Of a stretch of DNA of 64,000 nucleotides, positions 1-64,000 are shown one piece after another; positions within the stretch are counted from its first letter, which is position 1, and each line of letters opens with the position of its first letter. The DNA is taken from assembly GCA_965230895.1 (NCBI GenBank), contig OZ246394.1, forward strand, positions 916,668 through 980,667, in the 5' to 3' direction. Origin of the DNA: an uncultured Gammaproteobacteria bacterium. Its GTDB lineage: Bacteria; Patescibacteriota; Microgenomatia; Levybacterales; UBA12049. Position numbers and translations under genes: made by a program. The notes beneath the pieces were generated by a model that saw nothing but the letters and a program-made list of their open reading frames with translations, was not told the origin of the DNA and searched no databases.

Positions 1-488
1 TCATGAACTATGACTTCTTTGGATTTATCAACTCGCATACGCAAAATCCAGTCTCCACGAGCAATCATTTCTTCAACTGTTTTTGGTGGTTCTTCATCAG
101 TTTGAGTAATTTGCTTAGCTTCATTTTTTTGCGTGTAATCTTTTTTCTGACCAGCCTCCGCTTTTGCATAATACGCAAAATATGCTAAATCCTTATCTAG
201 TAAATCCTGAGCATACTTATGATAAATAGCCAGACGTTCAGATTGGCGATATGGCCCATGAGATCCACCTTTTCGCACACTTTCAGATTCCGTGAGACCA
301 AACCAATCTAGCGCGGAGAAAATAACATCCTCGGAGCCTTCCACAAAGCGTGCACGATCTGTGTCTTCAATACGTACGAGAAATTTCCCATCTTGTTTCT
401 TCGCATAGGCATAGTTAAATAACGCCTGATAGATAGTACCAATATGTGGATAGCCTGTAGGACTTGGAGCGATTCTTGTTCTAACCAT
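1..488 (-). CDS. gltX: Glutamyl-tRNA synthetase (class I), N-terminal part only; the gene continues past the window start
   Basis: Manual translation of the minus strand from ATG(488): [51 protein letters not shown]... It shows a HIGH-type motif (HIGT) and the RIEDTD box typical of GluRS/GlnRS. The frame is open to position 1. It is absent from the ORF track because there is no in-window stop. Confidence 0.75.
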
Positions 489-526
489 TCTTGCATTATA
501 GGTAAAATTTACCCTATACTCAAGTT

Positions 527-1693
527 ATGACCCTACATAATACTGCAGAGTTTATGAAAAAAGCCGGAATCGCTTCATCGATCGGCCTTGGAGGCATAAT
601 CCTCATCGTTATTTTCTTTAGAATTGGAATTGTTGTAAAGAATATTCTTTTTCCACCAAAAATTCAGCCTGCAAATCAGGCTTATGGAAAAATTCCGTTC
701 TTGGAGTTTCCTCAAAGCACAGTGGAAGGAGATTTTACGTACGATATTGATACATTGTCTGGCGACTTACCGGAATTTCCAGACCGAGTTAACGTATATC
801 CAGTCATAAATAACCCTCCAAATCTTCTTAATCTTGATACTGTAAAGAGAAAAGTTGTGGCAATGGATATGGTCGATACGACAGGAAATATCTTACCTGA
901 AATTCCAAGAGGAGGTCCGATGTACGAATGGGATGAAACAACTGGTTTGGAGCGAAAAGTCATTTTTGATATTGTTTCGCTTAACTTTACACTTACTTCA
1001 GAATATCTCAGTTCAAATACAGTACTTCGTGCTGCTAGGTTTAGAGATCTTCAAGATGAAACAGGCGCTGTCCCGACAGTCCAATCATTCTTGCAGGACA
1101 TCACATCTTACCCTGAGGATATTGATTTAGAGAAAACACGTAATCCTGATCCAAAACTTAACTATATTACAAAGCCGCAGATGTACACAATCCAAGGAAG
1201 TGAACTTGTCCCTGCAACCAGTCTTTCAAATGCTCAGGTAATTCGTGTTGACCTCTATCAAAAGAATGTTAAATATGATCTGGAAGCTGGACGGGAAGGC
1301 GATCTTACGAAGTTCAGAAAATTTGAAATGGACATGCCAATACTCTATCCAAAACCTCCTTATTCGACTATGAACTTTCTCGTAGCGTCAGGCAATAGTA
1401 ATGTTGAAATTGTTTCTGCTATCTTTAACCATAAAGATTTGAATTTAAAACCAGATGAAATTGGTACATATCCAATTAAAACTGCCGAGCAAGCATTTGA
1501 AGACCTAAAAGCTGGGAATGGATATGTCGCAGCATATAACGGCGGAGATAACCAAATACTTATTAATAATATTTACTTAGCATATTATCTCGGAGAATCT
1601 GAACAGGAATATCTTATGCCTGTTGTTGTTTTTGAAGGACCAAATGGTTTCTTTGCCTATGTAAACGCGGTAAAAGATGAAGCCATGGAATAA
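527..1693 (+). CDS. Hypothetical membrane-anchored protein (N-terminal TM helix, large extracytoplasmic domain)
   Basis: 388-aa ORF. A hydrophobic segment GIASSIGLGGIILIVIFF follows a probable start at MKKAG. No recognisable catalytic motif. Confidence 0.45.
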   Translation: MTLHNTAEFMKKAGIASSIGLGGIILIVIFFRIGIVVKNILFPPKIQPANQAYGKIPFLEFPQSTVEGDFTYDIDTLSGDLPEFPDRVNVYPVINNPPNLLNLDTVKRKVVAMDMVDTTGNILPEIPRGGPMYEWDETTGLERKVIFDIVSLNFTLTSEYLSSNTVLRAARFRDLQDETGAVPTVQSFLQDITSYPEDIDLEKTRNPDPKLNYITKPQMYTIQGSELVPATSLSNAQVIRVDLYQKNVKYDLEAGREGDLTKFRKFEMDMPILYPKPPYSTMNFLVASGNSNVEIVSAIFNHKDLNLKPDEIGTYPIKTAEQAFEDLKAGNGYVAAYNGGDNQILINNIYLAYYLGESEQEYLMPVVVFEGPNGFFAYVNAVKDEAME

Positions 1694-1694
1694 A

Positions 1695-2939
1695 TTATTT
1701 CTCTTCAAGCGAATCTAATGATGGAGAAACATACTGTACATTTTCCTCAATAAAGTTCATCAATATACTTGTATCTGTAAATCTATCTTGACTTTGCATA
1801 ACCACAATAATATACGTATGTCCATTCTTAACTGTGGATGTTACGAGAACTTCTCCAGCACCTTCTGTAGTCCCCGTCTTGATTCCTGTCACCCCATTAC
1901 TTCCAAGCAACCTGTTTAGATTGGTTAATGGATAACTTCTGGTGTACGCTAAATTGTTTATTGTCTTATATCTTGTTGATGTAATGTCTACAAAAACTGG
2001 GTGCGTAATAGCATGCGATGCAAGCCGTGCAAGATCGACAACAGTTGTATAGTCACCATCGTCATCAAGTCCAGAAGGATCAGCATAATGTGTTTTTGTA
2101 AGATGTAGTGAAGCGGCTTTTTCATTCATTTTCTTTATAAATTCAGCAGACCCGCCAGGATAATTATCAGCAATAGCTTGTGCAGCATCATTGGCGGATG
2201 GAAGCATCATCGCATACAGTAAATCTTTAAAGCGGAATTTATCTCCAGGAACTAATCCTAAACCAGAGCCTTCAACACCGTATGATTTGATTGTCAAAAT
2301 TGCATCCAATGCATAATAATCTAACCCTGTTAATGCAGTCATTATCTTTGTCGTAGATGCCATTGAGAAACGTAACTGAGGATTCTTTGAGAATAGAATT
2401 ACTTGAGAATCAGCATCAACAATAATTGCTGCATTTGCTGATATATCAGGTGTTGCTACCTTCTGAACAAATGGATACGGATGCAGTTTTGTATTCACTC
2501 CGGATGCATGGAATTCTTCGACGGCTAATGCTGCCACCATTTGGCTATTAATAACATTTAAAGTAACGAGAATCATGAGCAGTATTAATGGAAAGAGCAC
2601 AAGTTGCAGATCAGATTCGTTTTTTTGCAGAAACTTACGGATGTTTTTGTGCCTCCTGATAAATCGCAGTTTTGACAGCGGTACAGGCTTAATTGTATTC
2701 TTCCACGAAACAATTGCGTTTTTGAAAGCCTCAAAATAATTATGGCTATTTGTAACTTGCGGGGTGACTGTATCGCTAGATGTACTCTTTTCTTGCGCTA
2801 ATTCTTTAATTGCGTTCTCAACAAGTATATCTTTTGGTTTAGTCTTTTTTGCCTTTACGAACTTTTTCGGTTTTTTCTTCGATAGCTGAAAATCTTTCAT
2901 CAATACGCTCCATATCTCGCGGGAACATAGCTGCCTCAC
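1695..2939 (-). CDS. D-alanyl-D-alanine carboxypeptidase (serine peptidase S11, PBP5/6-like) with a Lys-rich N-terminal tail and a TM anchor
   Basis: SxxK active-site motif ASTTKIMTA and overall PBP5-like layout. Hydrophobic segment LVLFPLILLMILVTL. An alternative start at MKDFQ (2900) would reduce the overlap with the aspS 3' end. Confidence 0.7.
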   Translation of the reverse strand: MRQLCSREIWSVLMKDFQLSKKKPKKFVKAKKTKPKDILVENAIKELAQEKSTSSDTVTPQVTNSHNYFEAFKNAIVSWKNTIKPVPLSKLRFIRRHKNIRKFLQKNESDLQLVLFPLILLMILVTLNVINSQMVAALAVEEFHASGVNTKLHPYPFVQKVATPDISANAAIIVDADSQVILFSKNPQLRFSMASTTKIMTALTGLDYYALDAILTIKSYGVEGSGLGLVPGDKFRFKDLLYAMMLPSANDAAQAIADNYPGGSAEFIKKMNEKAASLHLTKTHYADPSGLDDDGDYTTVVDLARLASHAITHPVFVDITSTRYKTINNLAYTRSYPLTNLNRLLGSNGVTGIKTGTTEGAGEVLVTSTVKNGHTYIIVVMQSQDRFTDTSILMNFIEENVQYVSPSLDSLEEK

Positions 2940-4230
2940 GAATATTTTTTAGACCAAGCACTTGCATTGTAATACGTTCTGCGCCAAATGCAAATCCTCC
3001 TTCAGGTGGGACACCATAACGAAACGCTTCCATGAACATACTTATTTTATTTGGATCCATCTTCCAAGCTTTTACATGCTCTTGAAGCTGCTTGTAATCG
3101 TTAATTCTTCTTCCACCGGATAACCACTCTACACCACGGCAGAGTAAATCCATACCTTCATTATACTCAGGTTCCTCAGGGTTTGGATAGACATAAAATG
3201 GTTTTTTCTTTGTCGGATAGCCATAAATAAACACTAAATCTGAACCAGTCTCTTCTTTAATAATTGCACAGATCTCCCGTTCATCTTCAGGGTTTAAATC
3301 TTTCTCCCCACGTACATCTCTTTTGGAATGTTTATAAATTCTCTCTTGTGCTTCGCGCAAACTTAACGTTGGAGTTTTCTCAATCATTTGCGGTAATGCT
3401 ACACCAAACATCTCGAGTTCTTTTTTACATTTCTTTTCTAATTCACCAAATATAAATCGTACCGTAGCTTCAGCCATATCTCGAACATCTGTCCATGTCT
3501 CAATAAAAGACATTTCGGCGTCGAGGGAAACAACTTCAGTAAGATGTCTTGCTGTAACACTTGGCTCTGCGCGGAAAACTTTATTGACTGAGAATACTCG
3601 TTCAAATGCACTCATTACAATTTGCTTGTAGAGCTGTGGACTTTGAGAAAGATAAGCTTTGTGCTGGAAATATTCTACTTCGAAGACTTCTGCACCACCT
3701 TCTGCAACTGCAGGTGCAATTGATGGAGCTTGGAACTCGAAAAACTCTTGTGATTTCATAAACTCTCGGAACGAATCAATAATCACTGCCTGCACTTTAA
3801 ATATTGCCTGCACCTGAGGATGACGAAGAGATAAAGCTCGATGATCCAAAAGTGTTGGTAATTCCAAATTTAAGGTCTCTGCACCCATATCAAATGGTAA
3901 TGTCTCAGCTTCTGCAAGAATCTCAACATCTGTTGCTTCAACTTCAACTGTGCCACTCGCAATCTTCTCATTAATTAATTTTTCTGGACGAGCATTTACT
4001 AAGCCTTTGATTGCAACAACAAATTCTGGTCGGAATGTTGTTGCAGCTTGATGTGCTTTTTCTGAAACTTTTGGATTGAAAACAACTTGTACTAAACCAG
4101 TACGATCTCGTAGATCAATAAATATCAATTTTCCATGATCACGTCGCGCGTGAACCCATCCTTGAATAAGTACTTCTTCGCCTACTTGTTTTGGTGTCTG
4201 TGCAGATAATGTTCGTTGTAAACCTTTCAT
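2839..4230 (-). CDS. aspS: Aspartyl-tRNA synthetase, class IIb, archaeal/eukaryal type (may be non-discriminating)
   Basis: Motif 2/3 region VFRAEPSVTARHLTEVVSLDAEM and C-terminal GGFAFGAERITM...FPRD. The N-terminus MKGLQRTLSAQTPKQVGEEVLIQGWVHARRDHGKLIFIDLRDRTG aligns with the AspRS anticodon-binding OB fold. The track ORF extends to 4287; I chose the internal Met at 4230. Confidence 0.8.
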   Translation of the reverse strand: MKGLQRTLSAQTPKQVGEEVLIQGWVHARRDHGKLIFIDLRDRTGLVQVVFNPKVSEKAHQAATTFRPEFVVAIKGLVNARPEKLINEKIASGTVEVEATDVEILAEAETLPFDMGAETLNLELPTLLDHRALSLRHPQVQAIFKVQAVIIDSFREFMKSQEFFEFQAPSIAPAVAEGGAEVFEVEYFQHKAYLSQSPQLYKQIVMSAFERVFSVNKVFRAEPSVTARHLTEVVSLDAEMSFIETWTDVRDMAEATVRFIFGELEKKCKKELEMFGVALPQMIEKTPTLSLREAQERIYKHSKRDVRGEKDLNPEDEREICAIIKEETGSDLVFIYGYPTKKKPFYVYPNPEEPEYNEGMDLLCRGVEWLSGGRRINDYKQLQEHVKAWKMDPNKISMFMEAFRYGVPPEGGFAFGAERITMQVLGLKNIREAAMFPRDMERIDERFSAIEEKTEKVRKGKKD

Positions 4231-4370
4231 TCTGTTGCTTATCATACCTGAAAACTCGTCACTTGACAAGCTGATTCTCCTTACCATATACTTACACTAA
4301 CTTATGCAAACGTATCAATCTTGCCGCCACAATTTTATGATTAAGAATCTCTATGTCCTCTGGACTAACG

Positions 4371-4450
4371 GGAGATTGGTGACGTGAGAAATACAAGAAA
4401 AGTATAAAACAACAAAGAACCAATCTCCTCAAAAAGGAGATTTTTTTTTG
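4371..4450 (+). promoter_or_regulatory. Attenuator-like RNA switch in a divergent intergenic region: a 10-bp long-range pairing that competes with a terminator-like hairpin plus U9
   Basis: ggagattggt (4371-4380) is the exact reverse complement of accaatctcc (4419-4428). The latter overlaps the hairpin aatctcc-tcaaaaa-ggagatt, which is followed by ttttttttt (4441-4449), 17 nt before the ATG at 4467. Confidence 0.3.
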
Positions 4451-4466
4451 GAAAGAAGACAAAAAT

Positions 4467-5909
4467 ATGACAAATATAGAAACATCAAGACAATCAATCA
4501 GACGACCAGCAACATTGCAGGCTTTCGATTCCGCATGCAGTACAACTGAAGTTGGAAAAGTTGTCGTAGGGAACAAGCTTGCACAATCAAGCGACATTAG
4601 AAGATTAGGCAGTGAAGTTGCAAGAGGTGCAGAGGCAAATCCAACTCGAGTTGGAGAACTTTCTGAAAAAGTAAACGGCGCAGTCTATGGTGCGTTGAAA
4701 AGAATGTATGATTTAGCACCAGAAACTGAAACCGGAGACGGAGAGACTCCACAAGCCTTTTTTCAAAGACATATGGGCATTGCCGAGAGTACAGTTCGAA
4801 GATTAGCAGAGAGCGTAAATCCAAGTGACCCATTATTGGATGAGCCCCCGCATGAATTTGCATCACCAGCAGATGTTATCAAACACCTGTCGTCACCCGG
4901 TACTACGCCGGAGTCGCGAAGAGCGGTTACAACGAGATTGGCTTTTGGATTAACGTCAGCAGAAATGGAGCAACACTTTGAAGGAACAACTGAAGTCCTT
5001 CAGGAAGTTGATGGCATGATTGGATCCGCAATTATTGTTGGTCCACGCGGTTCAGGAGATATTTTTACAGTTCATGATAATAGAACCAATACTCTTGCAC
5101 GAGCAGCGATTACATTGCAAGCATTGTTTGAAGAACCTTTGGATCCTGATGTACACGTTAAGCAACATGATCTCAATGGAGATTTCCAACACATAGGTCA
5201 AACTGAGGATCAAACTGTTGGTTTGGTTGCTGTACGATCACGAATTAAATCGGGAGAGACTGCTTTATTAAAAACCGTTCGAGAAGCAATTTTGAGAACA
5301 GAAAAAGCAGATGAAGATACTACTGAAGCAGGCAATTTAAATGCATCAGATACACAAGATAGAATTGGTTCAACATTCGTGGCTCTTGAGGCAGAGCACA
5401 GTTATGATCAGAAAGTTAGTGCATTGAGAGACAGTGTCTTGAAACAATTCCAAGCACTCTACCCCAATCTAACTGAAGAAGATTTCGTAGAAGATTCAAA
5501 GACAAACCAACGACCTGATTCTGTTGACTTTACATTCCAGAGAGTACTTGTAAATAATATTCCAGGAATTGATGGATACTATGAAATAATGTTCTTCGGA
5601 CAGGATTATTTCAACTATAAATATGCTGTTGGTGATACAGATCCTGAAACTGGTAGACCTGACGGATGTGCTCATTCATTGTATGAAGGAACAAGGTTTT
5701 TCAAAACATATAATGAGATATTTAAACCAAACAATCCTGAAGGTATTGAAAGAAATATGTATGCAGACAGAGTAGAACAGTTACTTGATGATAACAGAAT
5801 CGATACCGCCGATCTGAAAAAGAAATATGAGGAGCAGCAAGAAGGGGCGAGTTCTGAAGTATTTGTGAGAAGACTCCCAAATACTGGAGTCGTATTTAGT
5901 ACGGTTTAA
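4467..5909 (+). CDS. Hypothetical acidic soluble protein (480 aa), no recognisable domain
   Basis: Long clean ORF with slightly higher GC than its neighbours. It is preceded by an attenuator-like hairpin and U-run. Confidence 0.5.
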   Translation: MTNIETSRQSIRRPATLQAFDSACSTTEVGKVVVGNKLAQSSDIRRLGSEVARGAEANPTRVGELSEKVNGAVYGALKRMYDLAPETETGDGETPQAFFQRHMGIAESTVRRLAESVNPSDPLLDEPPHEFASPADVIKHLSSPGTTPESRRAVTTRLAFGLTSAEMEQHFEGTTEVLQEVDGMIGSAIIVGPRGSGDIFTVHDNRTNTLARAAITLQALFEEPLDPDVHVKQHDLNGDFQHIGQTEDQTVGLVAVRSRIKSGETALLKTVREAILRTEKADEDTTEAGNLNASDTQDRIGSTFVALEAEHSYDQKVSALRDSVLKQFQALYPNLTEEDFVEDSKTNQRPDSVDFTFQRVLVNNIPGIDGYYEIMFFGQDYFNYKYAVGDTDPETGRPDGCAHSLYEGTRFFKTYNEIFKPNNPEGIERNMYADRVEQLLDDNRIDTADLKKKYEEQQEGASSEVFVRRLPNTGVVFSTV

Positions 5910-7576
5910 TTTGGCAAAATTAAATCTCTAATTTTTAATTGTAATTTTGTATTCCCGTTCCATGTGTTTTCATCGAGAACATATGCAATAGCAATCTTTT
6001 GCCCGACTTTAAGTTCTGCAGCCAATTCACCCATTCCAAAGGCAATTGCCTCAAATGATTTACCATTTTGAGAAACCATAAGCTTGAGATGATTTGCTTC
6101 TTTTCCAAGTACTCTTATATTTTCGACAGTAACTTCTCTACTGGCAAAGACCGGCTCAGGATTTGCCATACCAAATGGCGCAAGTGTTTGAATCTTTTCA
6201 TATAGTTCCTCATCGAGTAGATCCAAAGATAATTCTAAATCAATCTTTAAGCTTCTCGTTAAGATTTCCTCATCCAATAGATCAAGTGATGCTTCTTCTA
6301 AAAGCGTTTGTAACTCTTCAAATTTTGCTGTCTCAATTGTAAAGCCTGCAGCCATAGGATGCCCACCAACGTTTACAAAATGTTCTTCGTGCAATCTAAG
6401 AAACTCAATAATATTAAATCCACTTACAGACCGAGCAGATCCTTTACTATGTGTCTCACCAATCGAAAGGACAATTGAAGGACGATAGAATGATTCAACT
6501 AATTTGCCTGCAACCAATCCAATGACACCTTCTTTATACGTTTCATGTCCAACTATTAATATATGTTTTGGAGCATCAAATGAATTCACATGCATGATCG
6601 CATGCTCTGCTGCTTCTTTTAGGAGAAATTGTCTTTCTTTATTTGTGAGTTCTAATTGTGAAGAAAGTAATGTTGCACGTTGCTTATCTTTTGTACAAAG
6701 TAACCGCAAACTATCCATAGCAGATTCGATCCTTCCAGCAGCATTAAGACGAGGCCCGATGATATAACCAATTTCATAGACACCTATTGCCTCTTGGTTG
6801 ATTCCTGATTGTGTAAAGAGAGCGACTAAACCTATCCTTTTTGTTCGACGAAGTTTTTCCAAGCCATGCATTACAATAGTTCTATTTGCACCAGTCAGCG
6901 GTACTAAGTCAGCAACTGTCCCCAATGCAGCAAGTTCAAGGTGCTCATCGGATTCAGCATTGAAACCACCGTATTGTTTTCGAAGTTCTTTAGACAAAAG
7001 ATATGCCACCCCTGCACCACACAAATTTGTTGTATGAACGATAGCATGCGCATCAGGCTTTGTTTCACCAACAGCATGATGATCAGTGATAATAACATCA
7101 ATTCCGGCTTGATTTGCAAACTGCACAGCTTCATGAGCAACGATTCCATTATCAACTGTTATGATAAGTTTTATATCTTTAATCTTTTCTTGTACGTTAG
7201 TAATTCCTTTAAGTGAAAGGCCATATCCTTCATCAGATCTATTTGGTATGTAGGGTAAGCACTTAGCTCCGATATCATGAAGTGTTTCCCAAAGGATTGC
7301 ACTTCCAGTAATACCATCAACATCGTAATCACCAAACACGACAATCTGTTCTTTACTTTCAATTGCTTTTGCAATTCTTTTAATTGCGGTTTGTAGCGCT
7401 TTCTCATCAAGTCCAACTACCGAAGGTGTCACATCTTCCATTTTTGGATGAAGAAAAGTATCAATATCTTTCTTGGTTGTAATTCCGCGATTATTAAGGA
7501 GTAATTTTATAATAATCTCGATATCAAGCTTCTGTATTTTGTCAGAAACAAACGTCCATTTTTTCTTTGCTGGCAT
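5906..7576 (-). CDS. recJ: Single-stranded-DNA-specific exonuclease RecJ (DHH/DHHA1)
   Basis: DHH motif ITDHHA, VDGITGSAIL, GGGH-like GGHPMAAGF (DHHA1), and a C-terminal OB fold. Confidence 0.85.
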   Translation of the reverse strand: MPAKKKWTFVSDKIQKLDIEIIIKLLLNNRGITTKKDIDTFLHPKMEDVTPSVVGLDEKALQTAIKRIAKAIESKEQIVVFGDYDVDGITGSAILWETLHDIGAKCLPYIPNRSDEGYGLSLKGITNVQEKIKDIKLIITVDNGIVAHEAVQFANQAGIDVIITDHHAVGETKPDAHAIVHTTNLCGAGVAYLLSKELRKQYGGFNAESDEHLELAALGTVADLVPLTGANRTIVMHGLEKLRRTKRIGLVALFTQSGINQEAIGVYEIGYIIGPRLNAAGRIESAMDSLRLLCTKDKQRATLLSSQLELTNKERQFLLKEAAEHAIMHVNSFDAPKHILIVGHETYKEGVIGLVAGKLVESFYRPSIVLSIGETHSKGSARSVSGFNIIEFLRLHEEHFVNVGGHPMAAGFTIETAKFEELQTLLEEASLDLLDEEILTRSLKIDLELSLDLLDEELYEKIQTLAPFGMANPEPVFASREVTVENIRVLGKEANHLKLMVSQNGKSFEAIAFGMGELAAELKVGQKIAIAYVLDENTWNGNTKLQLKIRDLILPN

Positions 7577-7593
7577 GGTATAATTTTAACAGC

Positions 7594-8997
7594 ATGAAGC
7601 AAGTTGTGCCAGAAGAAATTAAAAAAATATATGAACAATTTCGCGGTGCTGGTTTTCGCTTATATCTCGTCGGTGGATCGGTCCGCAATATACTGATCTA
7701 CAAAGAAAATGCCCTTCAAAATATCAAAGATTGGGATATGACAACTGATGCAACACCTGAACAAATGCTCGAGCTATTTCCCAATGCCTTTTATGATAAT
7801 GCATTTGGAACGGTAGGTATTCCAGTTAAAAGCTTGCTTGAGACAGAACATCCTGGCGTAGTAGAAATTACGACCTTCCGTACTGAACGCGGTTATTCAG
7901 ACAGAAGACATCCAAGTGAAGTCACATGGGGAAAAACAATTGAAGAAGATCTTGCACGCCGTGATTTTACAATGAATGCAATCGCTATGGAATTTAGTGG
8001 TGATACAGCAGAGATTGATACGGAACAATTAATTGATTTATATAACGGAGCAGAAGACATCCAAGCAAAAATCATTAGGACTGTTGGCGATCCAATGGAG
8101 CGATTTAAGGAAGATGCGTTGCGTCTCATGAGAGCTATCCGTTTTGCATCTCAACTCGGATTCCAAATTGAAGCGACAACATTAAAAGCAATAACTGAGG
8201 ATGCTCCGCTACTTGCAAGTATTGCACGAGAAAGAGTTCGAGATGAGCTGATGAAAGTTCTTGCAAGTGAATATCCTTACGAAGGAATTATGCTCTTAAG
8301 AAATACTGGACTGTTAGAACAAATTCTTCCAGAACTTCTTGAAGGCATTGGAGTCTCACAAGCGCGCCCAGGAAGACACCACAAAGACGATGTCTTTACA
8401 CATAATGTTCTTTCACTAAAACATTGTAGCTCAACCGATCCAATTGTTCGATTTGCAACTTTGATCCATGATATTGGCAAACCCCGTGTCGCTTCCGCTG
8501 ATGAAGATGGTTTTGTCATCTTTCACAATCATGAGATTGTTGGAGCAAAAATCGCTTATGAAATTTGCGATAGATTACGCTTTTCCAAAAAGAATAAAGA
8601 GAAAGTTGTAAAACTTATACGGTGGCATATGTTTACCGTTGACGAACATATAACCGATAGCGCGATCAGAAGATTTATCAGAAGAATTGGCAATGAAAAT
8701 GTCAAAGATATGATGGATTTGCGCGTGGGAGATAGACTCGGTGGAGGGACACAAACAGCTGAAAGTTGGAGATTAAAATTATTCAAAAAACGAGTTGAAG
8801 AGCAATTGGCTCCTGCTCCTTTCTCTATAAATGATATGGCTATTGACGGGAATGACATTATGAAAGAACTAGACATTAAACCAGGAAGACATATCGGAGA
8901 ACTTTTGCAAAAACTATTTGAAGAGGTTGATGAAGATTTGAATAATAACACTCGTGAATATTTACTCAAGCGGGTAAAGGAAATATATCAAAAATAA
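7594..8997 (+). CDS. cca: CCA-adding tRNA nucleotidyltransferase with HD domain
   Basis: Pol-beta NTase head LYLVGGSVRN...DWDMTT, and an HD motif LIHDIGKP in the C-terminal half. The track ORF begins at TTG 7567; ATG 7594 is preferred because it avoids overlapping the recJ start. Confidence 0.8.
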   Translation: MKQVVPEEIKKIYEQFRGAGFRLYLVGGSVRNILIYKENALQNIKDWDMTTDATPEQMLELFPNAFYDNAFGTVGIPVKSLLETEHPGVVEITTFRTERGYSDRRHPSEVTWGKTIEEDLARRDFTMNAIAMEFSGDTAEIDTEQLIDLYNGAEDIQAKIIRTVGDPMERFKEDALRLMRAIRFASQLGFQIEATTLKAITEDAPLLASIARERVRDELMKVLASEYPYEGIMLLRNTGLLEQILPELLEGIGVSQARPGRHHKDDVFTHNVLSLKHCSSTDPIVRFATLIHDIGKPRVASADEDGFVIFHNHEIVGAKIAYEICDRLRFSKKNKEKVVKLIRWHMFTVDEHITDSAIRRFIRRIGNENVKDMMDLRVGDRLGGGTQTAESWRLKLFKKRVEEQLAPAPFSINDMAIDGNDIMKELDIKPGRHIGELLQKLFEEVDEDLNNNTREYLLKRVKEIYQK

Positions 8998-9432
8998 TTA
9001 TTTCTTTTTAGGAGTCACCTTCTGTACTGAAGTACAAAATGCACAGCGTTTTGCTTCCAATGGAATTTCACTCAAACACTCTGTACATTTCTTTGAAGTC
9101 GGATCTAAAGGTTTTTTATTTTTTTGCATATTTGTCATAAGCTTGTTCATCGGTGTAACGACGAAGAAATAGATAACTGCTGCGTTAATGAAGAAAGCGA
9201 TAAGGACATTTACGAAATCGCCAACTAAAAATTTTGAATTATTAATAGTAAAACTTATCTGCGAAAAATCTGGTTGTCCACCAATTGCGGCAATAAAAGG
9301 AGTAATTAAATCTTTAACGAGAGCGTTAACAACTGCACTGAAAGAAGCACCGATAATGATACCGACTGCCAAATCAACAGCATTTCCTTTAACAATAAAC
9401 TGTTTAAAACCCTGAAGTGTTTCTTTAATCAT
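8998..9432 (-). CDS. mscL: Large-conductance mechanosensitive channel MscL with an atypical C-terminal CxxC...CxxC zinc-ribbon tail
   Basis: N-terminus KEFIVKGNAVDLAVGIIIGASF and TM2 are typical of MscL. The C-terminus KKCTECLSEIPLEAKRCAFCTS carries four Cys. Confidence 0.8.
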   Translation of the reverse strand: MIKETLQGFKQFIVKGNAVDLAVGIIIGASFSAVVNALVKDLITPFIAAIGGQPDFSQISFTINNSKFLVGDFVNVLIAFFINAAVIYFFVVTPMNKLMTNMQKNKKPLDPTSKKCTECLSEIPLEAKRCAFCTSVQKVTPKKK

Positions 9433-9475
9433 TAATTTGTATTATATGAAATCTTACTCATCTGTCAATAGTGTG

Positions 9476-9510
9476 CTTGCATTTGCGAACAATACTATTA
9501 TAATAGTAAT
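9476..9510 (+). promoter_or_regulatory. Candidate sigma70-like promoter (TTGCAT-16nt-TATAAT) upstream of the ABC transporter gene
   Basis: ttgcat ttgcgaacaatactat tataat, read directly in the divergent intergenic region. It sits inside a 9-10 bp long-range inverted repeat (aatcttactc / gagtaagatt). Confidence 0.3.
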
Positions 9511-9628
9511 GCAGAGTAAGATTTGCCCGCTTTGCAAAAGTTTTGAATACAATTTTTATGATGACCCTGCAAACATATTAACCTCTTGTATTTCCAACTC
9601 GCAAACTGGCATCCTATCTTAATTTTCT

Positions 9629-11389
9629 ATGTTAAAACATATACCAAAAGAACCAATTGCATATGGGATCTATCTCACAAAGATGCATAAACGATGGGCC
9701 TTCGTGGCTTTACTTTGTGTGTTTATTGCCACGGCGTTTGATAGATCATCTGTTATTTTTCTCAAAAACTTAACTGATTCAATTACTTTAGGACCAGGAG
9801 CCTTAGACCAGATATGGGTGTGGGCCATTGGCTATCCACTTGTATTGTTGAGTGCACATATCTTTTGGAGGGGTAGTGGTTTTTCCGGAATGCGGTGGTT
9901 CATGAATTTTAGAGCTTCATCATATGAGTCTCTTTATAACTATCTTTCGCTTCACAGTAAAGATTTTTTCAGTAGTAGATTTGCTGGAGCATTGACGAAC
10001 AAAATCAATAATGCGACTGACGGTTCTGAAAGTATTTTCGAAAAAGCGCTATGGCAATTCATCCCTTTAGTAATTGGACTTGTTTGGTATGTAGTTTTTG
10101 CATGGACGCAGAATTATATTCTAGGAGTTATTATTGGCTGTTGGTCAGTACTTTTTATTGGAATAAATATATGGTTCGCAAAAAAGCTCCAACCACGATC
10201 GTATAAGTCTGCTGAGACCTTATCGAATTTGAAAGGGCGTATTGTTGATTCGCTTTCAAATATTTCTTTAGTACATGAATATGCCAATGTTACTGGAGAA
10301 AGAAATTACATACAAGGATATATTCACTCACATAAAAATGCTGGACTAAAACATTGGACGATGAGTGAATTGATACTTACTTTTAACGGAATCTTCATAA
10401 CTTTATTTGTACTTTTAATGACATGCACATCAGTATACTTATTTCAGAGTGGAGCGATCAGTATTGGGACAGTTGTGATGATCATCGCCATTGTTAGTAA
10501 TCTTTATGGGCAATTACTTTTTATTGGACAGGAACTTCGTGATGCAGCAACGTATTATGGAGAAGCAAAAGAAGGTTTATCAGAGATATTAAAAGACCAT
10601 GCAATTGTCGATGCACCTCATGCAAAAACAGTGGACATAAAAAAAGGAGCAATCACTATTGATGGCATAGATTTCCAATATGAAGAAAAGAAAATATTTA
10701 ACAACTTTTCTCTTAAAATTCCTGCCGGACAGAAAGTTGGACTTGTTGGAAGGAGTGGAGCTGGAAAAACAACGTTTGTATCATTATTGCTTCGCCATTT
10801 TGAGTTGAATGATGGAACTATAACAATTGATAATCATGATATATCGCAGATTACACTGAACAGTCTGAGAAACGCAATTGCATTTGTGCCACAAGATACA
10901 AGCCTTTTTCATCGTACTATTAAAGATAATATCCGATACAGCAATGAGAACGCTTCAGATGAAGCAGTCAGGAAAGCCGCAGAACAAAGTCAATCGAGTG
11001 AATTTATTGAAAGTTTGCCAAAAAGATATGACACGCTCGTTGGTGAGCGGGGTGTAAAACTTTCTGGAGGGCAACGACAAAGAATTGCTATTGCCCGAGC
11101 ATTCTTAAAAGATGCACCGATTGTTATTTTCGATGAGGCAACGAGTAGCCTAGATAGTCAAAGTGAGCATGCTATCCAAGAATCTATTGAAAACTTAATG
11201 GCAAATAGAACTGTTATCGCTATTGCACATAGACTTTCGACGTTGAAGAAAATGGATAGAATTGTCGTTATAGAGAATGGAAAGATTGTCGAAGATGGTG
11301 TACCTGATGAATTACTCAAGAAGAAAAAAGGAGTATTTAAAAATCTTTGGGACCATCAAATTAATGGATTTATCATGGACGAGCAATAA
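9629..11389 (+). CDS. ABC transporter, fused permease plus ATPase (MsbA/exporter type)
   Basis: Six-TM N-terminal domain. Walker A GRSGAGKTT, signature LSGGQRQR, Walker B IVIFDEATS, H-loop AHRL. Confidence 0.85.
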   Translation: MLKHIPKEPIAYGIYLTKMHKRWAFVALLCVFIATAFDRSSVIFLKNLTDSITLGPGALDQIWVWAIGYPLVLLSAHIFWRGSGFSGMRWFMNFRASSYESLYNYLSLHSKDFFSSRFAGALTNKINNATDGSESIFEKALWQFIPLVIGLVWYVVFAWTQNYILGVIIGCWSVLFIGINIWFAKKLQPRSYKSAETLSNLKGRIVDSLSNISLVHEYANVTGERNYIQGYIHSHKNAGLKHWTMSELILTFNGIFITLFVLLMTCTSVYLFQSGAISIGTVVMIIAIVSNLYGQLLFIGQELRDAATYYGEAKEGLSEILKDHAIVDAPHAKTVDIKKGAITIDGIDFQYEEKKIFNNFSLKIPAGQKVGLVGRSGAGKTTFVSLLLRHFELNDGTITIDNHDISQITLNSLRNAIAFVPQDTSLFHRTIKDNIRYSNENASDEAVRKAAEQSQSSEFIESLPKRYDTLVGERGVKLSGGQRQRIAIARAFLKDAPIVIFDEATSSLDSQSEHAIQESIENLMANRTVIAIAHRLSTLKKMDRIVVIENGKIVEDGVPDELLKKKKGVFKNLWDHQINGFIMDEQ

Positions 11390-11406
11390 TCTGCTATAAT
11401 AGATGT

Positions 11407-11856
11407 ATGAACAAACAAGAACTTAAAGACGAACTAAAGAAATCGATGCTTGCGAAAGATACTGAAAAGACCGGTGTACTTCGTATGGTTATCTCTGCAT
11501 TAGGATATTATGAAATTGAAAAAGGTGGAGCAGGTTATGAAGCAACTGAAGAAGATGTAATGACTGTTCTACAGAAGCAGGTAAAGCAACGCCGTGACTC
11601 AGTAGAACAATTTAAAGCTGGTGGGCGAGATGATCTTGTAGAAAACGAGATGAAAGAGATTGCCATGCTTGAACCTTATTTACCACAACAAATGGGTGAA
11701 GAAGAGATCGCAAAACTCGTTGATGAAGCAATCTCATCAACAGGCGCATCTTCAGCACAAGATATGGGAAAAGTAATGGGAGCACTTATACCAAAAACAA
11801 AAGGTAAAGCCGATGGAGCAATTGTCAGCAGAATTGTACGAGAAAAACTTCAATAA
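11407..11856 (+). CDS. yqeY: GatB/YqeY-domain protein
   Basis: 149 aa with the LKDELKKSMLAKDTEKTGVLRMVISAL pattern typical of YqeY. Confidence 0.65.
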   Translation: MNKQELKDELKKSMLAKDTEKTGVLRMVISALGYYEIEKGGAGYEATEEDVMTVLQKQVKQRRDSVEQFKAGGRDDLVENEMKEIAMLEPYLPQQMGEEEIAKLVDEAISSTGASSAQDMGKVMGALIPKTKGKADGAIVSRIVREKLQ

Positions 11857-12272
11857 GACTCTCCATAAGAAATCGCTTTCAATATAGATTCTTTATAAAA
11901 ATCAGGAATATTGAGCATATCTAACTCATTTACTGAGAATTGTTTAAACTCCGCTTTACCTCCTTCGCCCTCTAATTCGAACTCTCCGACCTTCCTCACA
12001 GCTTCACATAAATATGTCACAATCAAAACTCCATGAGATTCATCAATTGATTGTTTGACTGTGTACATATGCGCTTGCAACAGATCACGAACTCGAACTT
12101 CAAACCCTAATTCTTCCTCCATTTCACGAATTACTGTCTGCTCTGGTTGCTCACCTTTTTCCAATTTACCTCCTGGAAGTTCCCATTCTTCACGTTCATT
12201 TTTGCGCAACCAAACTTTGCTATTTTCTATAACTAATCCTTTTACAGAGACAGGTATCATATATGTATTCAT
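11850..12272 (-). CDS. NUDIX hydrolase
   Basis: NUDIX box GGKLEKGEQPEQTVIREMEEELG. Confidence 0.7.
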   Translation of the reverse strand: MNTYMIPVSVKGLVIENSKVWLRKNEREEWELPGGKLEKGEQPEQTVIREMEEELGFEVRVRDLLQAHMYTVKQSIDESHGVLIVTYLCEAVRKVGEFELEGEGGKAEFKQFSVNELDMLNIPDFYKESILKAISYGESY

Positions 12273-12736
12273 ACTAAAGCTCCAATTTTTTTTAATTCTT
12301 TCTCTAAATCTTTTGCATTAGTAAATAAAATCCCATGCATTCCTAATGCATTCGCTGCATCAATGTTTACTTGTAGATCATCTACATAAAACGTCTCATG
12401 TGGCGCGGCTTCAACCTTTTCGAGCGCTAGTAAGTATATTTCGGGATCAGGCTTTCGTTTATTAACTTGATACGAGAATATTAATTCATCAAACTCATCA
12501 TATATCCCTTTTTGTGTTAAATAGAGCGCATGCTCTGCTACTGTATTGGAAAGAACAGCAAGAGGCATCTGAATGTTTTTCAATTGCTTCACTATTTCCA
12601 TAACATCGTCATGAATATAATGATTACGGAATTCCTCTTCGGTGAGAGATTCGTGATCAATAAGAAAATCTTCGGGAGAGAATAGTGTACTTTTATGAAG
12701 CACACCTCCAACATCAAAAATGCCTGCCGTTATCAT
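12269..12736 (-). CDS. HAD-superfamily hydrolase (phosphatase-like)
   Basis: N-terminal DxG motif FDVGGVL and a C-terminal DD motif (FYVDDL). Its start overlaps the upstream gene's stop by 4 nt (translational coupling). Confidence 0.55.
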   Translation of the reverse strand: MITAGIFDVGGVLHKSTLFSPEDFLIDHESLTEEEFRNHYIHDDVMEIVKQLKNIQMPLAVLSNTVAEHALYLTQKGIYDEFDELIFSYQVNKRKPDPEIYLLALEKVEAAPHETFYVDDLQVNIDAANALGMHGILFTNAKDLEKELKKIGALV

Positions 12737-13170
12737 AAACCAAATAAATTCTTTACCTTTTGTACAAATGATGAACTTTGAGCGGCAGGCTGTGTAGGCT
12801 GAACAACCTGGACACTAACATTGTCTCCACCTTGAGCCTGAATCTGCGCAGCTTGCTCTGGTGTCAACTGTAATTGATTAGGATCAATTTGTACCGTTTG
12901 AGTATTTTGTCCTTGTTGGGAAAGGGCTTGCTGGACAACTCCGCTGGAAAATAGGTCACGAATTTTTGTATTCATAAGATTATTATTGCCTGCCATTCCC
13001 AATAGCTGCTGGAACTTTTCAGGGCTAATATGCATTGCCTGCATAACCATGCCTTGCGCTTGCGGATTACTTTTGAGAACTTCACCCAATGTTTGATCAA
13101 GGATACCTTGATGCTGTTGAGCCATTTGTAGAGGAAGTGTATGATTACTGTCTGTTGTTTGATCAGCCAT
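12733..13170 (-). CDS. Hypothetical Gln-rich low-complexity protein
   Basis: 145-aa ORF coupled by a 4-nt overlap to the downstream HAD gene. No alternative ORF fills this space. Confidence 0.35.
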   Translation of the reverse strand: MADQTTDSNHTLPLQMAQQHQGILDQTLGEVLKSNPQAQGMVMQAMHISPEKFQQLLGMAGNNNLMNTKIRDLFSSGVVQQALSQQGQNTQTVQIDPNQLQLTPEQAAQIQAQGGDNVSVQVVQPTQPAAQSSSFVQKVKNLFGL

Positions 13171-13190
13171 GCATTTAGTATAACAGATTA

Positions 13191-14102
13191 CTATTTTCTA
13201 CGATTTTTCTTCTTCTCTGCCCATTCCTGCCAGACAACAAGCAATGGAGCTGCGTTAAAGATTGAAGAATATGTACCTGCTGCCATACCGATAAGCATAG
13301 CTACGATAAACCATCGGATTGTTTCTCCTCCAAAAATAAGGAGTGTTACAAGAACAAGCATTGTTGTCAGTGAAGTGTTTAATGAACGCACAAGAGTCTG
13401 GAGAATAGAATCATTCGCTACTTGTGCAAATGGTGCTTCAATATTTCGTCGAAGATTTTCTCGAATACGATCAAATACTACAATGGTGTCATGAACTGAA
13501 AATCCGAGCACAGTTAATAGGGCCGTGACAAACAAACTATCAACTTCTACGTTGAAGAAGTGGCCCAGAAGTGAGAAGATACCGATCACAACTAAAGCAT
13601 CATGCAACATCGCGATAATCGCACAAACACCAAATCTCCATGAACTTACTGGCTTGCGAACTCCACGGAAAGACCATGCAATATAAAGGATGATAAGTAA
13701 TGATGAAATTCCGATTGAACTGAGAGCGTTAATCGCAGTTTCTTGACCGATAACAGGACCAATTGTCTCAAATTGCTCTTGCGTTACTTTACCGGTTTTA
13801 TTCTGCAGTTCTTTGAGAAGTGCTACGTCTTGTTTATCGTTAATTGGTTTTGTACGAATGATTACTTGTTCGTCTGATGGTTGCACAGTAACTATTTCAA
13901 TCTTTTGGGATTCGAAGACATCACGGATCTCTTCAACTTTTTGCTCATTTACGGTTTGCGGATATTGAAGAACGATACGTGAACCACCTGTAAAATCAAT
14001 TGAGAGCTTCAATCCCCACAAGAAAAGAGATACTACTCCTGGAATAATAATCAGAAGTGAGAGTGCAAAATACCAATTTCTTTTTCCAATAATATTTAAC
14101 AT
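13191..14102 (-). CDS. secF: Protein translocase subunit SecF
   Basis: Six-TM SecD/F-family C-terminal domain. It lies immediately downstream of secD. Confidence 0.85.
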   Translation of the reverse strand: MLNIIGKRNWYFALSLLIIIPGVVSLFLWGLKLSIDFTGGSRIVLQYPQTVNEQKVEEIRDVFESQKIEIVTVQPSDEQVIIRTKPINDKQDVALLKELQNKTGKVTQEQFETIGPVIGQETAINALSSIGISSLLIILYIAWSFRGVRKPVSSWRFGVCAIIAMLHDALVVIGIFSLLGHFFNVEVDSLFVTALLTVLGFSVHDTIVVFDRIRENLRRNIEAPFAQVANDSILQTLVRSLNTSLTTMLVLVTLLIFGGETIRWFIVAMLIGMAAGTYSSIFNAAPLLVVWQEWAEKKKNRRK

Positions 14103-14105
14103 AGG

Positions 14106-15497
14106 TTAGTCTTTTTTATAGAAAATTTGTAACAGTGTACGTGTGACAAAAATTGCTGAGAACAATGAAACAATGATACCAAGTGCAAGGGTAAAAGCAA
14201 ACCCACGAACCACACCTGTTCCAAAGTAGAACAGTACAGAACTCGTAATCAAACTTGCCATGTTAGAGTCTCGAATCGAAAGCCATGCTCGCTCAAATCC
14301 CATTTCAATTGCTGCTTTGTTGGATCGACCGCGACGCTGTTCTTCTTTCATTCTTTCAAAGATAAGAATGTTTGCATCAACCGCAATACCAACAGAAAGG
14401 ATAAATCCAGCAATACCTGCAAGTGTTAATGTAACTGGGATTAATCTAAACAATGCAAGCAAGATGAGTGAATAAACTGCGAGAGCAATTGAAGCAATAA
14501 AACCAAGACGTCCATAAAGAACTGTCATAAAGATGACCACTACAACGAAGCCAATTAATCCGGCAACAAGACTTTTCTGGACTGATTCTTGACCCAATGT
14601 CGCTCCAATTGCTTGTTGCTGGAGAACATTAAGAGAAACAGGGAGCGCACCAGCATTTAATTGAATTTGTAAATTGTTCGCAGTCTGCGTATTAAATTCG
14701 CCAGTGATTACGGCACTACCACCAAAGATCGGTTCATTAACCCGTGGTGCTTCAATAAGTTGATCATCAAGAGCGATTGCGATAATTTTCCCGACATTTC
14801 GTTCTGTAATATCACCAAATTTTTTCGCTCCATCTGTTGTAAATTGGAGTTCTACCTGGGGTTTCCCTGTATTTGGATCAAAAACGACTGATGCTTTCTT
14901 AAGATCTTTTCCATCAAGTTCTGTTTGCTTAGCTGTTGGTCCAAGAAGTTGAGGAATACCAAGTGGTTTTCCTTGAGCTGCTAAAGCAGCCGCCTCACTT
15001 GCTGTTTCCGCTGACCCTGTTGCAAGAGGTTCTCCTTCTTCCCAAAATGTTAATTTCGCTGTTTGTCCAACCAATTGGACAGCCTGATTAACATCTGTAA
15101 CTCCTGGAATTTCGACTAAGATACGGTATTCATTTCCTGCCTTAGAAGTTTGCACTAAGGGTTCAGAAACTCCAAGGAAGTTGATACGTTTTTCAATGAC
15201 TTCCTTCGCTGAATTTAAGGCATTATCGCGCTCTGCTGTCGGAACATCTTTCATATCCGCACGCAAAGTAATACTTGTTCCTCCTTGCAAATCTAAACCA
15301 CGCTTGAATGAAAGATCCCGTCCAATATTTTGTAACAAAGCAATTCCGTGATAATCATATTTAACTGGGTAAGATTGGCCGGTAAATGGATTTGGGATTG
15401 AGAAATCGACTTTAAGAGGAGTAGCAAGATTAATAACAATACTGACGATTGTTACAAAGAGGATTAAAAAGAATGCCATGCGTGGGCTCTTAATCAT
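14106..15497 (-). CDS. secD: Protein translocase subunit SecD
   Basis: N-terminal TM, large periplasmic P1 domain, C-terminal six-TM SecDF domain (GLIGFVVVVIFM...GIAVDANILIFERMKEE). Confidence 0.85.
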   Translation of the reverse strand: MIKSPRMAFFLILFVTIVSIVINLATPLKVDFSIPNPFTGQSYPVKYDYHGIALLQNIGRDLSFKRGLDLQGGTSITLRADMKDVPTAERDNALNSAKEVIEKRINFLGVSEPLVQTSKAGNEYRILVEIPGVTDVNQAVQLVGQTAKLTFWEEGEPLATGSAETASEAAALAAQGKPLGIPQLLGPTAKQTELDGKDLKKASVVFDPNTGKPQVELQFTTDGAKKFGDITERNVGKIIAIALDDQLIEAPRVNEPIFGGSAVITGEFNTQTANNLQIQLNAGALPVSLNVLQQQAIGATLGQESVQKSLVAGLIGFVVVVIFMTVLYGRLGFIASIALAVYSLILLALFRLIPVTLTLAGIAGFILSVGIAVDANILIFERMKEEQRRGRSNKAAIEMGFERAWLSIRDSNMASLITSSVLFYFGTGVVRGFAFTLALGIIVSLFSAIFVTRTLLQIFYKKD

Positions 15498-16069
15498 GTC
15501 AATAGTCCTTCCTCGTCTCCAATAATCATAACTCGTGAACTGGAGAGAATACCAACAATAAAAGGATCATTTCTTTGCTTTCGGAACTTAAACTCCTCTT
15601 CGGTCATCGCAGTGTAATTAATTTCAGTCCCAAGTCGCATTTCTTCATTTCGGACAAGGATTGCGAGTTCAGGGAGAACAACAGTGCCTACCACAATCAA
15701 ATCAACTTCTTCAGGATTTTCCTTTACTCTTCTGACAAACTTCCCAGAGAACATAGCAAACTTTATCTTTCCTAACTTTGGACGATTCTCAAGTATTTGT
15801 TGTCCTAACCCAATCGTTTTTGCACCGATCTTTAACAGGTCAAAATAGAAAGGATATTCTTTATTCAAAGAATAGTAAACTCTGTTTGCGCGCTGCTCTT
15901 TTTGGAGTACACCTTTTTTTTCGAGAGAGAGAAGTTCACGTCGTACGGCGTTAATTTCTTCTTCTGTTCGACGGACGCATTCCCGAACGTGGTACATATC
16001 ATTAGGTTGTGTGAGGAAGAGATTGAGCAGTTTTATTCGGGTTTTTGATGTAATTAAATCTGAGAACAT
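15494..16069 (-). CDS. Winged-helix DNA-binding domain fused to a minimal nucleotidyltransferase (Pol-beta-like) domain
   Basis: N-terminal wHTH-like segment IKLLNLF...VRRELLSLEKKGVL. C-terminal G[S]x9-13-D-h-D pattern FSGKFVRRVKENPEEVDLIVVG. Confidence 0.4.
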   Translation of the reverse strand: MFSDLITSKTRIKLLNLFLTQPNDMYHVRECVRRTEEEINAVRRELLSLEKKGVLQKEQRANRVYYSLNKEYPFYFDLLKIGAKTIGLGQQILENRPKLGKIKFAMFSGKFVRRVKENPEEVDLIVVGTVVLPELAILVRNEEMRLGTEINYTAMTEEEFKFRKQRNDPFIVGILSSSRVMIIGDEEGLLT

Positions 16070-16171
16070 ACTTTTGAGAGCCTTTGGAGATTATAGCAAA
16101 GATGTGTTCATTTTGACTAGATTGAGTTTTACTATAGATCTTTTTTTAAGTGAGATTTATAATTTTGAGGA

Positions 16172-17326
16172 TTATTTAACGTTAACATCAGCACCAATTG
16201 CTTGAACTTCAAACCAGATCTTACCAGGATTAAACTTAATTTCTTGCCCACTGCTATCTGTCAAACTAAGATGCGCCTGTCTATCAGCTTTTTCCCAAGT
16301 TGCTTCAATCTCTTTGCCGCCCACAAAGACAAGCGCGTCACCTGAACCCTTTGTGCCATAAAGCATATGTGCATTATTTTCGTACCCATCATTTGCATGA
16401 CTTTCCTTCATGAAGAGTACAACAACATTTGTGGTACTAAGCTGCTTCTTTGTATTACGATCCATGTGTGGATCTCCACCATTCTTTCGAAGATATACAT
16501 TAGTCTTTGGATCATACGTCCATGTTACTGAATAATCTGGATAATCCCATGGAATATCAATAACTTGCGCTTTTGTTCCCACTACTGGCTTAGAATTAAA
16601 TGAGTATGAAGTAAATGATTCATTCCATTCCTTTCCATCTTTATCAACATTTGTCAGACCTCGTTCTTTTCCAACGTCCCAAAGCTTTGTTGTTACAGAA
16701 TACATAGTATGCTCTGTTGCAACCTCTCGACCTAATCTACTTTCATCACGTTTGAACGTAGGGAACCCAATTGAGAACTGGCTTAAATCATTATAAGAAC
16801 CCCATCCGTAATCATTAATTTGTCCAAGAGCATTTGCTGGTCCAGGAGTATTTGCGCCACCTACGTGAGCATAGAGAGGATATTCACCATACTCAGAAAC
16901 AAAATCAAGGAAATAAGTACGAGCTGAACGAACTGGTCCAACAATACCTGCATCCTGACAATAATAGATATTAAGAGTACGAGTAATTCCACCTTCAGCA
17001 ATAACTTCATATGTTATATCTGCTGCTTCTATACCTGATTGTGGGCGAGCATCAAGATGATTCTCAATCATCACTCCAAGTGGTCCGTGGCTTTCCCACC
17101 ATGCACGTTGGTCCTTAGGATAAAGAACACCAGTTAAAGGACATGCTTCAGTTTTCTCGCCTTCAAAAGTAAGGGCTTCATAAGCATTCGTTACTTTTCC
17201 ACCATCTGCTTTTGGAGAATCATTCCCTGCCAATTTTGTTAACGAAGGTTGTTGGGAAAAAATTGCATATGATGCACCTGCGGTAATAAGGTAAACTACA
17301 AATCCTAGTAAAAATATTTTTTTCAT
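16172..17326 (-). CDS. Secreted protein with signal peptide; DUF3048 (YerB-like) family suspected
   Basis: Signal peptide MKKIFLLGFVVYLITAGASYA. Internal RPQSGIEAADITYEVIAEGGITR resembles DUF3048 signatures as I recall them. Confidence 0.45.
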   Translation of the reverse strand: MKKIFLLGFVVYLITAGASYAIFSQQPSLTKLAGNDSPKADGGKVTNAYEALTFEGEKTEACPLTGVLYPKDQRAWWESHGPLGVMIENHLDARPQSGIEAADITYEVIAEGGITRTLNIYYCQDAGIVGPVRSARTYFLDFVSEYGEYPLYAHVGGANTPGPANALGQINDYGWGSYNDLSQFSIGFPTFKRDESRLGREVATEHTMYSVTTKLWDVGKERGLTNVDKDGKEWNESFTSYSFNSKPVVGTKAQVIDIPWDYPDYSVTWTYDPKTNVYLRKNGGDPHMDRNTKKQLSTTNVVVLFMKESHANDGYENNAHMLYGTKGSGDALVFVGGKEIEATWEKADRQAHLSLTDSSGQEIKFNPGKIWFEVQAIGADVNVK

Positions 17327-17343
17327 ATCGGCAGTATTTTGTC

Positions 17344-17811
17344 TCACTTGTTTGAACTTTCAGCCATTTTAATAGCTTTCTTTTCTTCTTCAGAGAGCTC
17401 TAATTCTACTCCTTTTCCTCGGGAAACTTTTTTGGTATACCATCGAGTTCCTGTTCGAGAATAAAGTGCTGTAATGACGATTCCAGTATCATGAGCATCT
17501 ACTAAAGCCAAAATAAAACTTTGATCTCCGCCTGTATCTTTAAACGGATTAAAGCGAAGAAGACCGATCTTTTGGATATGATACCTTCCGTCTTTTTCTA
17601 TTCTATCACAATGAGCAATTAGTTTGGCAATATCTTTTTTATTCTCATGAATATCTGTTACAACGCTACTGAGAATATCGTCAAGATTTTTTTTACTACC
17701 TCCTTGCGATAAATTAACATAATTTGAACGTAATTTTCGGAAAGAAAGGGTTAGAAAAATAAGCCAAATAATAACGATTATAAGACCGACAATTGTAAGC
17801 TGAACTACCAT
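17344..17811 (-). CDS. Small membrane-anchored protein (single N-terminal TM plus cytoplasmic domain)
   Basis: 155 aa, TM IVGLIIVIIWLIFLTL. The start overlaps the stop of the downstream gene. Confidence 0.4.
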   Translation of the reverse strand: MVVQLTIVGLIIVIIWLIFLTLSFRKLRSNYVNLSQGGSKKNLDDILSSVVTDIHENKKDIAKLIAHCDRIEKDGRYHIQKIGLLRFNPFKDTGGDQSFILALVDAHDTGIVITALYSRTGTRWYTKKVSRGKGVELELSEEEKKAIKMAESSNK

Positions 17812-17868
17812 ATGCCAATATTAGCCTCTTGACATAGGTTTAGTCAATAGTGTAACCTAGGCTCATTC

Positions 17869-18198
17869 ATGCCTAAAAAGAAACGTACACGTCAACAAAA
17901 GATACAGACAGATGTTAAGCGTCAGTCCCCTTCTCCAAGAACTCACGTAACATCATCAGCAGCAGTTACACGTGAAGTAAAAGAATCTCGTAATGAAGCT
18001 TCTGAAGCATTAGGCACATTCTCCCTTCCTCAGAAATATTTACAACAAGCAGCTACGGCTACGCACGTCCCACCAAAAGCTGTTGCAATAACAACATCTG
18101 AATATGGGTACCTTCGTGGAGATCTTCTCAAAACGACATTACTTACATTTGGTATTATCGCACTTGAATTGGTTATACACTTTTTCGTAATGAATTAG
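17869..18198 (+). CDS. Small protein with basic N-terminus and C-terminal TM helix
   Basis: 109-aa ORF with a Lys/Arg-rich start and C-terminal LLTFGIIALELVIHFFV. Confidence 0.35.
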   Translation: MPKKKRTRQQKIQTDVKRQSPSPRTHVTSSAAVTREVKESRNEASEALGTFSLPQKYLQQAATATHVPPKAVAITTSEYGYLRGDLLKTTLLTFGIIALELVIHFFVMN

Positions 18199-18324
18199 TG
18201 ATGAGTATTATCACCATTGTATGCAATGGCCGTTACTTATGAAACATACGATATTATTCGCAATTGCACCCCATACTCTGTTATGCAGTTCTATGAGGTA
18301 TATGAAGGGAGGTGAATGATAACT

Positions 18325-18468
18325 ATGGCATCAATGTATTGTGTTAAATGTCGCGCAAAGAAAGAAGTCGACAATCCAGAAAAGGTTACTATGAAGAATG
18401 GTAAACCAGCTTTGAAGGCAAAGTGCCCAACTTGTGGTACAGGTATGTACAAAATTGGCGCAAACTAG
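18325..18468 (+). CDS. 47-aa zinc-ribbon protein (CxxC-x24-CxxC), missed by the ORF track
   Basis: Manual translation: MASMYCVKCRAKKEVDNPEKVTMKNGKPALKAKCPTCGTGMYKIGAN. A strong SD GGGAGGTGA sits 8-9 nt upstream of the ATG. A canonical intrinsic terminator lies 72 nt downstream. Confidence 0.6.
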   Translation: MASMYCVKCRAKKEVDNPEKVTMKNGKPALKAKCPTCGTGMYKIGAN

Positions 18469-18540
18469 TCTCAAGTACTTTTGTTATCACAATGTGATAG
18501 CAAAGCTTCTCCTTGAAGCTAAAACTTCAAGGAACACAAT

Positions 18541-18570
18541 AAAACCCCGCTTAAGCGGGGTTTTTATTTT
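18541..18570 (+). terminator. Rho-independent terminator (6-8 bp GC stem, 4-nt loop, U-run)
   Basis: aaaaCCCCGCttaaGCGGGGtttttatttt, read directly. It is preceded by a 9-bp hairpin (18510-18533) and a 15-nt palindrome tatcacaAtgtgata (18485-18499). Confidence 0.7.
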
Positions 18571-18627
18571 TCATTTAAACCTACTGCGCCTTGACAGCAA
18601 ATTTGTGGAGATGAAACAATAGATGTA

Positions 18628-20220
18628 GTGAAATCAATCATTAACTTCTTCAAAGCAATCGGAAATTTTCTGAATAAATCAGAAGACTATATGGACGATC
18701 GTGTGCGGACAGGATTATTTGTTGATGATATTAAGGAATTGGACCGCGAAGGTAAAGAAAAAATCACAAAGGAAAGTAAAAAAATCTCCAGTAAAATAGA
18801 AAAATCTTCTTCTTTTCAAAAGTTTGTTGCTATTCTTCGTTTCATATGGAAGCTACTTCTAAAAATACCTTTTTTTGAGACTTTTTATATCTTAGTGCGT
18901 ATGATGTTAGTAATCGTATTCAAATACTACGCAATACTTTTTATTACTTTTGCATTTACCTTCCCAACGCTTGTTCTCCTAATGAATTTTTTCGACTCGA
19001 ATGTGGTGTACTTTTTTATTGGATTATTACCTATTGTACTTTGGAATATTTATTGTTTGTCTGCGTTATACATATGTATCCAAAAACGAGAGAAAGGTGA
19101 AAGAATCCAATTGTGGCCTTGCTATGGAGTTGCATTAAAGCAATTAGGTTCAGTAACTTTTATCAGTCTTGCACAACTTGCAGTCTTTATAGAAGTCATG
19201 GTTCTCTATTCAATCGTCCTGCTCTTCTTTAGTTATTTTTTTGATGCTATGGGCTTGCCATGGGGAGATTCTTTCATCTATTGGTTTGTAACCATATTTT
19301 TTGGATTGCTTCTTCTTATTGGTTTATTTATTTTTACAATTATTCTCCATCAGGCATATTTTTCATCCCTTTTCGAAGCTAAAAAGACAAATGAAGCTTT
19401 CCATGCAGGCCTTTACACTGTTAAGACATATGCCTCACCAATAATAGTTTTTTATCTCTTAGTGTATATTCTCGCTTGTGCAATTATATATTGGGCGTCA
19501 CTATACTATTTATATATAGGTTTTGCGCTTAGTATTTACTTATTACTTCATATGAGTATTTTCCTCGGATTTCTCTTACGAAAACATTTTTTTAATACCA
19601 TACCTATTCCATCGAATAAAGTAAGTTCAAAACCTCAACTCACATTTTCTATTCTTATACTATTTGGGTTTATTAACTATATTTTGAGCGCATTTGTCAT
19701 TACAAGCCAGTTCCAATATATTACAAGTTCTATTGAGAAATATAGAGACAACTATTTTCTTACCCGAGAGCTTGTAACATATACCAATGATATCTATAGA
19801 TTTATGATCCAATATCCACAGAACTGGGCAGATTATAAATGGAGAGGTAGTTCTGTAACTTTCTACAATAACTACACTGGGACAGAGACTGGGGGTATCT
19901 GGCTTAATATTTCTGTAACATCATATTCTGACAAGGAGTTCTTGAAACTTTATGAAGCTCGCCCTGGAATTGTTTCTGTGGACGAGACTACTCAGGATGT
20001 AACTACAAAAGTATCAAATATTTCAGTTCAGGGCTATCCTGGGGTCAATTACACATTTTATCATCCGCAAACTCCATACCCACAATATCAGACGCATTAT
20101 ATTATTCATAAAGACCAGTATATTTACAAAATTACGTTTACAACACTAGATAAAGATGTTGAAGGCAATAATACAGACTTGTTCGAAAGAATAGTTGGAT
20201 CTTTCAGATTTATTGAGTAG
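18628..20220 (+). CDS. Polytopic membrane protein (about 10 TM) with a C-terminal soluble domain of about 170 aa; GTG start
   Basis: 530-aa ORF with many hydrophobic helices and a Tyr/Thr-rich C-terminal domain. GGAGA lies 17 nt upstream of GTG. Confidence 0.5.
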   Translation: MKSIINFFKAIGNFLNKSEDYMDDRVRTGLFVDDIKELDREGKEKITKESKKISSKIEKSSSFQKFVAILRFIWKLLLKIPFFETFYILVRMMLVIVFKYYAILFITFAFTFPTLVLLMNFFDSNVVYFFIGLLPIVLWNIYCLSALYICIQKREKGERIQLWPCYGVALKQLGSVTFISLAQLAVFIEVMVLYSIVLLFFSYFFDAMGLPWGDSFIYWFVTIFFGLLLLIGLFIFTIILHQAYFSSLFEAKKTNEAFHAGLYTVKTYASPIIVFYLLVYILACAIIYWASLYYLYIGFALSIYLLLHMSIFLGFLLRKHFFNTIPIPSNKVSSKPQLTFSILILFGFINYILSAFVITSQFQYITSSIEKYRDNYFLTRELVTYTNDIYRFMIQYPQNWADYKWRGSSVTFYNNYTGTETGGIWLNISVTSYSDKEFLKLYEARPGIVSVDETTQDVTTKVSNISVQGYPGVNYTFYHPQTPYPQYQTHYIIHKDQYIYKITFTTLDKDVEGNNTDLFERIVGSFRFIE

Positions 20221-21766
20221 TATATTGAGTCGGATGAACTAGTTTAAATACTTTTACATTTGGAAGTTCCCACTCACCTGCAATTTTCGCATTAGCATCA
20301 AAACCTGAAACTTCATACATAGGGCTACCCAAAGGTTTACATGCTTTATCCTCGCATATTACAAGGAGTTGATCAGTTCTTGTATGTCTTGACGGATCTA
20401 CCTCAGGAGGCTCTATTGTAACAGGCTTTCGACCATACAATTCCAAATAATATCTATATGCATGATCGGAATTACCTGGTGTCGCAAGTGCAAAGTTGTA
20501 TGGCTTATTATCTGTTTTTGAAACAACAAATTCAGCAATACTTTTCACCTGGTCCTTTTGCCTGTTTGGCTCATCTTTGAAAGGATTATCTATAAGGTTT
20601 AGCACAAGAAGTCCAGCAAGCAAAAGTCCAGCAAAATATACACCATAATAAATCTTCCCTTTTTTCAGTTCTGTTATCCGGGAAAAGACGTTTCCAATTA
20701 AGAAGAATGGCACAGGGAATAAGAAAACAAGATAATAATCAAAAATTGGTTTTTTATACAAACCAAACAGAAGGACGCCAATAGTTAACCAAACCCCTAA
20801 CATCATTACTGCAAATTTATTTTTATGCCGAAGTAAAAGAATCAAAGAAATAATTGCAGCAATAATGATACCTAATCCAAGTACTTGCAATTGTATCAGC
20901 GGAAATTGTGTGTAATCTCCAGAGACTGGGAAGTCAAAAATAAGCCTTGCGAAGGTTCTGAAAAATACATCGGCAATAGGTTCATAAAATGCGTTATATG
21001 TAGCATATCCACTCTGCGTCGAGTCAGTAGAAATAAATGAAATAATAGTTTTTATATTGGGGAATCCATGACGCACTTCAAAAGCGAGAAACGGCGCGAA
21101 ACCTACAAGAAATCCGATAAATATTTGCAGGTAGTATTTAATTGTCTGAACTATTTTAATCTTTCCATTTACATACCAATTCATAGCGAAAACAAGGATT
21201 GCTATCGCAACTGCAAGAAAGAGGGAGATATAGTGAAGCTGTACGCAAATACCTAAAAAGACTCCTGTTAATAGGTAATACTTCCAGGAACGCGCGCTTG
21301 TAACAGCTTTAAGGAGCATGTACATTGTAAGTAATGAAAAGAATGGAACAACATTTGGATTCCATGAAGAACGGGAATACTGCAAGACTAAAGGAGACAC
21401 AGCATAAAGTGCTGCTGCAATTAATCCTGTTTTTTCATCAAATAGCTTTCTCCCCATCAGATAGACAATCCAGACGGTTATCGTACCAATAAGACCAACC
21501 ATAATTGCCGGGCCTACTGGATCTAGTTGCCAGAGCCATAAGAAAGGCGCCATCATATAATAATAAATAGGGCCAGTAAAGAAATCTCCAGCAGATGCGC
21601 GAGGACCAAGTAGTGTCAGGTTACCTTCAAGTATTCCTTTTACGACAAGAGCATCACGTCCTTCATCCCCGAGAAAGGTCATATAGTCAGAAACTCTATA
21701 GAGGCGCAGGAACGCTGCAACCAACAGAATAATTATTAAAATTATTATTGATTTATGCTTCCACAT
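20210..21766 (-). CDS. GT-C glycosyltransferase, family 39/83 (ArnT/PMT-like); uses polyprenyl-phosphate sugar
   Basis: About 12 TM, with the first-loop DE motif FLGDEGRD characteristic of ArnT/PMT GT-C enzymes. Confidence 0.7.
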   Translation of the reverse strand: MWKHKSIIILIIILLVAAFLRLYRVSDYMTFLGDEGRDALVVKGILEGNLTLLGPRASAGDFFTGPIYYYMMAPFLWLWQLDPVGPAIMVGLIGTITVWIVYLMGRKLFDEKTGLIAAALYAVSPLVLQYSRSSWNPNVVPFFSLLTMYMLLKAVTSARSWKYYLLTGVFLGICVQLHYISLFLAVAIAILVFAMNWYVNGKIKIVQTIKYYLQIFIGFLVGFAPFLAFEVRHGFPNIKTIISFISTDSTQSGYATYNAFYEPIADVFFRTFARLIFDFPVSGDYTQFPLIQLQVLGLGIIIAAIISLILLLRHKNKFAVMMLGVWLTIGVLLFGLYKKPIFDYYLVFLFPVPFFLIGNVFSRITELKKGKIYYGVYFAGLLLAGLLVLNLIDNPFKDEPNRQKDQVKSIAEFVVSKTDNKPYNFALATPGNSDHAYRYYLELYGRKPVTIEPPEVDPSRHTRTDQLLVICEDKACKPLGSPMYEVSGFDANAKIAGEWELPNVKVFKLVHPTQYTTQ

Positions 21767-22928
21767 GATGTTCTGGTTTTTTCAAATATTGCGTTTTCCA
21801 AATAACTTTATTATAGATAAGATAGTTCATTGGAATAACGAGTAACAAAATGGTTGGGACTAATATAACCATTGATGTCGGAACATTATACCCTAGTATA
21901 TATACGTGTTCACCTAGCGTATGGACAGCGATATACACAACCAGTGTCTGCAGCCCGATCGAACCGAGAGATGCTGCATTGAACTTTACTAAACGCTTAA
22001 AGAAGCTCCCTTGCTCAGAGATTGATTTTGTGTCGCCAAACGTCCAAAGATTGTTGAGGACGAAATTAGATAATATTGCTGCTTCTCCACCAATTGTCGC
22101 TGCGATAAATTGCTCAACTCCGAATCTGTATAAAACATAAACGGTTAAAAACTGAAGGAAAAATCCCGTACCGCCAATAACAAGAAACTTTATGAACCGC
22201 TTTCGTGAATATAAACCTAAGCGTAAAACTACATAAAAAGATTCAAATTGGTCTTTCTGGCTAATCTTGCTTGTCCCTTTCTCTCGCTCCAGAAAAACAA
22301 TTGGAACTTCTTTCACCTTTGCCCCAATTTTTACAAGATCATGGAGAATTTGCATCTTGTAAGCAAAATTATTTGAGAGGAGATTATCTAGGTCAACTTT
22401 TTTAAGTACTGACGTTCTTGTAAGTTTAAACCCTGAAGTCATATCATGAATAGAAAAGTTACCCCATACAACACGCGTAAATAAATTCCCAAAGACACTA
22501 AGAATTTTTCGATCTAAACCCCATTCCTTGGGAATAGAGCCACCTTCAATATACCGGCTTCCAATGACAGCATCAGCACCACCATCCATGGCTTTCACTA
22601 ATCGAGGAATATCATGTGGATTATGCTGAAAATCAGCATCAAATTCCATAACAGCATCAGCACTCATTTTATTCATGGCATGCTTCATCCCTCTTACATA
22701 GGCATACCCTAAACCTTTTTTATCTCCTGACAGTAATGTAATATTTTTCCATTTCTTCATGAACTGTTCTACCTCTTCAGCAGTTCCATCAGGAGATTTA
22801 TCATCAACTACAAGGATATGCATAGAATGATTTTTGATTTGCGGAAAAATTTCTTCTTCAAGAAGTGGGATAAGACGGGAAATATTCACACGCTCATTAT
22901 ACGTGGGTAGAATAATAACAATTTTCAT
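21753..22928 (-). CDS. GT2 polyprenyl-phosphate glycosyltransferase (Ppm1/DPM1/ArnC-like) fused to a C-terminal GtrA-like 4-TM domain
   Basis: IILPTYNE...VVDDKSPDGT GT-A fold with DxD, plus a C-terminal hydrophobic GtrA-like module. Confidence 0.8.
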   Translation of the reverse strand: MKIVIILPTYNERVNISRLIPLLEEEIFPQIKNHSMHILVVDDKSPDGTAEEVEQFMKKWKNITLLSGDKKGLGYAYVRGMKHAMNKMSADAVMEFDADFQHNPHDIPRLVKAMDGGADAVIGSRYIEGGSIPKEWGLDRKILSVFGNLFTRVVWGNFSIHDMTSGFKLTRTSVLKKVDLDNLLSNNFAYKMQILHDLVKIGAKVKEVPIVFLEREKGTSKISQKDQFESFYVVLRLGLYSRKRFIKFLVIGGTGFFLQFLTVYVLYRFGVEQFIAATIGGEAAILSNFVLNNLWTFGDTKSISEQGSFFKRLVKFNAASLGSIGLQTLVVYIAVHTLGEHVYILGYNVPTSMVILVPTILLLVIPMNYLIYNKVIWKTQYLKKPEHHVEA

Positions 22929-23047
22929 GCATTTCGAAAAGCTCGATTTGTCGACGTCATATTAAGTGTAACACAATTTACTTGCATACTAGTATGATAC
23001 TAAAATCCGTAAGCTATTGGAAGAGTTGTAAAATCAAGCTAAGAAGG

Positions 23048-24025
<978 letters not shown>

Positions 24026-24030
24026 CTATT

Positions 24031-24990
24031 CTATACGATATCGCGCCAATAGTCTAGTATCTCTTGCAATGTTTTTTCAAATGAAATTTCAGGATTCCAT
24101 CCCGTTACCTTATTAAATTTACTGTAATCGCACACAATTTCAGGGACGTCAATTGGCCGGAAGCGGGAAGGATCGACTTTTACTTCAACTTTTGCACTAG
24201 AATAGGACAGTAGTTGCTGGAGCATGTCATTTATTTTATGCGACTTCCCTGATCCAATATTATAGACCTCACCTGATACACCTTTCTCTAAAGCAAGCTG
24301 ATATGCTTTCACCATGTCTCGTACATCAGTAAAATCCCGTTTCGCTTCGAGATTACCAACAGAAATTATTGGCTCTCTTTTCTGCTTTTCTATCTCAACA
24401 ATTTGCTTAGCAAAATCCGCAACAACATATCCTTCTTTTTGCCCAGGTCCTATATGGTTGAATGGTCGGACTCGAACAACATCTAATTTATATGCATAAA
24501 AATATTGGAGAGATAAATAGTCTTGCGCAATTTTTGACACAGAATAAGGACTCACGGGCTTTAAAGGCGTTAATTCGTCAATAGGGATATCCATTGGATC
24601 GACAATCCCGTACATTTCGCCTGTAGCAATAGTCAGGAGCCTTGAGGAAGAAAGATCATTATTCTTTAATGCTTCAAGGATATTTAATTCTGCAGTTATA
24701 TTATTAATAATTGTTTCTCGTGGTGCTTTAAAGCTTACTTGCGGAGAAGCTTGTGCAGCTAAATTATATATTTGATCAGGACTTATATCCTGAAGCAATG
24801 ATGAAACTGCATCTGCATCATTGAGATCAAGCTGCCGTAATGAAACTTTTCCATTAAGCTCTTTGAGAGTTTCAAGAGATTTCTCAGATCTATATGTTCC
24901 GATGATTTCGAAGTTGCTAAGGGAGAGAAGATGTTGAGCCAAATGCTGGCCGACAAAACCTGAAATACCAGTTATAAGTACTTTTTTCAT
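24031..24990 (-). CDS. NAD(P)-dependent SDR epimerase/reductase; probably GDP-4-keto-6-deoxy-D-mannose reductase (Rmd) or GDP-fucose synthase-like
   Basis: Rossmann TGISGFVGQHL and YSVSK catalytic pair. It lies immediately downstream of gmd. Confidence 0.6.
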   Translation of the reverse strand: MKKVLITGISGFVGQHLAQHLLSLSNFEIIGTYRSEKSLETLKELNGKVSLRQLDLNDADAVSSLLQDISPDQIYNLAAQASPQVSFKAPRETIINNITAELNILEALKNNDLSSSRLLTIATGEMYGIVDPMDIPIDELTPLKPVSPYSVSKIAQDYLSLQYFYAYKLDVVRVRPFNHIGPGQKEGYVVADFAKQIVEIEKQKREPIISVGNLEAKRDFTDVRDMVKAYQLALEKGVSGEVYNIGSGKSHKINDMLQQLLSYSSAKVEVKVDPSRFRPIDVPEIVCDYSKFNKVTGWNPEISFEKTLQEILDYWRDIV

Positions 24991-26279
24991 TATCTTCCAA
25001 CACCAATATAGTTAAAGCCTAATGCTCGGGCTTTTTCAGGATCATAGAGATTACGAGCGTCTACAATAAGTGGTGACGTAAGCCATTGCTTTACTTCTTC
25101 GAGCTCTAAATCTTTAAACTCATTCCATTCAGTTAAAACTAACATTGCATCAGCATCTTTAAGAGCTTCTTTTGCAGATTTCGCAAATGTTATATCAGGG
25201 ATAACTTTTGCGGCAGTTTCTAACGCTTCAGGATCATACGCAGAGATAACTGCTCCATCATTTTTGAGTAGTTCTACTATATCAATTGCTGGTGCGTCAC
25301 GCATATCATCAGTATTTGCTTTAAATGCTAACCCAAGAACACCGATGCGCTTTCCTCTAAGATCACCCAAAGCATTTCGGACCTTTTTGACAACGTCACG
25401 TTTTGCTTGAGAATTAACTTGCTCTGTTTGGTTAAGCAAACCAAAGTCATAATCATAATCTTTCGCAATGGTGATCAAAGCTCTGACATCCTTCGGGAAA
25501 CAACTACCACCATAACCTGGTCCTGGTGCCAAAAACTTATCTCCAATACGTTTGTCCATACCAATTCCTTCAAGGACTTTGAGACCATCAGCGCCAACAA
25601 GTTCAGATAACTTGGCAATTGCATTTGCGTAGGAGATCTTTAATGCCAAAAATGAATTAGCTGCATATTTAATAAGTTCCGCAGTATCAAAGTCTGTCGA
25701 AACAATTGGAGCATCTACAGGCTTATGTAAATCAGTTAATAATTTCTTCGCCCGTTCACTTTCAGTACCAACAATAACTCTGTCTGGATGCAACGTATCT
25801 GAGATTGCACTTCCTTCACGTAAGAACTCAGGTACTGACGCATAATCAAATTCTGCTCCCTGTGGTTTGTTCTCGTTAATGATTCGGCTCACTTTTCTAT
25901 TGGTTCCTGCTGGAACGGTACTCTTTGTTGCTACCACAGTGTAACCTGATAGATTCTTAGCAATCTTCTCAGCAACACTCAATACACTCTTCAAGTTCGC
26001 ATCTCCCGTCTTTGTCGTTGGAGTTCCAACAGCAATAAAGACCGCATCTGAATCAGGGATAGCTGGTTTATAATCAAGTGTAAAAATAAGCCGCTTTGCT
26101 TTAATATTCTTTTTTACAAGTTCTGTAAGACCTGGCTCATAAAATGGAGCTATACCTTTGTTAAGATTATCAATTTTTTCCTGCGTGTGTCCGATGACAT
26201 AGACTGTATTCCCAAAATCTGCAAAAACAGCTGCTGTTACTAACCCTACATACCCATGTCCAATGAATGTTACTGTCAT
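24990..26279 (-). CDS. Nucleotide-sugar 6-dehydrogenase (UDP-glucose/GDP-mannose dehydrogenase family)
   Basis: N-terminal Rossmann FIGHGYVGLVTAAVFA, catalytic Cys region GGSCFPKD, C-terminal UDPG_MGDP_dh domain. Confidence 0.8.
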   Translation of the reverse strand: MTVTFIGHGYVGLVTAAVFADFGNTVYVIGHTQEKIDNLNKGIAPFYEPGLTELVKKNIKAKRLIFTLDYKPAIPDSDAVFIAVGTPTTKTGDANLKSVLSVAEKIAKNLSGYTVVATKSTVPAGTNRKVSRIINENKPQGAEFDYASVPEFLREGSAISDTLHPDRVIVGTESERAKKLLTDLHKPVDAPIVSTDFDTAELIKYAANSFLALKISYANAIAKLSELVGADGLKVLEGIGMDKRIGDKFLAPGPGYGGSCFPKDVRALITIAKDYDYDFGLLNQTEQVNSQAKRDVVKKVRNALGDLRGKRIGVLGLAFKANTDDMRDAPAIDIVELLKNDGAVISAYDPEALETAAKVIPDITFAKSAKEALKDADAMLVLTEWNEFKDLELEEVKQWLTSPLIVDARNLYDPEKARALGFNYIGVGR

Positions 26280-26281
26280 AA

Positions 26282-27145
26282 TTATTTTAATTCCAAGAGG
26301 CCTTCTTCGAAGGTTTTCATTTGTACTCCAAGTTGCTCTATTTTATCATTATTCATTGTTAAGTCAAATGGTCTTGGCGCTTTGCCTACAAAATATTCTG
26401 CTCGAGTTGTCTTACCAATTAATGAAGTATCATATCCAAAGTTTTTCGCGATTAACATACTCGCATCATATGGAGTAAGGCTCTGACTACCAACCACATG
26501 ATAAATACCGGTCGCGTCATTTCTAAGAAGCGCATCTATCGCAGGAGCGAGATCATCTATAAATGTTGGTGTAAAAATATGATCTGTAATTCCCTTAATT
26601 GGGAGTCCTTGCTCTAATCTCCCTGCAACGGCTCTAACAAAATCTTTCTTCGCCTCAAATTCCTTTCTATATGGATATGCAATTCTCATAATAATATATG
26701 GAATGCCAGCTTTCTTTACAACTTCTTCACCCTTTTCTTTCGTCTCTGCATACCATCCAAGTGGCAATGGCGTATCATCCTCTGTGTAGCCTCCTTCTGG
26801 AGTATTATCACCATTAAATACGAAGTCTGTAGAAATATAAATCATTTTTTTCTTCCCAATTTTGCAGGCAGCTGCCACATTTTGTGTTCCTCCCACATTA
26901 ATTTTATATGCTTGCCCCTCTTCACCTAGAGGTTTATCTTGTTCACAACCATCAACATCAGCTTTTGCTGCAAGATGTAATACTACATCATGATCAGTAT
27001 CTGATTTTATAATTTCCAAACTATCAGGATTGGTTATATCAACTCCACTTGTTAAGCTCAGATCATCAAACTCATATTTATCCCGCAACAGCTCTACAAT
27101 TCTTGAGCCAACTAACCCTGATCCACCTATTGTATATATTTTCAT
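26282..27145 (-). CDS. rmlD: dTDP-4-dehydrorhamnose reductase-like (RmlD family)
   Basis: MKIYTIGGSGLVGSRIVELL with 287 aa length and the RmlD substrate-binding domain pattern. Confidence 0.65.
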   Translation of the reverse strand: MKIYTIGGSGLVGSRIVELLRDKYEFDDLSLTSGVDITNPDSLEIIKSDTDHDVVLHLAAKADVDGCEQDKPLGEEGQAYKINVGGTQNVAAACKIGKKKMIYISTDFVFNGDNTPEGGYTEDDTPLPLGWYAETKEKGEEVVKKAGIPYIIMRIAYPYRKEFEAKKDFVRAVAGRLEQGLPIKGITDHIFTPTFIDDLAPAIDALLRNDATGIYHVVGSQSLTPYDASMLIAKNFGYDTSLIGKTTRAEYFVGKAPRPFDLTMNNDKIEQLGVQMKTFEEGLLELK

Positions 27146-27669
27146 AGTTTTCCTTCTTCCCGCATCTTCTTAAATAATAGCAGAGCGGCTATGTGTGATG
27201 CAGCACGAACTTTCCCTTCCTCAACTTTTTTAATAACTTCATCAAGAGGCATTTTAACAATTGTGATATCTTCATCCTCTTCAAGCGCAGTTTCACCTTC
27301 AGTCAAATCGGTCGCTGCATAAACATGAACTTTGGCGCGCATATTAATATTAAGATCCCAAAGACCTAATGTATGCCACGTCTTTGCTGTGAGACCTGCT
27401 TCTTCTTTTAGCTCTTTCTTTGCTGTTTCTAAAGGTTCTTCGCCTTCTTCAACGTGTCCAGCAACAATCTCTAACGATCTTTCCCCCAGCGCATCACGAA
27501 ATTGAGATTCCATATAAATTTCATTATCCGCTGTGTACGGGATAATTATTGTTACAGCATTACGTTCAATAAAATCCTTTGTAAACGTTCTGCCATCTCG
27601 CTCGATCTGTTCCTGCTGAATTCTAAAGTATTTTGAAGAATAAACTGTTTTGCTTGAAAGTACTTTCAT
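27142..27669 (-). CDS. NUDIX hydrolase (GDP-mannose mannosyl hydrolase / nucleotide-sugar pyrophosphatase-like)
   Basis: NUDIX box GHVEEGEEPLETAKKELKEEAGL. Embedded between rmlD and rmlB. Confidence 0.6.
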   Translation of the reverse strand: MKVLSSKTVYSSKYFRIQQEQIERDGRTFTKDFIERNAVTIIIPYTADNEIYMESQFRDALGERSLEIVAGHVEEGEEPLETAKKELKEEAGLTAKTWHTLGLWDLNINMRAKVHVYAATDLTEGETALEEDEDITIVKMPLDEVIKKVEEGKVRAASHIAALLLFKKMREEGKL

Positions 27670-28679
27670 CTGTCTTCGTATTGTTTCTGATAATATTCTG
27701 CGTATGCACCAGACTTAATTCTTTGCCACCACTCTGGATTATCTCGATACCAGGCAACTGTCTTTTCGAGCCATTCATCAAAACTATGTTGTGGTTCCCA
27801 GCCTAATTCATTTTTGATTTTTGTCCAGTCAACATCATATTTACGATCATGACCTGGACGATCTTTTACATATTCAATTGAACTTTCATCTTTACCTAAG
27901 AGCTTGATGATTTTTCGTGCAATTTCAATATTTGGAGAAAGTTCTGTCATGCCACCAACTAAATATGTCTCCCCAATTTTTCCTTTTTGGAGCACCATAT
28001 CAATTGCACGGCAATGATCTTCTACATATAACCAATCACGGACATAGAGTCCGTCTCCGTAAATTGGAACTTTCTTCCCTTCAAGTAAATTGGTAATGGT
28101 CAATGGGATGAACTTTTCTGGGAATTGATAAGGACCGAAATTGTTTGAACAATTGGTAATCGTCACTGGCAAACCAAAGGCAATATTATATGCTCGAACT
28201 AAATGATCTGAACCAGCCTTACTTGCGGGATACACACTTCGAGGTTCATAATTGGTTGTTTCTGTAAATTTCCTTTTATCTTCGAGTGCTATATGTCCAA
28301 ATACCTCATCAGTTCCTATATGGTGGAATCGTTTCACTTGGTTTTCCAAAGCTGCATCGAGAAGGACTTGCGTACCAACAACGTTTGTCAGGACTGTAGT
28401 CAACCGATCCATATTTGCACGGTCATTATGACTTTCAGCTGCGAAATGAACGACAGTATCAATTCCTTGCATCGCAGCGTTTACTGCGTCAGGATCACTG
28501 ATATCTCCTTGTATAAAAGAATAGTTTTCGTTGTTTTCAACAGATTTGAGATTTTCTAAGTTTCCAGCGTACGTTAATTTATCGAAGTTAACTATGTGGT
28601 CTTCCGGATGATTTTTCATCCAGTAAAGAATAAAATTAGAACCAATAAATCCGGCACCGCCGGTCACGAGTAATTTCAT
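27666..28679 (-). CDS. rmlB: dTDP-glucose 4,6-dehydratase
   Basis: MKLLVTGGAGFIGSNF, YxxxK, 337 aa, close RfbB-like pattern. Confidence 0.85.
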   Translation of the reverse strand: MKLLVTGGAGFIGSNFILYWMKNHPEDHIVNFDKLTYAGNLENLKSVENNENYSFIQGDISDPDAVNAAMQGIDTVVHFAAESHNDRANMDRLTTVLTNVVGTQVLLDAALENQVKRFHHIGTDEVFGHIALEDKRKFTETTNYEPRSVYPASKAGSDHLVRAYNIAFGLPVTITNCSNNFGPYQFPEKFIPLTITNLLEGKKVPIYGDGLYVRDWLYVEDHCRAIDMVLQKGKIGETYLVGGMTELSPNIEIARKIIKLLGKDESSIEYVKDRPGHDRKYDVDWTKIKNELGWEPQHSFDEWLEKTVAWYRDNPEWWQRIKSGAYAEYYQKQYEDR

Positions 28680-28689
28680 ATGAGACAGA

Positions 28690-29430
28690 TTATTTAAGTT
28701 CGCCGGATTTTACTTTTTCCTGAACCAAAACATTTGCGCGGATGAGCTCATCATAGGAGGTCCCAGCATCAATCCACCAATCAATTAATTCAAATGACAT
28801 TGTACCTTCTTTAACATAAAAATTGTTAAGATCGGTAACTTCAAGTTCCCCTCGAGCTGATGGAGATAATCCTTTAATAAAATCAAAAACTCGACTATCA
28901 TACATATAAATGCCTGTCTGGGCATAATCTGACTTAGGAAATTCAGGTTTTTCTTCAATAGAAAGTACTTTACCGCTTTCATCAGTTTCAATTACACCGT
29001 ATTGCTTCGATTCTGTTGGCATACTAATGCCAAATATTTTTGCACCTTTTTCTTTTGCTTCCATCTCTTCAACTGATTTTTTGAGATTGTGTCCAAAGAT
29101 ATTGTCTCCGAGAAGTACGGTGATTTTTTCTCCACGAGCGAATTCATCCGCAAGCATCATTGCATCAGCGATACCACCTTTTGGATTCTTTTGCACTGCA
29201 TAATAAAGTTTCAGTCCAAACTCTTCACCCGCACCGAGAAGACTTGCGAAATGCCCTGCGTGATCTGCTGAAGATGTAAGAAGAACTTCCTTAATGCCTG
29301 CTTTTGCCATTGCCTCAAGCGGATAGTAAATCATCGGCTTGTTGTAGATAGGAAGGAGATGCTTATTGGTTACGTATGTAAGTGGACGGAGTCTTGTTGC
29401 CAAACCTCCAGCTAAAATAACACCTTTCAT
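28690..29430 (-). CDS. rmlA: Glucose-1-phosphate thymidylyltransferase-like sugar nucleotidyltransferase (short RmlA form)
   Basis: MKGVILAGGLATRLRPLT...KPM signature of NTP_transferase. Confidence 0.7.
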   Translation of the reverse strand: MKGVILAGGLATRLRPLTYVTNKHLLPIYNKPMIYYPLEAMAKAGIKEVLLTSSADHAGHFASLLGAGEEFGLKLYYAVQKNPKGGIADAMMLADEFARGEKITVLLGDNIFGHNLKKSVEEMEAKEKGAKIFGISMPTESKQYGVIETDESGKVLSIEEKPEFPKSDYAQTGIYMYDSRVFDFIKGLSPSARGELEVTDLNNFYVKEGTMSFELIDWWIDAGTSYDELIRANVLVQEKVKSGELK

Positions 29431-29477
29431 AGATTACTTGTCATTATACTACAAGAGTTTCACTTTCTCAAAGTGAA

Positions 29478-30413
29478 TTAATTTTGCACTTTTAATCGTG
29501 ATAACGCTCTTTTTTGCATAAGATCAATTCCTTTAAAAATTCCCCACTGTACTAAAGCAGGATATTTATCATGATAATTCTTTTTATAAAAAATTCTCAT
29601 TGCATCAAACCGCCAACCCTGTGCTCGCCTTTTTCCTTCAACATTTGCGGTTGTGACATTTTGTGAGGCTGCTTTTATGCCACTTGATGCTCCACCGATA
29701 TGCATGATTTGCACTTCTCCAACATAATAAATGTTATATCCAAGCTTTTGAATGTCATAACAGAATTGTAAATCTTCACCATAGAAGAAGTAATCATCAT
29801 CCCACCAGCCGACTTTCTCTCCTACTTCTCGACGAACCATCATAAAGGCACCCTCCAAAGCATCAATTTTATGTGTTGTATTTAGATCCTTCCATCCTTG
29901 CGTGTATCCAGCAAATAACCGGCTTTTAGGAAATTTCCGTTGCAAGCCTGAAAAAAAAGTGAATGCATTCCAAGGAGTCGGGAAACCTCTATGACAATTA
30001 AAATCCATATCGCCATGCTTATTCATTAATTTACAAGTCGCTGCGCCAGCGTCAGGATGAGAATCCATAAATTGCAACAAATACGTTAAAGTTTTAGGGT
30101 AAACGATTGTGTCCGGATTAAGAAAGAGAATGTATCTTCCTTTTGCATAAGGTAACCCTTTATTATTACCGGCAGCAAATCCTATATTACCGCCATTATC
30201 AACAGGATGAAATGATTTTATTTTTGTATGTTTTCTATATTCCTTAAAAGCCTGGAAGGATCCATCAGGAGATTGATTATCTGTTACGATTACTTCAAAA
30301 TTTCCTGATGAAACATCTTTGGGGTAATTTTTCTCAATTGATTTAATTGCGTCAAGAGTTATGTCTTTTGTGTTGTACGAAAGAATTATTATGGATAAAT
30401 CAACTTGAGCCAT
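29478..30413 (-). CDS. Glycosyltransferase family 2
   Basis: IIILSYNTKD...VIVTDNQSPD GT-A/DxD pattern. Confidence 0.7.
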   Translation of the reverse strand: MAQVDLSIIILSYNTKDITLDAIKSIEKNYPKDVSSGNFEVIVTDNQSPDGSFQAFKEYRKHTKIKSFHPVDNGGNIGFAAGNNKGLPYAKGRYILFLNPDTIVYPKTLTYLLQFMDSHPDAGAATCKLMNKHGDMDFNCHRGFPTPWNAFTFFSGLQRKFPKSRLFAGYTQGWKDLNTTHKIDALEGAFMMVRREVGEKVGWWDDDYFFYGEDLQFCYDIQKLGYNIYYVGEVQIMHIGGASSGIKAASQNVTTANVEGKRRAQGWRFDAMRIFYKKNYHDKYPALVQWGIFKGIDLMQKRALSRLKVQN

Positions 30414-30481
30414 ATCAAGATCATTATATACAGATTAGTCTTAAATGAACAGCTTCAGGGTAATTAGTATATAATAGACAT

Positions 30482-31411
30482 ATGAAACATGTTGCAGTTG
30501 TAACAGTTAATTTTAATACTGAACAGGACACTATTGATTTCCTCCACAGCCTTGAAAAGGTAAACAAGCCAAATATCCGATTAGACACCATTATTGTTGA
30601 TAATGGTTCGAAGGAAGTTTTTGAGCTTCCCCATAATATAAAGAAAGAACACATAAAATTGATCCGCTCTGATAGGAATACAGGCTTTTCAGGAGGATAT
30701 AATATTGGCATGAAAGAAGCATTAGCTAACGGTGCAGAATATATATTGATTGTGAATAATGATACATTGATGGATCCAGATATGATTGTTTATCTTCTTT
30801 CAGTTCTTGATAGTGATGCAAAAATTGGTGTAACAACTCCAAAGATATATTTTGCAAAAGGACACGAATTCCATAAAAATAGATACAAAAAAGAAGACCT
30901 TGGGAAAGTTTTCTGGTTTGCTGGAGGACATACAGATTGGGCAAATGTCCAAAGCATCCATCGCGGTGTTGATGAAGTTGATCATGGTCAATATGATAAA
31001 ACCGAAGAAATTGAATTCGCAACCGGTTGCTGCATGATGTTTAAGAGAGAAGTCTTGGAAAAAGTTGGCATGCTTGATGATGACTTTTTCTTATATTATG
31101 AAGATGCTGATTTGAATGAGCGAGTGCGGAGAGCTGGATACAAAATATTTTATGTTCCAGATGCAGTCCTAACACATGTCAACGCAGCATCTTCTGGTGG
31201 AGCTGGAAATGGCAATGTATTACAAGATTATTTTATAACCCGGAATAAAATGTTATTTGGAATGAAGTATGCACCATTTCGTACAAAGATTGCACTAATA
31301 CGGGAAAGTTTGCGGCTTTTAAGAACCGGCAGAGAATTTCAGAAATATGCAATTAAAGACTACTATCAAGGAAAGTTTAATAAAGGTACGTTCTTCGAAA
31401 AGCGGAAATAA
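30482..31411 (+). CDS. Glycosyltransferase family 2
   Basis: VAVVTVNFNT...IIVDNGS...IVNNDT pattern. Confidence 0.75.
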   Translation: MKHVAVVTVNFNTEQDTIDFLHSLEKVNKPNIRLDTIIVDNGSKEVFELPHNIKKEHIKLIRSDRNTGFSGGYNIGMKEALANGAEYILIVNNDTLMDPDMIVYLLSVLDSDAKIGVTTPKIYFAKGHEFHKNRYKKEDLGKVFWFAGGHTDWANVQSIHRGVDEVDHGQYDKTEEIEFATGCCMMFKREVLEKVGMLDDDFFLYYEDADLNERVRRAGYKIFYVPDAVLTHVNAASSGGAGNGNVLQDYFITRNKMLFGMKYAPFRTKIALIRESLRLLRTGREFQKYAIKDYYQGKFNKGTFFEKRK

Positions 31412-31412
31412 T

Positions 31413-32294
31413 CTAAAGTACTTCTAATGCTTTTGTATAGGTTTCAACCAAGTATGGCTTCTTTGTTACTTTTCCGAGAGCAATCAACGATTTTGCCTTT
31501 GTCACCATCATTGATTTCACAATTAAATACTCTGCAGGAGAACGATGCTTTTTATAAAAATACAACAAATTTTTATAAATATTTACGATCGCAAATGTTT
31601 TATTAGTACTTCCATGTTCTTTGTGTAACACCATAACGTTAGGATAGAAATAAACATCTTTCCTTGCCAAATGTGCACGATAGCATAATTCCATATCTTC
31701 AATATACATAAATATTTTCTCATCAAAACCACCGAGTGCATCAAACTCTGATTTTTTCGCCATCAGAAGACCACCCTTTACCCAATCAACTTTTTGAATC
31801 TTATTAGGGCTTTTGTCGAGCAACCCATACCTTTGTCCACCTGCAAGAAGCAATGCAGCATATTCAAGAGTGTAAAACTTTCCTGTTGAAGCTTGCAGTG
31901 AACCATCAAAGTTACGAAGCTGTCCGCCCATTATTGCAATATTTCCATGCTCGTCCATATATTTTGCCATTGCAAAAATACCATGATCTTTTACGATAGT
32001 GTCATTATTGAGAAAAAGAAGATATTTTCCTTTTGCTGATGCTGCTCCTAAATTGCATCCTGATCCAAATCCACTATTCTTTGGATTAGCGATAAGATGC
32101 ATATTTTTATACTCTTTACTTTTTATTTCTTTACGAATAGTCTGAACAGAATCATCTTGTGAATCATTATCAACGATAATTAATTCAATCTCGCCTTTTT
32201 CAAATTCATGTCTAAACACTTCGTACAATGATTGCATGCAATCAAGTGTCAATTCTTTTCTTTTATAATTAAGTGTAACTATCGAAAGTGTCAT
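31413..32294 (-). CDS. Glycosyltransferase family 2
   Basis: LSIVTLNYKR...IIVDNDSQD pattern. Confidence 0.75.
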   Translation of the reverse strand: MTLSIVTLNYKRKELTLDCMQSLYEVFRHEFEKGEIELIIVDNDSQDDSVQTIRKEIKSKEYKNMHLIANPKNSGFGSGCNLGAASAKGKYLLFLNNDTIVKDHGIFAMAKYMDEHGNIAIMGGQLRNFDGSLQASTGKFYTLEYAALLLAGGQRYGLLDKSPNKIQKVDWVKGGLLMAKKSEFDALGGFDEKIFMYIEDMELCYRAHLARKDVYFYPNVMVLHKEHGSTNKTFAIVNIYKNLLYFYKKHRSPAEYLIVKSMMVTKAKSLIALGKVTKKPYLVETYTKALEVL

Positions 32295-33244
32295 ACTTTA
32301 TTTTCCTTCAAAATAGATCTATCTGTTCGTACAAAAAGTTTCTTTGCTCGATATCTGGAATCTTTGACTCGATCCATTTGAGCAAGGGCAAGAAAGAATC
32401 CCTGAATAAAAACTAGATCACGACGCAAAACTGCCTTGAGCAAATGATACGGCATCCAGAGAATATGCGATAAAAGTAATCCTCGATCAGTAATGTTTTT
32501 CCAGATGAAAAAGTATTGATTTCTATAGGCAATCTTCTGGATATGCTTTGGTTTGAATTTCGTTTTGATAGCACCTTCTTCATGTTCATGCACAACAATA
32601 CTACGCGGTTCAAAAACAATTTTATAACCTGACTTCCAGGCTCTATACGAAAGATCTATATCTTCCCAATAAAACGGATTAAATAAATTATCTAACCCAC
32701 CTAATTTATCCCAAATCTTTTTATTAAATGCACTACTTCCTCCACTTGCCCAAAGAGATTGACCAGCCGAAACATCTGCAGCTTTATGTTGGAGAAACCC
32801 ACGCTGCCACCAACCAATTGCTCTACCTCGAGGGACACTTTTTCCTTCTTCTATACTTTCATCCAAACACCCGACTGCAAATACTTTATCATCAGAAAAA
32901 TGCGCAAGCAGTGGAGCAAGGAATTCTTTATAAGGTCGAACATCTGAATTGAAGAGAATAAGAATATCTCCACTTGCCAATTGGACACCACGATTTACAT
33001 TTTTTGAGAAACCAGCTTCTTCTCTTTTGAGATTATTAATCGTTTTACCAACAATATGCTTTTCTTTAATTGACTTGATAAAAGCTTCAATGACTTCTGT
33101 TGATTTATCTGTCGAAGGATCATTGGGGATAATAATTTCAACCTTACCTTCTTTATAATCTTTTACTGATTCAAGGACATGAGGAAGGTTTTTCTTTAGA
33201 ATTTTCTCTCCGTTGTAGTTAGGGATAACAATGCTTATATTCAT
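32291..33244 (-). CDS. Glycosyltransferase family 2
   Basis: ISIVIPNYNG...LFNSDV pattern. Internal Met start chosen at MNISIV (33244); the track ORF extends to 33301. Confidence 0.7.
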   Translation of the reverse strand: MNISIVIPNYNGEKILKKNLPHVLESVKDYKEGKVEIIIPNDPSTDKSTEVIEAFIKSIKEKHIVGKTINNLKREEAGFSKNVNRGVQLASGDILILFNSDVRPYKEFLAPLLAHFSDDKVFAVGCLDESIEEGKSVPRGRAIGWWQRGFLQHKAADVSAGQSLWASGGSSAFNKKIWDKLGGLDNLFNPFYWEDIDLSYRAWKSGYKIVFEPRSIVVHEHEEGAIKTKFKPKHIQKIAYRNQYFFIWKNITDRGLLLSHILWMPYHLLKAVLRRDLVFIQGFFLALAQMDRVKDSRYRAKKLFVRTDRSILKENKV

Positions 33245-33254
33245 AGAACCTCGT

Positions 33255-33515
33255 CTATACACTAAATAGGTACAGGGAGAGTACCACACCCAGGCAGGCA
33301 ATCAAAATATACTCAATAACTAATCGGACATGCAATTCGTGATGGACATAATGGTGAAGTAATGACCATATGAAATAACATGTTGCCGTCATAGTAATAA
33401 TTAATGCTTGTAACTTACTACTCTGGCTATTAAGTGTAATTAATGCCAATCCTAATCCAAAGATCAACAGTGTTGAACTGTAATACCAAATATGTTTGCG
33501 TATATCCTGAATCAT
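33255..33515 (-). CDS. Small two-TM membrane protein
   Basis: 86-aa hydrophobic ORF with a 1-nt overlap to the upstream CAP-domain gene. Confidence 0.3.
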   Translation of the reverse strand: MIQDIRKHIWYYSSTLLIFGLGLALITLNSQSSKLQALIITMTATCYFIWSLLHHYVHHELHVRLVIEYILIACLGVVLSLYLFSV

Positions 33516-34453
33516 TATAAAATTACTCCTCTACCAATAATTATACCCGCTATCAAAATGAATAAAAGGAAAAGAATATGATCGATATTATGTGAGAATG
33601 CTCGGACGATCTTTTTGCGTTCAATGATAATTGCATCAAGTACGAGAACAAAGATAAAGAATAACAGGAAGAAATATGAGATGTTTTGTTTGATAGAGTT
33701 AGCATCGATCAATGGAGAACTTTGTACAGAAGCTACTCCAGCAAGATCTTTTGGATTTTCATCGGTGCTTGCTGTAATAGGAGCAGGCGTCGGCGTAGGT
33801 TCAGGAGTCATGGTTGGCTGGTTATTTGTATTAACTGGCGGTGCTAGCCCCGTTGGCACAACAGCCAATTGTCCTTCCTCATCTTTAGGTGTGTATGGAC
33901 TTCCAAACATTTGAACCACGAGCACAGTATCTGATCCAGTTAATGTTCCTGGTAGGACAGCAAAGCCGATATCGGTATAATTTGGTGACAGCATATTCTC
34001 ACGATGAGTAGGGCTATCCATCCAGGCATCAACGACAGCCTTTCCGCTATCAAACCCTCTTGCAAGATTCTCTCCTGCGTATAAATATTGATAGCCAGAA
34101 TCTTTGATAAATACCCAAGGAGTTGTACCATCAGGCGCGACATGTGCCCAATAATTCTTCGCAAACATATGATGTGCTTTATGATCTGCTGCCGAAGACA
34201 ATTTCGCGTTTAATTTTAGCGGCGCTAGACCATTTGCCTGACGTTTGATATTTGTATAGGTCAACAGATCCTGAATAGATATACTTGTAGAATCTCCAAG
34301 CACTGCAGGATACTGTTTTTCCACGCCAGCCATTGTTATCAAGCCTGACATCAAAAACGCCACGATCAAAAAGATAATTTCATAATGCAAAACTCGTGGA
34401 CGATAATTATTGGTATGGCGAGGAATTAAAAGATGATGGAGAAAATTTCTCAT
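33515..34453 (-). CDS. CAP/SCP/PR-1 domain protein with N-terminal TM, a Pro/Thr linker and a C-terminal TM
   Basis: HHMFAKNYWAHVAPDGTTPW...GENLARGF...HRENMLSPNYTDIGFAV CAP-domain signatures. Confidence 0.7.
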   Translation of the reverse strand: MRNFLHHLLIPRHTNNYRPRVLHYEIIFLIVAFLMSGLITMAGVEKQYPAVLGDSTSISIQDLLTYTNIKRQANGLAPLKLNAKLSSAADHKAHHMFAKNYWAHVAPDGTTPWVFIKDSGYQYLYAGENLARGFDSGKAVVDAWMDSPTHRENMLSPNYTDIGFAVLPGTLTGSDTVLVVQMFGSPYTPKDEEGQLAVVPTGLAPPVNTNNQPTMTPEPTPTPAPITASTDENPKDLAGVASVQSSPLIDANSIKQNISYFFLLFFIFVLVLDAIIIERKKIVRAFSHNIDHILFLLFILIAGIIIGRGVIL

Positions 34454-34508
34454 ACTATGTAAAGTATACAGTGTCCTCCGCGAAGAGTAAATTAGATTTC
34501 ATTCAGTC

Positions 34509-34826
34509 CTAGGAATAAACGGCTTCAACTGCTTCTCCAACTTTTTTTCCGTTAATAGGAACTTGTAAGAGTTGCCCTAATGTATTTGCAATTGTTATGC
34601 CAACCCGCAATCCGGTAAAAGAACCAGGACCAACGTTCACTTCAATTTCAGTAATATCTTTCAAGTCTATATGATTATCCGCAAGCACGGATTGAATCAT
34701 CGGTAATACAATCTGACTTTTTCGGTGATTTGGAATTTGCGTACGAACATCTTCTCTAGCATCAATTTTTAAACGGATCACAGTTTCCTTATTGTTTGAA
34801 GTATCAATGTATAAAATATTTTTCAT
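34509..34826 (-). CDS. tsaB: TsaB (YeaZ)-like protein, truncated to the N-terminal ASKHA half-domain (105 aa)
   Basis: MKNILYIDTS...GPGSFTGLRVGITIANTL matches the TsaB N-terminus. It ends about 120 aa short of a canonical TsaB. Confidence 0.55.
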   Translation of the reverse strand: MKNILYIDTSNNKETVIRLKIDAREDVRTQIPNHRKSQIVLPMIQSVLADNHIDLKDITEIEVNVGPGSFTGLRVGITIANTLGQLLQVPINGKKVGEAVEAVYS

Positions 34827-35396
34827 TTAAGTATGTACAGCTCCTTGGCGTAAGATTTTCCATGGATCATCAACTACTGAAATGACAGTCGATGCTTCCT
34901 TAGTAAAAGTTTCTCCAGGGACAACGTAATCAACTAATTTTACCAATTCTGGATCGAGATCTTCAAATGCATAGGGTGTTTTTTCTCCAGGGAAATTTGC
35001 CGAAGAACCAAGGATAGGAACACCAACACCATTGATTATCTCAAGTGTTGTGAGATGATTTGGTACTCGAACTCCGAGAGTATTATCCTTTCGAACTAAT
35101 GAAGGTATCTTATCAGTTTTACATCGGAGTACAATTGTAAGACCACCTGGCCAATGCGGGCTAATAAGTTTGGTAATTACGTCTGGAGAAACTGGCTCAA
35201 TATACGGCTCAAGCATTTCAAGGCTTGCAGCAAGAACAGGCGTTGCTTTGTCCTCAGGTCTTCTTCTTAGTGCGAACAATCGCTTCACTGACTCTTCATT
35301 ATCGATTCTGCAACCGATACCAAAAGCTGTATCTGTAGGGAAGATAACGACTCCACCGTCTTTGATAATTCTTACCGCTTTTTGCACATGATCCAT
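34827..35396 (-). CDS. tsaC: L-threonylcarbamoyladenylate synthase (YrdC/Sua5 domain)
   Basis: VIFPTDTAFGIGC...RPEDKATPVL...LTIVLR YrdC signatures. Confidence 0.8.
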   Translation of the reverse strand: MDHVQKAVRIIKDGGVVIFPTDTAFGIGCRIDNEESVKRLFALRRRPEDKATPVLAASLEMLEPYIEPVSPDVITKLISPHWPGGLTIVLRCKTDKIPSLVRKDNTLGVRVPNHLTTLEIINGVGVPILGSSANFPGEKTPYAFEDLDPELVKLVDYVVPGETFTKEASTVISVVDDPWKILRQGAVHT

Positions 35397-35466
35397 GAGT
35401 GCATTTTATCATAATTTGAGCTTGACAAGCCTCACTCTTCCCATCTATGCTTAAGATGAGGTCATA

Positions 35467-36063
35467 ATGGATCAAAACACTGAAACTGCCACTTCTTATT
35501 ACAACGCACATCGAAGAAAATCTTTTTTTCTTTCTCGCCTTTTCGTTCTTATTTCAATGCTCGTTCTTATCGTGACTTTGGGTGTAAATATTGCAGTCCT
35601 GTATCAACAAAGAACTTCCGCAACCACAAGAGCATCTGGTCCAGTTGGCCAAAATAATCTTCCTGCGCTTCCACAAGGCTGTGAATATGAAACAAAACAG
35701 AATGGCGTAGTAGTTGTTTGCCCTACAGAAACACCACAAGCATCTCCAACGATTGCTTCAAATCCTAAGTTTCCAATTAATGTAGAGCTACCCGAGCTTC
35801 CGGAGCCATGTACATATGCTTCTTCAAATGGTGGATTTGAGGTAAATTGCACCAGTCCAAATGCAGTCATACCAACCTCTCCAGTAAGAACAGTTACCTC
35901 ATGCCAAGTAGGAACTGAGAAAAACACATTAATTTGTCGCGAAACTACTGGAGAAAAAGTTGTTGTACCTTTACCACCATTACCTGCAGGCTGCGAGTAT
36001 CAAGTTGTAGCAAGAAATTATTTTGTTAGCTGCAAACCAAGTAAAGTTTCAGTACAGAACTAG
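35467..36063 (+). CDS. Secreted or membrane-anchored protein with four tandem Cys-pair repeats (LPxLPxxCxY...VxC)
   Basis: N-terminal TM LFVLISMLVLIVTLGV. Repeats LPALPQGCEYETKQNGVVVVC / LPELPEPCTYASSNGGFEVNC / TSCQVGTEKNTLIC / LPPLPAGCEYQVVARNYFVSC. Confidence 0.5.
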   Translation: MDQNTETATSYYNAHRRKSFFLSRLFVLISMLVLIVTLGVNIAVLYQQRTSATTRASGPVGQNNLPALPQGCEYETKQNGVVVVCPTETPQASPTIASNPKFPINVELPELPEPCTYASSNGGFEVNCTSPNAVIPTSPVRTVTSCQVGTEKNTLICRETTGEKVVVPLPPLPAGCEYQVVARNYFVSCKPSKVSVQN

Positions 36064-36488
36064 GAGCTAAACGTAATACTTCTTTCGTCATCTTCCAAAT
36101 ATTCAAAGTAAATATCAATCCTGTCTTTTGGCAGAATACTCTCAATCTTTTCAGGCCATTCAATAGCGACAATGTTTTCCCTTTCTCCAATCAGTTCAAG
36201 CAAACCTAATCCCTCAACATCTTTTTCAGAAGCGATTCGATACAAATCTACGTGGAATAGATTCTGAATTGGAGAATCTGCAACTTCATATGTTCGCATG
36301 ATTATAAAAGTAGGAGAAATAATATTCCGTTTAATCCCCAATCCCTTTGCCAAACCCTGCATAAATGTCGTTTTGCCAGAACCCAAATCACCATGCAGCG
36401 CAAGGACTTCTCCTCCTTTTAAGGCCTTTGCAAGTTCTAAACCTAGTTGTTGCGTCTCTTTAAAACTTTTTGTAATTATTTTTTTCAT
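36060..36488 (-). CDS. tsaE: tRNA t6A biosynthesis ATPase TsaE (YjeE)
   Basis: Walker A GDLGSGKTTF and the TsaE-typical SPTF motif. Confidence 0.8.
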   Translation of the reverse strand: MKKIITKSFKETQQLGLELAKALKGGEVLALHGDLGSGKTTFMQGLAKGLGIKRNIISPTFIIMRTYEVADSPIQNLFHVDLYRIASEKDVEGLGLLELIGERENIVAIEWPEKIESILPKDRIDIYFEYLEDDERSITFSS

Positions 36489-36489
36489 A

Positions 36490-37368
36490 TTATGTACGCT
36501 GCTTCAGTTTTTTCAGAAATATGACAACAGCACAGGCAATTATAAACCCTGCACCCAAAATTGTAAAAAGGGCTGGTGCACTAGAAGCACCCTTTACTTT
36601 CACAGGAATAGACGGAAGAGGAATACGGGTTGGTTCATTTGCTTTGGTCTTAGCACCAAGAATTGCTGTAGGATATGCTCCACGACTTGCAACTTTTGCG
36701 GAAGCATTTGCTGGACGAATCGTCGGAGAGAGACGAATACTGGTTGGTGTTGGCAAAGAAGTTGAACTCCGAACCGTAGGAGTTCTTGTCGCTGTTGATC
36801 GAGAGATTGTGGAACCTGATTGCGCTTGCGTTGATGAAGAAACTCCTTGAGAAGCTGCAGTTTTTGCTGTGGGTTCTGGTTCGGGAGTATTCGTAGGCAT
36901 TGGTCCAGAATTTGGACTGCCTTTTGTTGTACTGGAAAGATACGCAAAGCTTCCATTCCCATCTGGAAATCTTCCCATAGCAACATCATACCCAGGCCCA
37001 TCCGTATAAGTCAGTTGATCCGCTATAGAACCGCTGGAACTAAAAAGAACGACAGTATCACCATCATTGTTAAACATTGATGCAGTCAATTCAATGTAAT
37101 AATGTTGACTATCACTCCCAGCAACAACACCGTCTAAGCTCTTTTTTGCACTTCCACCATTATCGTTGGCAAAATCAGTGTCATCATCGATCCAGTAATT
37201 CTTCAAATCACTACTATCTGTCACATACAACTCTACCCATTCTTTATTTCCAGCAGTTGGATGAGCGAGTACTTCATTAATGGTGACAGGACTTGCTGCA
37301 TATGCTTGGTTTGGAAAGTTCACCAGTAAAATAAGAAGAGAACCTAGTATAATGAGAAGAGACTGCAT
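36490..37368 (-). CDS. Secreted lamin-tail-domain (LTD) protein with a Pro/Thr/Ser-rich linker and a C-terminal TM anchor
   Basis: Signal peptide, then PVTINEVLAHPTAGNKEWVELYVT (LTD signature), a PT-rich low-complexity stretch, and C-terminal ALFTILGAGFIIACAVVIFL. Confidence 0.55.
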   Translation of the reverse strand: MQSLLIILGSLLILLVNFPNQAYAASPVTINEVLAHPTAGNKEWVELYVTDSSDLKNYWIDDDTDFANDNGGSAKKSLDGVVAGSDSQHYYIELTASMFNNDGDTVVLFSSSGSIADQLTYTDGPGYDVAMGRFPDGNGSFAYLSSTTKGSPNSGPMPTNTPEPEPTAKTAASQGVSSSTQAQSGSTISRSTATRTPTVRSSTSLPTPTSIRLSPTIRPANASAKVASRGAYPTAILGAKTKANEPTRIPLPSIPVKVKGASSAPALFTILGAGFIIACAVVIFLKKLKQRT

Positions 37369-37410
37369 GATAGTTTAATCATACATGAAAACTATAAGAA
37401 AGAGAATGTA

Positions 37411-38583
37411 TTAGTTATACCAACCGTATTGAGAGATGCTAGAGTAATAATCGGAGAATTTAAGATCAGGCCCATTCCATGGATCATTCATGATGTAATT
37501 TCCTGCTGATCCACTCTTCAAAACGACAAAGTGAGAATTGTTTTTGACACCAACAATAACTGGCTCACCACTTGCCAGCTTACTATCAATTGCAGATTGG
37601 TTATTTCCCCATGCTGAAGAGAATTTGCCTCCACCCCATGGAATAGCCATATATGCAGTGTTTGAGAAGAAATATGAACTATTACTTGTCACTGATGCTG
37701 GAGTAACGTCTTCTCCATGCTTTTTCATAATCATAGCCATAGAAGTTGCAAGACATCCAACTTCCCAAACATATTCAGGAGATGATCCCATATTTGAATT
37801 ACCCCATCGGGAATCCCGCTGATTGAAGTACCACCCATCAGGACTTGCTTGTGGAGGAAGCACAGATCCACCATGGCCTCGCGCGAAAGATTTCATTGAA
37901 TTAACTTGCGCACGCGCCTGAGACAATAAAGTCTGGTAATGAGCTTCATCGTTCTTTGTAGCTGTCAATAAACTTTGTTTACTCGCCTTATCTTTATCAA
38001 GTTGTACTTGATAGCCTTCAAGCTGTTTGTTTAGTTCTTCAACTTTCTTCTTTTTCTGCTCAAGAATCGTCTTTTGATTTGCATAATCATTCCTTGCCTG
38101 TTGAGTATCATAAAGCAATTGTCGGTCATGACTCTGAACAATCTTCAGATAATTTGCACGAGACATAAGATCAGACATATTTCCAGAAGCTAGAAGAACC
38201 TGCAGTTCTTTTGCATCGCCAGCTTGGTATGTTGCGACAATTCGATTAAGTAATACCTTGGTTGTGTTATCAAGCGAACCCTCAAGGTTGTTCATGCGCT
38301 TGCCCGCTGATTCGATATCAAGAGTTATATCCATAACTTCTTTTTGTGTCGCATCGATACGATATTCAGTTAATGAGATTTGTCCATCCATAGCAGCAAT
38401 TTGTGAAGATAAAGAATTTCCTTGAGATTTAAGATCTGAGACTTTTCTTTCAAGTTCGCGGATACGATTATTAAGGTCGTTTACTTGCTGCTGGTTACCT
38501 GTAGATTGTGTTTGTGCATACACAAATGCACCGCTTACTCCAAAACCTACAATAGCAAGAATAAAAATTAGTAATCTCTTCAT
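37411..38583 (-). CDS. Secreted coiled-coil protein with a C-terminal papain-like (Peptidase_C39-like) domain; candidate FtsEX-regulated peptidoglycan hydrolase (PcsB/CwlO analogue)
   Basis: Signal peptide, about 220 aa of heptad-rich coiled coil, then QRDSRWGNSNMGSSPEYVWEVGCLATSMAMIM...NSHFVVL (Q...C...H arrangement as in C39-like domains). It lies directly downstream of ftsEX. Confidence 0.55.
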   Translation of the reverse strand: MKRLLIFILAIVGFGVSGAFVYAQTQSTGNQQQVNDLNNRIRELERKVSDLKSQGNSLSSQIAAMDGQISLTEYRIDATQKEVMDITLDIESAGKRMNNLEGSLDNTTKVLLNRIVATYQAGDAKELQVLLASGNMSDLMSRANYLKIVQSHDRQLLYDTQQARNDYANQKTILEQKKKKVEELNKQLEGYQVQLDKDKASKQSLLTATKNDEAHYQTLLSQARAQVNSMKSFARGHGGSVLPPQASPDGWYFNQRDSRWGNSNMGSSPEYVWEVGCLATSMAMIMKKHGEDVTPASVTSNSSYFFSNTAYMAIPWGGGKFSSAWGNNQSAIDSKLASGEPVIVGVKNNSHFVVLKSGSAGNYIMNDPWNGPDLKFSDYYSSISQYGWYN

Positions 38584-38620
38584 AATGATTCGGGCCGTTC
38601 AATTATACGACCAAGTTGTT

Positions 38621-39487
38621 TTATTTCAAGTACCGGCGTACAGCAAGTGAGCTGGCGAGGATGCCAAGGAAAACTGCAATAACTAACTCACCAAGCAAAA
38701 GCGCTACTAAGAATACTGGTGATACCGGAAGCACAGGAATTCCCTTTAAGAACGTTTCAAGATATGGTGTCGCATAGAGAAGTCCACCTGAAGCAACAAG
38801 CCAGCCGATAAGTGTTCCAAGAATACCATAGAAAATACCTTCCAGAATAAAAGGCATGCGGATATACATATTGGTCGCGGAAAGGAGCTTCATAATTTCG
38901 ATTTCTTCTTTCTTTTGCGAAACTTTAAATCCGATGACAGTCATCATGATAAAGACAGATACAAGTGCCAACACAGCAATAAGCGTTATCCCAACAATAC
39001 GAACAGCATTGGTCCAGCTTGCCAAAGTCGAGACAATATCTTTTTGGTAGATTACTTCATTAACATACGGCGATGCTCGAAGTGTATTGGAGACAGGTTC
39101 GAGATCTTCAATTTTATAGGTAGAGATTTCCAGCGAAGCAGGCAAGATATCTTCTGTTACCAAATCAAGTAATAACGGATCGTTTTTATTTTGTTCTTTA
39201 TAGATCTGCAATGCTTCTGCTTTGGATACATATTTTGTTGAAGCAATTTGTCCTGTTTGTTGGAGTTGTGCACGAAGTTGATCAATATCTTGAGGCTTTG
39301 CTTCATCTTTAAAGAACGCTGTAACTTGTGGCTTTGATTCAAAATATTGAATGACCGCTGAAGATCCAAACACGATGAAAGAGAAAATCGTTATAGAAAG
39401 AAATGTCAGCATCATGATAAAAACAGCTGCCATTGACTGATATGGACTTCTTCGAATGTGTTTTAACGTTGTCTTAGTTGCTCGCAT
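38621..39487 (-). CDS. ftsX: Cell-division ABC transporter permease FtsX
   Basis: N-terminal TM, large extracellular loop, three C-terminal TMs. Start chosen at MRATK (39487), 4 nt after the ftsE stop; the track ORF overlaps ftsE by 47 nt. Confidence 0.75.
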   Translation of the reverse strand: MRATKTTLKHIRRSPYQSMAAVFIMMLTFLSITIFSFIVFGSSAVIQYFESKPQVTAFFKDEAKPQDIDQLRAQLQQTGQIASTKYVSKAEALQIYKEQNKNDPLLLDLVTEDILPASLEISTYKIEDLEPVSNTLRASPYVNEVIYQKDIVSTLASWTNAVRIVGITLIAVLALVSVFIMMTVIGFKVSQKKEEIEIMKLLSATNMYIRMPFILEGIFYGILGTLIGWLVASGGLLYATPYLETFLKGIPVLPVSPVFLVALLLGELVIAVFLGILASSLAVRRYLK

Positions 39488-39491
39488 ACAT

Positions 39492-40187
39492 TTATTCCTC
39501 TTTTTTAGCGTGAGCTTTTGTTTCACGCTTATCATCACGGGTTAAAATACCTTTTTCGAGAATCAATGTTCTTTTCTGCATACTGTTCACAATATCGGCA
39601 TTATGTGTTGCCATAATAATAGTTGTACCACTATCGTTGATATCCTGCAAAAGTTTTACGATTTCCCATGTTGTCGCATTATCTAAATTACCTGTCGGTT
39701 CGTCAGCAAGAAGAATTTCAGGATTGAAAGCTAGTGCTCTAGCGATTGCTGCTCGTTGTAATTCTCCTCCAGATAATTGGATTGGGAATTTATTTATGTG
39801 CTCCTGAATTCCCACACGTTCGATAATCTCTTCTACTCGCTTTTTTGCATCGTGTGTATCCATGTTCCCTACTTCGAGCGGAAACATAATATTTTCAAAA
39901 ATTGTCCTATCACGCAAAAGCTTTAAATCCTGAAATACCATTCCGATATTTTTTCGCAAATGATGCACTTTCTTATGAGGAAGTTTCACAAGATCCCAAT
40001 CCCCTATATGGATTGCACCACTTGTCGGGACAGTATCACGGATAAGCAAGCGGAACAAGGTAGTCTTCCCGGATCCAGACGGTCCAACTAAAAAGACAAA
40101 TTCTCCACGATCAATCGTGAAGGTAACATCAGCAAGAGCTGTATTTCCAGTCGGATATGCTTTGGTAACATTTTCTAGTCGTATCAT
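39492..40187 (-). CDS. ftsE: Cell-division ATP-binding protein FtsE
   Basis: MIRLENVTKAYPTGNTAL, Walker A GPSGSGKTT, LSGGELQR, Walker B LLADEPTGNLD. Confidence 0.85.
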   Translation of the reverse strand: MIRLENVTKAYPTGNTALADVTFTIDRGEFVFLVGPSGSGKTTLFRLLIRDTVPTSGAIHIGDWDLVKLPHKKVHHLRKNIGMVFQDLKLLRDRTIFENIMFPLEVGNMDTHDAKKRVEEIIERVGIQEHINKFPIQLSGGELQRAAIARALAFNPEILLADEPTGNLDNATTWEIVKLLQDINDSGTTIIMATHNADIVNSMQKRTLILEKGILTRDDKRETKAHAKKEE

Positions 40188-40269
40188 AGGTCATTGCAGG
40201 GATATATTTTGGGCGGCAATCTCCTCCCCGACGAGATTGCTGCTCCCGCCGAATGACGGATCGTCGAGA

Positions 40270-40821
40270 CTATTGTACCTCAACTCGTCCAACATCCATG
40301 AGCCAGCCAGCATGCTGTGCGGTTTGCGTAGCGCCCCATACTTTTACTTTTTGATCTACGAACTTTGAAAGATCAACTGTTGAAGAAGTCATATACACAT
40401 TTTGACTTTCACCACCTGGACGCTCTAAATGATATTGCCCTTCTCCTTCGATACCGCCTTCTTTGAGTGTTCCTTCAGCTGTATCTTTATATGCCGATGT
40501 GTCATCGGAGCCAAAAGTTTCACCTTTCGCTGGAGCATTCGGATTGAGCGCACTTGGTACAACACTCTTTTGTCCAGGCTTGGATGTAAAAGCTGCAACT
40601 CCATATCCTGTTCCAACACCAAGAGCAGCCATCACTAAAAGTACAACGAGAATTTGGATTGTTGATGGTGCTTTTTTTGTCTCCTTAAATGATTGCATCG
40701 TTGGTCCTGACTGTTTGCCATCAAATGCAGATTTTGAAGCAGTTGATCCATCTGTCTTTGAAGCAGATGAACTTGAAGCTGGGGCTGCTGTTGATGGTTT
40801 TGGTGTTTCTTTATTTTCCAT
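40270..40821 (-). CDS. Hypothetical single-TM protein with a low-complexity N-terminus and a 110-aa extracytoplasmic C-terminal domain
   Basis: 183 aa, TM IQILVVLLVMAALGVGTGYGVAAF. It is the first gene of the ftsEX-containing operon. Confidence 0.4.
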   Translation of the reverse strand: MENKETPKPSTAAPASSSSASKTDGSTASKSAFDGKQSGPTMQSFKETKKAPSTIQILVVLLVMAALGVGTGYGVAAFTSKPGQKSVVPSALNPNAPAKGETFGSDDTSAYKDTAEGTLKEGGIEGEGQYHLERPGGESQNVYMTSSTVDLSKFVDQKVKVWGATQTAQHAGWLMDVGRVEVQ

Positions 40822-40911
40822 ACGGATTTCTTACCTAGCCGTTATCCTTAGTAAAACATATTTACCATCATTTGGCAACACTCGCAGATACGCTGGTATA
40901 ATACAACAATC

Positions 40912-41745
40912 TTGAATAATACGCACAAAGTTAAAATCATGGGAATTCTCAATGTAACTCCCAACTCATTTTCCGATGGAGGTCTTTATACAAATGTTCA
41001 TGCAGCTTTAAAAAGAACAGAAGTAATGCTTTATGAAGGTGCAGATATTATTGATATCGGGGGCGAATCAACAAGGCCAGGCTCAGAAACAGTAACTGAA
41101 ACAGAAGAACTGAAACGAGTTCTTCCTGTAATTAAAGCTATAAGAAAAGCATTTCCAAAGTGCATCTTATCAATTGATACAAACAAAGCGATAGTCGCAA
41201 AGGCAGCAATTGATGAAGGGTGCACAATAGTAAATAGTCTTGGAGGATTTAGTTTTGATAAAGAAATGGCACATATTGTGGCTGACTCTGGTTCACAATG
41301 CATTATCTACCATATAAAAGGTATCCCAAAGACAATGCAGAAAGGGGCAATAGCATATACAAATATCATCCAAGAGATTACACAGTTCTTTAGAGAACAG
41401 ATCGGAATTGGTATAGACGCAGGAATGAAACACGAGCAATTTATCATTGATCCCGGCATCGGATTTGGAAAAACAGTCGAACAGAATCTAGCAATAATTA
41501 GACACCTTCATGCGTTTGCATCACTTGATTGCCCAATCGCAATTGGTGTTTCAAGGAAGAGCCATTTAGGAGCAGTATTGAAAGAGCAGCTCAAGCTTGA
41601 TACACTTCCAACCGTTGATGAACGACTCGAAGCATCTTTAGCAGAGACAGCGGTTGCTATAATTAGTGGGGCAACGATAGTTAGAACCCATGATGTCCTA
41701 CAGACAAAGAAGTTTATAAGTGTTTTAGAATCAATAATTTCATGA
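40912..41745 (+). CDS. folP: Dihydropteroate synthase
   Basis: GILNVTPNSFSDGG, IIDIGGESTRPG, and a pterin-binding TIM-barrel pattern. Confidence 0.85.
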   Translation: MNNTHKVKIMGILNVTPNSFSDGGLYTNVHAALKRTEVMLYEGADIIDIGGESTRPGSETVTETEELKRVLPVIKAIRKAFPKCILSIDTNKAIVAKAAIDEGCTIVNSLGGFSFDKEMAHIVADSGSQCIIYHIKGIPKTMQKGAIAYTNIIQEITQFFREQIGIGIDAGMKHEQFIIDPGIGFGKTVEQNLAIIRHLHAFASLDCPIAIGVSRKSHLGAVLKEQLKLDTLPTVDERLEASLAETAVAIISGATIVRTHDVLQTKKFISVLESIIS

Positions 41746-42488
41746 ATATCCAACCATATAAAACAAACAAAATAGTTGCAGGAAATGATCTATACCAAGT
41801 CCTTGATGCTTCCTTGCCGAAACTTACTGAGAAGTCTGTCGTTGCAGTTACTTCGAAAATCGTTGGTATATGCGAAGGACGATTAGTTAAAGCGGGGACA
41901 CTTGAAGACAAATTCAAGCTTGCTGAAACTGAAGCAGATTATTATTTACCTCCAGGAGAGAACCAATATGGCATTATGCTTTCTATCAACCATAACCTTT
42001 TAGTCGCATCCGCTGGCATCGATGCTTCAAATAGCGATGGATATTTCAGCCTTTGGCCAAAAGACCCACAAAAAAGTGTTAATCAGATCAGAGAATATCT
42101 AACAAAAAAACATCAACTCAAACATGTCGGGGTTATTCTAACAGACAGTAAGCTCAGTCCGCTTCGCTGGGGAGTCACAGGATATGCTATTACACACAGT
42201 GGGTTCAAGGCTTTAAACAGCTATATTGGGACAGAGGATTTATTTGGACGAGAAATGCATATGGAACAGACAAATGTCATTGATTCACTCGCTTCAGCAT
42301 CTGTCGTTGTTATGGGAGAGGGCTCCGAGCAAACTCCACTTGCTGTAATCACTGATGTCCCTTTCATAGAGTTTCAAGATAGAAATCCGACCGAGAAAGA
42401 ACTCGATGCACTCAAAATAAATATTAAGGATGACGTCTATGCTTCAATGCTTTCGGCAGTTCCATGGAGGTCGAAAAGAAGAAAGTGA
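41742..42488 (+). CDS. CofE-family gamma-glutamyl ligase (F420-0:gamma-glutamyl ligase fold); candidate alternative folylpolyglutamate synthase (FolC2-like)
   Basis: VVAVTSKIVGICEGR, SAGIDASN, GVILTDSKLSPLRWGVTGYAITHSG, DLFGREM and VMGEGSEQTPLAVI match CofE block-for-block. Its start overlaps the folP stop by 4 nt. Confidence 0.7.
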   Translation: MNIQPYKTNKIVAGNDLYQVLDASLPKLTEKSVVAVTSKIVGICEGRLVKAGTLEDKFKLAETEADYYLPPGENQYGIMLSINHNLLVASAGIDASNSDGYFSLWPKDPQKSVNQIREYLTKKHQLKHVGVILTDSKLSPLRWGVTGYAITHSGFKALNSYIGTEDLFGREMHMEQTNVIDSLASASVVVMGEGSEQTPLAVITDVPFIEFQDRNPTEKELDALKINIKDDVYASMLSAVPWRSKRRK

Positions 42489-42905
42489 TCAAACCCATTT
42501 AATTCCAAATAAGGACATTTGCTCATGAGGCTGATGGCGAGCAACAAAAACATCCCTTTCTATCTCAAAGCTTAAAGGGATTTGTTCTCCAGGTTTTACA
42601 CGAGCAGCCAAGATTCGCTGCCGAAGCTCAAATCCCAACGATTCATTTTTCATACTAATCGCATCGACTACACCTCGTACTTTGCCGTCTGACTCATTAT
42701 TTGCATAGGCTGCGAGCTCATCTGCAAGTGATTCAACATGTAGTTCCTGCTGCAAACGATCTTTAGCCTCAGTAATTTTTCCAGGCTTCCGAAGCGACAT
42801 CAATGCAGAAGCCATTTTAAAAACTGTGCTAACCTCAACATCAGCTTCCAAATGTCTCTCCGTTTCAGGTGCCCGGAAAGAAGATCGTGGACGTTTTTCA
42901 ACCAT
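42489..42905 (-). CDS. Hypothetical protein (138 aa)
   Basis: ORF downstream of prfB. ATG chosen at 42905; the track start at 42941 is a TTG. Confidence 0.35.
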   Translation of the reverse strand: MVEKRPRSSFRAPETERHLEADVEVSTVFKMASALMSLRKPGKITEAKDRLQQELHVESLADELAAYANNESDGKVRGVVDAISMKNESLGFELRQRILAARVKPGEQIPLSFEIERDVFVARHQPHEQMSLFGIKWV

Positions 42906-42943
42906 AGCAAGAAGTATACCACTTACTATAAGTCTTATCAAGG

Positions 42944-43951
42944 TTAAGAGAGGCTGCGGAGTTCTTCTTCGATAAATTGATCTAAATCTCCATCCAGTAC
43001 TGCATCGGTATTTCCTGTTTCGACATTGGTACGAAGATCTTTTACCATCCTATATGGATGCAAAACATATGATCGGATTTGATTTCCCCAACCCGGGGTT
43101 TTGTAACCCCCTTTTAAAGCAGCTTCTTCCTTTTTTCTCTTCTCTTCTTCGATGGCCCAAAGCTTAGCTTTGAGAAGTTTCATCGCAAATTCACGATTTG
43201 CACCTTGATATCGTTCGGTTTGTGCAGTGACGACTATGCCTGAAGGTTTGTGCTTTAATCGAACAGCAGTTGAAACTTTATTGACATTTTGCCCACCATG
43301 TCCGCCTGAACGAAAAGCATCAAATTCTATATCATCATCTTTGATTTCAATTCCTGAATCTTGTACCAACTCAGGCAATACTTCAACCATGGCGAACGAT
43401 GTTTGACGAAGCGCATCAGCATTAAATGGCGACAAGCGAACCAAACGATGGACACCAGCTTCATGCTTTAAATATCCATACGCATACTTCCCTTCAACAG
43501 AAAGTGTGATACTTTTGAGACCGGCTTCTTCACCAGGTGTTTGATCCAAAATATCATATGCCCAACCTCTTTTTTCGAAAAACTTTGTATACATACGGAA
43601 AAGTATGGAAACCCAATCCATCGCTTCTGTCCCACCCTGGCCGGAATGAATTGCAAAGATGGCATTGGATTTATCATTGGGAGAAGAGAAGAACATCAAC
43701 AGCTCCATTTTCTTCAAGAGCTTTTCGACTTCATCGGTTTCACCTTCCTCCATCCATAATTCAAGAAGTTCTACTTCTTCAACTTCTTTTTGCAGCGAAG
43801 ACATCTCTTTCATTTTTGCAGCCGCGGTTTGGTGATCATCCCAAAAACCAGGCTTCATACTTTCTGCCTCAAGCTCACGAATCCGTTTACGCTTTTCGTC
43901 TGCATCGATCTTCTCAATTAATTTGGTAACACGATTCTTTAAATCATCCAT
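42944..43951 (-). CDS. prfB: Peptide chain release factor 2 (contiguous, no programmed frameshift)
   Basis: SPF tripeptide LSPFNA, GGQ motif [12 protein letters not shown]. Start chosen at MDDLKNRV (43951). The reading frame is uninterrupted. Confidence 0.85.
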
Positions 43952-44031
43952 AATCTGTACATTATACATGAGAGTTTTATGGCTGAGTGGAACGAAGTGT
44001 AATCGAAACCTTCGACTACGCTCAGGCATTA

Positions 44032-44346
44032 TTATTTTTCTCTATTCGTTATATTGTGGAGTTGTTCTTCAGAATAATCTCGGACACTTTGTAGATCTTC
44101 AGGGATTTTCTGGAATCTCTGGAAGAACCCGATAATGTCTCCTATCGTGACATTGCTTGCACTATCCGCTGCTTTTTCTGCTTGCTGTCCAATATCTGAT
44201 TGGATTTCGCCACTCACCTCTTGTGCTTTTTGTGTGCTTGCACCTTTCACGCCGACTGTTTGTTGAGCTAAGCCATAATAATTACTAACGCCATAAACAA
44301 TCGCAGCAAGAACCAAAAAAGCAAGGAGATTCCTCAGGACAGACAT
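44032..44346 (-). CDS. Small N-terminally anchored membrane protein
   Basis: 104 aa, [16 protein letters not shown]. Confidence 0.35.
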
Positions 44347-44395
44347 ATAAGTAGTATAGCAAATATAATCCTGATCTTTACTTTGTTGACGATTT

Positions 44396-45454
44396 TTGAC
44401 ATACTTAGTTATGGATCACCATTTTTCTGTTGTAAACAACCCACACACCTTTCCTGACTTCCCACTTGCAGAGCTACACACGCATATAGGCTCAGCAATT
44501 AATCCATTCGTCTATTGGCAGATTGCGCATGAACAAGGAGAAAAACTTCCGAAGAAAGATTACCACGAATTTGTCGAACATATAACACTTTCTCCACATC
44601 GAAAAATGAAATTAAATGAATATCTCAAAAAGATTTATCATCCTGTTTTGGATAAATTAAGTTCTGGGACATTTGCTCTTGAAAAAGCTATGTACGAAAC
44701 CATGGGCGGTGCTTATAGAAATAATATTAAGCATATCGAAATCCGCGGCAATATCATGCGTCACAATAACAATGGCGAACAAGATTTAGATCATATCATT
44801 ATGGCAATGCTTCGTGGAATGGAACGAGCATTTCTCGAATATCCAAATCTTTCTGGTGGATATATCTTTTGTCTCGCTCGAGAATTTGATATTGAAAAAA
44901 ATGCAATTATTATTGAGAAAGCCATTAAGTATCGCAAACGTGGCGTTGTCGGGATAGATATCGCAGGGGGTACAAATCCAAATTTCAAACTCAAAGACTA
45001 TAAAGGACTTTTCCAAAAAGCAAAGCGCGCAGGACTCAATCTCACTGCACATACAGGAGAAACCAACGATGAAAATGATATGTGGGAAGCAATTGAATAT
45101 TTAAAACCAAAACGAATCGGTCATGGGATTAAAGCAGCCTATGATAAATCGTTGATGAAAGAACTTGTCAAGCAGGATATTGTTCTAGAAGTTTGCCCAC
45201 TGAGTAACCTGATGACCAAAGCAGTTGAAAACGAAGAAGAATTGAAATTTATTCTGCGGACATTCATTGATAATAATGTGAAATTTACCATCAATACAGA
45301 TTGGCCTGAAATGATTGCAGATGCGCATTTATGGAGACAGTTTGCATTTCTTCGGGATAAAGGGATTCTGACTGAAGAAGAACTAAAGCGCTGCAATAAG
45401 ATTGCCTTTGCCTCCGCTTTTGCTCCAAAAGGTGGCCTCAACGCGTACTTGTAG
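44396..45454 (+). CDS. Adenosine/adenine deaminase-family metal-dependent amidohydrolase
   Basis: ELHTHIGSAI (HxH), EVCPLSNLMT, TINTDWPE (resembling the DD/DP of the A_deaminase family). Confidence 0.55.
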   Translation: MTYLVMDHHFSVVNNPHTFPDFPLAELHTHIGSAINPFVYWQIAHEQGEKLPKKDYHEFVEHITLSPHRKMKLNEYLKKIYHPVLDKLSSGTFALEKAMYETMGGAYRNNIKHIEIRGNIMRHNNNGEQDLDHIIMAMLRGMERAFLEYPNLSGGYIFCLAREFDIEKNAIIIEKAIKYRKRGVVGIDIAGGTNPNFKLKDYKGLFQKAKRAGLNLTAHTGETNDENDMWEAIEYLKPKRIGHGIKAAYDKSLMKELVKQDIVLEVCPLSNLMTKAVENEEELKFILRTFIDNNVKFTINTDWPEMIADAHLWRQFAFLRDKGILTEEELKRCNKIAFASAFAPKGGLNAYL

Positions 45455-45466
45455 TATAATACTTCT

Positions 45467-46108
45467 ATGGACGAGAAAAATGTATGTACTATGTATATAG
45501 TCCGTCATGGACAATCAGTCGCAAACGCGCAAGGCAAACATGGCATGGACACACCATTGACCGAGACAGGCCGCGAGCAAGCGCGGGAAGCAGCTCAAAA
45601 ATTGAAAGATATTCACTTTGATGCCGCCTTCTCTTCTCCATTACAACGAGCTCACGAGACTGCACAGACTATTGCTGCAGAACATAATTTACTTATCACA
45701 ACCAGAGAAGCATTGCGCGAACGAAATGAAGGAACGCTCGATGGAAGGTTAAGTCATGAAGTTCGTGAAGAATTAAAAGATCTATACGAAATGCGCCACA
45801 CCCTTCCATATGAAGAATGGAAATCAGTAAAACTCACTGAAGGATATGAAAGTGATGAAGAATTAATGTCCCGATTCATTACAGAACTTCGAGAAATTGC
45901 TATCGCCTATCCTGGCAAAACTGTTCTTGTTGGAAGTCATGTTGGCTTAATGAAAACACTCCTTATCCATTTGGGAGAAGGAACCCATGCGACACTGAAA
46001 GGTCAGGCTTTTAAAAATACGGGTTACATTGTCCTTAAATCAGATGGTGTCGATTTCGAAGTTGCAGAAACATACGGAATCAACAAACCAGAAGACCAAT
46101 TAAAGTAA
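45467..46108 (+). CDS. Histidine phosphatase-family protein (phosphoglycerate mutase-like)
   Basis: YIVRHGQSVANAQG RHG motif, and a second His in GSHVGLM. Confidence 0.7.
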   Translation: MDEKNVCTMYIVRHGQSVANAQGKHGMDTPLTETGREQAREAAQKLKDIHFDAAFSSPLQRAHETAQTIAAEHNLLITTREALRERNEGTLDGRLSHEVREELKDLYEMRHTLPYEEWKSVKLTEGYESDEELMSRFITELREIAIAYPGKTVLVGSHVGLMKTLLIHLGEGTHATLKGQAFKNTGYIVLKSDGVDFEVAETYGINKPEDQLK

Positions 46109-46132
46109 TCCTCAAATGGTATAATCCAACCT

Positions 46133-46810
46133 ATGGTAGACAAATCAAACTGGACAGTTTCCAAACACGCAAACGAATATATCGAAGAGAATTTCATCCA
46201 ACCTGATGATGCGTTGGATTTCGCAATAAAGAATAGTAAGAAAAATAATCTCCCACCAATTCAAATCAATGCAGTTATCGGACGCATGCTCTATCTCCAA
46301 GCAAAATCAATCAATGCCAAAAGTATGCTGGAAATTGGAACACTCGGAGCTTACAGCACGATTTGGTTGGCAAAAGCATTACCTGAAGATGGAAAACTTA
46401 TCACTATTGAACATAATCCAAATTATGCAGCTGTTGCTCAGGAGAATATCGATCATGCCAATCTTTCTCCCCAGATTGAAATTCAACAAGGTGAAGCTTT
46501 GGAAGTCTTACCAAAAATAAATGAAACATTTGATCTCTTTTTTATTGACGCGCACAAGGAGGAATATACCCAATATGTTGAACACGCAATCCGAATGAGT
46601 CGTCCAGGAACAATTATCATTTGTGACAATGTGCTGAGAAATGGATGGGTTACCAAGGAAACTTTTGAAAAAGAATACTATGCAAAATTACATGAGTTCA
46701 ATCAATGGCTTGCAAAGAATGATCGACTCGAATCAACAATCATTCCCACAGTTCTGCCATTAAAAGATCGGGATTATGTGGATGGAATTAGTGTAAGTGT
46801 AGTTAAGTAA
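46133..46810 (+). CDS. Class I SAM-dependent O-methyltransferase (family 3, caffeoyl-CoA OMT-like)
   Basis: LEIGTLGAYSTIWLA...FIDAHKEEY pattern. Confidence 0.7.
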   Translation: MVDKSNWTVSKHANEYIEENFIQPDDALDFAIKNSKKNNLPPIQINAVIGRMLYLQAKSINAKSMLEIGTLGAYSTIWLAKALPEDGKLITIEHNPNYAAVAQENIDHANLSPQIEIQQGEALEVLPKINETFDLFFIDAHKEEYTQYVEHAIRMSRPGTIIICDNVLRNGWVTKETFEKEYYAKLHEFNQWLAKNDRLESTIIPTVLPLKDRDYVDGISVSVVK

Positions 46811-48961
46811 TTACAATGATGATGAAAGCTCACGGAGAAAAAGATTATAGTCGCCACTTTCGACTTTTCCATTATCATCAAGGTCTGTATTTATCGCAGG
46901 AACATGCACTTGGCAAACAGGTTTATTGAAAGGTGCATTCGGGTCACTAATAGGGAGCGGATTAATTACTCCATATCCACAATCAAGAAAAGCATTGTAA
47001 TCCATAACATTGATCAAGTTATCCCCTGTCACATCTCCTGCATTAAGCGAAATTTGAGAGAGAGCATTTTCTTCGTTAGAAACTAAGGAAATAACTACAT
47101 TCTTTTGTAAATACCTATCACTTTTAATGCGCATGCTATATGTCCCTGAAGAGAAATTACTTCCCAAATCGACTTTGCCTATAAAGTTTCCAGAAGCAAC
47201 ATCATAAGTGATGGTAGCTGATTTGCTAGCAACATTATTATTGGTACTATCAAAAAGACTTACTGATACATTCCGTTGCGGAGTTTGCGGAGATTTATTG
47301 CTTAAGCTTCCTCCTCCAGGATTTGAATTATCTCCTGATGAACCAATTCCATGAAGAGCAATTGTAAATGAAAGTATTGTAGAAGATCCCCCAAGATTTG
47401 GCGTTGTTGGAGTAATTGTTGAAGCACCTGTCGGTTGTGGTGTAAAAAATGGTGTTGGCGGAGTTGACCCAAAATTGATAGCTACTGTCGCTTGTGTTGC
47501 TATCGCTGTCTTTGTTTGCACTGAAATCTTGTTGTCCCCATCGAAAAATACCATGCCCGGCTCAAGTGCCGAATCCGCAAATGTTGTAGTTGCTGGGTTT
47601 GCATCGAGGAGGACAACATCACAGCTGTCTCCACTAGGACATTCTACTGGCGCAAGACGGATACTAACACCCTTAAAAATATTGGATGCAGGACGCTCCT
47701 GAAGAGGTAGATAGTCAAAAAAATTAATGAATTGATCGACACCATATGGTTGACGATATTCCAGATAATAATACTGCTTCTGGCCAGAAGCTGTCGTTGT
47801 GTTTCTTGGGATTTTAATAAGCTGAACCGATGAGGATGTCTGTTCTTGTGGAACAATCGTATATGTACCTGCAGATGTCACTTCCTGAATATTTCCTGAC
47901 GCATACCATCCTGCTGATTCTTTATGTACATTACTGATATGCCCCAAACCGCCACCTAGTGGCTCATACGGATCTCCCGCATCATCTATGCAGTTATTAC
48001 TGATCGTAACTCTTTTGCCAGAACTATCCGTGCAGGAAAAAGCATAAGCATGCCGGAGATAACCATCTGTCGTTTGTCCAGACCCATAGGGCAAAGTATG
48101 AGCAATTTCATGGAGAAAAACATGCTTGTACGAAGACACCGGATATGTAGGATCTGAGATAATAATATAGCTATTGTTCGCACTTGATAACCCGACAAAT
48201 CCCTTACATCCATTCGTCACAGGGAATACAAAAATGAATTTATCATATCCTGTCATATCTTTTCCTGCTTTTTGCGCTTCTTGTTTAGCGAGCTCTCCCC
48301 AATTCAGAATTTGTTCGTTTGCACATTCGGATTTAGGAGTACCAACAACAAGATCATAAGGAACGGTATACCACCCAAATACATCCCCATCAGGACTAGT
48401 TTTGCCTTGCAAATTGTATAAACCATAAGAAGCCTCTTTAAAATAGTTTTTAATGGAATCTGTGTCAGTAAAAATTGTCTTTTTTGTAGCATCTTGTGTA
48501 AATGGTTGCCTTGTATTATTTCTGAAGTTAAACAAGATCACAGCAGTTCTAATATTTTTAACTGTTGCGGCAGCTGTGACTTGAGATCGAGGTTCATCAA
48601 GGATTTGGACCGCGTTGAGGTCTTTGGCATCAACTGTTAATATATCCTTTTCGATTACGCCAGTGAGTTTCACGTGTGTATCTGGTGCAAATTGTAAAGG
48701 TTTTCCATTTGAAAAGCGTACTTGGAATGTTTTTTTATCCAGAGTTCTTAGTGAATACTCCATCGTTGATTTTCCGGATTCTTGGTCGAGAATAAAGATC
48801 GTAATGGTTCCCTCAATCGTTCTTGTTTCTGACTGCATAGATGCACGAGAACGGATGTCATTTCTTTCTGTTTGGAAAATGGTTATCGGTAAGATGACTA
48901 AGCCAATAAGTAAAATGCTCAGGACTACAAAAACTGGAGTATTACGGAATTTTCGCCCCAT
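46811..48961 (-). CDS. Membrane-anchored secreted Zn-metalloprotease-like protein (HExxH) with a Thr/Pro linker and a C-terminal dockerin-like Ca-binding repeat pair
   Basis: N-terminal TM. VFLHEIAHTL zincin motif. C-terminus GDVTGDNLINVMDYNAFLD...DLDDNGKVESGDYNLFLREL (two dockerin-type-I-like loops). Confidence 0.5.
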   Translation of the reverse strand: MGRKFRNTPVFVVLSILLIGLVILPITIFQTERNDIRSRASMQSETRTIEGTITIFILDQESGKSTMEYSLRTLDKKTFQVRFSNGKPLQFAPDTHVKLTGVIEKDILTVDAKDLNAVQILDEPRSQVTAAATVKNIRTAVILFNFRNNTRQPFTQDATKKTIFTDTDSIKNYFKEASYGLYNLQGKTSPDGDVFGWYTVPYDLVVGTPKSECANEQILNWGELAKQEAQKAGKDMTGYDKFIFVFPVTNGCKGFVGLSSANNSYIIISDPTYPVSSYKHVFLHEIAHTLPYGSGQTTDGYLRHAYAFSCTDSSGKRVTISNNCIDDAGDPYEPLGGGLGHISNVHKESAGWYASGNIQEVTSAGTYTIVPQEQTSSSVQLIKIPRNTTTASGQKQYYYLEYRQPYGVDQFINFFDYLPLQERPASNIFKGVSIRLAPVECPSGDSCDVVLLDANPATTTFADSALEPGMVFFDGDNKISVQTKTAIATQATVAINFGSTPPTPFFTPQPTGASTITPTTPNLGGSSTILSFTIALHGIGSSGDNSNPGGGSLSNKSPQTPQRNVSVSLFDSTNNNVASKSATITYDVASGNFIGKVDLGSNFSSGTYSMRIKSDRYLQKNVVISLVSNEENALSQISLNAGDVTGDNLINVMDYNAFLDCGYGVINPLPISDPNAPFNKPVCQVHVPAINTDLDDNGKVESGDYNLFLRELSSSL

Positions 48962-49012
48962 AAATCCATTATCGTAGCTTAGTGGAACAAAGTAAACTCT
49001 CTTGAAAGTAAT

Positions 49013-50152
49013 TTAATAATTTTCTCCAGCATTCGTGATGAGGAGTGAATGAGGATGGGATTCGGTGAGACTTGCTTGGGTGATTTGGAGAAATTGTGCT
49101 TTCTTTTGAAGTTCTGGAATTGATTTTGCACCCACATAGTACAAACCTGATTTGATTCCACCGATTGCTTGGTCGAGGACAGACTGGACAGAACCTTTGA
49201 CTGGAACTAAGCCTTCAACACCTTCCGCAACTAAAACTCGATCTTTATAATCTTTGCCATGATATTCGTCCTCGGATTTGATCTTGGTTCCTTTTTTCAT
49301 CGCACCAATTGAACCCATACCGCGATATTCTTTGAACACATATGATGATTTATTTTTCTGAAAAATGCTTTGGAAACGATGCGGAACTTGTGCTTTCGTC
49401 AACGTCACTTTCTTTCCAGGAGATTCTTTCGTTGAGGCGAAGAAGCTTCCCATCATTACAGCTGCCGCACCAGTCGCAAACGCTTTAACCATGTCACCTG
49501 AATATTTAATACCACCATCAGCAATAACCGGGATCCTTTTCTTCGAAGCACTGCGTACGACCTCAGTAAGCGCAGTAATTTGAGGAACTCCCATTCCTGA
49601 GATAATACGAGTTGTACAAATTGCACCCGGTCCCATACCAACTCGGAGACAATCTGCACCAGCTGCAATCAAAGCTTCAGCGCCATCAAATGTTGCGATA
49701 TTTCCACCCATGATATCGATCTTTGGATATTTTCCCTTAATAAACTTGATGGCATCGATGATTTGCTTGGTAAATCCGTGAGCAGAATCAACAACAAGCA
49801 ATGAAACATCTGCTTTGATCAATGCTTCAACCCGTTCCTGATAATTCCCACTTGCTCCAACCGCAGCACCAACGAAAAGCTTTTTCTTACGAACTGCACT
49901 GACATGTTTTGCTTGATCGTTGATTGAGAGATTGCGGTGAATAATACCAATCCCACCCATTTCTGCTAAAGCAATTGCAAGTTCGGATTCGGTAACAGTA
50001 TCCATCGGAGCGGAGACAAAAGGAGCGGTCAGTGTAATATTCTTTGTTAACTTCGTAGATAAATCGATGTCGCCCCGAGAAAAATCTGCATACCCTGGGA
50101 CAAGAAGAACGTCGTCAAAGGTCAAACCGAGAGGAAGAGTTTGCTTAACCAT
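49013..50152 (-). CDS. IMP dehydrogenase/GMP reductase-family TIM-barrel enzyme lacking the CBS subdomain
   Basis: GIGIIHRN, catalytic-Cys loop [19 protein letters not shown], 379 aa. Confidence 0.8.
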
Positions 50153-50165
50153 AATTCAATTTATA

Positions 50166-50468
50166 TCATTTACGTCGCCATGTCAACGCTTTTCGCCAAC
50201 GCTTATAAAAAGGTTCTGCATGTTTTACCTTAATTTTAAAATCTTCTATTACCGGATTTGCTAAGAATCCATCGGAAAAGACAGTCACTTGGGCTCTCGC
50301 ATCTTTTTTTGAGGAGGCAGTAATTCTAAAATCATAGGCTTTACCTGCGCGCAGGTTAACAACTTCATGCCCTTTTCTCCCCAGCGCATCAGCAATTGCA
50401 TTGGCTTGAGGGTCTCTGATTTCAGATTTATAGTTTGTTTGGACGTGGACGAGAAACTCTCTCGACAT
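50166..50468 (-). CDS. purS: Phosphoribosylformylglycinamidine synthase subunit PurS-like, with a basic C-terminal extension
   Basis: IRDPQANAIADAL, LRAGKAYDF, FLANPVIEDF align with canonical PurS blocks (VLDPQG...AL / RIGKY / LLANPVIEDY). Confidence 0.6.
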   Translation of the reverse strand: MSREFLVHVQTNYKSEIRDPQANAIADALGRKGHEVVNLRAGKAYDFRITASSKKDARAQVTVFSDGFLANPVIEDFKIKVKHAEPFYKRWRKALTWRRK

Positions 50469-50674
50469 AAGCTCATTATATAAAGAAACTTTACTCTGTC
50501 AAGATTATACTTCTTAGCTCATCAATTCCCTACCTAAATAAGAGGAACTGAAATTATTTGCAGCAAAAATATAATGTAACTGTATGAGTTTGTGTGTTAT
50601 ATTGACACCCAAACTAGCTTCATGATAGCTTTAATTAGGGCCTGTTTTTTACAGAATTCTTACTGCTTTCAAAA

Positions 50675-52510
50675 ATGATTAGATTAATTGGGGTGACCCA
50701 AAAAGACAAAAATATACTTCTCTATTACGCCTATACCAAGAATGGCAAAAATTTCTTCAAATGTGTAGCAAGTGATGATGGATTTGAATTTAACGGTGCT
50801 ACGAAATATGTCATAGTTACAGATGCAAAAGGCCGTGAAGAATCAAAATATGAATTTAAGAACTTTAATATAACACCTCAAGGTGAAAAGTTTGTGGTCG
50901 CATTCAAAGCAAATGAGAAAGCAAAAGATTTGACCTTTGCGATTTCTGACCAGCTACTCCGTTGGACAAAGGTTGCTAAGGAAGAATCCATTAAGGAAGC
51001 TGGTGCATTAGTTCCAGATTATAAGTACAAACATCGCCATGTACTGTACACCGGAGAGAAAAATATAAAGGTTGCTTACTCGTCTCAGCTTGAAAGCTGG
51101 AAGACTGTAGACAAGCCTGTCCTCGAAAGCCGAGCAGGCTTTTTTGATGATGGAGATCTGGAAATAGCGAAGGTATTTATGCACGCAGAACAGATCCTGG
51201 TAATTTACTATTCAAAGTCTAAGCAAGGCAATCATACAGTCCACAAAGTTGGAGCAGCGTACTTTGATCCAAAGAATCCAGAACATCTTCTTTGGAGATC
51301 AGACAAACCTCTTTGGGAACAACCTGTCCACAAACACGCAGATCCACTCCAACCACTTGATGTTGAAATGGCGAAAGAATACCTTATTCTTTATTGGTCA
51401 GTGAATGATTCAAATATCTATGCTGTGACTTGCCCACTTCCAGGTGGAAGCCTCCGGGATAAGGATGTCCAAATCCTTCTGAAGAAACCGCATCAAAATC
51501 CTATTTTAAAGCCTCGCCCTGATAGAGTTTGGGAATCACGTGCTGTATTTAATTCCGCTGCGCTTTATGAAGATGGCAAAGTCCATTTCCTTTATCGAGC
51601 ATTGGGAGATAGTGATCTCTCTGTTATTGGGTACGCTGCAAGTTCCGATGGATTGACAATTGATGAGCGATCAGAAGAACCAATTTATCTTCCACGTGAA
51701 CCATTTGAAACTCCTGGCGGACAAGCATTTAAATCCTTTGCAGATCATTTCGCATCAGGTGGTGGATATGGTGGCATTGAAGATCCTCGAGTTACAAAAG
51801 TTGATGATACAGTTTTTATGACATATGTCGCTTACGATGGGTGGACTCCGCCAAGAGCTGCTTTGACTTCAATACCACTCGAAGATTTCCTTGCAAAGAA
51901 TTGGGACAAATGGAAGAAACCAAAACTCATCTCACCTCCTGGTATGGTAAATAAAAGTGCAGTTATCTTTCCCGAAAAGATTAATGGGAAGTATGTAGTG
52001 ATTCATAGAGTCTATCCAAATATCTTGGTGGATGTTTTGGATGATTTAGACTTTGATGATAAATTCCTCACTGGACATCATTTTATTCCACCTCGAAAGG
52101 GACATTGGGATAGTAAAAAGATCGGAGCTGGCGCACCTCCAATGCTTACAAAAGATGGCTGGCTTCTGATCTATCAATCTGTTGGGTACCAGGATCCTGG
52201 ACGCTATAAGATTGGTGCGATGGTTCTCGATAAAGACGATCCAACGAAGGTACTCTATCGAACGAATAACCCGATCGTCTCTCCAGACATGCCGTATGAT
52301 AATGATGGATTTAAAGCTGGGGTAGTTTATCCTTGTGGTGCTGTCATCAAAGACGACAATCTCTTTGTATACTATGGAGGCGCAGATACAATTGTTGCAG
52401 CAGCTACAGCAAACGTGGACGACTTCCTCGATAAGATGAAAAACCATAAAGAACCAAAGATGAGAAAAGTCAAAGCGCCTGTGATACACTCACATCATGC
52501 GCATGCATAA
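50675..52510 (+). CDS. Two-domain GH130-family glycoside phosphorylase-like protein (degenerate N-terminal repeat plus canonical C-terminal GH130 domain)
   Basis: C-terminal half shows GGIEDPRVTKVDD, GAGAPPMLTKDGWLLIYQ, YKIGAMVLDKDDP, YYGGADT. The N-terminal half retains the GAAYFDPKNPEHLLWR-type blade. Confidence 0.7.
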   Translation: MIRLIGVTQKDKNILLYYAYTKNGKNFFKCVASDDGFEFNGATKYVIVTDAKGREESKYEFKNFNITPQGEKFVVAFKANEKAKDLTFAISDQLLRWTKVAKEESIKEAGALVPDYKYKHRHVLYTGEKNIKVAYSSQLESWKTVDKPVLESRAGFFDDGDLEIAKVFMHAEQILVIYYSKSKQGNHTVHKVGAAYFDPKNPEHLLWRSDKPLWEQPVHKHADPLQPLDVEMAKEYLILYWSVNDSNIYAVTCPLPGGSLRDKDVQILLKKPHQNPILKPRPDRVWESRAVFNSAALYEDGKVHFLYRALGDSDLSVIGYAASSDGLTIDERSEEPIYLPREPFETPGGQAFKSFADHFASGGGYGGIEDPRVTKVDDTVFMTYVAYDGWTPPRAALTSIPLEDFLAKNWDKWKKPKLISPPGMVNKSAVIFPEKINGKYVVIHRVYPNILVDVLDDLDFDDKFLTGHHFIPPRKGHWDSKKIGAGAPPMLTKDGWLLIYQSVGYQDPGRYKIGAMVLDKDDPTKVLYRTNNPIVSPDMPYDNDGFKAGVVYPCGAVIKDDNLFVYYGGADTIVAAATANVDDFLDKMKNHKEPKMRKVKAPVIHSHHAHA

Positions 52511-52537
52511 ATGTAGGAAATCAGGTACACTATTATC

Positions 52538-54490
52538 ATGATAAAGCTACAACGTTCTACTAATAATCCTATCCTCAGTCCTGATCCAAATAATCCTTGG
52601 GAACATGATGGAGCGTTCAATGGATGTGTTGTTTTCCATGATGGCGTCTACCATATGGTATATCGTGCTCTTTCTTCAGAAAAAAGACAGAATGGTATCA
52701 GCATGCGTGTCTCCACTGTTGGGTATGCCACAAGCACAGATGGTGTGACCTTTGGTGAGCATCGGCTCCTTTTTGAGCCAACAGAAGATTGGGAAATTTA
52801 CGGTGTTGAAGATCCAAGAATTACCTTCCATAATGGCAAATTCTATATTTTCTATACAGCACTTTCTGTCTATCCATTTGCTGCATATGGTATTAAAACT
52901 GCGGTTGCGATAACGACTGACTTTAAAACTTTTGAAAAGCATCCAGTCAGCACATTCAATGCAAAGGCTCAGGCGCTTTTTCCTGAAAAGATTAATGGCA
53001 AATTCGCTTCTCTGATAACCATTAATACAGATATGCCACCAGCAAAGATTTGTGTAGCAACATTTGATCATGAATCAGATATTTGGTCACCGTATTATTG
53101 GACAGAATGGTATGACAACGTAAACCAACACGCACTTCATTTACTCAGAGATTTACAGGACCAGATAGAACTTGGTGCACCACCTGTCAAAACTCCAGAC
53201 GGATGGTTTGTCATTTATTCATATATTGGGAATTATCTTTCAAATAATAAGAACTTCGGAATTGAAGCGGTTCTTCTAGACCTCGATGATCCAAGAAAAG
53301 TTATTGCAAGAACTGAACATTCACTACTTGATCCTGAAGCAGAATATGAGTTGCATGGAGATGTCCCAAATATCGTTTTTCCTTCAGGCGCTTTAGTAAA
53401 AGATGATGAGCTATTTGTCTATTATGGTGCTGCTGATACTCGAGTCGGTCTCGCATCTGCAAAACTTTCAGACATCATTGCAGAGATGAAACCAGCAGAT
53501 TCAGCAAAGAACCTATCGTTGTATGCAGAAGAAAAGCACGCGAATGCTTCCAAGACGAAATTTCAAAGATATGAAGGAAATCCGATTATTGTTCCTGCAC
53601 TAGAATCTGATTGGCAGGCATTTGGAACATTTAATCCGGCTGTCGTCTATGAAGATAATAAATTCCATATTGTCTATCGTGCTCAAGCAGTTAATGGAAC
53701 TTCTGTCATGGGGTATGCAATGAGTAAAGATGGCTTTACTATCGATGAAAATTTAGAAGAGCCGATTTACTTTCCCCGTGAAGCATTTGAGCAAAAAATT
53801 CATGAGACCGGGAATTCAGGCTGCGAAGACCCTCGAGTAACTAAAATTGATGATCGCTATTATATGCTCTACACAGCTTATGATGGTGTTCATCCACCAA
53901 GAGTTGCGATGTCTTCGATTGCTGTGGATGACTTTTTAAAAAAGCAATGGAATTGGTCACCTGCACAACTTATTTCACCACCGGAGGTCGACGATAAAGA
54001 TGCATGTATCGTCAAGGGCAAAGCAGCAGGAACGTATTTGGCGTTCCACCGATTAGGTTATGATATATGGCTGGATATTAGAAAGGATCTTGTTTTTAAT
54101 GAATCTGATTGGCTCAAAGGAGAAGTCATTGCGCATCCTCGAGCTGATCATTGGGATAATGTAAAACTTGGTATCAGCGCTCCACCAATCGAAACAGAGA
54201 AAGGCTGGCTCCTTCTTTATCATGGCGTGTCAGAACCAGGAAACGTTTATAAAGTTGGTGCTATGCTTTTAGATTTCGACGATCCTAGAAAAGTTCTAGC
54301 AAGGACCGATGATCCTGTATTTGAGCCGGAAACAGAATACGAGAAAGTTGGGGTTGTACCAAATGTCGTTTTCCCTTGCGGAGCTGTGAATGTAAATGGA
54401 ACTATATTTATGTATTATGGGGGCGCTGATAAAGTAATTGGTGTTGCGACAATGAAACTTGATGATCTAATGAAACTTCTTAAATATTAA
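52538..54490 (+). CDS. Tandem double GH130 glycoside phosphorylase (two complete GH130 domains)
   Basis: Domain 1: NPILSPDP...VEDPRITFHNGKFYIFYTA...GAPPVKTPDGW...YYGAADT. Domain 2: NPIIVPAL...CEDPRVTKIDDRYYMLYTA...ISAPPIETEKGWLLLYHG...YYGGADK. Confidence 0.8.
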   Translation: MIKLQRSTNNPILSPDPNNPWEHDGAFNGCVVFHDGVYHMVYRALSSEKRQNGISMRVSTVGYATSTDGVTFGEHRLLFEPTEDWEIYGVEDPRITFHNGKFYIFYTALSVYPFAAYGIKTAVAITTDFKTFEKHPVSTFNAKAQALFPEKINGKFASLITINTDMPPAKICVATFDHESDIWSPYYWTEWYDNVNQHALHLLRDLQDQIELGAPPVKTPDGWFVIYSYIGNYLSNNKNFGIEAVLLDLDDPRKVIARTEHSLLDPEAEYELHGDVPNIVFPSGALVKDDELFVYYGAADTRVGLASAKLSDIIAEMKPADSAKNLSLYAEEKHANASKTKFQRYEGNPIIVPALESDWQAFGTFNPAVVYEDNKFHIVYRAQAVNGTSVMGYAMSKDGFTIDENLEEPIYFPREAFEQKIHETGNSGCEDPRVTKIDDRYYMLYTAYDGVHPPRVAMSSIAVDDFLKKQWNWSPAQLISPPEVDDKDACIVKGKAAGTYLAFHRLGYDIWLDIRKDLVFNESDWLKGEVIAHPRADHWDNVKLGISAPPIETEKGWLLLYHGVSEPGNVYKVGAMLLDFDDPRKVLARTDDPVFEPETEYEKVGVVPNVVFPCGAVNVNGTIFMYYGGADKVIGVATMKLDDLMKLLKY

Positions 54491-56154
54491 CCTCCGTAGT
54501 GTTCATATGAGTTATTAATAACAGGTAAATACGCCTTTTCGAAATAATCCCGAAGCATCCTTGTTGCGCTAAATTGGTTAAGGATCAAATCTCTCCCATC
54601 CCGTTGCATTGTTTGCCACTTTGATTTATCTTGATCGTAATAAGCAGGAACGACTTGTCTTTCCAATGTATCCAAAAGACTTGTTTGGATTGTTTCGCTA
54701 TCGAAAGACCAACCAATTTTATTGATATCTATTTCATCCATCCATCCGTCTTTCGTACTCAATGGTAAAACGCCATTAAGACTCGCTTTCATACCACTTG
54801 TCCCACACGCTTCCGAACCAACGACTGGAGTATTAAGCCAAACATCAGCACCACTAATCATCAATTTCGCTAACGTCTTATTATAATCAGCAAGATAGAC
54901 GACATTGCCTGCCAAACGATTCTGTAGTAATTGCTGCAATTGATTTATTAAATCACGTCCTTCATCATCAGCTTGATGAGAGATACCTGCCATAACAACC
55001 CGGACAGGCCGATCAGCATTTGTTGCCAAAGCGACAAATCGTTCGAGATCACTGAACAACGCCAACGGCCGTTTGTAACGGACCATCCTTCTCGCCCACC
55101 CAAGGAGCAACTCATTCTCTCCCCATTGCTGCCCAGTTTCTTTAGCAATATATGATAATAGTGCTTTTTTACTGGTATCATGATATGCCATGCTTTCCCA
55201 ACTTGGCGTATGGATACCATTCGTTACTGGCTCCCAAACAAAATCCGGCCATAGCTTATTTGCTTCTTTCACATGTAATTTACTCACACCATTGATCTTT
55301 CCAGCCAATCGCATCGCAAAAACTGCAAGATAAAAATCATGCGAATCTTTAATCGTTCCTAAATCGGAAATCTTTGTCACAGGAATTTCAAGTTGGCTTG
55401 CATACTTACTGAGCATCATATGGAGTAATTCATTACTGAAGATATCATTTCCCGCTGGAACCAAAGTATGATTGGTGAAGACAACATGATGTGAAGCTAA
55501 TTTTGATGCTTCGTCAAATGATATTTTTCTTTTCTGTATCTCATGACGGATAATTTCAAGAACAAGAAGCGCTGAATGCCCTTCATTCATGTGATAAAGG
55601 GACGGTTGTACGCCAAGCAATTCGAGCAATCGAAACCCTCCAATACCCAGAATGATTTCTTGTTTCAGACGAACCTGCTTATCTGAATCATAGAGTTTAA
55701 ACCCAATTGCTCGATCCTCAGGAGAATTTTCAGGGACATTCGTATCGAGAAGATATAATGGAATTGAATGATGCTGCCATATCCAACTTTTTACTAACAC
55801 TTCATGGTCCCCTACTGGAACAGAGATAATTAAAGGCTTTTGATTTTTATCCAAAACTGGCTTCAAACCTTGATTCTCAGGAGTTGGCAGGATGTGCTCA
55901 TTGTCCTTGTCATGATGCGGATCAAATCCATATCGACTCTGATAGTAAAGACCAACCGAAACAGCCGGGATATGACGATCTGCCAATTCTTTTATAAAAT
56001 CACCTGCAAGGATACCAAGCCCACCTGCATAGGTTGGAATCTTATCTGAGAGTGCGTATTCAATACTAAAATAGGCTAATGGTTTTTTCTGAAGAAGCTG
56101 ATAAGGTTTGGTCTTACGAAAATCCTCGAACCAAGCTGCATGTTCATTTGCCAT
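54487..56154 (-). CDS. glgP: Alpha-glucan (glycogen/maltodextrin) phosphorylase, short GT35 form
   Basis: PLP-lysine region EACGTSGMKA, 555 aa, N-terminal AYFSIEYAL...GGLGILAGD. Confidence 0.8.
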   Translation of the reverse strand: MANEHAAWFEDFRKTKPYQLLQKKPLAYFSIEYALSDKIPTYAGGLGILAGDFIKELADRHIPAVSVGLYYQSRYGFDPHHDKDNEHILPTPENQGLKPVLDKNQKPLIISVPVGDHEVLVKSWIWQHHSIPLYLLDTNVPENSPEDRAIGFKLYDSDKQVRLKQEIILGIGGFRLLELLGVQPSLYHMNEGHSALLVLEIIRHEIQKRKISFDEASKLASHHVVFTNHTLVPAGNDIFSNELLHMMLSKYASQLEIPVTKISDLGTIKDSHDFYLAVFAMRLAGKINGVSKLHVKEANKLWPDFVWEPVTNGIHTPSWESMAYHDTSKKALLSYIAKETGQQWGENELLLGWARRMVRYKRPLALFSDLERFVALATNADRPVRVVMAGISHQADDEGRDLINQLQQLLQNRLAGNVVYLADYNKTLAKLMISGADVWLNTPVVGSEACGTSGMKASLNGVLPLSTKDGWMDEIDINKIGWSFDSETIQTSLLDTLERQVVPAYYDQDKSKWQTMQRDGRDLILNQFSATRMLRDYFEKAYLPVINNSYEHYGG

Positions 56155-56163
56155 TCCTCTATT

Positions 56164-57702
56164 TTAAGCTAATTGTCTCGGAGATGCTACTGTTGCGGTA
56201 ATTTCTTTTCTTTTTGCGGCGACCCTTTTATACCAACTATCATACTGTGTGGCAGCATGACTCCATGAGAAGTCGCTTTCAAGACAATTCTTCACAAGCA
56301 ATTTCCATAGTTTTGGATGATTATAAATAATAAGCGCCTGCATGATCGTACCGTACAATGACCACGCATCTTTATTTTTGAACGAGAAGCCATTTCCTTC
56401 TTTCGTTGCTGGATTATAATCGGTAATGATATCACTTAATCCACCAGTTCTTCTGATGAGAGGGACACATCCGTATCGCAATGCTTCAAGAGCAATAATA
56501 CCACCCGGTTCAAAAAGACTTGGAATTAGCATCATATCTGCTCCAGCAAAGATCTTTTTAGGCAGGCGGAAATCAGGACGCAAATGAAGTCCAACTTGCT
56601 CAGGAAATGTCTTCTGCAGCACGGTCAGCTCAAGTCGATAGCGTTCTTCGCCACTTCCAAGAAATACGATTTGGACATCAGGACGCTCGCTCAATAAATG
56701 AGGTAATGCTTCCAGAACAATATCTAATCCTTTCTGCTTAACCATTCTTCCACTAAGAGCTAATAATGGCCGGTGAACATCTGGTGTAAGCCCAAAAAGC
56801 TTTTGGAGTTCTCTTTTATTCTCTTCTCTAGCATGTACAAAAGAATTTGTATTGAAATTCTTTTTGATAAACTTATCTGTATGGGGATTAAATTTTTCTG
56901 TGTCCAAACCATTAAGAATACCGGTAACTCTATCTTTGACTGATTGCAGCACTTCATCCAATCCTTCTGCATATTCAGGAGTCATTACTTCAACTGCATG
57001 CGTTGGACTAACAGTATTGATAGCATCAGCAAAAAGCAAACCTCGTTTCAATGGATTCTGTAATTGTAAAGATGGCGCTGTCAAAGGAGCTGGCAAAATC
57101 TCTCCACTATCAAATTCTTCTTTCGGACAATAGCGAAAGTCATAGTTTCCTTGTAACGAAAAATTATGCACCGTAAATACTATTGGAGTCTTGCGAAAAA
57201 GCTCTTTGTAGCGTGGGTGTCTACGCGCTAAATCAATAAAATACCCAGTATGCCAATCATGTGCATGTATAACATCTGGTTTCCACTCATTATGATTAGT
57301 TTGATTTTGTAACATCCACTCAAGACAGGCTTTAGAAAGTAATGCAAAGCGTGTGTGATCGTCTTTGTATCCATAGACATTTGCGCGAAGTTCATAGTAT
57401 TCTCTATTCTCTAAGAAATATGCTTGAATTTTTGAGCCCTTATCCCGATAGGATTTTACATTACAGATAATCGATTTATTTTCCTGATCGTTGTCATCAG
57501 GAACGATTAAATCAGGATACTCCATTTGTAATTTCCAGTTTCCTTCAATTGTGGTTTCATCCATTGCCCCATATTTAGGAGTAAAAATACGGACATCATG
57601 CCCGAGCTTACGGAGTTCTTTTGGGAGAAAATACATGAACTGACTCAAACCACCAACTGAAACAAATGGAGCAACTTCAGCAGCAAGAAAGAGAATATTC
57701 AT
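56164..57702 (-). CDS. glgA: Glycogen (starch) synthase, GT5
   Basis: MNILFLAAEVAPFVSVGGLSQF (K-x-GGL motif region) and a GT-B C-terminal domain. Confidence 0.85.
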   Translation of the reverse strand: MNILFLAAEVAPFVSVGGLSQFMYFLPKELRKLGHDVRIFTPKYGAMDETTIEGNWKLQMEYPDLIVPDDNDQENKSIICNVKSYRDKGSKIQAYFLENREYYELRANVYGYKDDHTRFALLSKACLEWMLQNQTNHNEWKPDVIHAHDWHTGYFIDLARRHPRYKELFRKTPIVFTVHNFSLQGNYDFRYCPKEEFDSGEILPAPLTAPSLQLQNPLKRGLLFADAINTVSPTHAVEVMTPEYAEGLDEVLQSVKDRVTGILNGLDTEKFNPHTDKFIKKNFNTNSFVHAREENKRELQKLFGLTPDVHRPLLALSGRMVKQKGLDIVLEALPHLLSERPDVQIVFLGSGEERYRLELTVLQKTFPEQVGLHLRPDFRLPKKIFAGADMMLIPSLFEPGGIIALEALRYGCVPLIRRTGGLSDIITDYNPATKEGNGFSFKNKDAWSLYGTIMQALIIYNHPKLWKLLVKNCLESDFSWSHAATQYDSWYKRVAAKRKEITATVASPRQLA

Positions 57703-57772
57703 GCCTATATGATATCAAAAAATGTAGAACAAAGCGAGGAGCAGACTGACCAGACAATCTAAACGGAGTATT

Positions 57773-58339
57773 TTAAAGCGGCTTCTTCTTGAGTTTTAGT
57801 ACATAGCCTAAATATGTTCCTGCTGGATGAATAATAATCCACATAAAAAGAATTAAAATGTACTGATACCATTCCAATGGAACATAAAACCATGTAAATA
57901 AAATTCCACCAAGAATAAAATCTATTTGATCGAATGGGACCCAACTTCTTCCAGGTTGAATATTTTGTCGTCGTTTAAAGAAACTCTTCACTGCATCTCC
58001 CGCTAATGCACCAAAACCTAGCAAAAATCCTAAAAGAATTGGATCTACTTCATTATAATTTATAGGAAGTATACTTCTCTGCCACTCTATATTGTTATAG
58101 AAAAAGATCTGTAGATAAACTCCTATGATTGCAACGAGTGTTCCAAATATAAAACCGCGAATTGTCTTATGACTTCCAAGAATCCTTTTCCCCTGGAACT
58201 TTAAGCCAAAATCTACAGGATAATTATATGGTTTCAAAAAGAAAATTTTCCCAGAACCAAATGCCACGACGTTTGCGAGTCCTGCGGGTCCAAAAAACCA
58301 AAATGCAAAGAAGATTTCTTTAAGAAGATGCTCAACCAT
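57773..58339 (-). CDS. CTP-transferase-like membrane protein resembling CDP-archaeol synthase (CarS/DUF46), distantly related to CdsA
   Basis: Five-TM 188-aa protein with PAGLANVVAFGSGKIF and DFGLKFQGKRILGSHKTIRGFIFG, which I recall as DUF46/CarS signatures. Assignment is from memory of the motif, not a search. Confidence 0.4.
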   Translation of the reverse strand: MVEHLLKEIFFAFWFFGPAGLANVVAFGSGKIFFLKPYNYPVDFGLKFQGKRILGSHKTIRGFIFGTLVAIIGVYLQIFFYNNIEWQRSILPINYNEVDPILLGFLLGFGALAGDAVKSFFKRRQNIQPGRSWVPFDQIDFILGGILFTWFYVPLEWYQYILILFMWIIIHPAGTYLGYVLKLKKKPL

Positions 58340-59000
58340 TTGTTAATATTATCTTATTTTTAATACGATTTACCAATGGGCAAAGTAATGTATAAATTGG
58401 CGCTCTTTTCCGAGACAATTCTGGATTTACCAAGAGATGTTTGAGAGATCTTCGTGTAGGCATTTCTGAAACCATACTAAATGTTTTTCCCATCCCCATA
58501 ATGCAATGAGAATCACTACTTGCTGCTTGTGATTTTTGATAGAGATTTGCGAATGCGAGAGCCTCCATAGGTTTTCCGCGGACTTGCCCACGGCCATTAA
58601 AGACTTCAACAATATCAATATCATCTTTAATTTTATCCAAACTTGATTGCTGTAATCCTTTTCTGAAAATCTCGTATGGATGAGGTATATAAACAAGCGC
58701 ATCCTGTTGTTTTATTCGATTAACTGTTTCGACAGCATCAAGTCCAGCAGGAATTGTTTCTTTGAGGAAAAGCCCGATGATCTCACCTTCACTTGTTGTT
58801 ATTTCCTCACCAATGATAATTTTATCCCCATGTTTTTGCTGCATTATCCTCGCAAAACTCGTTTCGTTATGGTCTGTGATCGCAATACAATCAAGCCGTT
58901 CTGTCTCCAGTAAGCGCTCATATTCCTCAGCCGTAATACCACCATCATGTGATATGATTGAATGTGAATGCAGGTCAACTTTATAATGCGTTTTATCCAT
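58332..59000 (-). CDS. PHP-domain phosphoesterase (histidinol-phosphatase-like metal-dependent phosphatase)
   Basis: DLHSHSIISHDGG, ITDHNE, HPYE, SDSH: the four PHP metal-ligand blocks. Start chosen at MDKTHYKVDLHSHS (59000); the track ORF extends to 59132. Confidence 0.7.
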   Translation of the reverse strand: MDKTHYKVDLHSHSIISHDGGITAEEYERLLETERLDCIAITDHNETSFARIMQQKHGDKIIIGEEITTSEGEIIGLFLKETIPAGLDAVETVNRIKQQDALVYIPHPYEIFRKGLQQSSLDKIKDDIDIVEVFNGRGQVRGKPMEALAFANLYQKSQAASSDSHCIMGMGKTFSMVSEMPTRRSLKHLLVNPELSRKRAPIYTLLCPLVNRIKNKIILTNG

Positions 59001-59586
59001 GTTAAGTAAAAGCAAACAATCAGTAGAGAAAGTTTTGGAGCCAATAGTCAAACCTTTGTCTAAGGTAAATCCGAACGTGCTGACTCTCTTAGGTAGTATA
59101 CCACCTCTTCTTTTCTTTGTCGCTATCATCAATCACATCTATTGGCTAGCAATTCTTGCTTTTATAGGCAATCTTTTTGATCTTATCGACGGGATGGTAG
59201 CAAGGAAATATAAAAAAGTAACAGCTTTTGGAGGATTTCTTGATTCAACACTTGATCGGGTCGGAGATTTCTTAATAATTACTTCATTCTCTTTTGCAGG
59301 AATTGTCCGATGGGAGTTAACAATACCATTATTACTTTTTGCCTTCTTGACTAGTTATATCCGAAGCCGAGGAGAGTTGGCAAAACCGTCAGTAAGTTTT
59401 GCAGTTGGAATTGTTGAAAGAACAGAGCGGCTCATTGTTGTGGTCCTTGCTCTCGTTTTGCACATGTTTTTTCCAAACTATTCTTTCGCAGGATTTAATG
59501 TGATGGAGGTCAGTTTCTTATTCTTAGGAATTTTATCTTTCTATACAGTTTTACAACGCGTTGCCCATGCGCATAAAAATCTTTAA
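58999..59586 (+). CDS. Small CDP-alcohol phosphatidyltransferase (PIP/AIP-synthase or DIPPS-size class)
   Basis: DLIDGMVARK...GGFLDSTLDRVGD = D-G-x2-A-R-x8-G-x3-D-x3-D. 195 aa, about 6 TM. Confidence 0.75.
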   Translation: MLSKSKQSVEKVLEPIVKPLSKVNPNVLTLLGSIPPLLFFVAIINHIYWLAILAFIGNLFDLIDGMVARKYKKVTAFGGFLDSTLDRVGDFLIITSFSFAGIVRWELTIPLLLFAFLTSYIRSRGELAKPSVSFAVGIVERTERLIVVVLALVLHMFFPNYSFAGFNVMEVSFLFLGILSFYTVLQRVAHAHKNL

Positions 59587-59619
59587 TAAATCGTTCCTTC
59601 ACGCCTATTGAAGTCCTGA

Positions 59620-60714
59620 TTAATCTATTTTGTATTTCCGGATAAACTCTTCTACTTTTTCTCGAGCAACTGTGTCAGTGTATTGTTTTGGAGGAGATTT
59701 CATAAAGTATGAAGATGGTTCGACCAATGGACCACCTACATTATTATCCAACGCTAATTTACAGCAACGGATTGCATCAATCACGACACCTGCCGAGTTG
59801 GGGGAATCTTCAACCGACAGGCGCGCTTCAATATGCATTGGGACATCACCAAAGTGACGACTTTCAATTCGAATAAATGCCACTTTATTATCTTTCATCC
59901 ACTCGACATAATCACTTGGACCAATATGAACATTCTCTGGCTTAATTGAGTCATCATGAAGATCAATCTGTGAAGTTACAGATTGTGTCTTTGAAATTTC
60001 TTTTGACTTTAAACGTTTTCTTTCAAGCATATTCTGAAAATCAGTATTACCTCCTACATTTAATTGGTAGGTTCTATCAATTGGCATACCACGATCTAAG
60101 AAAAGATTTGTGAGAACTCGATGAACGATCGTTGCACCAACTTGTGCTTTAATATCGTCGCCAACGATAGGGACATTGGCATCTATAAAACGTTTACTCC
60201 ATTTTTTATCTGTAGCGATAAACACTGGCATGCAATTTACCATACCCACTTTCGCTCGCAAACAAATATCTGCCCAATATTCAACTGCTTTTTGGCTTCC
60301 AACTGGAAGATAGTTAACAAGTATTTCTGCTCCAGAATCTTTGAGAGCTTTTACTGGGTCAGGTATTTTACTTTTTGAAACTTTAATAACATCCTTTACA
60401 TATTCACCGATACCGTCTATCACTTCTGCATTCTTTACTGTAACACCTAACTTTGGAACTTTTGCAAATACTGCAGTGTTGTTTGGATGCGCATAAATTG
60501 CTTCTCCCAAATCTTTACCAACTTTTGTCTCGTTGACATCAAATGCTGCTACAACTTCAATATCACTTATTTTATATCCACCGAAATTTGCATGCATCAG
60601 ACCGAAGATTCTATCATTCTCTTTTGCATTCTTATAGTAGGTTAGACCTTGGACAAGTGATGAGGCACAATTACCAATACCGACAATTGCTATTTTTATT
60701 TTTTTGTTCTTCAT
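59620..60714 (-). CDS. ino1: myo-Inositol-1-phosphate synthase (Ino1 type, NAD-dependent)
   Basis: IAIVGIGNCASSLVQGLTYYKNA, GLMHANFGGY, AAFDVNETKVGKDL, NVGGNTDFQNMLERKRL, SPNSAGVVIDAIR: near-collinear with mycobacterial and archaeal MIPS as I recall them. Confidence 0.85.
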   Translation of the reverse strand: MKNKKIKIAIVGIGNCASSLVQGLTYYKNAKENDRIFGLMHANFGGYKISDIEVVAAFDVNETKVGKDLGEAIYAHPNNTAVFAKVPKLGVTVKNAEVIDGIGEYVKDVIKVSKSKIPDPVKALKDSGAEILVNYLPVGSQKAVEYWADICLRAKVGMVNCMPVFIATDKKWSKRFIDANVPIVGDDIKAQVGATIVHRVLTNLFLDRGMPIDRTYQLNVGGNTDFQNMLERKRLKSKEISKTQSVTSQIDLHDDSIKPENVHIGPSDYVEWMKDNKVAFIRIESRHFGDVPMHIEARLSVEDSPNSAGVVIDAIRCCKLALDNNVGGPLVEPSSYFMKSPPKQYTDTVAREKVEEFIRKYKID

Positions 60715-60781
60715 AAGAATTAACGATAACAGAACAATAACCTATTGTAAAATTAATGTATCTTATGATACATTAATAAAA

Positions 60782-61633
60782 TTAATGTTTGAAGAACTAC
60801 AAAGATTTCTGCTTCTTGTAGAAGAAAGAAATGCAACAAAAGTCGCGGACAAAGTATTTATCACCCAATCTGCGATGTCTCAGTCCATTAAGAGACTCGA
60901 AAAAGAGTTAGGTGTTGTATTAGTCATACAGAAAGGTAAGCAGCTAGAGATTACGAGTGATGGTTTAGCGGTTGCGGAAATTGGAACAAAGATTCTACAG
61001 CTTTGGCAAAAAGCGAAAGACCCTCAGAAGCGTTTTTCGGAGAAGCAAACTATTTCTCTAGGAAGTTTTGATAACGCAGCATTAAAGTTAGGTAAATATT
61101 TTCAAGACTCGATCATAAAAGATACTTTTAAAATTGAACTTACAATTAATGCTTCTGGAAAAATATTTTCACAAATCACACTTGGTATTTATGATATAGC
61201 GCTTTGTGTTGTTGATAAGAGAAAGCATTTACCAAAAAGCTTAATCGAAGTTATGACTTTTAAAGAAGAGCTTATTCCTGTTTCTTCACGAAAATTTGAT
61301 GGAAGGAAAGAATCAATTCCATTTATTTTATATAACGTAGGATCAAATACTCGTGATCAGATCGATTCTATTTTCGCGGAAAACTTTTTTAAGCCAACAA
61401 TCTTTGCGGAATCGACTAGTACAACATTTATGAAAGAGCTTGCACTCCTCGGCAGTGGAATAGCCTTATTACCAAAGAATTCTGTCTTAACTGAAATTTC
61501 TCAAGGGTTACTGAAGAAACATGCTCTGCCCTTCAAGTTTCACCGAGAATATGGTCTATATCTTTCAAAACAAAGTACCGTTACAAAAGATCATCAAATT
61601 ATTAAAGATATTTGTAGAATTTTGAGGAAATAA
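60782..61633 (+). CDS. LysR-family transcriptional regulator
   Basis: N-terminal HTH LQRFLLLVEERNATKVADKVFITQSAMSQSIKRLEKELG, then a substrate-binding domain. Start chosen at MFEEL; the track ORF extends upstream to 60704. Confidence 0.75.
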   Translation, partial: LMFEELQRFLLLVEERNATKVADKVFITQSAMSQSIKRLEKELGVVLVIQKGKQLEITSDGLAVAEIGTKILQLWQKAKDPQKRFSEKQTISLGSFDNAALKLGKYFQDSIIKDTFKIELTINASGKIFSQITLGIYDIALCVVDKRKHLPKSLIEVMTFKEELIPVSSRKFDGRKESIPFILYNVGSNTRDQIDSIFAENFFKPTIFAESTSTTFMKELALLGSGIALLPKNSVLTEISQGLLKKHALPFKFHREYGLYLSKQSTVTKDHQIIKDICRILRK

Positions 61634-62413
61634 TTATTTTTTAGACAATCCCTTCATTGCCTCGAGGACTTCAATAGGTACTGCAAAGACAACAGTATTT
61701 GATTGGTCCGAAGATATATCATTAATTGAATTTAAAGTACGTAGATGTAACGCTCCTGGTGAAGTTGCCATCAATTTTGCTGCTTTTGAGAGGTTTTCTG
61801 CGGCAACAACTTCTCCTTCTGAATTAATAATAGTTGCACGTCTTTCTCTTTCAGCTTCGGCTTGCTTCGCCATTGTTCGCTTCATACTCTCAGGAAGGAC
61901 AATATCTTTAAGCTCTACTGTGAGCACTTCAATTCCCCATCCACCAGTTGTTTCTTTCACAATATCTTTGATACGAGTAGCAACTTTGTCTCTATTTGCC
62001 AAAAGTGAGTCAAGGTCCACTTCTCCAACAATATTTCTCATCGTTGTTTGTGCAAGCTGATGAACTGCAACGTAAAAATTTTCCACTTCCAAGACCGCTT
62101 TTGAAGCATCGGTCACTTTATAATAAATAACAGCGGAGATACTTGCTGATATATTATCTTTTGTAATAGCATCTTGATTTGGAACATCAACAGCCTTGGT
62201 ACGAATATCCACCTTTTGATATGACTGAAAAATCGGGATAACAAGTCGCCAACCTGGTTCCATAACTCCTGAGTATTTACCTAAAGTAAATTTTACTCCA
62301 CGTTGATATTGGTTGATTTGCTTAATCGAGATAAGCAGAATAACTAAAATTGGAAAAAGAAAAACAAGAATATCCATTTGGATTATTGTATACCTGAAGG
62401 TTTTGTAATGCAA
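61634..62413 (-). CDS. SPFH/band-7 (stomatin/HflK-C-like) membrane protein
   Basis: N-terminal TM, QYQRGVKFTLGKY...PGWRLVIPIF SPFH-core pattern, and a C-terminal coiled coil AKQAEAERERRA. Confidence 0.75.
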   Translation of the reverse strand: MHYKTFRYTIIQMDILVFLFPILVILLISIKQINQYQRGVKFTLGKYSGVMEPGWRLVIPIFQSYQKVDIRTKAVDVPNQDAITKDNISASISAVIYYKVTDASKAVLEVENFYVAVHQLAQTTMRNIVGEVDLDSLLANRDKVATRIKDIVKETTGGWGIEVLTVELKDIVLPESMKRTMAKQAEAERERRATIINSEGEVVAAENLSKAAKLMATSPGALHLRTLNSINDISSDQSNTVVFAVPIEVLEAMKGLSKK

Positions 62414-62421
62414 GAATTATT

Positions 62422-63147
62422 TTATTTTGCGAACATTTCTTGAGCTTTTGCGTAATCTTCATGTGTGTCTATCTCAACCCATTTAAGTCCTGTTATATCA
62501 ACTGCATACATTGGACAACCTTTCGCAACTAAGGTTGTGTAACTATCATCATAATACTCTTGCCAATTAGCCTGATCGTTCATTAATGCTTCAAGTTCTG
62601 CAAACAATACTTTCGCAGCATCTGCACTAATCTTTTCTATCCCAATTGATTCACCAGTTGATGCATGTGGATCAAGTTTTTTGCCAACTTGTAATACCTT
62701 GTTATTTTCGTCTGTTATAACTTTTACTTCCTCTGCTTCTAAATTAATATTTTTGTCGATACAGAGTGCACTTGGAACTGGTGCATCTATCAACTTTTTT
62801 AAAACTTCTGTTTCGAAAACAACATCAGCATCAAATTTAATAAAACTATCATCTCCTACAAATTCTTTTGTGAGGAGCAATGAATAACCGGTATTTGTCG
62901 CTTCAAATTTCTCATTATGCATGAATGTTACTTTGAGTTGAGGGAACTTTTCAGCAATGAATGCTTCTACTTGTTCTGCTCGATAACCTGTAACAATTCC
63001 AACTTCAGTCATTCCAACTTCTACCACTGCATTAAGCATGCGCTCAATAATGGAAATTCCTACGACGGGAATAAATGATTTTGGTTTATCATCGGTAAGT
63101 GGTCTAATTCTTGATCCCACTCCAGCTGCTAATAATATTGCTTTCAT
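62422..63147 (-). CDS. Sugar/alcohol-phosphate nucleotidyltransferase (NTP_transferase fold; IPCT- or LicC-like cytidylyltransferase candidate)
   Basis: MKAILLAAGVGSRIRPLTDDKPK signature. 241 aa. It is co-transcribed downstream of a CDP-alcohol phosphatidyltransferase. Confidence 0.6.
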   Translation of the reverse strand: MKAILLAAGVGSRIRPLTDDKPKSFIPVVGISIIERMLNAVVEVGMTEVGIVTGYRAEQVEAFIAEKFPQLKVTFMHNEKFEATNTGYSLLLTKEFVGDDSFIKFDADVVFETEVLKKLIDAPVPSALCIDKNINLEAEEVKVITDENNKVLQVGKKLDPHASTGESIGIEKISADAAKVLFAELEALMNDQANWQEYYDDSYTTLVAKGCPMYAVDITGLKWVEIDTHEDYAKAQEMFAK

Positions 63148-63162
63148 AATACGTATTATACC

Positions 63163-63981
63163 TTATTTTCTCATTGGCATGAGTAATTCTTTAGATCTAT
63201 TCTTTAACTGAGTTCCACGTTCAAATACTCTCCATAATGCCCATATGGTTTGGCTTATTGCCAAAATCCAAAGTACAAGATCGAGACGGTTGCATAATGC
63301 TCCAATCGCAACAAATATTGCAAATTCTGCTTCATCGACAATAAGTAATGTTCTATTCTTTATCCATGAGAATCTCAATGCTTCACTTATATTTTTTGCT
63401 TTTTTTGCATATTGTACCTCCATTGCATGTTCGAGCTTTTGTCTTACCTTTGCAGATTCATCAAAATATTTTGGATTATTTGAAAACGCACTAAACATAG
63501 ATTCCAATTTAATATAATAGCGATATTGGAACATGAAACATGAGATAAAACCAAGAAGCAAATAAGTAATATTATTTGTTTGGAGATAGACCGCAAGACC
63601 TGTAAAAAACGTAATAAGGAAAATCTTTAAGATATCCAAAACTTTGTCCATATAATCTCCCATGATTGAATACTTCTTTGTGATTCGAGCCAATTGTCCA
63701 TCGACATCATCACCGACATATCCGAAGAAAATCATCAAACTACCAAGTACTAAATGGTATGGGAAATTTAAAACGAGGAAAATACATCCTAATGCAAATA
63801 ACGCGAAAGAAACAAGCGTAACATGATTTGGCGTTAAGAATGAGATTTTTGAAAGAGGTTTAACAATAATCCTTGCTAAAGGATATCCAATACGATCTCC
63901 CCAATTACTGTAGTATGTTGATTTTATGACACGGATTGCTGCGGTTGATTTTACAGTTTTAGTCGCTGAAGCTTTCTTCAT
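63163..63981 (-). CDS. CDP-alcohol phosphatidyltransferase-family membrane protein (second copy, 272 aa)
   Basis: GYVGDDVDGQLARITKKYSIMGDYMDKVLDILK = D-x2-D-G-x2-A-R...G-x3-D-x3-D. An AGGAGG SD is visible on the minus strand at 63987-63995. Confidence 0.75.
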   Translation of the reverse strand: MKKASATKTVKSTAAIRVIKSTYYSNWGDRIGYPLARIIVKPLSKISFLTPNHVTLVSFALFALGCIFLVLNFPYHLVLGSLMIFFGYVGDDVDGQLARITKKYSIMGDYMDKVLDILKIFLITFFTGLAVYLQTNNITYLLLGFISCFMFQYRYYIKLESMFSAFSNNPKYFDESAKVRQKLEHAMEVQYAKKAKNISEALRFSWIKNRTLLIVDEAEFAIFVAIGALCNRLDLVLWILAISQTIWALWRVFERGTQLKNRSKELLMPMRK

Positions 63982-64000
63982 ATTATAGGAGGATTATAAC

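Follow-up and report, generated by a model that had tools for sequence, protein, structure and literature searches.

A C39-type papain-like domain on a candidate FtsEX-controlled hydrolase of Patescibacteria

Of the ways in which bacteria turn on cell wall cleavage from within, FtsEX paired with a coiled-coil protein is understood best. To our knowledge, the coiled-coil partners of FtsEX have so far come with three catalytic domain families, and we know of almost no experimental work on division in the candidate phyla radiation. The locus described here, found in a 64,000-nucleotide stretch of DNA (hereafter the window) from an uncultured bacterium of this radiation, raises the question of whether a further type of catalytic domain, a C39-like papain-type peptidase, can serve in such a partner.

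The cluster consists of six open reading frames on the minus strand, in the order given by the first-pass annotation: ftsE and ftsX are headed by a gene for a protein with a single transmembrane helix and followed by a coiled-coil peptidase gene and an LTD gene, with tsaE last. The features are as follows.

40270-40821, minus strand: p183, a 183-aa single-pass membrane protein and candidate FtsEX accessory (open reading frame; homologues 5' of ftsE)
39492-40187, minus strand: ftsE, ATPase of the FtsEX complex (TIGR02673, PF00005)
38621-39487, minus strand: ftsX, membrane subunit with extracellular domain, 288 aa (FtsX_ECD, FtsX)
37411-38583, minus strand: coiled-coil peptidase gene, 390 aa (open reading frame, Pfam, model)
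38515-38583, minus strand: signal peptide of the coiled-coil peptidase, residues 1-23, MKRLLIFILAIVGFGVSGAFVYA (read from the sequence)
37876-38502, minus strand: coiled-coil domain, residues 28-236, predicted helical hairpin of the PcsB/CwlO/EnvC type (AlphaFold, family profile, Foldseek)
37414-37866, minus strand: papain-like domain of the Peptidase_C39_2 type, residues 240-390 (PF13529, PF03412, AlphaFold, Foldseek)
37819-37821, 37753-37755, 37531-37533 and 37483-37485, minus strand: predicted catalytic codons of Gln255, Cys277, His351 and Asp367, respectively
36490-37368, minus strand: LTD surface protein (PF00932, composition)
36060-36488, minus strand: tsaE, t6A tRNA-modification ATPase, last of the co-directional run (PF02367, TIGR00150)

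The gaps between the cluster genes measure 1-82 nt, and based on the common strand and these small gaps we infer that the cluster is an operon. A promoter-like site was noted immediately 5' of the hydrolase gene; in this region, however, sites of this kind occur no more often than expected by chance. The window also encodes a Peptidase_S11 DD-carboxypeptidase, indicating that the organism makes peptidoglycan.

FtsE scored 267.7 bits against the FtsE equivalog model TIGR02673, above its cut-off of 264.85, and 125.8 bits on PF00005. FtsX exceeded the Pfam cut-offs of FtsX_ECD (65.9 bits) and FtsX (43.4 bits), and matched the NCBIfam FtsX models with E-values of 1e-53 or better, yet under their strict cut-offs. 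These profiles identify the two proteins as the subunits of FtsEX, the type VII ABC mechanotransmitter, in which FtsX is the permease-like subunit with its extracellular domain between TM1 and TM2. The longest open reading frame of ftsX extends to 39538 (38621-39538); translation probably begins at the ATG at 39487, 4 nt past the ftsE stop, because an AAGAGGA ribosome-binding site precedes it and public gene calls have the corresponding 288 aa.

The 390-aa protein encoded after ftsX had been described as a signal peptide, a coiled coil and a Q...C...H papain-like domain, and all three parts were recovered. The predicted signal peptide is cleaved after VYA, and an N-terminal hydrophobic leader was present in 31/31 aligned homologues. 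In the AlphaFold model, helices span residues 28-53, 58-122, 126-132 and 136-236. When the profile of the 31-homologue family was searched against the PDB, Escherichia coli EnvC was the first match (5.4e-9, 38.8 bits), colinear over positions 40-246 and hence over the whole coiled-coil domain; the other coiled coils that followed it reached at most 24.8 bits. The Pfam family CC_PcsB matched 25 of the 31 homologues, and the window protein itself scored 25.2, under the cut-off of 27. The top Foldseek matches of the full-length model were PcsB (4cgk), RipA (6ewy), RipC (8idc_E) and EnvC (8tzl_E and 6tpi_A). In both sequence and predicted fold, the coiled coil is related to those of known FtsEX partners, and by analogy it is presumed to be an FtsX-docking module. 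The tip of the hairpin is the site where RipC and EnvC touch FtsX. Conservation at this tip was 0.54, compared to 0.65-0.71 elsewhere in the coiled coil, which speaks against control by FtsEX.

The C-terminal domain of the window protein passed the gathering cut-off of PF13529 (Peptidase_C39_2) narrowly, with 26.1 against 24, and scored 24.4 on PF03412 (Peptidase_C39; cut-off 22). PF13529 matched 29/31 homologues (best E-value 1.1e-8), and Peptidase_C39_2 and Peptidase_C39 were the only peptidase families that the domain matched. No match to CHAP, NLPC_P60 or Peptidase_M23 appeared in the Pfam search of the window protein at E-values up to 0.1, and CHAP, NlpC/P60 and M23 were also absent from the best 50 Foldseek matches of the domain; judged by sequence and model, the protein does not appear to end in a CHAP, NlpC/P60 or LytM (M23) domain. 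The AlphaFold model of the domain (pLDDT 82.6, pTM 0.83) places Cys277 at the start of helix 277-288, His351 at the start of strand 351-359 and Asp367 at the end of strand 362-367. The motifs singled out by the first-pass annotation, GCLATSMAM and NSHFVVL, hold the invariant Cys277 and His351, respectively. Among 143 distant relatives, each representing a cluster at 50% identity, the essentially invariant Cys/His pair (Cys277 143/143, His351 140/143) was kept along with Gln255 (143/143) and Asp367 (140/143). The placement of Cys and His, the acidic residue, the oxyanion Gln and their conservation are those of a clan CA papain-like peptidase, as far as sequence and model can tell. The coiled coil was present in 120 of the top 150 representatives.

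Foldseek matched the domain model to LahT, ComA, PCAT1, 3erv from Bacillus anthracis, and PeiR. The first four share with it the papain-like fold as best matches, the order Gln, Cys, His, Asp and a spacing of 16 residues between His and Asp, at 14-20% sequence identity; the fold match is moderate, at a TM of about 0.5 to C39 peptidase domains and 0.57 to 3erv. The C39 exporter domains work in the cytoplasm as parts of ABC exporters, where they cleave Gly-Gly leaders, whereas the domain described here is predicted to be secreted, coiled-coil-fused and FtsEX-linked. Assignment to the MEROPS C39 bacteriocin-processing peptidases was considered and rejected, the domain being C-terminal, behind a signal peptide and not transporter-fused. 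That the nearest solved relatives are leader-peptide proteases and not wall hydrolases counts against a role in wall cleavage. Related domains of the same peptidase subfamily are fused elsewhere to two LysM modules, or to six ChW repeats and a Bsp-like repeat; LysM and ChW are wall-binding modules. These fusions and the intact catalytic site lend indirect support to peptidoglycan cleavage by the C39-like domain. No relative was found in the phage lysins searched, a point against such a role. JGI pipelines already name the family 'peptidoglycan hydrolase CwlO-like protein'.

Among characterised FtsEX partners, the closest in overall build is PcsB of Streptococcus pneumoniae (4cgk), the best Foldseek match of the full-length model. 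Both are proteins of about 390 aa in which a signal peptide is followed by some 200-240 aa of coiled coil, then by a short linker and, at the C-terminus, by a papain-clan domain with Cys and His. This domain is CHAP in PcsB and Peptidase_C39_2 in the 390-aa protein, which differs further in a triad that includes Asp, in a Gln 22 residues N-terminal to the Cys and in the position of its gene directly after ftsX. CwlO of Bacillus subtilis and RipC of Mycobacterium tuberculosis (8idc) have the architecture and presumed logic in common with the 390-aa protein, and RipC in its FtsEX complex was among the top structural matches; both carry NlpC/P60, for which the 390-aa protein gave no match. EnvC of E. 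coli (6tpi, 8hd0), the best PDB sequence match of the family coiled coil, has a degenerate LytM end and acts via the amidases AmiA and AmiB, whereas the 390-aa protein keeps a full cysteine-peptidase site. The linker of the family is short and conserved (SILPPQxSPDGW), compared to 52 proline-rich residues in RipC (PMC11627006). The same 2024 review, which covers the activation of PcsB, RipC and EnvC by FtsEX, lists only LytM, CHAP and NlpC/P60 as partner catalytic domains (PMC11627006), in agreement with the earlier claim that this domain swap is not among the characterised cases. Full-text literature searches found no paper on a C39-like FtsEX partner.

A counterpart from the same superphylum is SEML1_0236 of Southlakia epibionticum ML1 (Saccharibacteria), a 384-aa protein with a helical hairpin and a cysteine-proteinase fold (PMC10633639). 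Tn-seq in this organism scored ftsE, ftsX and the helical-hairpin CHAP gene that follows them as essential (PMC10633639, supplementary tables 1 and 2). Both SEML1_0236 and the 390-aa protein are encoded directly after ftsE-ftsX in Patescibacteria, and they resemble each other in architecture. The catalytic domain is CHAP (PF05257) in the former and C39-like in the latter, as if a single scaffold could take either domain. The presence of CHAP in the same, essential slot of a cultured relative suggests that the catalytic head has been exchanged on a constant scaffold.

The adjacency to ftsEX anticipated by the first-pass annotation was borne out in two directions. The hydrolase gene had ftsX directly 5' of it in 39/41 full-length genome loci, at identities down to 32%, and in the reverse test it lay directly 3' of ftsX in 60/60 metagenome loci found via FtsX; the surveyed loci come mostly from related Microgenomates, so these counts do not represent independent events. 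The adjacency persists down to 32-39% protein identity, while the genes flanking the core vary. The adjacency of ftsX and the hydrolase gene is tightly conserved across divergent Patescibacteria. The gene linkage (39/41 and 60/60) suggests that the coiled coil may bind the extracellular domain of FtsX. Homologues in Parcubacteria and Moranbacteria (26-28% identity) are encoded after gltX with no ftsEX nearby, and two Microgenomates loci (L034 and L039) were likewise without ftsEX in the vicinity.

The least understood component of the cluster is p183. Its N-terminus is cytoplasmic and of low complexity; a single transmembrane helix (approximately residues 56-78) leads to a conserved domain of some 80 aa outside the cytoplasm. 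The protein gave no match in Pfam, NCBIfam or PHROGs. All 52 metagenome loci, and most of the Microgenomates genome loci, have a homologue 5' of ftsE, and the family comprises at least 6901 clusters, all without a name. Some residues are invariant across the family. In Bacillus subtilis, SweC and SweD are FtsEX cofactors, and CwlO, which works in elongation, requires both. Both work with FtsEX and are single-pass membrane proteins of type II; p183 shares their topology and is encoded beside ftsE, a likeness of topology and context alone, with no sequence relationship detected. By this analogy, p183 may be an accessory subunit of FtsEX. In Southlakia, a hypothetical gene occupies the slot 5' of ftsE and is non-essential by Tn-seq (PMC10633639), which, if that gene corresponds to p183, argues against an obligatory cofactor.

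Downstream of the hydrolase gene, the LTD protein scored 39.7 on PF00932 (cut-off 34.3) over residues 22-122. It has a signal peptide, a Pro/Thr/Ser-rich stretch with up to 24 of 40 such residues around 140-220, and a hydrophobic C-terminal transmembrane anchor with an ACAVV motif and a basic tail; domain match and composition agree with its earlier description as a secreted protein with a Pro/Thr stalk and a C-terminal anchor. The same three-part layout, with a varying N-terminal domain, occurs in the gene after the hydrolase in 33/57 loci, and 28 of these 33 stalked proteins have the motif [AS]C[GA][IV][LV] in the anchor. Five loci have tsaE immediately after the hydrolase, and in two loci the hydrolase-LTD pair is kept without ftsEX. 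The variant FtsEX-hydrolase module proposed at first therefore stands for ftsEX and the hydrolase, but not for the LTD protein as a fixed member, since this position varies. The stalked surface protein is probably a frequent neighbour and not part of the enzyme. TsaE was identified with 131.6 on PF02367 and 126.5 on TIGR00150; its gene lies 3' in many loci and is probably functionally unrelated.

We consider it probable (roughly 0.7) that the 390-aa protein is an FtsEX-controlled extracytoplasmic peptidoglycan hydrolase, built like PcsB, CwlO and RipC but with a papain-clan head from the C39 branch. After Sec export, its helical hairpin would dock on the FtsX dimer at the extracellular domains. 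As FtsE binds and hydrolyses ATP, FtsX would move and free a putatively auto-inhibited peptidase domain. Septal peptidoglycan would then be cut by this domain in its peptide stems or cross-links, allowing the daughter cells to separate; p183 would possibly take part as an accessory subunit of FtsEX. It is rather unlikely that the protein is a peptidoglycan hydrolase outside FtsEX control, with the adjacency as inherited gene order and the coiled coil serving oligomerisation or another regulator. The dominance of related Microgenomates among the loci, with counts that are not independent, fits such a history, as do the hairpin tip that is not specially conserved and the Parcubacteria-type homologues, L034 and L039 without ftsEX nearby. 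However, the adjacency is kept down to 32-39% identity while flanking genes change, the coiled coil has a specific relationship to those of EnvC and PcsB, and the corresponding slot in Southlakia holds a coiled-coil hydrolase that is essential along with ftsEX.

A different function for the head itself, as a protease of proteins or peptides that matures or releases surface proteins, for example the stalked neighbour, or cuts a secreted leader in the manner of true C39 domains, with FtsEX gating proteolysis, appears improbable. In its favour, the solved folds nearest to the domain belong to leader-peptide C39 proteases and papain-like toxins, many loci have a downstream surface protein (with the Cys-motif anchor in 28/33), and two keep the hydrolase-LTD pair without ftsEX. 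Yet only 33/57 loci have the stalked protein after the hydrolase, and five have tsaE there instead, while the link to ftsX holds in 60/60; true C39 domains are cytoplasmic and exporter-fused whereas this one is predicted to be secreted, and its relatives are fused to the wall-binding modules LysM and ChW. Moreover, the characterised proteins with such a coiled coil all act on peptidoglycan or its amidases (PMC11627006). The top rank of EnvC among the coiled-coil sequence matches would also suit an inert EnvC-like adaptor whose degenerate peptidase domain activates a separate amidase; this is very improbable, as the invariance of Gln, Cys, His and Asp in 140-143 of the 143 distant relatives marks an active papain-type site rather than a degenerate one. 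A bolder reading, doubtful but possible, takes p183-ftsE-ftsX-hydrolase as a Patescibacteria-specific four-part envelope machine, with p183 as a new FtsEX cofactor and a C39-like domain that has a novel cut or processes surface proteins. In that case, the target of the domain would be a bond left intact by CHAP and NlpC/P60 partners, or the domain would also process neighbouring surface proteins with a Cys-containing anchor, and division would be coupled to surface-protein display in ultrasmall cells.

If the 390-aa protein is an FtsEX-controlled hydrolase, the C39-like papain-type domain would be a fourth FtsEX-partner family, and one that is standard across a broad section of the candidate phyla radiation. 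It would also provide the first physiological role for the secreted branch of Peptidase_C39_2. The finding directs attention to the unannotated, ftsE-associated membrane-protein family of p183, and it makes the 390-aa protein a concrete candidate for the septal hydrolase of Microgenomates.

Six open reading frames lie on the minus strand between 36060 and 40821, with intergenic gaps of 1-82 nt. Their features are given below.

Features of the six-gene run (positions in the window)
40270-40821, minus strand: p183, a 183-aa single-pass membrane protein; no Pfam, NCBIfam or PHROGs match
39492-40187, minus strand: ftsE; FtsE equivalog model, 267.7 bits against a cut-off of 264.85
38621-39538 (longest ORF), minus strand: ftsX; passes the FtsX_ECD and FtsX models
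37411-38583, minus strand: 390-aa protein, the candidate hydrolase; Peptidase_C39_2 at the C-terminus
36490-37368, minus strand: LTD protein, 292 aa; passes the Lamin Tail Domain (LTD) model
36490-36600, within the LTD-protein gene: C-terminus with the anchor motif, here ACAVV
36060-36488, minus strand: tsaE; identity unambiguous by domain scan

For ftsX, an alternative ATG start at 39487, preceded by an AAGAGGA site, gives a protein of 288 aa, in agreement with public gene calls. Identical copies of the 390-aa protein were found on one NCBI contig (1.6 Mb) and in several sequencing runs, and its closest named relatives are from Levybacteria (Microgenomates, Patescibacteria). No paralogue of its coiled coil or peptidase domain occurs elsewhere in the window, which has an even G+C content of 35-42% and in which no tRNA or Rfam family was found. 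Promoter and terminator scans gave no signal above chance, and a stem-loop considered in the 82 nt that separate p183 from ftsE was no more stable than shuffled sequences (z = -1.15). A near-consensus promoter-like site, TTGAAA-16-TATAAT, was observed at 38602-38629 (minus strand), inside the last ftsX codons and 19 nt ahead of the start codon of the candidate hydrolase; similar sites are not above chance here, and it is only a lead for a possible promoter.

Residues 1-23 of the 390-aa protein form a Sec-type signal peptide ending in VYA. In a full-length AlphaFold model based on 31 homologues (pLDDT 76), these are followed by helices at residues 28-53, 58-122, 126-132 and 136-236 and then by a compact alpha/beta domain. 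Three independent results, from profiles and from the model, point to a relationship of the helical part with the coiled coils of known FtsEX partners. Of 31 family members, 25 matched the Pfam model CC_PcsB; the protein from the window scored 25.2, slightly below the cut-off of 27. Against the PDB, the best match of the family profile was E. coli EnvC (E = 5.4e-9, 38.8 bits), aligned ungapped across the entire coiled coil, while unrelated coiled coils reached at most 24.8 bits. The top Foldseek ranks for the full-length model were PcsB, the N-terminal domain of RipA, RipC (from the FtsEX-RipC complex) and EnvC, the last from two FtsEX complexes; TM-scores were low, as expected for long flexible hairpins, and the ranking is therefore the informative part. 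An FtsX interface at the hairpin tip (residues 119-136) would be expected to show the highest conservation within the coiled coil, but the tip scored 0.54. The best-conserved blocks were residues 57-72 and 156-171, so conservation gives no argument for such an interface.

The C-terminal domain passed both Peptidase_C39_2 (26.1 against a cut-off of 24) and Peptidase_C39 (24.4 against a cut-off of 22), and the domain scan gave no signal for CHAP, NlpC/P60 or M23. PF13529 was matched by 29 of 31 homologues; a PDB profile search with the peptidase domain alone returned no meaningful match. Modelled by itself, the domain reached a pLDDT of 82.6 and a pTM of 0.83. Its best solved Foldseek matches were the C39 peptidase domains of LahT, ComA and PCAT1, a papain-like CdiA toxin, the C39-like Bacillus anthracis structure 3erv and the pseudomurein endoisopeptidase PeiR, with cathepsins and SpeB ranking after these. 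The model places Cys277 at a helix start, His351 at a strand start and Asp367 at the end of the following strand, which is the papain arrangement. Across 143 cluster representatives (50% identity), every sequence retained Gln255 and Cys277, and His351 and Asp367 were each retained in 140, the exceptions being mostly alignment gaps. This conservation argues that the domain is an intact predicted cysteine peptidase and no degenerate adaptor. The peptidase subfamily comprises 707 clusters at E ≤ 0.001; the same coiled coil was present in 120 of the best 150 cluster representatives, so this peptidase branch occurs mainly as the coiled-coil fusion.

Linkage to ftsEX was assessed from both directions. 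A forward synteny scan with one genome per species yielded 57 loci (surveyed loci carry the prefix L), 41 of which encode a full-length relative with 32-92% identity; ftsX lies directly upstream of the hydrolase gene in 39 of the 41, nearly always preceded by ftsE. Two Microgenomates loci (L034, 6001-8378; L039, 6001-7664) are exceptions: ftsEX is absent from their vicinity, and the hydrolase gene forms a pair with an LTD-protein gene whose start it overlaps by 4 nt. Five Parcubacteria/Moranbacteria homologues (L042-L045 and L050; 456-466 aa, 26-28% identity) are likewise exceptions: they always follow gltX, and ftsEX is absent from the fetched flanks. For the reverse test from FtsX, a 14-sequence alignment was too divergent for locus searches and a 6-sequence alignment was used, which reached close relatives (FtsX 59-87% identical), so that the test covers Levybacteria-like genomes only. 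The hydrolase gene directly follows ftsX in 60 of 60 metagenome loci with enough downstream sequence, which, being closely related, are not 60 independent events. In the same test, ftsE was adjacent in 55 of 56 loci.

The loci surveyed include records submitted as Levybacteria, Shapirobacteria and Microgenomates as well as a clade titled Saccharibacteria, a label that comes from a TPA assembly series with unreliable titles. Contigs of that series titled 'uncultured Gammaproteobacteria' or 'Pseudomonadales' (L001, L007-L010, L013-L016, L019 and L030-L038) carry genes 50-92% identical to those of the Levybacteria-like window, and the organism names in that series are therefore not trustworthy.

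For the gene at the head of the run, the protein family comprises at least 6901 clusters (90% identity), every one annotated as 'hypothetical' and lacking a Pfam domain; the p183 profile had no match in the PDB. p183 itself has an N-terminus of low complexity, a single transmembrane helix and a conserved ectodomain of ~80 aa, with invariant residues that include E127, G128, R134, G136, G137, S139, Q140, Y143, S146, S147, W173, M175, D176, V177 and G178. A p183 homologue directly precedes ftsE in all 52 loci of the reverse test with enough upstream sequence, and homologues were seen in L001-L032 and L058-L137. The clade titled Saccharibacteria encodes a 140-149-aa protein with a p183-like layout, whose gene overlaps the start of ftsE by 4 nt; the protein's profile-profile match to p183 (78% probability, E = 1.7e-5) is only suggestive of a relationship. 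The topology of p183 recalls that of SweC and SweD, which in Bacillus subtilis serve FtsEX-CwlO as type II membrane cofactors (PMC6705773).

A parallel arrangement is found in Southlakia epibionticum ML1, a cultured Saccharibacterium for which Tn-seq data are available (PMC10633639, supplementary tables 1 and 2, SEML1_0233 to SEML1_0237). The gene order is prfB, a 161-aa hypothetical protein, ftsE, ftsX and a 384-aa 'CHAP domain-containing protein', in the last of which residues 31-260 form a helical hairpin and residues 276-358 the CHAP domain (PMC10633639). ftsE, ftsX and the CHAP gene are each essential at all three time points, and the CHAP family is flagged as core and Patescibacteria-enriched (PMC10633639). 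In this superphylum, then, the slot after ftsX would hold an essential coiled-coil hydrolase with either a CHAP or a C39-like head. The first-pass annotation had proposed an FtsEX partner with a swapped catalytic domain, and the CHAP protein in the same slot is the strongest support for that proposal. The 161-aa gene before ftsE is non-essential and belongs to no core family (PMC10633639); if it is the counterpart of p183, this argues against p183 as an obligatory cofactor.

In 33 of 57 loci, the hydrolase gene is followed by one for a stalked protein, in which a signal peptide and a globular domain precede a Pro/Thr/Ser stalk and a C-terminal anchor; five loci have tsaE immediately after the hydrolase gene. 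When L007, L015, L019 and L068-L133 were compared with window positions 36490-37368, the globular domain varied among loci between an LTD and an unrelated beta-rich domain, with stalk and anchor constant, so the slot behaves like a cassette. In 28 of the 33 stalked proteins (L001-L133), the transmembrane anchor contains an [AS]C[GA][IV][LV] motif ahead of basic residues, and the Cys of this motif is often unique in the protein. In sequence, this anchor resembles a C-terminal sorting signal of an undescribed kind; the LTD protein of the window had no NCBIfam match, and no other window ORF carries the motif.

Several neighbouring genes were also recorded. The t6A genes at 34509-35396 and 36060-36488 place tsaE and a Sua5/YrdC-type tsaC beside the division genes, together with a gene of only 90-105 aa matching TsaD/Peptidase_M22 (a short TsaB-like protein), and this neighbourhood recurs in related loci. 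Convergent with tsaE and overlapping its 3' end by 4 nt is a 198-aa ORF (35467-36063, plus strand) with an N-terminal membrane helix, three Cys-pair motif repeats (GCEYETKQNGVVVVC, PCTYASSNGGFEVNC and GCEYQVVARNYFVSC) and no Pfam match. A gene for a CAP-domain (cysteine-rich secretory protein) product lies at 33515-34453 (minus strand); the protein has membrane helices at both ends, a single one at the N-terminus, and a Pro/Thr linker. The gene is also conserved in L007, L014 and L015, where it lies a few genes downstream from the cluster. At 50675-57702, two GH130 (mannoside phosphorylase-type) proteins, both with a long N-terminal extension, are encoded side by side, next to genes for a glycogen phosphorylase-like protein and a starch/glycogen synthase. 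The ORFs at 46811-48961, 527-1693 and 4467-5909 (716, 388 and 480 aa) had no Pfam match at E ≤ 1e-5.

Taken as a whole, we consider the 390-aa protein to be probably (about 0.7) a peptidoglycan hydrolase that is gated by FtsEX and follows the PcsB/CwlO/RipC design, its head being C39-like. By analogy with characterised systems, it would dock to FtsX, be released from auto-inhibition by the ATPase cycle of FtsE and then cleave septal peptide stems. A wall hydrolase independent of FtsEX, whose adjacency reflects inherited gene order only, is unlikely; on its side stand the homologues with no ftsEX nearby, and on the other the likeness of the coiled coil to FtsEX partners. An inert EnvC-like adaptor is by far the least probable alternative, as the likeness to EnvC in the helical part is set against an invariant active site.

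A little less likely than FtsEX-independent wall cleavage is that the C39-like domain is a protease for surface proteins or peptides. Evidence on the substrate is indirect throughout. The nearest solved folds are leader-peptide proteases, and no phage lysin relatives were found in PHROGs families or 50,697 phage records (tblastn), both of which speak against a peptidoglycan substrate; literature on Peptidase_C39_2 in predicted endolysins was limited to domain-count mentions. In favour of peptidoglycan, relatives from the same peptidase branch occur fused to two LysM domains (one protein) and, in a Streptococcus surface protein, to six ChW repeats and a Bsp-like repeat, which are wall-binding contexts. 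All characterised proteins with such a coiled coil act on peptidoglycan or its amidases (PMC11627006), and a DD-carboxypeptidase gene in the window shows that the organism has a peptidoglycan wall.

The heads of FtsEX partners named in a 2024 review are LytM, CHAP and NlpC/P60 only (PMC11627006), and our full-text literature searches found no description of a C39-like FtsEX partner or of FtsEX partners in Patescibacteria. Automated pipelines name the family 'CwlO-like', so its general nature is already half-recognised, and the exchange of papain-clan domains on a fixed scaffold is no conceptual surprise. The reading as an FtsEX-gated hydrolase would give the secreted Peptidase_C39_2 branch a role. 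The analysis also brings to light p183, whose family lacks annotation and is linked to ftsE, and provides a concrete candidate for the septal hydrolase in a large share of bacterial diversity that is poorly understood.

Follow-up and report, generated by a model that had tools for sequence, protein, structure and literature searches.

The window analysed here (64 kb of a ~1.6-Mb genome) carries two overlapping genes for folate metabolism, folP and folC2, which are flanked by ftsE and prfB (Table 1). The longest open reading frame of folP starts with TTG (40912..41745, plus strand, 277 aa) and that of folC2 encodes 248 aa (41742..42488). The folP stop codon TGA and the folC2 start codon ATG share 4 nt (...ATTTC ATGA ATATC...). 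Both reading frames and their ATGA overlap are present as described in the sequence-only reading of this DNA. The true start of folP is most likely the ATG at position 40939 (MGILNVTP...), because the proteins of relatives begin there and gene callers placed the start at the same codon on identical Logan contigs (268 aa). A candidate promoter was found upstream of this codon, which the standard promoter scan had missed due to the 19-nt spacer. It was the only match in the window, and at least one match was also obtained in 17 of 100 shuffles. Use of this promoter would make initiation of folP at TTG 40912 improbable. The promoter and terminator scan of positions 40200-43000 yielded fewer matches than the shuffles and nothing usable.

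Table 1. Features of the folP-folC2 locus. Coordinates refer to the window.
Feature	Position	Strand	Evidence and remarks
ftsE	39492-40187	-	ABC_tran match; left synteny anchor, outside operon
Conserved hypothetical membrane-anchored protein, 183 aa	40270-40821	-	Divergent from folP; left anchor, outside operon
Candidate promoter (TTGGCA, 19-nt spacer, TATAAT)	40872..40902	+	Weak consensus match; ends 36 nt before ATG 40939
folP, dihydropteroate synthase, 268 aa	40939..41745	+	PF00809 and TIGR01496 matches
ATGA overlap of folP stop and folC2 start	41742..41745	+	Sequence; also deletion junction
folC2, CofE-fold gamma-glutamyl ligase, 248 aa, putative dihydrofolate synthase/folylpolyglutamate synthase	41742..42488	+	PF01996, TIGR04132
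ORF of 150 aa	42489-42941	-	No Pfam or NCBIfam match; right anchor, outside operon
prfB	42944-44029	-	PCRF and RF-1 domains; convergent with folC2; right anchor, outside operon

The flanks of the pair are conserved. In all relatives examined, ftsE and the gene of the hypothetical protein precede either folP or folC2; in relatives, folC2 is followed by prfB. The 150-aa ORF and its counterparts were considered as a possible remnant of the canonical folC that is found at this place in loci L027 and L034; this was rejected, as the best blastp match had an E-value of 0.15. Pfam scans of ~60 ORFs across the 64 kb detected no cof or fbi genes, no further folate genes and no FolC of the Mur ligase type, which bears out the earlier claim that other genes of F420 biosynthesis are absent from the window. 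Moreover, tblastn searches of the window with FolB, FolE, PabA, PabB, PabC, FolK and three canonical FolC queries gave nothing further, and scans for tRNAs and Rfam families gave no matches.

The product of folP was identified as dihydropteroate synthase (DHPS) by its scores against PF00809 (258 bits, 9.7e-77) and TIGR01496 (291.7 bits, above the cutoff of 162.6) and by its full-length alignment with the E. coli enzyme 1AJ0 (~184 bits). The DHPS motifs GILNVTP(N)SFSDGG, DIGGESTRPG, SIDT, DPGIGFGK, SRKS and RTHD were recognised in the alignment with 1AJ0. Their sole exception is an asparagine in place of E. coli D26 in the otherwise invariant TPDSF, a replacement found in the FolP of the window alone. 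Among 95 columns that are invariant in the FolP proteins of eight loci with a full folate operon (see below), 83 are unchanged in all four FolP proteins of the clade with the folP-folC2 arrangement. Judged from these residues, FolP looks catalytically intact. Selection was assessed by pN/pS, because synonymous sites were saturated and dN/dS values based on dS were mostly unusable. FolP showed pN/pS values of 0.24-0.35 in the folP-folC2 loci and of 0.23-0.32 in pairs of full-operon loci, and it is under purifying selection. Relaxed selection on the orphaned FolP had been considered, since the ratios of its protein distance to those of PrfB and FtsE seemed raised between the window and L005; this was not supported, as pN/pS was not above that of full-operon genomes. 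For FolC2, pN/pS was 0.13-0.19.

The ligase matched the Pfam family F420_ligase (PF01996) with 127.2 bits (8.3e-37; cutoff 25), and all CofE motifs named in the sequence-only reading (SAGIDASN, GVILTDS...GYAITHSG, DLFGREM, VMGEGS) occur in its translation. Two NCBIfam models were used to separate the folate-type from the F420-type enzymes. TIGR04132, the "putative folate metabolism gamma-glutamate ligase" (intra_fol_E_lig), aligned end to end (residues 1-243 with model positions 1-240 of 241) and was the best NCBIfam model with 263.7 bits, whereas the CofE model TIGR01916 reached 119.6 bits, below its cutoff of 180.65. Yet the score for TIGR04132 is also below the trusted cutoff of that model (350), so that the protein does not qualify as a member by the rule of NCBI; all FolC2-like proteins tested from the Candidate Phyla Radiation (CPR) behaved likewise (259-272 bits). 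FolC2-like proteins encoded in full folate operons scored 259-272 bits with TIGR04132 versus 96-127 bits with TIGR01916, and the CofE-like control L043 showed the reverse pattern (112 bits versus 188.4 bits, the latter passing the cutoff). The assignment of the ligase to the folate-type FolC2 branch of the CofE-fold enzymes, rather than to the CofE of F420 biosynthesis, is supported by these data, and together with the strong association with folate genes across relatives they uphold the earlier proposal of a FolC2-like enzyme.

The AlphaFold model of the ligase (pLDDT 92) gave a single fold match in the PDB, the CofE of Archaeoglobus fulgidus (Af-CofE; PDB 2G9I, 2PHN, 7ULD), with a Foldseek TM of 0.77 and 26% identity. 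The CofE fold extends over the full length of the ligase. Since this fold and the motifs GIDASN, (I/L)TD(T/S) and MGEG of the catalytic half are common to both proteins, the ligase probably uses the same GTP- and Mn-dependent amide ligase chemistry. The deazaflavin is held in Af-CofE by F92, G153-C155 and R234 (PMC10861534). According to the sequence alignment, G153-R154-C155 correspond to L138-S139-P140 of the ligase, a segment with an invariant P140 and an almost invariant L138 across the family; F92 and R234 lie in regions that phmmer leaves unaligned. A genuine CofE that builds the oligoglutamate tail of coenzyme F420 would agree with the PF01996 domain, the CofE fold and the automatic NCBI name of close homologues, 'coenzyme F420-0:L-glutamate ligase'. 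We nevertheless regard this as extremely improbable, given that the score with TIGR01916 is under half of that with TIGR04132, that the phmmer alignment with Af-CofE is confined to residues 86-204 and shows a different chromophore-contact segment, and that a cof gene context is missing. No other genes for F420 biosynthesis were found in the window or in the ~35 related loci examined, where the neighbours are consistently folate genes.

FolC2 of Chlamydia trachomatis (CT611, COG1478) complements the E. coli folC mutant strain SF4 (PMC1971073), which bears out the mention of a chlamydial FolC2 in the sequence-only reading, and the function of the family has been published (PMC1971073, PMC4161248). 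Like CT611, the ligase of the window is a single-domain protein of the CofE family with ~240-250 aa that is encoded in a folate cluster, TIGR04132 is its best model, and its host is not expected to make F420. The comparison with CT611 itself was made by the primer-encoded termini only: the published primers encode MEITPIKT... and ...WSQEKK, which resemble MNIQPYKT... and ...PWRSKRRK of the ligase in the pattern M-x-I-x-P-x-K-T at the N-terminus and W...K-K at the C-terminus. The N-terminal motif recurs across the FolC2-like family, and a C-terminal tail, DDVYASML...W, is conserved. A search for CT611-like termini in the 150 best cluster representatives gave no chlamydial protein and only this family-wide motif. 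The hosts differ, as the window stems from a free-living or episymbiotic CPR bacterium and Chlamydia is an obligate intracellular pathogen. The gene orders differ as well: folB-folKP-folA-folC2-ct610 in Chlamydia, folP-folB-folE-pabCB-folK-folC2 in CPR relatives and folP-folC2 in the window. Evidence on the function of the family comes from CT611 by complementation, and the CPR members are known from sequence and gene context.

In total, 3115 homologues of the ligase were found at E≤1e-5, and many of these were named folate ligases by JGI. The locus of the window is therefore a further member of an already known family with its own NCBIfam model, and its novelty is lower than the sequence-only reading implied. 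A literature search found no paper that links COG1478, FolC2 or the gamma-glutamyl ligase to CPR or Patescibacteria. What is new here is the genomic context of the folP-folC2 pair, which is a remnant of a larger folate operon.

This larger operon was found in sister lineages at the same site, between ftsE with the hypothetical gene and prfB, with the order folP-folB-folE-pabC-pabB(-pabA)-folK-folC2. Eight distinct loci, examined in their 10-kb context, contain the complete operon with folC2 as the last gene, and none of them has a canonical folC within +/-10 kb. The reduced loci kept folC2 in all seven cases examined, three of which (L011, L049 and L050) have also lost folP. In a tree of concatenated FolC2, PrfB and FtsE sequences, the seven reduced loci formed a clade with 100% support that is sister to the full-operon loci. 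Within this clade, the window grouped with L005 and L046 (100%), L048 with folP grouped with L049 without it (97%), and L011 and L050, both without folP, were joined with 100% support. According to these relationships, the clade of the window lost the folB-to-folK block a single time, and folP disappeared later at least twice, with folC2 always kept.

The junction of folP and folC2 agrees with a single event. It is homologous in the window, L005, L046 and L048, where small indels resulted in overlaps of 4, 20, 1 and 11 nt, respectively; L017 has a different folP junction and belongs to another clade. In the full operons the same ATGA-type overlap links folP to folB, and the single loss of the middle genes brought folC2 right up to the folP stop. 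The coupling of the two genes is the scar of a folB-folE-pabC/B/A-folK deletion and not a designed pairing of DHPS with the ligase. Of the physical tie to DHPS claimed earlier, the overlap with folP stands; its reading as a functional pairing does not, since the junction is a deletion scar and folP was lost again in sister lineages.

Taken together, the locus is quite probably a two-gene folP-folC2 operon of a Levybacteria-like bacterium (Microgenomates, CPR), in which FolC2 acts as a folate glutamyl ligase and which remains from a reduced folate operon. Ancestrally, an operon with the order folP-folB-folE-pabC-pabB(-pabA)-folK-folC2 lay between ftsE-hyp and prfB, one deletion of the block from folB to folK brought folC2 to the folP stop, and sister lineages then dropped folP too, on two or more occasions. 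The ligase most likely adds L-glutamate via CofE-type nucleotide- and metal-dependent chemistry. The expected substrates are dihydropteroate, which would be converted to dihydrofolate, and/or tetrahydrofolate, which would be extended to polyglutamates, and not F420. We infer this activity from the homology and gene context of the ligase and from the complementation reported for CT611. The retention of folC2 in all seven reduced loci points to folate glutamylation as the function that has been kept. Without the pterin and pABA branches, glutamylation would most plausibly serve the retention and activation of salvaged folate. A similar state is known from genomes of Lactobacillus, Mycoplasma and others, which salvage folate and have retained FolC and DHFR alone (de Crecy-Lagard et al. 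2007). The loss of the pterin and pABA branches with retention of the glutamylating enzyme matches L011, L049, L050 and L023; in the last, a gene of the Vut_1/YhhQ vitamin-transporter family is found where the fol genes would be, and it overlaps with folC2. The window differs from such genomes by having folP without folK, which is no standard pathway variant.

The presence of folK and folP together is the usual signature of de novo folate synthesis. DHPS without the pyrophosphokinase HPPK (FolK) makes no sense as a pathway unless a kinase is encoded elsewhere in the genome, and this counts against the explanation preferred here. FolK is absent from the 64-kb window. Among the best 120 matches (down to ~51% identity), none for FolK lay on the genome contigs of 1,610,123 bp or 1,318,932 bp, and no close homologue of FolE was found on these two contigs among the best 120 matches either. 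A more divergent or non-orthologous kinase may exist. One FolE match (P0502) and a FolC2 relative (P0003) agreed in the length of their longest contig (10318); this was rejected as a coincidence, since the contig does not contain folE.

These results bear on two further explanations. FolC2 could act solely as folylpolyglutamate synthase on imported folate, with FolP as a leftover without substrate that is on its way out. The loss of folB, folE, pabABC and folK from the locus, the lack of close FolK and FolE homologues among the contig matches described above, the two or more folP losses in a clade that always retained folC2, the transporter-family gene in L023 and the asparagine in the TPDSF motif of the window FolP are all consistent with this explanation. 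However, a neutral relic should show stop codons or frameshifts over such a distance, whereas folP is intact in four lineages with saturated synonymous sites, its catalytic motifs are conserved and its pN/pS values are indistinguishable from those of full-operon FolP, so that we consider a substrate-less FolP possible but doubtful. Alternatively, DHPS and FolC2 could form a selected two-step module for the late part of the pathway that runs without a pterin branch of its own. Its supply would be either pterin (di)phosphate taken from a host cell or the product of a non-orthologous hydroxymethyldihydropterin kinase, e.g. of the archaeal type. This explanation agrees with folP being intact in four diverged lineages and selected as strongly as in full-operon genomes, and with no FolK or FolE homologue found on the genome contigs among the matches described above, but it seems unlikely. 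If true, it would represent a route of folate salvage at the pterin level that has not been described for bacteria. A DHPS that is selected where no HPPK was found is a puzzle.

One conserved chromosomal site presents a series from the full operon via folP-folC2 to folC2 alone or to a transporter gene with folC2. This series documents the stepwise loss of vitamin synthesis in ultrasmall bacteria, in which the glutamylation step that would retain salvaged folate is kept. The annotation of the family is affected as well, since the NCBI name of close homologues would wrongly imply F420 metabolism in Patescibacteria, while JGI names such proteins 'putative folate metabolism gamma-glutamate ligase'. 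The gene context backs the folate reading of JGI and TIGR04132: full folate operons end in folC2, and other folC2-like genes adjoin a Vut_1/YhhQ-family transporter, serine hydroxymethyltransferase (SHMT) with an MTHFR-domain protein, or 5-FCL.

Canonical FolC (TIGR01499; E. coli FolC) resembles the ligase in its proposed role, the glutamylation of dihydropteroate and folate, and in its slot as the last gene of folate operons. It differs in fold and is of unrelated ancestry, being an ATP-dependent Mur ligase. The sequence-only reading had placed FolC2 at this locus instead of a canonical folC, which is no safe default, because proteins above the TIGR01499 cutoff are encoded beside the FolC2-like gene in the related loci L027, L034 and L036. 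Overall, a canonical folC adjoins a folC2-like gene in four or five loci (including L027, L034, L035 and L036), and L027, L035 and L036 carry both genes intact and adjacent to each other. Replacement of one by the other is therefore not always simple, the two enzymes are not always alternatives, and the FolC2-like protein could carry out just one of the FolC activities or another reaction. The ligase of the window might accordingly act on another substrate (another pterin, pABA or a peptide), or catalyse a single half-reaction of FolC and leave the other to a canonical enzyme encoded elsewhere in the genome. This would be in line with the three loci that carry both intact genes, with a score under the trusted cutoff of the Chlamydia-centred TIGR04132 and with CT611 being the sole family member tested, by complementation. 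It is rather improbable in view of the neighbourhoods, every informative one of which is a folate neighbourhood, and of the eight full operons with no folC nearby. In L034, where the contig is possibly misassembled, the folC2-like gene is disrupted beside the canonical folC, which fits redundancy better than distinct roles. The loci with FolC and FolC2 side by side provide a natural experiment on redundancy versus split roles as dihydrofolate synthase (DHFS) and folylpolyglutamate synthase (FPGS).

Both genes that the sequence-only reading had placed at this locus were recovered as open reading frames at the proposed positions, and they were identified at the family level as dihydropteroate synthase (DHPS, FolP) and a CofE-type gamma-glutamyl ligase (see the table). 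The ATG at position 40939 (MGILNVTP..., 268 aa) is probably the start of folP, since it is the start used in relatives and by the gene callers on identical Logan contigs. The junction reads ...AATAATTTC-ATGA-ATATCCAACC..., so the folP TGA and the ligase ATG have 4 nt in common as claimed before, and all CofE-type motifs listed earlier were found in the second protein. Pfam scans of about 60 ORFs over the 64 kb agreed with the claim that the window holds no other cof or fbi gene, and revealed neither a further folate gene nor a Mur-ligase FolC. Searches by tblastn with FolB, FolE, PabA, PabB, PabC, FolK and three canonical FolC proteins detected no remnants in the window, in which tRNAs and Rfam matches were also absent.

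Coordinates of the features in the window and in related loci (L-numbers) on other contigs
Locus	Feature	Position	Strand	Evidence or remark
Window	folP, dihydropteroate synthase (longest ORF)	40912-41745	+	Pfam Pterin_bind 258 bits; NCBIfam TIGR01496 291.7 bits (cutoff 162.6)
Window	folC2-like gene	41742-42488	+	PF01996 F420_ligase 127 bits
Window	IMPDH	49013-50152		adjoins purS
Window	orphan purS	50166-50468	-	Pfam PurS 71.9 bits
Window	two large tandem GH130 (mannoside phosphorylase family) proteins	50675-54490	+	611 and 650 aa
Window	glycogen-phosphorylase-like and starch-synthase-like genes	54487-57702	-	after the GH130 pair
Window	putative inositol-phospholipid type cluster	57773-63981		
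L009	PabB-FolK fusion	8021-9949		in folate operon
L013	PabC-PabB-FolK triple fusion	7362-10004	+	880 aa; in folate operon
L023	Vut_1 transporter	4282-4941	+	TIGR00697 124.5 bits, over cutoff
L027	canonical FolC	1951-3282	-	TIGR01499 254.8 bits (cutoff 162.65); between folC2 and prfB
L034	broken folC2-like gene	1-940		
L034	canonical FolC	941-2272	-	TIGR01499 240.3 bits; between folC2 and prfB
L035	canonical FolC	about 163-1490	+	tblastn only; just upstream of folC2-like gene
L036	canonical FolC	8141-9580	+	TIGR01499 341.8 bits; just upstream of folC2-like gene
L043	distant homolog of the ligase	9995-10759	+	TIGR01916 188.4 bits
L043	hut-type genes	5780-9987		upstream of the homolog

The sequence-only reading had pointed to a CofE-type FolC2 in Chlamydia, and the literature bears this out. 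CT611 of C. trachomatis, a COG1478 member in the chlamydial folate cluster, was predicted by de Crecy-Lagard et al. [quoted passage not shown] (2014) confirmed that the folB-folKP-folA-folC2-ct610 cluster is conserved and co-transcribed (PMC4161248). Compared at the termini only, CT611 reads MEITPIKT... and ...WSQEKK, as taken from the 2007 primer sequences (PMC1971073), and the window ligase MNIQPYKT... and ...PWRSKRRK, the N-terminal motif of which was found again across the family. This family comprises 3115 proteins at E≤1e-5 and 248 clusters (50% identity) at E≤1e-30. The nearest named relative (80% identity) belongs to the 'Candidatus Levybacteria bacterium' MAG GCA_013816255.1 (Patescibacteria group, Microgenomates group). 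The FolC2-type gene beside folP had been correctly spotted, and the family is already known and modelled; no paper connecting it with CPR bacteria was found in the literature search. What is added here is the operon-erosion series, the conflict between NCBI and JGI annotations, and the puzzle posed by the orphan DHPS and by FolC and FolC2 occurring together. With regard to the annotations, close homologs are named 'coenzyme F420-0:L-glutamate ligase' at NCBI, including the homologous proteins P0006, P0023, P0066 and P0081, whereas many equally close ones are 'putative folate metabolism gamma-glutamate ligase' or 'DHFS/FPGS' at JGI. Some NCBI taxon labels (Methylomirabilota, Sulfotelmatobacter) stand on contigs with Microgenomates gene order, which suggests binning errors.

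The top NCBIfam model of the window ligase is TIGR04132 ('putative folate metabolism gamma-glutamate ligase'), aligned end to end with 263.7 bits, versus 119.6 bits on the CofE model TIGR01916; both scores lie under the trusted cutoffs of 350 and 180.65 bits, respectively. This discrimination is reproducible, as the FolC2-like proteins of related loci score 259-272 bits on TIGR04132 and 96-127 bits on TIGR01916, and the distant homolog in L043 (30% identity) scores 112 bits on the former and passes the cutoff of the latter. In the PDB the sole match is the F420-0:gamma-glutamyl ligase of Archaeoglobus fulgidus (Af-CofE), with a sequence alignment limited to residues 86-204 (72 bits); the AlphaFold model (pLDDT 92) superposes on it over the full length with a TM of 0.77 at 26% identity. 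The catalytic-half motifs GIDASN, TDS and MGEG are retained. The Af-CofE segment G153-C155, which lies against the F420 chromophore (PMC10861534), corresponds to L138-S139-P140, of which P140 is invariant and L138 nearly so in the family, and the Af-CofE regions with F92 and R234 do not align. Given these kept motifs, the model superposition, the differing chromophore segment and the unaligned regions, the protein is predicted to be CofE-like in fold and ligase chemistry, but not in its substrate-holding parts. Taken with the model scores and the gene context, the substrate segment practically rules out a genuine CofE acting on F420. The L043 homolog directly follows genes for an amidohydrolase, urocanase and histidine ammonia-lyase, odd neighbours for an F420 ligase.

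The main new result comes from the comparison of gene neighbourhoods in about 35 related loci, which documents a folate context of the FolC2 family in CPR bacteria and a stepwise erosion of the operon. The flanks of the locus are conserved, with tsaE, a gene for an LTD-domain protein (in some loci an ORF without annotation), a PcsB-like gene, ftsX, ftsE and a hypothetical gene on one side and prfB on the other. In eight distinct loci (L007, L009, L012, L013 from a Roizmanbacteria MAG, L020, L021, L024 and L031) and three partial contigs, folP-folB-folE-pabC-pabB(-pabA)-folK-folC2 lies between these flanks, a complete operon for de novo folate synthesis in which a CofE homolog takes the FolC slot. 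The FolC2 proteins of these full operons are 59-67% identical to that of the window, and PabC, PabB and FolK are fused in several of them.

Only folP and folC2 are left in the window, L005, L046 and L048, and folC2 alone in L011, L049 and L050. In a neighbour-joining tree of concatenated FolC2, PrfB and FtsE (300 bootstraps) these seven loci form a single clade (100%), sister to the full-operon L012 and L020 (100%). Within this reduced clade the window groups with L005 and L046 (100%), L048 with the folP-less L049 (97%), and L011 with L050, both without folP (100%). The most parsimonious history is a single deletion from folB to folK, after which folP was lost independently at least twice. This history is supported by the junction: in full operons the folP stop and the folB start overlap as ATGA, and in the window the same position leads directly into the folC2 coding sequence; the junction is homologous across the four folP-folC2 loci, small indels resulting in overlaps of 4, 20, 1 and 11 nt. 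In L017, from another FolC2 clade, folP also adjoins folC2 with a different junction, an independent event. The earlier claim of a ligase translationally coupled to DHPS holds as to the overlap; from the operon series, the tree and the junctions, however, the coupling is a deletion scar and not an evolved pairing.

The pN/pS values in the reduced clade and in full-operon pairs were 0.13-0.19 and 0.17-0.24 for FolC2 and 0.07-0.12 and 0.08-0.12 for PrfB, respectively; for FolP they were 0.24-0.35 in the four folP-folC2 lineages and 0.23-0.32 in full-operon pairs. Saturation of the synonymous sites (pS 0.6-0.8) means that the lineages are old. Eight full-operon FolPs have 95 invariant columns in common, of which 83 show no change in any of the four orphan FolPs, which have no folK beside folP. 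Substitutions stay clear of the universally conserved DHPS motifs with one exception, a D-to-N exchange in TPDSF of the window, where codon 9 from ATG 40939 (40963-40965) encodes Asn in the window only and Asp in all relatives and E. coli (D26). From these values and conserved positions, the orphan FolP looks functional and selected. No HPPK (FolK), the supplier of its substrate, is encoded at the locus. Among the best 120 homologs each of FolK (at least about 51% identity) and FolE (at least about 62%), none lies on the 1,610,123-bp contig with the window's exact FolC2 or on the 1,318,932-bp contig of an 83% relative, a weak negative that would reveal a vertically inherited relocated copy and not a divergent or non-orthologous one. 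A DHPS under selection without HPPK is a puzzle.

The folC2-like genes were also found in other contexts. In L023 the transporter gene (YhhQ family, 'queuosine precursor transporter') overlaps the folC2-like start at 4938, exactly at the site of folP...folK in relatives, which makes it a candidate for an importer of folate or pterin that is paired with the glutamyl ligase. L028 has SHMT and an MTHFR-domain protein as neighbours, and L037 has 5-formyl-THF cyclo-ligase (5-FCL); the Figure 5A legend of the 2007 paper also names 5-FCL for its folC2 clusters (PMC1971073). A folate function of the FolC2-like genes is strongly supported, since every informative neighbourhood is folate-related. FolC and FolC2, two unrelated folate ligases, are not strict alternatives within this group, because canonical FolC occurs beside the FolC2-like gene in L027 (which also has pabB-folK-folC2), L034, L035 and L036 (with MurD and a MurL-like epimerase ahead of FolC). 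In the broken folC2-like gene of L034, an N-terminal fragment is followed by about 120 nt of GC-rich insert and then by a second copy that contains an internal stop and lacks a segment; the gene is either a pseudogene on a contig with canonical folC or a misassembly.

Judged by its family, its gene context and what has been published on CT611, the window ligase would glutamylate dihydropteroate and/or folates. In the reduced clade its retained role is probably the glutamylation of salvaged folate, as folC2 is the sole gene never lost there, matching the rule that salvage-dependent bacteria retain FPGS (PMC1971073).

Besides the folate genes, genes for de novo purine synthesis appear to have been lost here in the window's clade, as judged from the orphan purS and from L007, L009, L012 and L013, where a large purine operon occupies the syntenic position downstream of prfB. 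This operon contains a purF-purN fusion, fusions of purD(-purL) that reach 1409 aa, purQ, purH and a PurP of archaeal type. The cluster at the end of the window encodes a CarS-like CDP-archaeol synthase family protein, a PHP-domain protein, two CDP-alcohol phosphatidyltransferases, myo-inositol-1-phosphate synthase, a LysR regulator, an SPFH protein and a nucleotidyltransferase. It resembles a cluster of the inositol-phospholipid type that includes, in a CPR bacterium, an enzyme of an archaeal family. The arrangement of the GH130, glycogen-phosphorylase-like and starch-synthase-like genes is kept in L005 and L011.

Follow-up and report, generated by a model that had tools for sequence, protein, structure and literature searches.

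Two lipid head-group units, a predicted inositol pathway and a probable amine cassette, in a Levybacteria-like Patescibacterium

Gene content and organisation of the region

Positions 57773-63981 of the window (the whole 64-kb stretch of DNA that was analysed) comprise eight genes (Table 1). A preliminary description had counted seven and left the LysR and SPFH/Band-7 genes undescribed. The six ORFs that it named were all recovered in an ORF check, with the same positions and strands, and their families were verified by HMM, structure and residue checks. HMM searches match each guessed family, in the case of the PHP protein weakly, where fold and metal site lend support. Homologues carry Levybacteria or Patescibacteria names, and the contig measures 1.61 Mb. 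The region consists of two separate lipid head-group units, A and B, in a Levybacteria-like Patescibacterium (CPR). It had been regarded as one inositol module: The six named genes hold and so does the inositol assignment for the left unit, whereas the right pair is part of a separate amine-type triad. The partner of these last two genes, an AEP-transaminase-like gene just past the window end, had been missed. We consider it fairly probable that unit A is a PIP-route PI pathway and unit B a Kennedy/Pnt-type amine head-group cassette. All NCBIfam equivalog scores of the enzymes in the region fall under their cut-offs.

Table 1. Genes and units of the region (window coordinates unless a locus is given)
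Feature	Position	Strand	Size, family match and remarks
CarS-family CTP-transferase	57773..58339	-	188 aa; PF01864, 98.8 bits
PHP-family metal phosphoesterase	58332..59000	-	222 aa; weak PHP HMM match plus fold
PIP/AIP-synthase-type CDP-alcohol phosphatidyltransferase	58999..59586	+	195 aa; CDP-OH_P_transf
myo-inositol-1-phosphate synthase (MIPS)	59620..60714	-	364 aa; Inos-1-P_synth PF01658, 122 bits
LysR-type regulator	60785..61633	+	282 aa from second ATG; HTH_1 and LysR_substrate; divergent from MIPS
SPFH/Band-7 membrane protein	61634..62377	-	PF01145, 145 bits
LicC/PntC-like nucleotidyl(cytidylyl)transferase	62422..63147	-	241 aa; NTP_transferase PF00483; triad B
CDP-alcohol phosphotransferase, AF2299/DIPPS-like fold	63163..63981	-	272 aa; PF01066, 43.5 bits; triad B
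AEPT-like class-V aminotransferase	L004:3106-4308		just past window end; third triad B member
Unit A	57773-60714 plus LysR gene		MIPS, PIP/AIP-synthase-type transferase, PHP, CarS-family CTP-transferase
Unit B	62422-63981		two genes of conserved triad; third gene just beyond window end

Enzymes of unit A

MIPS matches the actinobacterial equivalog model TIGR03450 over its full length with 485 bits, which is below the cut-off of 638. It adjoins the core genes in 12 of 80 loci. A LysR gene is located beside MIPS in 10 loci, and public gene calls give it the same length of 282 aa. This divergently encoded protein probably regulates MIPS. The neighbouring SPFH/Band-7 gene (public calls and L013: 247-248 aa) is kept beside LysR in the close relatives L007, L009 and L013.

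The 195-aa transferase gene is divergent from the PHP gene, and the start codons of both overlap (CATG, 58998-59001). Among NCBIfam models, the protein scores best with NF040950 AIP synthase (153.5 bits), followed by PIPSynth (107) and pgsA (34), and its top PDB matches are the PIP synthases 5D91, 6H53 and 6WM5. All eight CDP-OH signature residues are kept (D61, D64, G65, A68, R69, G78, D82, D86). The same holds true for the eight inositol-phosphate pocket residues R87, S119, Y120, R122, R124, R141, R144 and R187, whose counterparts in M. tuberculosis PgsA1 are, in the same order, R94, S132, Y133, K135, R137, R152, R155 and R195 (residue roles as given in PMC6506517). Equivalents of PgsA1 R94, R155 and R195 are present in 34/36 relatives of the divergent type and 19/20 of the co-oriented type. 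Because catalytic and pocket residues are conserved, the predicted reaction, in which the transferase joins a CDP-lipid and inositol-1-P to yield PIP, is strongly supported.

The CarS-like protein attains 130 bits with NF003114 CarS, below the cut-off of 148. Its sole PDB relative is Aeropyrum CarS (ApCarS, 5GUF), with which the GD..SF.KR and DQ.D core aligns. In GTDB species genomes, 365 relatives were found; of these, 80 were fetched and belong almost without exception to Patescibacteria. A CarS-like enzyme outside archaea had been thought especially unusual. It is less so, as members are common across Patescibacteria and public annotation already gives the family the name 'CDP-archaeol synthase'. 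The CarS start and the PHP stop overlap by 8 nt. Elsewhere, fusion proteins of CarS with a CDP-OH transferase (three cases) and of PAP2 with CarS (one case) occur. Based on family, synteny and fusions, we propose that the protein acts as CDP-diradylglycerol synthase supplying the PIP synthase. In purified form, CarS from archaea favours DGGGP over phosphatidic acid, and it fails to complement E. coli cdsA (reviewed in PMC9385802). That the CPR enzyme accepts phosphatidic acid is therefore an assumption.

Synteny and the role of the PHP phosphoesterase

Synteny was counted on 65 informative Patescibacteria loci in which the sequence upstream of CarS spans 2.6 kb or more. A CDP-OH transferase is encoded in 54 of them, PHP in 48 (co-oriented with CarS in every case), both, next to CarS, in 46, a DAGK_cat kinase in 17 and MIPS in 9. 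The clustering of transferase, PHP and CarS is far beyond chance. In L087 the order is transferase / PHP, DAGK_cat/YegS_C, CarS, and the kinase family was confirmed. Locus L053 comprises transferase, CarS and MIPS, and PHP is absent. In 30 of the 34 loci without kinase, the stop of PHP lies directly at the start of CarS or overlaps it.

In sequence, the PHP protein scores 25.4 bits at a gathering score of 26.4, and the CehA/McbA match has an E-value of 2.8e-14. Its AlphaFold model (pLDDT 93.7) is closest to the PHP phosphoesterases TM0559 and BVU_3505, and the matches of a fold search with this model are limited to uncharacterised PHP proteins and RNase AM. Over 1000 homologues exist, with lengths of about 217-224 aa. 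The metal ligands HxH/D/H/E/H/DxH are invariant and the active site is intact; invariant residues are H11, H13, D19, D43, H44, E65, E66, H107, E110, D163 and H165. A membrane segment was not found in the protein, and its C-terminal helix is only moderately amphipathic. From the conserved operon position and the intact active site we infer that PHP may be the PIP 3-phosphatase. PHP is a phosphatase family without use at the PIP step in known systems.

Alternatively, PHP might aid the CarS reaction, for example by hydrolysing the released PPi, by cutting a lipid pyrophosphate back to the monophosphate used as substrate or through CMP/nucleotide recycling. PIP would then either remain as such or lose its phosphate to an unlinked enzyme. 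This appears rather unlikely. It agrees with the tighter coupling of PHP to CarS (stop/start overlap, constant co-orientation) than to the often divergent transferase, with the PAP2-CarS fusion among the relatives and with the PHP-free locus L053. In addition, a Woesearchaeal CarS operon of the Psd/Pss type has a phosphatase-like DUF212/PAP2 gene beside CarS in a route without phosphorylated lipid intermediate, which means that the phosphatase slot may serve CarS and not PIP. A role in PIP dephosphorylation is favoured by the presence of a PIPS-like transferase in 46 of the 48 PHP loci and by the pathway itself, which requires exactly one phosphomonoesterase, for which PHP is the sole candidate present. 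Furthermore, most of the stand-alone PHP enzymes characterised so far are phosphomonoesterases, among them histidinol-P, pAp and Tyr-P phosphatases.

A predicted route to PI

In the best reading of unit A, a salvaged diradylglycerol phosphate would be converted via CDP-lipid and PIP into PI. By homology, MIPS forms inositol-1-P from glucose-6-P. With CTP, the CarS-family enzyme would convert a diradylglycerol phosphate, most likely phosphatidic acid obtained from other lipids by salvage or recycling, into the CDP-activated lipid. In many relatives, this substrate would be made in situ by a DAGK_cat/YegS lipid kinase whose gene lies between those of PHP and CarS. The 195-aa transferase would then combine CDP-lipid and inositol-1-P to PIP, and the PHP phosphoesterase would remove the phosphate from the PIP inositol. 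This chemistry had been one of two suggested for the whole region and is supported for its left half by family scores, PIP-synthase PDB matches, PgsA1 residues, MIPS adjacency, synteny and CarS/CDP-OH fusions. To call the module self-contained was too strong: Among the sources of lipid phosphates, neither acyltransferases nor DAG kinase nor ether-lipid genes were found in the 64-kb window, and the host probably salvages its lipid backbone. If the reading is correct, a tiny-celled CPR bacterium attaches an inositol head group to its membrane lipids via an archaeal-type activating enzyme and a PHP phosphatase.

It is improbable that unit A is instead of archaeal type, with the CarS-like enzyme making CDP-archaeol from an ether isoprenoid lipid acquired from an archaeal host or self-made, and the transferase as true AIP synthase forming an archaeal-type inositol lipid. 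Activation followed by transfer is common to unit A and archaeal CarS plus AIPS, and the archaeal models are the best-scoring curated ones for both membrane enzymes, with AIP synthase above bacterial PIPSynth. ApCarS as only structural relative, the 42-50% identity between DPANN archaeal CarS and the window protein and the discrimination of archaeal CarS against phosphatidic acid (PMC9385802) point in the same direction. By contrast, both scores are under the equivalog cut-offs, the hosts are bacterial, and the kinase inserted in many relatives is of the bacterial DAGK_cat/YegS type. GGGPS, DGGGPS, G1P-dehydrogenase and isoprenoid genes were found neither in the window nor in the flanks that were fetched. 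The cassette is also common in Saccharibacteria, and the hosts known for these are Actinobacteria, which have ester PI lipids. Finally, Starr et al. (PMC6031116) predicted that PI is made from scavenged diacyl-PA.

Read as a PIP-route pathway, unit A would be a variant of the known PI pathway that differs in the CarS-family CDP-lipid supply and in PHP as candidate phosphatase. It shares the two-step logic via PIP with the mycobacterial/actinobacterial pathway (Ino1, CdsA, PgsA1, PIP phosphatase). The window MIPS belongs to the short bacterial/archaeal type, and the 195-aa enzyme shares with PgsA1 the CDP-OH signature and the complete set of inositol-phosphate pocket residues, with PIP-synthase structures as best matches. 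In unit A, however, the CDP-lipid is predicted to come from a CarS-family enzyme and not from CdsA, PIM mannosyltransferase genes are absent next to the unit, and the host is a reduced Patescibacterium with a probably salvaged lipid backbone. The unit A operon includes a PHP gene, whereas the mycobacterial PIP phosphatase was called 'yet-unidentified' (PMC6506517). The Bacteroides thetaiotaomicron cluster BT_1522-BT_1526 (Heaver et al., 2022, PMC9246714) resembles unit A in that it combines MIPS and PIP synthase with a dedicated PIP phosphatase, for a route via PIP-DAG. There, the phosphatase BT_1525 is PgpA-like, while the unit A candidate is PHP. Unit A lacks the sphingolipid branch (BT_1522), and its transferase scores 48 bits on the BT_1523 model (cut-off 350).

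Unit B

The three genes of unit B form a triad that is conserved in all seven complete contexts with flanks outside the genome of the window (L007, L087-L090, L092, L093). MIPS is absent nearby in five of these. In the closest relative, L013, other genes occupy the slot of unit B. The 241-aa nucleotidyltransferase scores 58.9 bits with S. pneumoniae LicC (1JYK), its top match, 56.6 bits over the full length with the PntC domain of 6PD1 and 39.9 bits with IPCT (2XME). In the alignment, both amine-contact positions (taken from PMC6697681) are Asp, as they are in LicC, whereas PntC has Glu/Glu. The best family of the aminotransferase is PhnW-AepZ (288 bits, under the cut-off of 361) and its top PDB match the AEPT half of 6PD1. 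The 272-aa transferase has an intact motif (D91xxD94G95xxA98R99..G108xxxD112xxxD116), and its model (pLDDT 89.5) is closest to the AF2299 fold (TM about 0.6). Its fourth Asp is followed by Ile at a position without R/K conservation. A basic residue at this position is conserved in inositol-phosphate users (PMC6506517).

Since the soluble enzymes best match LicC and both halves of the Treponema denticola Tde1415 PntC-AEPT fusion (Rice et al., 2019, PMC6697681), unit B is probably an independent, mobile three-gene cassette of the Kennedy/Pnt type for an amine head group. The aminotransferase would form a small amino-phosph(on)ate, the cytidylyltransferase would activate it with CTP, and the 272-aa transferase would pass the head group to a lipid alcohol, for example DAG. 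The head group could be 2-aminoethylphosphonate, phosphoethanolamine or serinol phosphate. PEP mutase and phosphonopyruvate decarboxylase were not found within 8-10 kb in any triad context. In contrast to the LicD-type transferases described in PMC6697681, the downstream transferase of unit B is a membrane CDP-alcohol phosphotransferase.

The second chemistry suggested earlier, IPCT plus DIPPS forming CDP-inositol and from it, as a solute, di-myo-inositol phosphate (DIP) or glycerophosphoinositol, is highly improbable for the right half. DIP is a solute of hyperthermophiles, and an AEPT-like aminotransferase, with which the pair is syntenic, would be useless for its synthesis. MIPS is 1.7 kb away in the window, but mostly missing in the other triad contexts. 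The bifunctional IPCT/DIPPS model matches both proteins weakly (78 and 38 bits, cut-off 580), and LicC and PntC outscore IPCT. AF2299 and IPCT-DIPPS are the closest folds of the 272-aa protein; nevertheless, the basic residue that follows the fourth Asp in inositol-phosphate users (PMC6506517) is missing from it.

Slightly less remote, yet still distinctly improbable, is the 'alternative' PI route of Bacteroides/Prevotella (Heaver et al.), in which CDP-inositol formed by an NTP-transferase serves a CDP-alcohol phosphotransferase for transfer onto DAG or ceramide. The genome would then have two parallel routes to PI. The gene pair is as proposed in PMC9246714, MIPS is close to it in L007 as well as in the window, and the missing inositol-phosphate arginine would suit an unphosphorylated lipid acceptor. 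An amine cassette accounts better for the conserved third gene, an aminotransferase where the Bacteroides cluster has a HAD hydrolase, for triads mostly without MIPS, for acidic amine-contact positions and for the match of both soluble enzymes to halves of the AEP-specific Tde1415 fusion.

The likeness of the 272-aa protein to Archaeoglobus AF2299 and IPCT-DIPPS, its best matches in sequence and fold, includes the juxtamembrane N-terminal helix. Unlike these, it has no fused cytidylyltransferase domain, and its family has conserved C-terminal motifs of its own: RYYIKLE, VDEAEF, WR..ERG.Q and PMRK.

Gene content of the region

The region probably encodes a pathway to phosphatidylinositol (PI) via phosphatidylinositol phosphate (PIP), in an altered form and in an under-studied lineage. 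This is one of two readings given in the preliminary description, and it is supported by the transferase models, by pocket residues shared with PgsA1 and by a conserved operon. The six ORFs named there are all present exactly where they had been placed, and in Pfam and NCBIfam searches all match the families that had been guessed.

Genes of the region and other features of the window (nucleotide positions in the window)
Feature	Position	Strand	Match or remark
CarS-like protein (188 aa)	57773-58339	-	PF01864, 98.8 bits, residues 7-185
PHP protein	58332-59000	-	Pfam, weak: 25.4 bits, gathering score 26.4
CDP-OH_P_transf (195 aa)	58999-59586	+	63.5 bits
Inos-1-P_synth (myo-inositol-1-phosphate synthase, MIPS)	59620-60714	-	122 bits; TIGR03450 485 bits, aligned over the full length
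LysR regulator	60785-61633	+	divergent from MIPS
SPFH/Band-7 protein	61634-62377	-	between the six named ORFs
NTP_transferase (241 aa)	62422-63147	-	Pfam family match
CDP-OH_P_transf (272 aa)	63163-63981	-	43.5 bits
Envelope-glycan cluster	20210-33301		see last section
CofE-family gene and dihydropteroate synthase	40912-42488		see last section
GH130, GlgP-like and GlgA-type genes	50675-57702		see last section
ORF of 388 aa	527-1693		no Pfam match at E ≤1e-4
ORF of 480 aa	4467-5909		no Pfam match at E ≤1e-4
ORF of 716 aa	46811-48961		no Pfam match at E ≤1e-4

No break in base composition is seen at the region, and the window gave no matches in Rfam or tRNA scans. A promoter/terminator scan of the window performed no better than on shuffled sequences (31 promoter-like sites, 26.6 expected); a good -35/-10 site 12 nt upstream of the ATG of the 195-aa transferase gene, within the PHP gene, is plausible only. 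When Pfam was run on every ORF of at least 150 aa in the 64-kb window, two ORFs overlapping larger ones being omitted, no CdsA, DAG kinase, Pls acyltransferase or ether-lipid genes and no PEP mutase or phosphonopyruvate decarboxylase (Ppd) were detected. On Logan and NCBI contigs of up to 1.61 Mb there are copies that are exact or nearly so, and the named homologues belong to Candidatus Levybacteria/Levyibacteriota and further Patescibacteria. Otherwise the window has a gene content typical of CPR: housekeeping genes, a sugar-nucleotide/glycosyltransferase cluster for the envelope, glycogen genes and GH130 phosphorylases.

Two public gene calls were rejected. A 130-aa version of the transferase drops the D1xxD2G part of the catalytic signature, and the 195-aa version matches the archaetidylinositol-phosphate (AIP) synthase model over its whole length. 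A 265-aa version of the PHP protein (58332-59132) disagrees with its more than 1000 homologues, which are 217-224 aa long. These miscalls, found in the gene tables of the database loci L001-L005, result from the back-to-back arrangement of the two genes, whose start codons overlap on opposite strands (CATG at 58998-59001).

A conserved transferase/PHP/CarS core in relatives

One genome per GTDB species was scanned for CarS-like loci. 365 loci were found and 80 of them fetched, nearly all from Patescibacteria and two labelled Woesearchaeota. The loci were compared by tblastn of the window proteins and by de novo clustering of all neighbouring ORFs, and synteny was counted where no less than 2.6 kb of sequence upstream of CarS was available, which left 65 loci. 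Of these, 54 encode a CDP-alcohol transferase of roughly 200 aa and 48 the PHP protein, whose gene is co-oriented with CarS every time; 46 encode the two together. A DAGK_cat/YegS_C lipid kinase gene lies between PHP and CarS in 17 loci (21 of all 80 fetched), and MIPS, in most cases accompanied by the LysR gene, is found in nine (12 of all 80). In 30 of 34 kinase-free loci, the PHP stop codon overlaps or abuts the CarS start codon; in the window, the overlap comprises 8 nt.

Two layouts were observed. In the first one, which includes the window, the transferase gene is divergent from PHP and the encoded transferases share 36-90% identity with that of the window. In the second one, transferase, PHP and CarS are located on one strand. 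It is found mostly in MAGs labelled Saccharibacteria, and its transferases share 24-31% identity with the window protein and still match the AIP/PIP synthase models best (85-107 bits).

In eight of the 65 loci, the kinase slot between PHP and CarS is occupied by a gene for a 317-aa protein without Pfam or NCBIfam match (e.g. L043:9040-10002, L024:9067-10011 and L041:5420-6382). By eye, its motifs VVKEGRWD, QEFVEG, PDTRPRY and FIDTRWFW are protein-kinase-like, and it may be a non-homologous replacement kinase. Seven MAG records with a cassette of the Patescibacteria type are titled 'uncultured Gammaproteobacteria' (L013, L017, L018, L027, L028, L050 and L058); these labels look wrong.

The 195-aa transferase resembles PIP and AIP synthases

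The best NCBIfam models for the 195-aa transferase are AIP synthase (NF040950, 153.5 bits, cut-off 180) and PIP synthase (NF045883, 107.4 bits, cut-off 170). Both scores are below the equivalog cut-offs; the protein belongs to a divergent clade. The pgsA and pssA models score only 34 and 23 bits, respectively. Grouping of the transferase with PgsA or PssA would have spoken against the preliminary description, and it does not group with them. The best solved relatives are the PIP synthases from Renibacterium, M. tuberculosis and M. kansasii.

The signature D1xxD2G1xxAR...G2xxxD3xxxD4 is intact (D61, D64, G65, A68, R69, G78, D82, D86). Pocket residues were mapped by aligning the protein with PgsA1, for which residue roles are available (PMC6506517). 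In this alignment all eight inositol-phosphate pocket residues are kept: R87 (R94 in PgsA1, the basic residue after D4), S119 (S132), Y120 (Y133), R122 (K135), R124 (R137), R141 (R152) and, in the phosphate pocket, R144 (R155) and R187 (R195). The equivalents of R94, R155 and R195 are retained in 34 of 36 relatives with the divergent layout and in 19 of 20 with the one-strand layout. From these sequence comparisons, MIPS and the 195-aa transferase would very probably make PIP.

The CarS-like protein as probable supplier of the CDP-lipid

The 188-aa protein is located on the CarS and not on the CdsA branch of CTP-transferases (98.8 vs 26.6 bits). Its score with the CarS equivalog model NF003114 is 130.1 bits, below the cut-off of 148. 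With the family profile, Aeropyrum CarS (5GUF) was the sole PDB match (E 1e-10), and the GD..SF.KR and DQ.D core is aligned and conserved. When public proteins are reduced to 50%-identity representatives, 1608 of them belong to the family at E ≤1e-3. Three of the public proteins are fusions of CarS with a CDP-OH_P_transf domain, in both domain orders (P0407, P0414, P0489), and one is a fusion of PAP2, a lipid-phosphate phosphatase, with CarS (P0495). Synteny, translational coupling in the operon and fusion proteins all support the prediction, made with good confidence, that the CarS-like enzyme supplies the CDP-lipid to the 195-aa transferase.

DGGGP is the preferred substrate of archaeal CarS, which does not take over the function of E. 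coli CdsA (PMC9385802). Genes for GGGPS, DGGGPS or G1PDH were found neither in the 64-kb window nor in the flanks of the 80 loci. Diacyl phosphatidic acid is judged a likelier substrate of the CarS-like enzyme than archaetidic acid, since a bacterial-type DAG/lipid kinase gene is present in a quarter of the loci, ether-lipid genes are absent from the window and the compared flanks, and the cassette is abundant in Saccharibacteria. An ester-type lipid is somewhat favoured.

The PHP protein as candidate PIP phosphatase

All metal ligands of the PHP protein are invariant (H11, H13, D19, H44, E65, H107, D163, H165). Its AlphaFold model (pLDDT 93.7) matches the uncharacterised PHP phosphoesterases TM0559 and BVU_3505 and also RNase AM; the Foldseek probability is 1.0 for 2ANU, 3E38 and 7UG9. 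The C-terminal helix, considered as a membrane anchor, is moderately amphipathic, with a hydrophobic moment µH of ~0.4. The fold search confirmed the PHP fold and revealed no functional neighbour, and a sequence-only PDB search returned a weak match to TM0559 and nothing else.

The PIP route needs one phosphomonoesterase, and PHP is the sole candidate. In addition, PHP travels with the PIP-synthase-like transferase, which is encoded in 46 of the 48 PHP-containing loci. For these reasons PHP is assigned as PIP phosphatase, with about equal chances for and against. It might instead serve CarS, either by removing pyrophosphate or by trimming the substrate. PHP is soluble, and its linkage is tightest to CarS and not to the transferase. 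Furthermore, locus L053 combines the PIP-synthase-like transferase, CarS and MIPS without PHP. A Woesearchaeota MAG carries an operon of Psd, a 210-aa CDP-OH transferase, a DUF212/divergent PAP2 protein and CarS (L080:8057-10522). Here, a phosphatase-like gene is located beside CarS in a serine/ethanolamine-type pathway in which no phosphorylated lipid intermediate is expected. These four observations keep a CarS-supporting role alive next to the assignment as PIP phosphatase.

The second transferase belongs to a triad with an aminotransferase

Homologues of the 272-aa transferase constitute a small family (126 hits). In all seven complete flanked contexts outside the window's genome, its gene is accompanied by two others, one for a class-V aminotransferase (~390 aa) and one for an NTP-transferase (~240 aa), and the three genes often overlap at stop and start codons. 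An eighth contig (L091) begins about 830 nt upstream of the transferase gene and is outside these seven. In the window's genome, the aminotransferase gene is located just past position 64000 (L004:3106-4308, a locus of this genome). Only L007 and the window's genome have MIPS close to the triad; within 8-10 kb of the triad, MIPS is absent in five of the seven contexts (L088, L089, L090, L092, L093).

The best family of the aminotransferase is PhnW-AepZ (2-aminoethylphosphonate aminotransferase, TIGR03301) with 288 bits over the full length (cut-off 361), and the solved structure that it matches best is that of the AEPT domain in Tde1415, the PntC-AEPT fusion of Treponema (6PD1). For the 241-aa nucleotidyltransferase, LicC (58.9 bits) and the PntC domain of 6PD1 (56.6 bits, full length) are the closest among solved structures; IPCT (2XME) scores 39.9 bits. 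In Tde-PntC, Glu104 and Glu196 contact the amine of 2-aminoethylphosphonate (AEP) (PMC6697681). Both positions are Asp in the window protein, as in LicC, and not Glu/Glu as in the PntC type. The 272-aa transferase has an intact catalytic signature, with D116 followed by Ile; among 118 family members, the column after D4 is not conserved as R or K, and the family has C-terminal motifs of its own. Its model (pLDDT 89.5) folds closest to AF2299 and IPCT-DIPPS.

The preliminary description had also considered synthesis of di-myo-inositol phosphate by IPCT and DIPPS. This reading is not supported: the cytidylyltransferase is nearer to LicC and PntC, R or K after D4 is missing and the link to MIPS is not conserved. 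Judged by its sequence relatives, the triad probably makes a head group of the amine type and not one based on inositol. It would act in a Kennedy/Pnt-type route, in which an amine is formed, activated with CTP and transferred to a lipid alcohol. Genes for PEP mutase or phosphonopyruvate decarboxylase were detected neither in the window nor in the Pfam tables of L004, L087-L090, L092 and L093. As neither is encoded near any triad, several head groups are conceivable: it could be AEP, with Ppm encoded elsewhere, phosphoethanolamine, serinol phosphate or something new.

Next to the inositol genes, the interval between the RecQ and SPFH genes is an insertion slot whose content varies. In the window's genome it contains a FemAB-like acetyltransferase gene and the triad. 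In L013, the locus of its closest relative (87-95% protein identity), the same slot (L013:2939-5714) harbours genes for an alanine racemase and a 556-aa protein of no known function, which makes the triad an accessory cassette. Between L007 and the window's genome, both from Levybacteria, the aminotransferases share 73% and the nucleotidyltransferases 88% identity, and the transferases (L007:2808-3572 and the 272-aa protein) 45%. These values suggest that the middle gene has diverged fast or has been replaced.

Comparison with known systems

The PIP route to PI has been established in mycobacteria, for which the PIP phosphatase is called unidentified (PMC6506517), and in Bacteroides, with the PgpA-like BT_1525 as phosphatase (PMC9246714). 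Whereas BT_1525 belongs to the PgpA family, the candidate PHP is from a different superfamily, and none of the eight proteins of the region matches PgpA in Pfam or NCBIfam. Archaea use CarS and AIP synthase (PMC9385802). According to a prediction by Starr et al., a soil Saccharibacterium uses scavenged phosphatidate to make PI and perhaps also PIMs (PMC6031116). CPR proteins are already labelled 'CDP-archaeol synthase' in public annotation, and the literature searched contains only passing mentions of CarS or CdsA in CPR/Patescibacteria. No description was found in the literature of the transferase/PHP/(lipid kinase)/CarS operon conserved across Patescibacteria, of the substitution of CarS for CdsA as a pattern, of PHP as candidate PIP phosphatase or of the aminotransferase/transferase/cytidylyltransferase triad. 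To our knowledge, the PIP-type phosphatase step in archaea is unassigned.

Patescibacteria are regarded as incapable of making lipids of their own and as living on host material. If our reading is true, a conserved cassette that re-activates a lipid phosphate and adds inositol would show how such cells tailor a scavenged membrane. A CarS-family enzyme in a bacterial, probably ester-lipid pathway would be a natural test of how strict the 'lipid divide' is at CDP-activation. The PHP gene provides a concrete candidate for a step that has been identified only in Bacteroides (PgpA-type), and the triad may stand for a new route of the Kennedy type to a head group. A combined proposal would be that Patescibacteria as a group activate (salvaged) lipid with a CarS of archaeal lineage and not with CdsA, that PHP is a new class of PIP phosphatase and that the triad makes a head group of which bacteria have so far provided no described case. 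This could be, for example, a lipid with Ppm-independent aminoethyl-phosph(on)ate or with serinol phosphate, formed by a bacterial Kennedy-type route. Taken as a whole, this proposal is speculative and rather unlikely to hold in all its parts.

Other features of the window

The large envelope-glycan cluster comprises genes for a PMT_2-type glycosyltransferase, a GT2 with GtrA domain and four more GT2 proteins. It also contains three GDP-mannose-dehydratase-like/epimerase genes and genes for UDP-glucose dehydrogenase, RmlD, an RmlA-like nucleotidyltransferase and a NUDIX protein. In principle, the cluster could decorate a lipid anchor. Two tandem GH130 phosphorylase genes, the second of which encodes 650 aa with two GH130 stretches, are located beside genes for a short GlgP-like phosphorylase and a GlgA-type starch/glycogen synthase. 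GlgA and GlgP are syntenic with CarS in L007, L009, L013, L016 and L025. A gene of the CofE/F420-0:gamma-glutamyl-ligase family directly follows the dihydropteroate synthase gene. As this organism is unlikely to produce F420, the pairing is a hint that the gene may encode a glutamyl ligase with a function related to folate.
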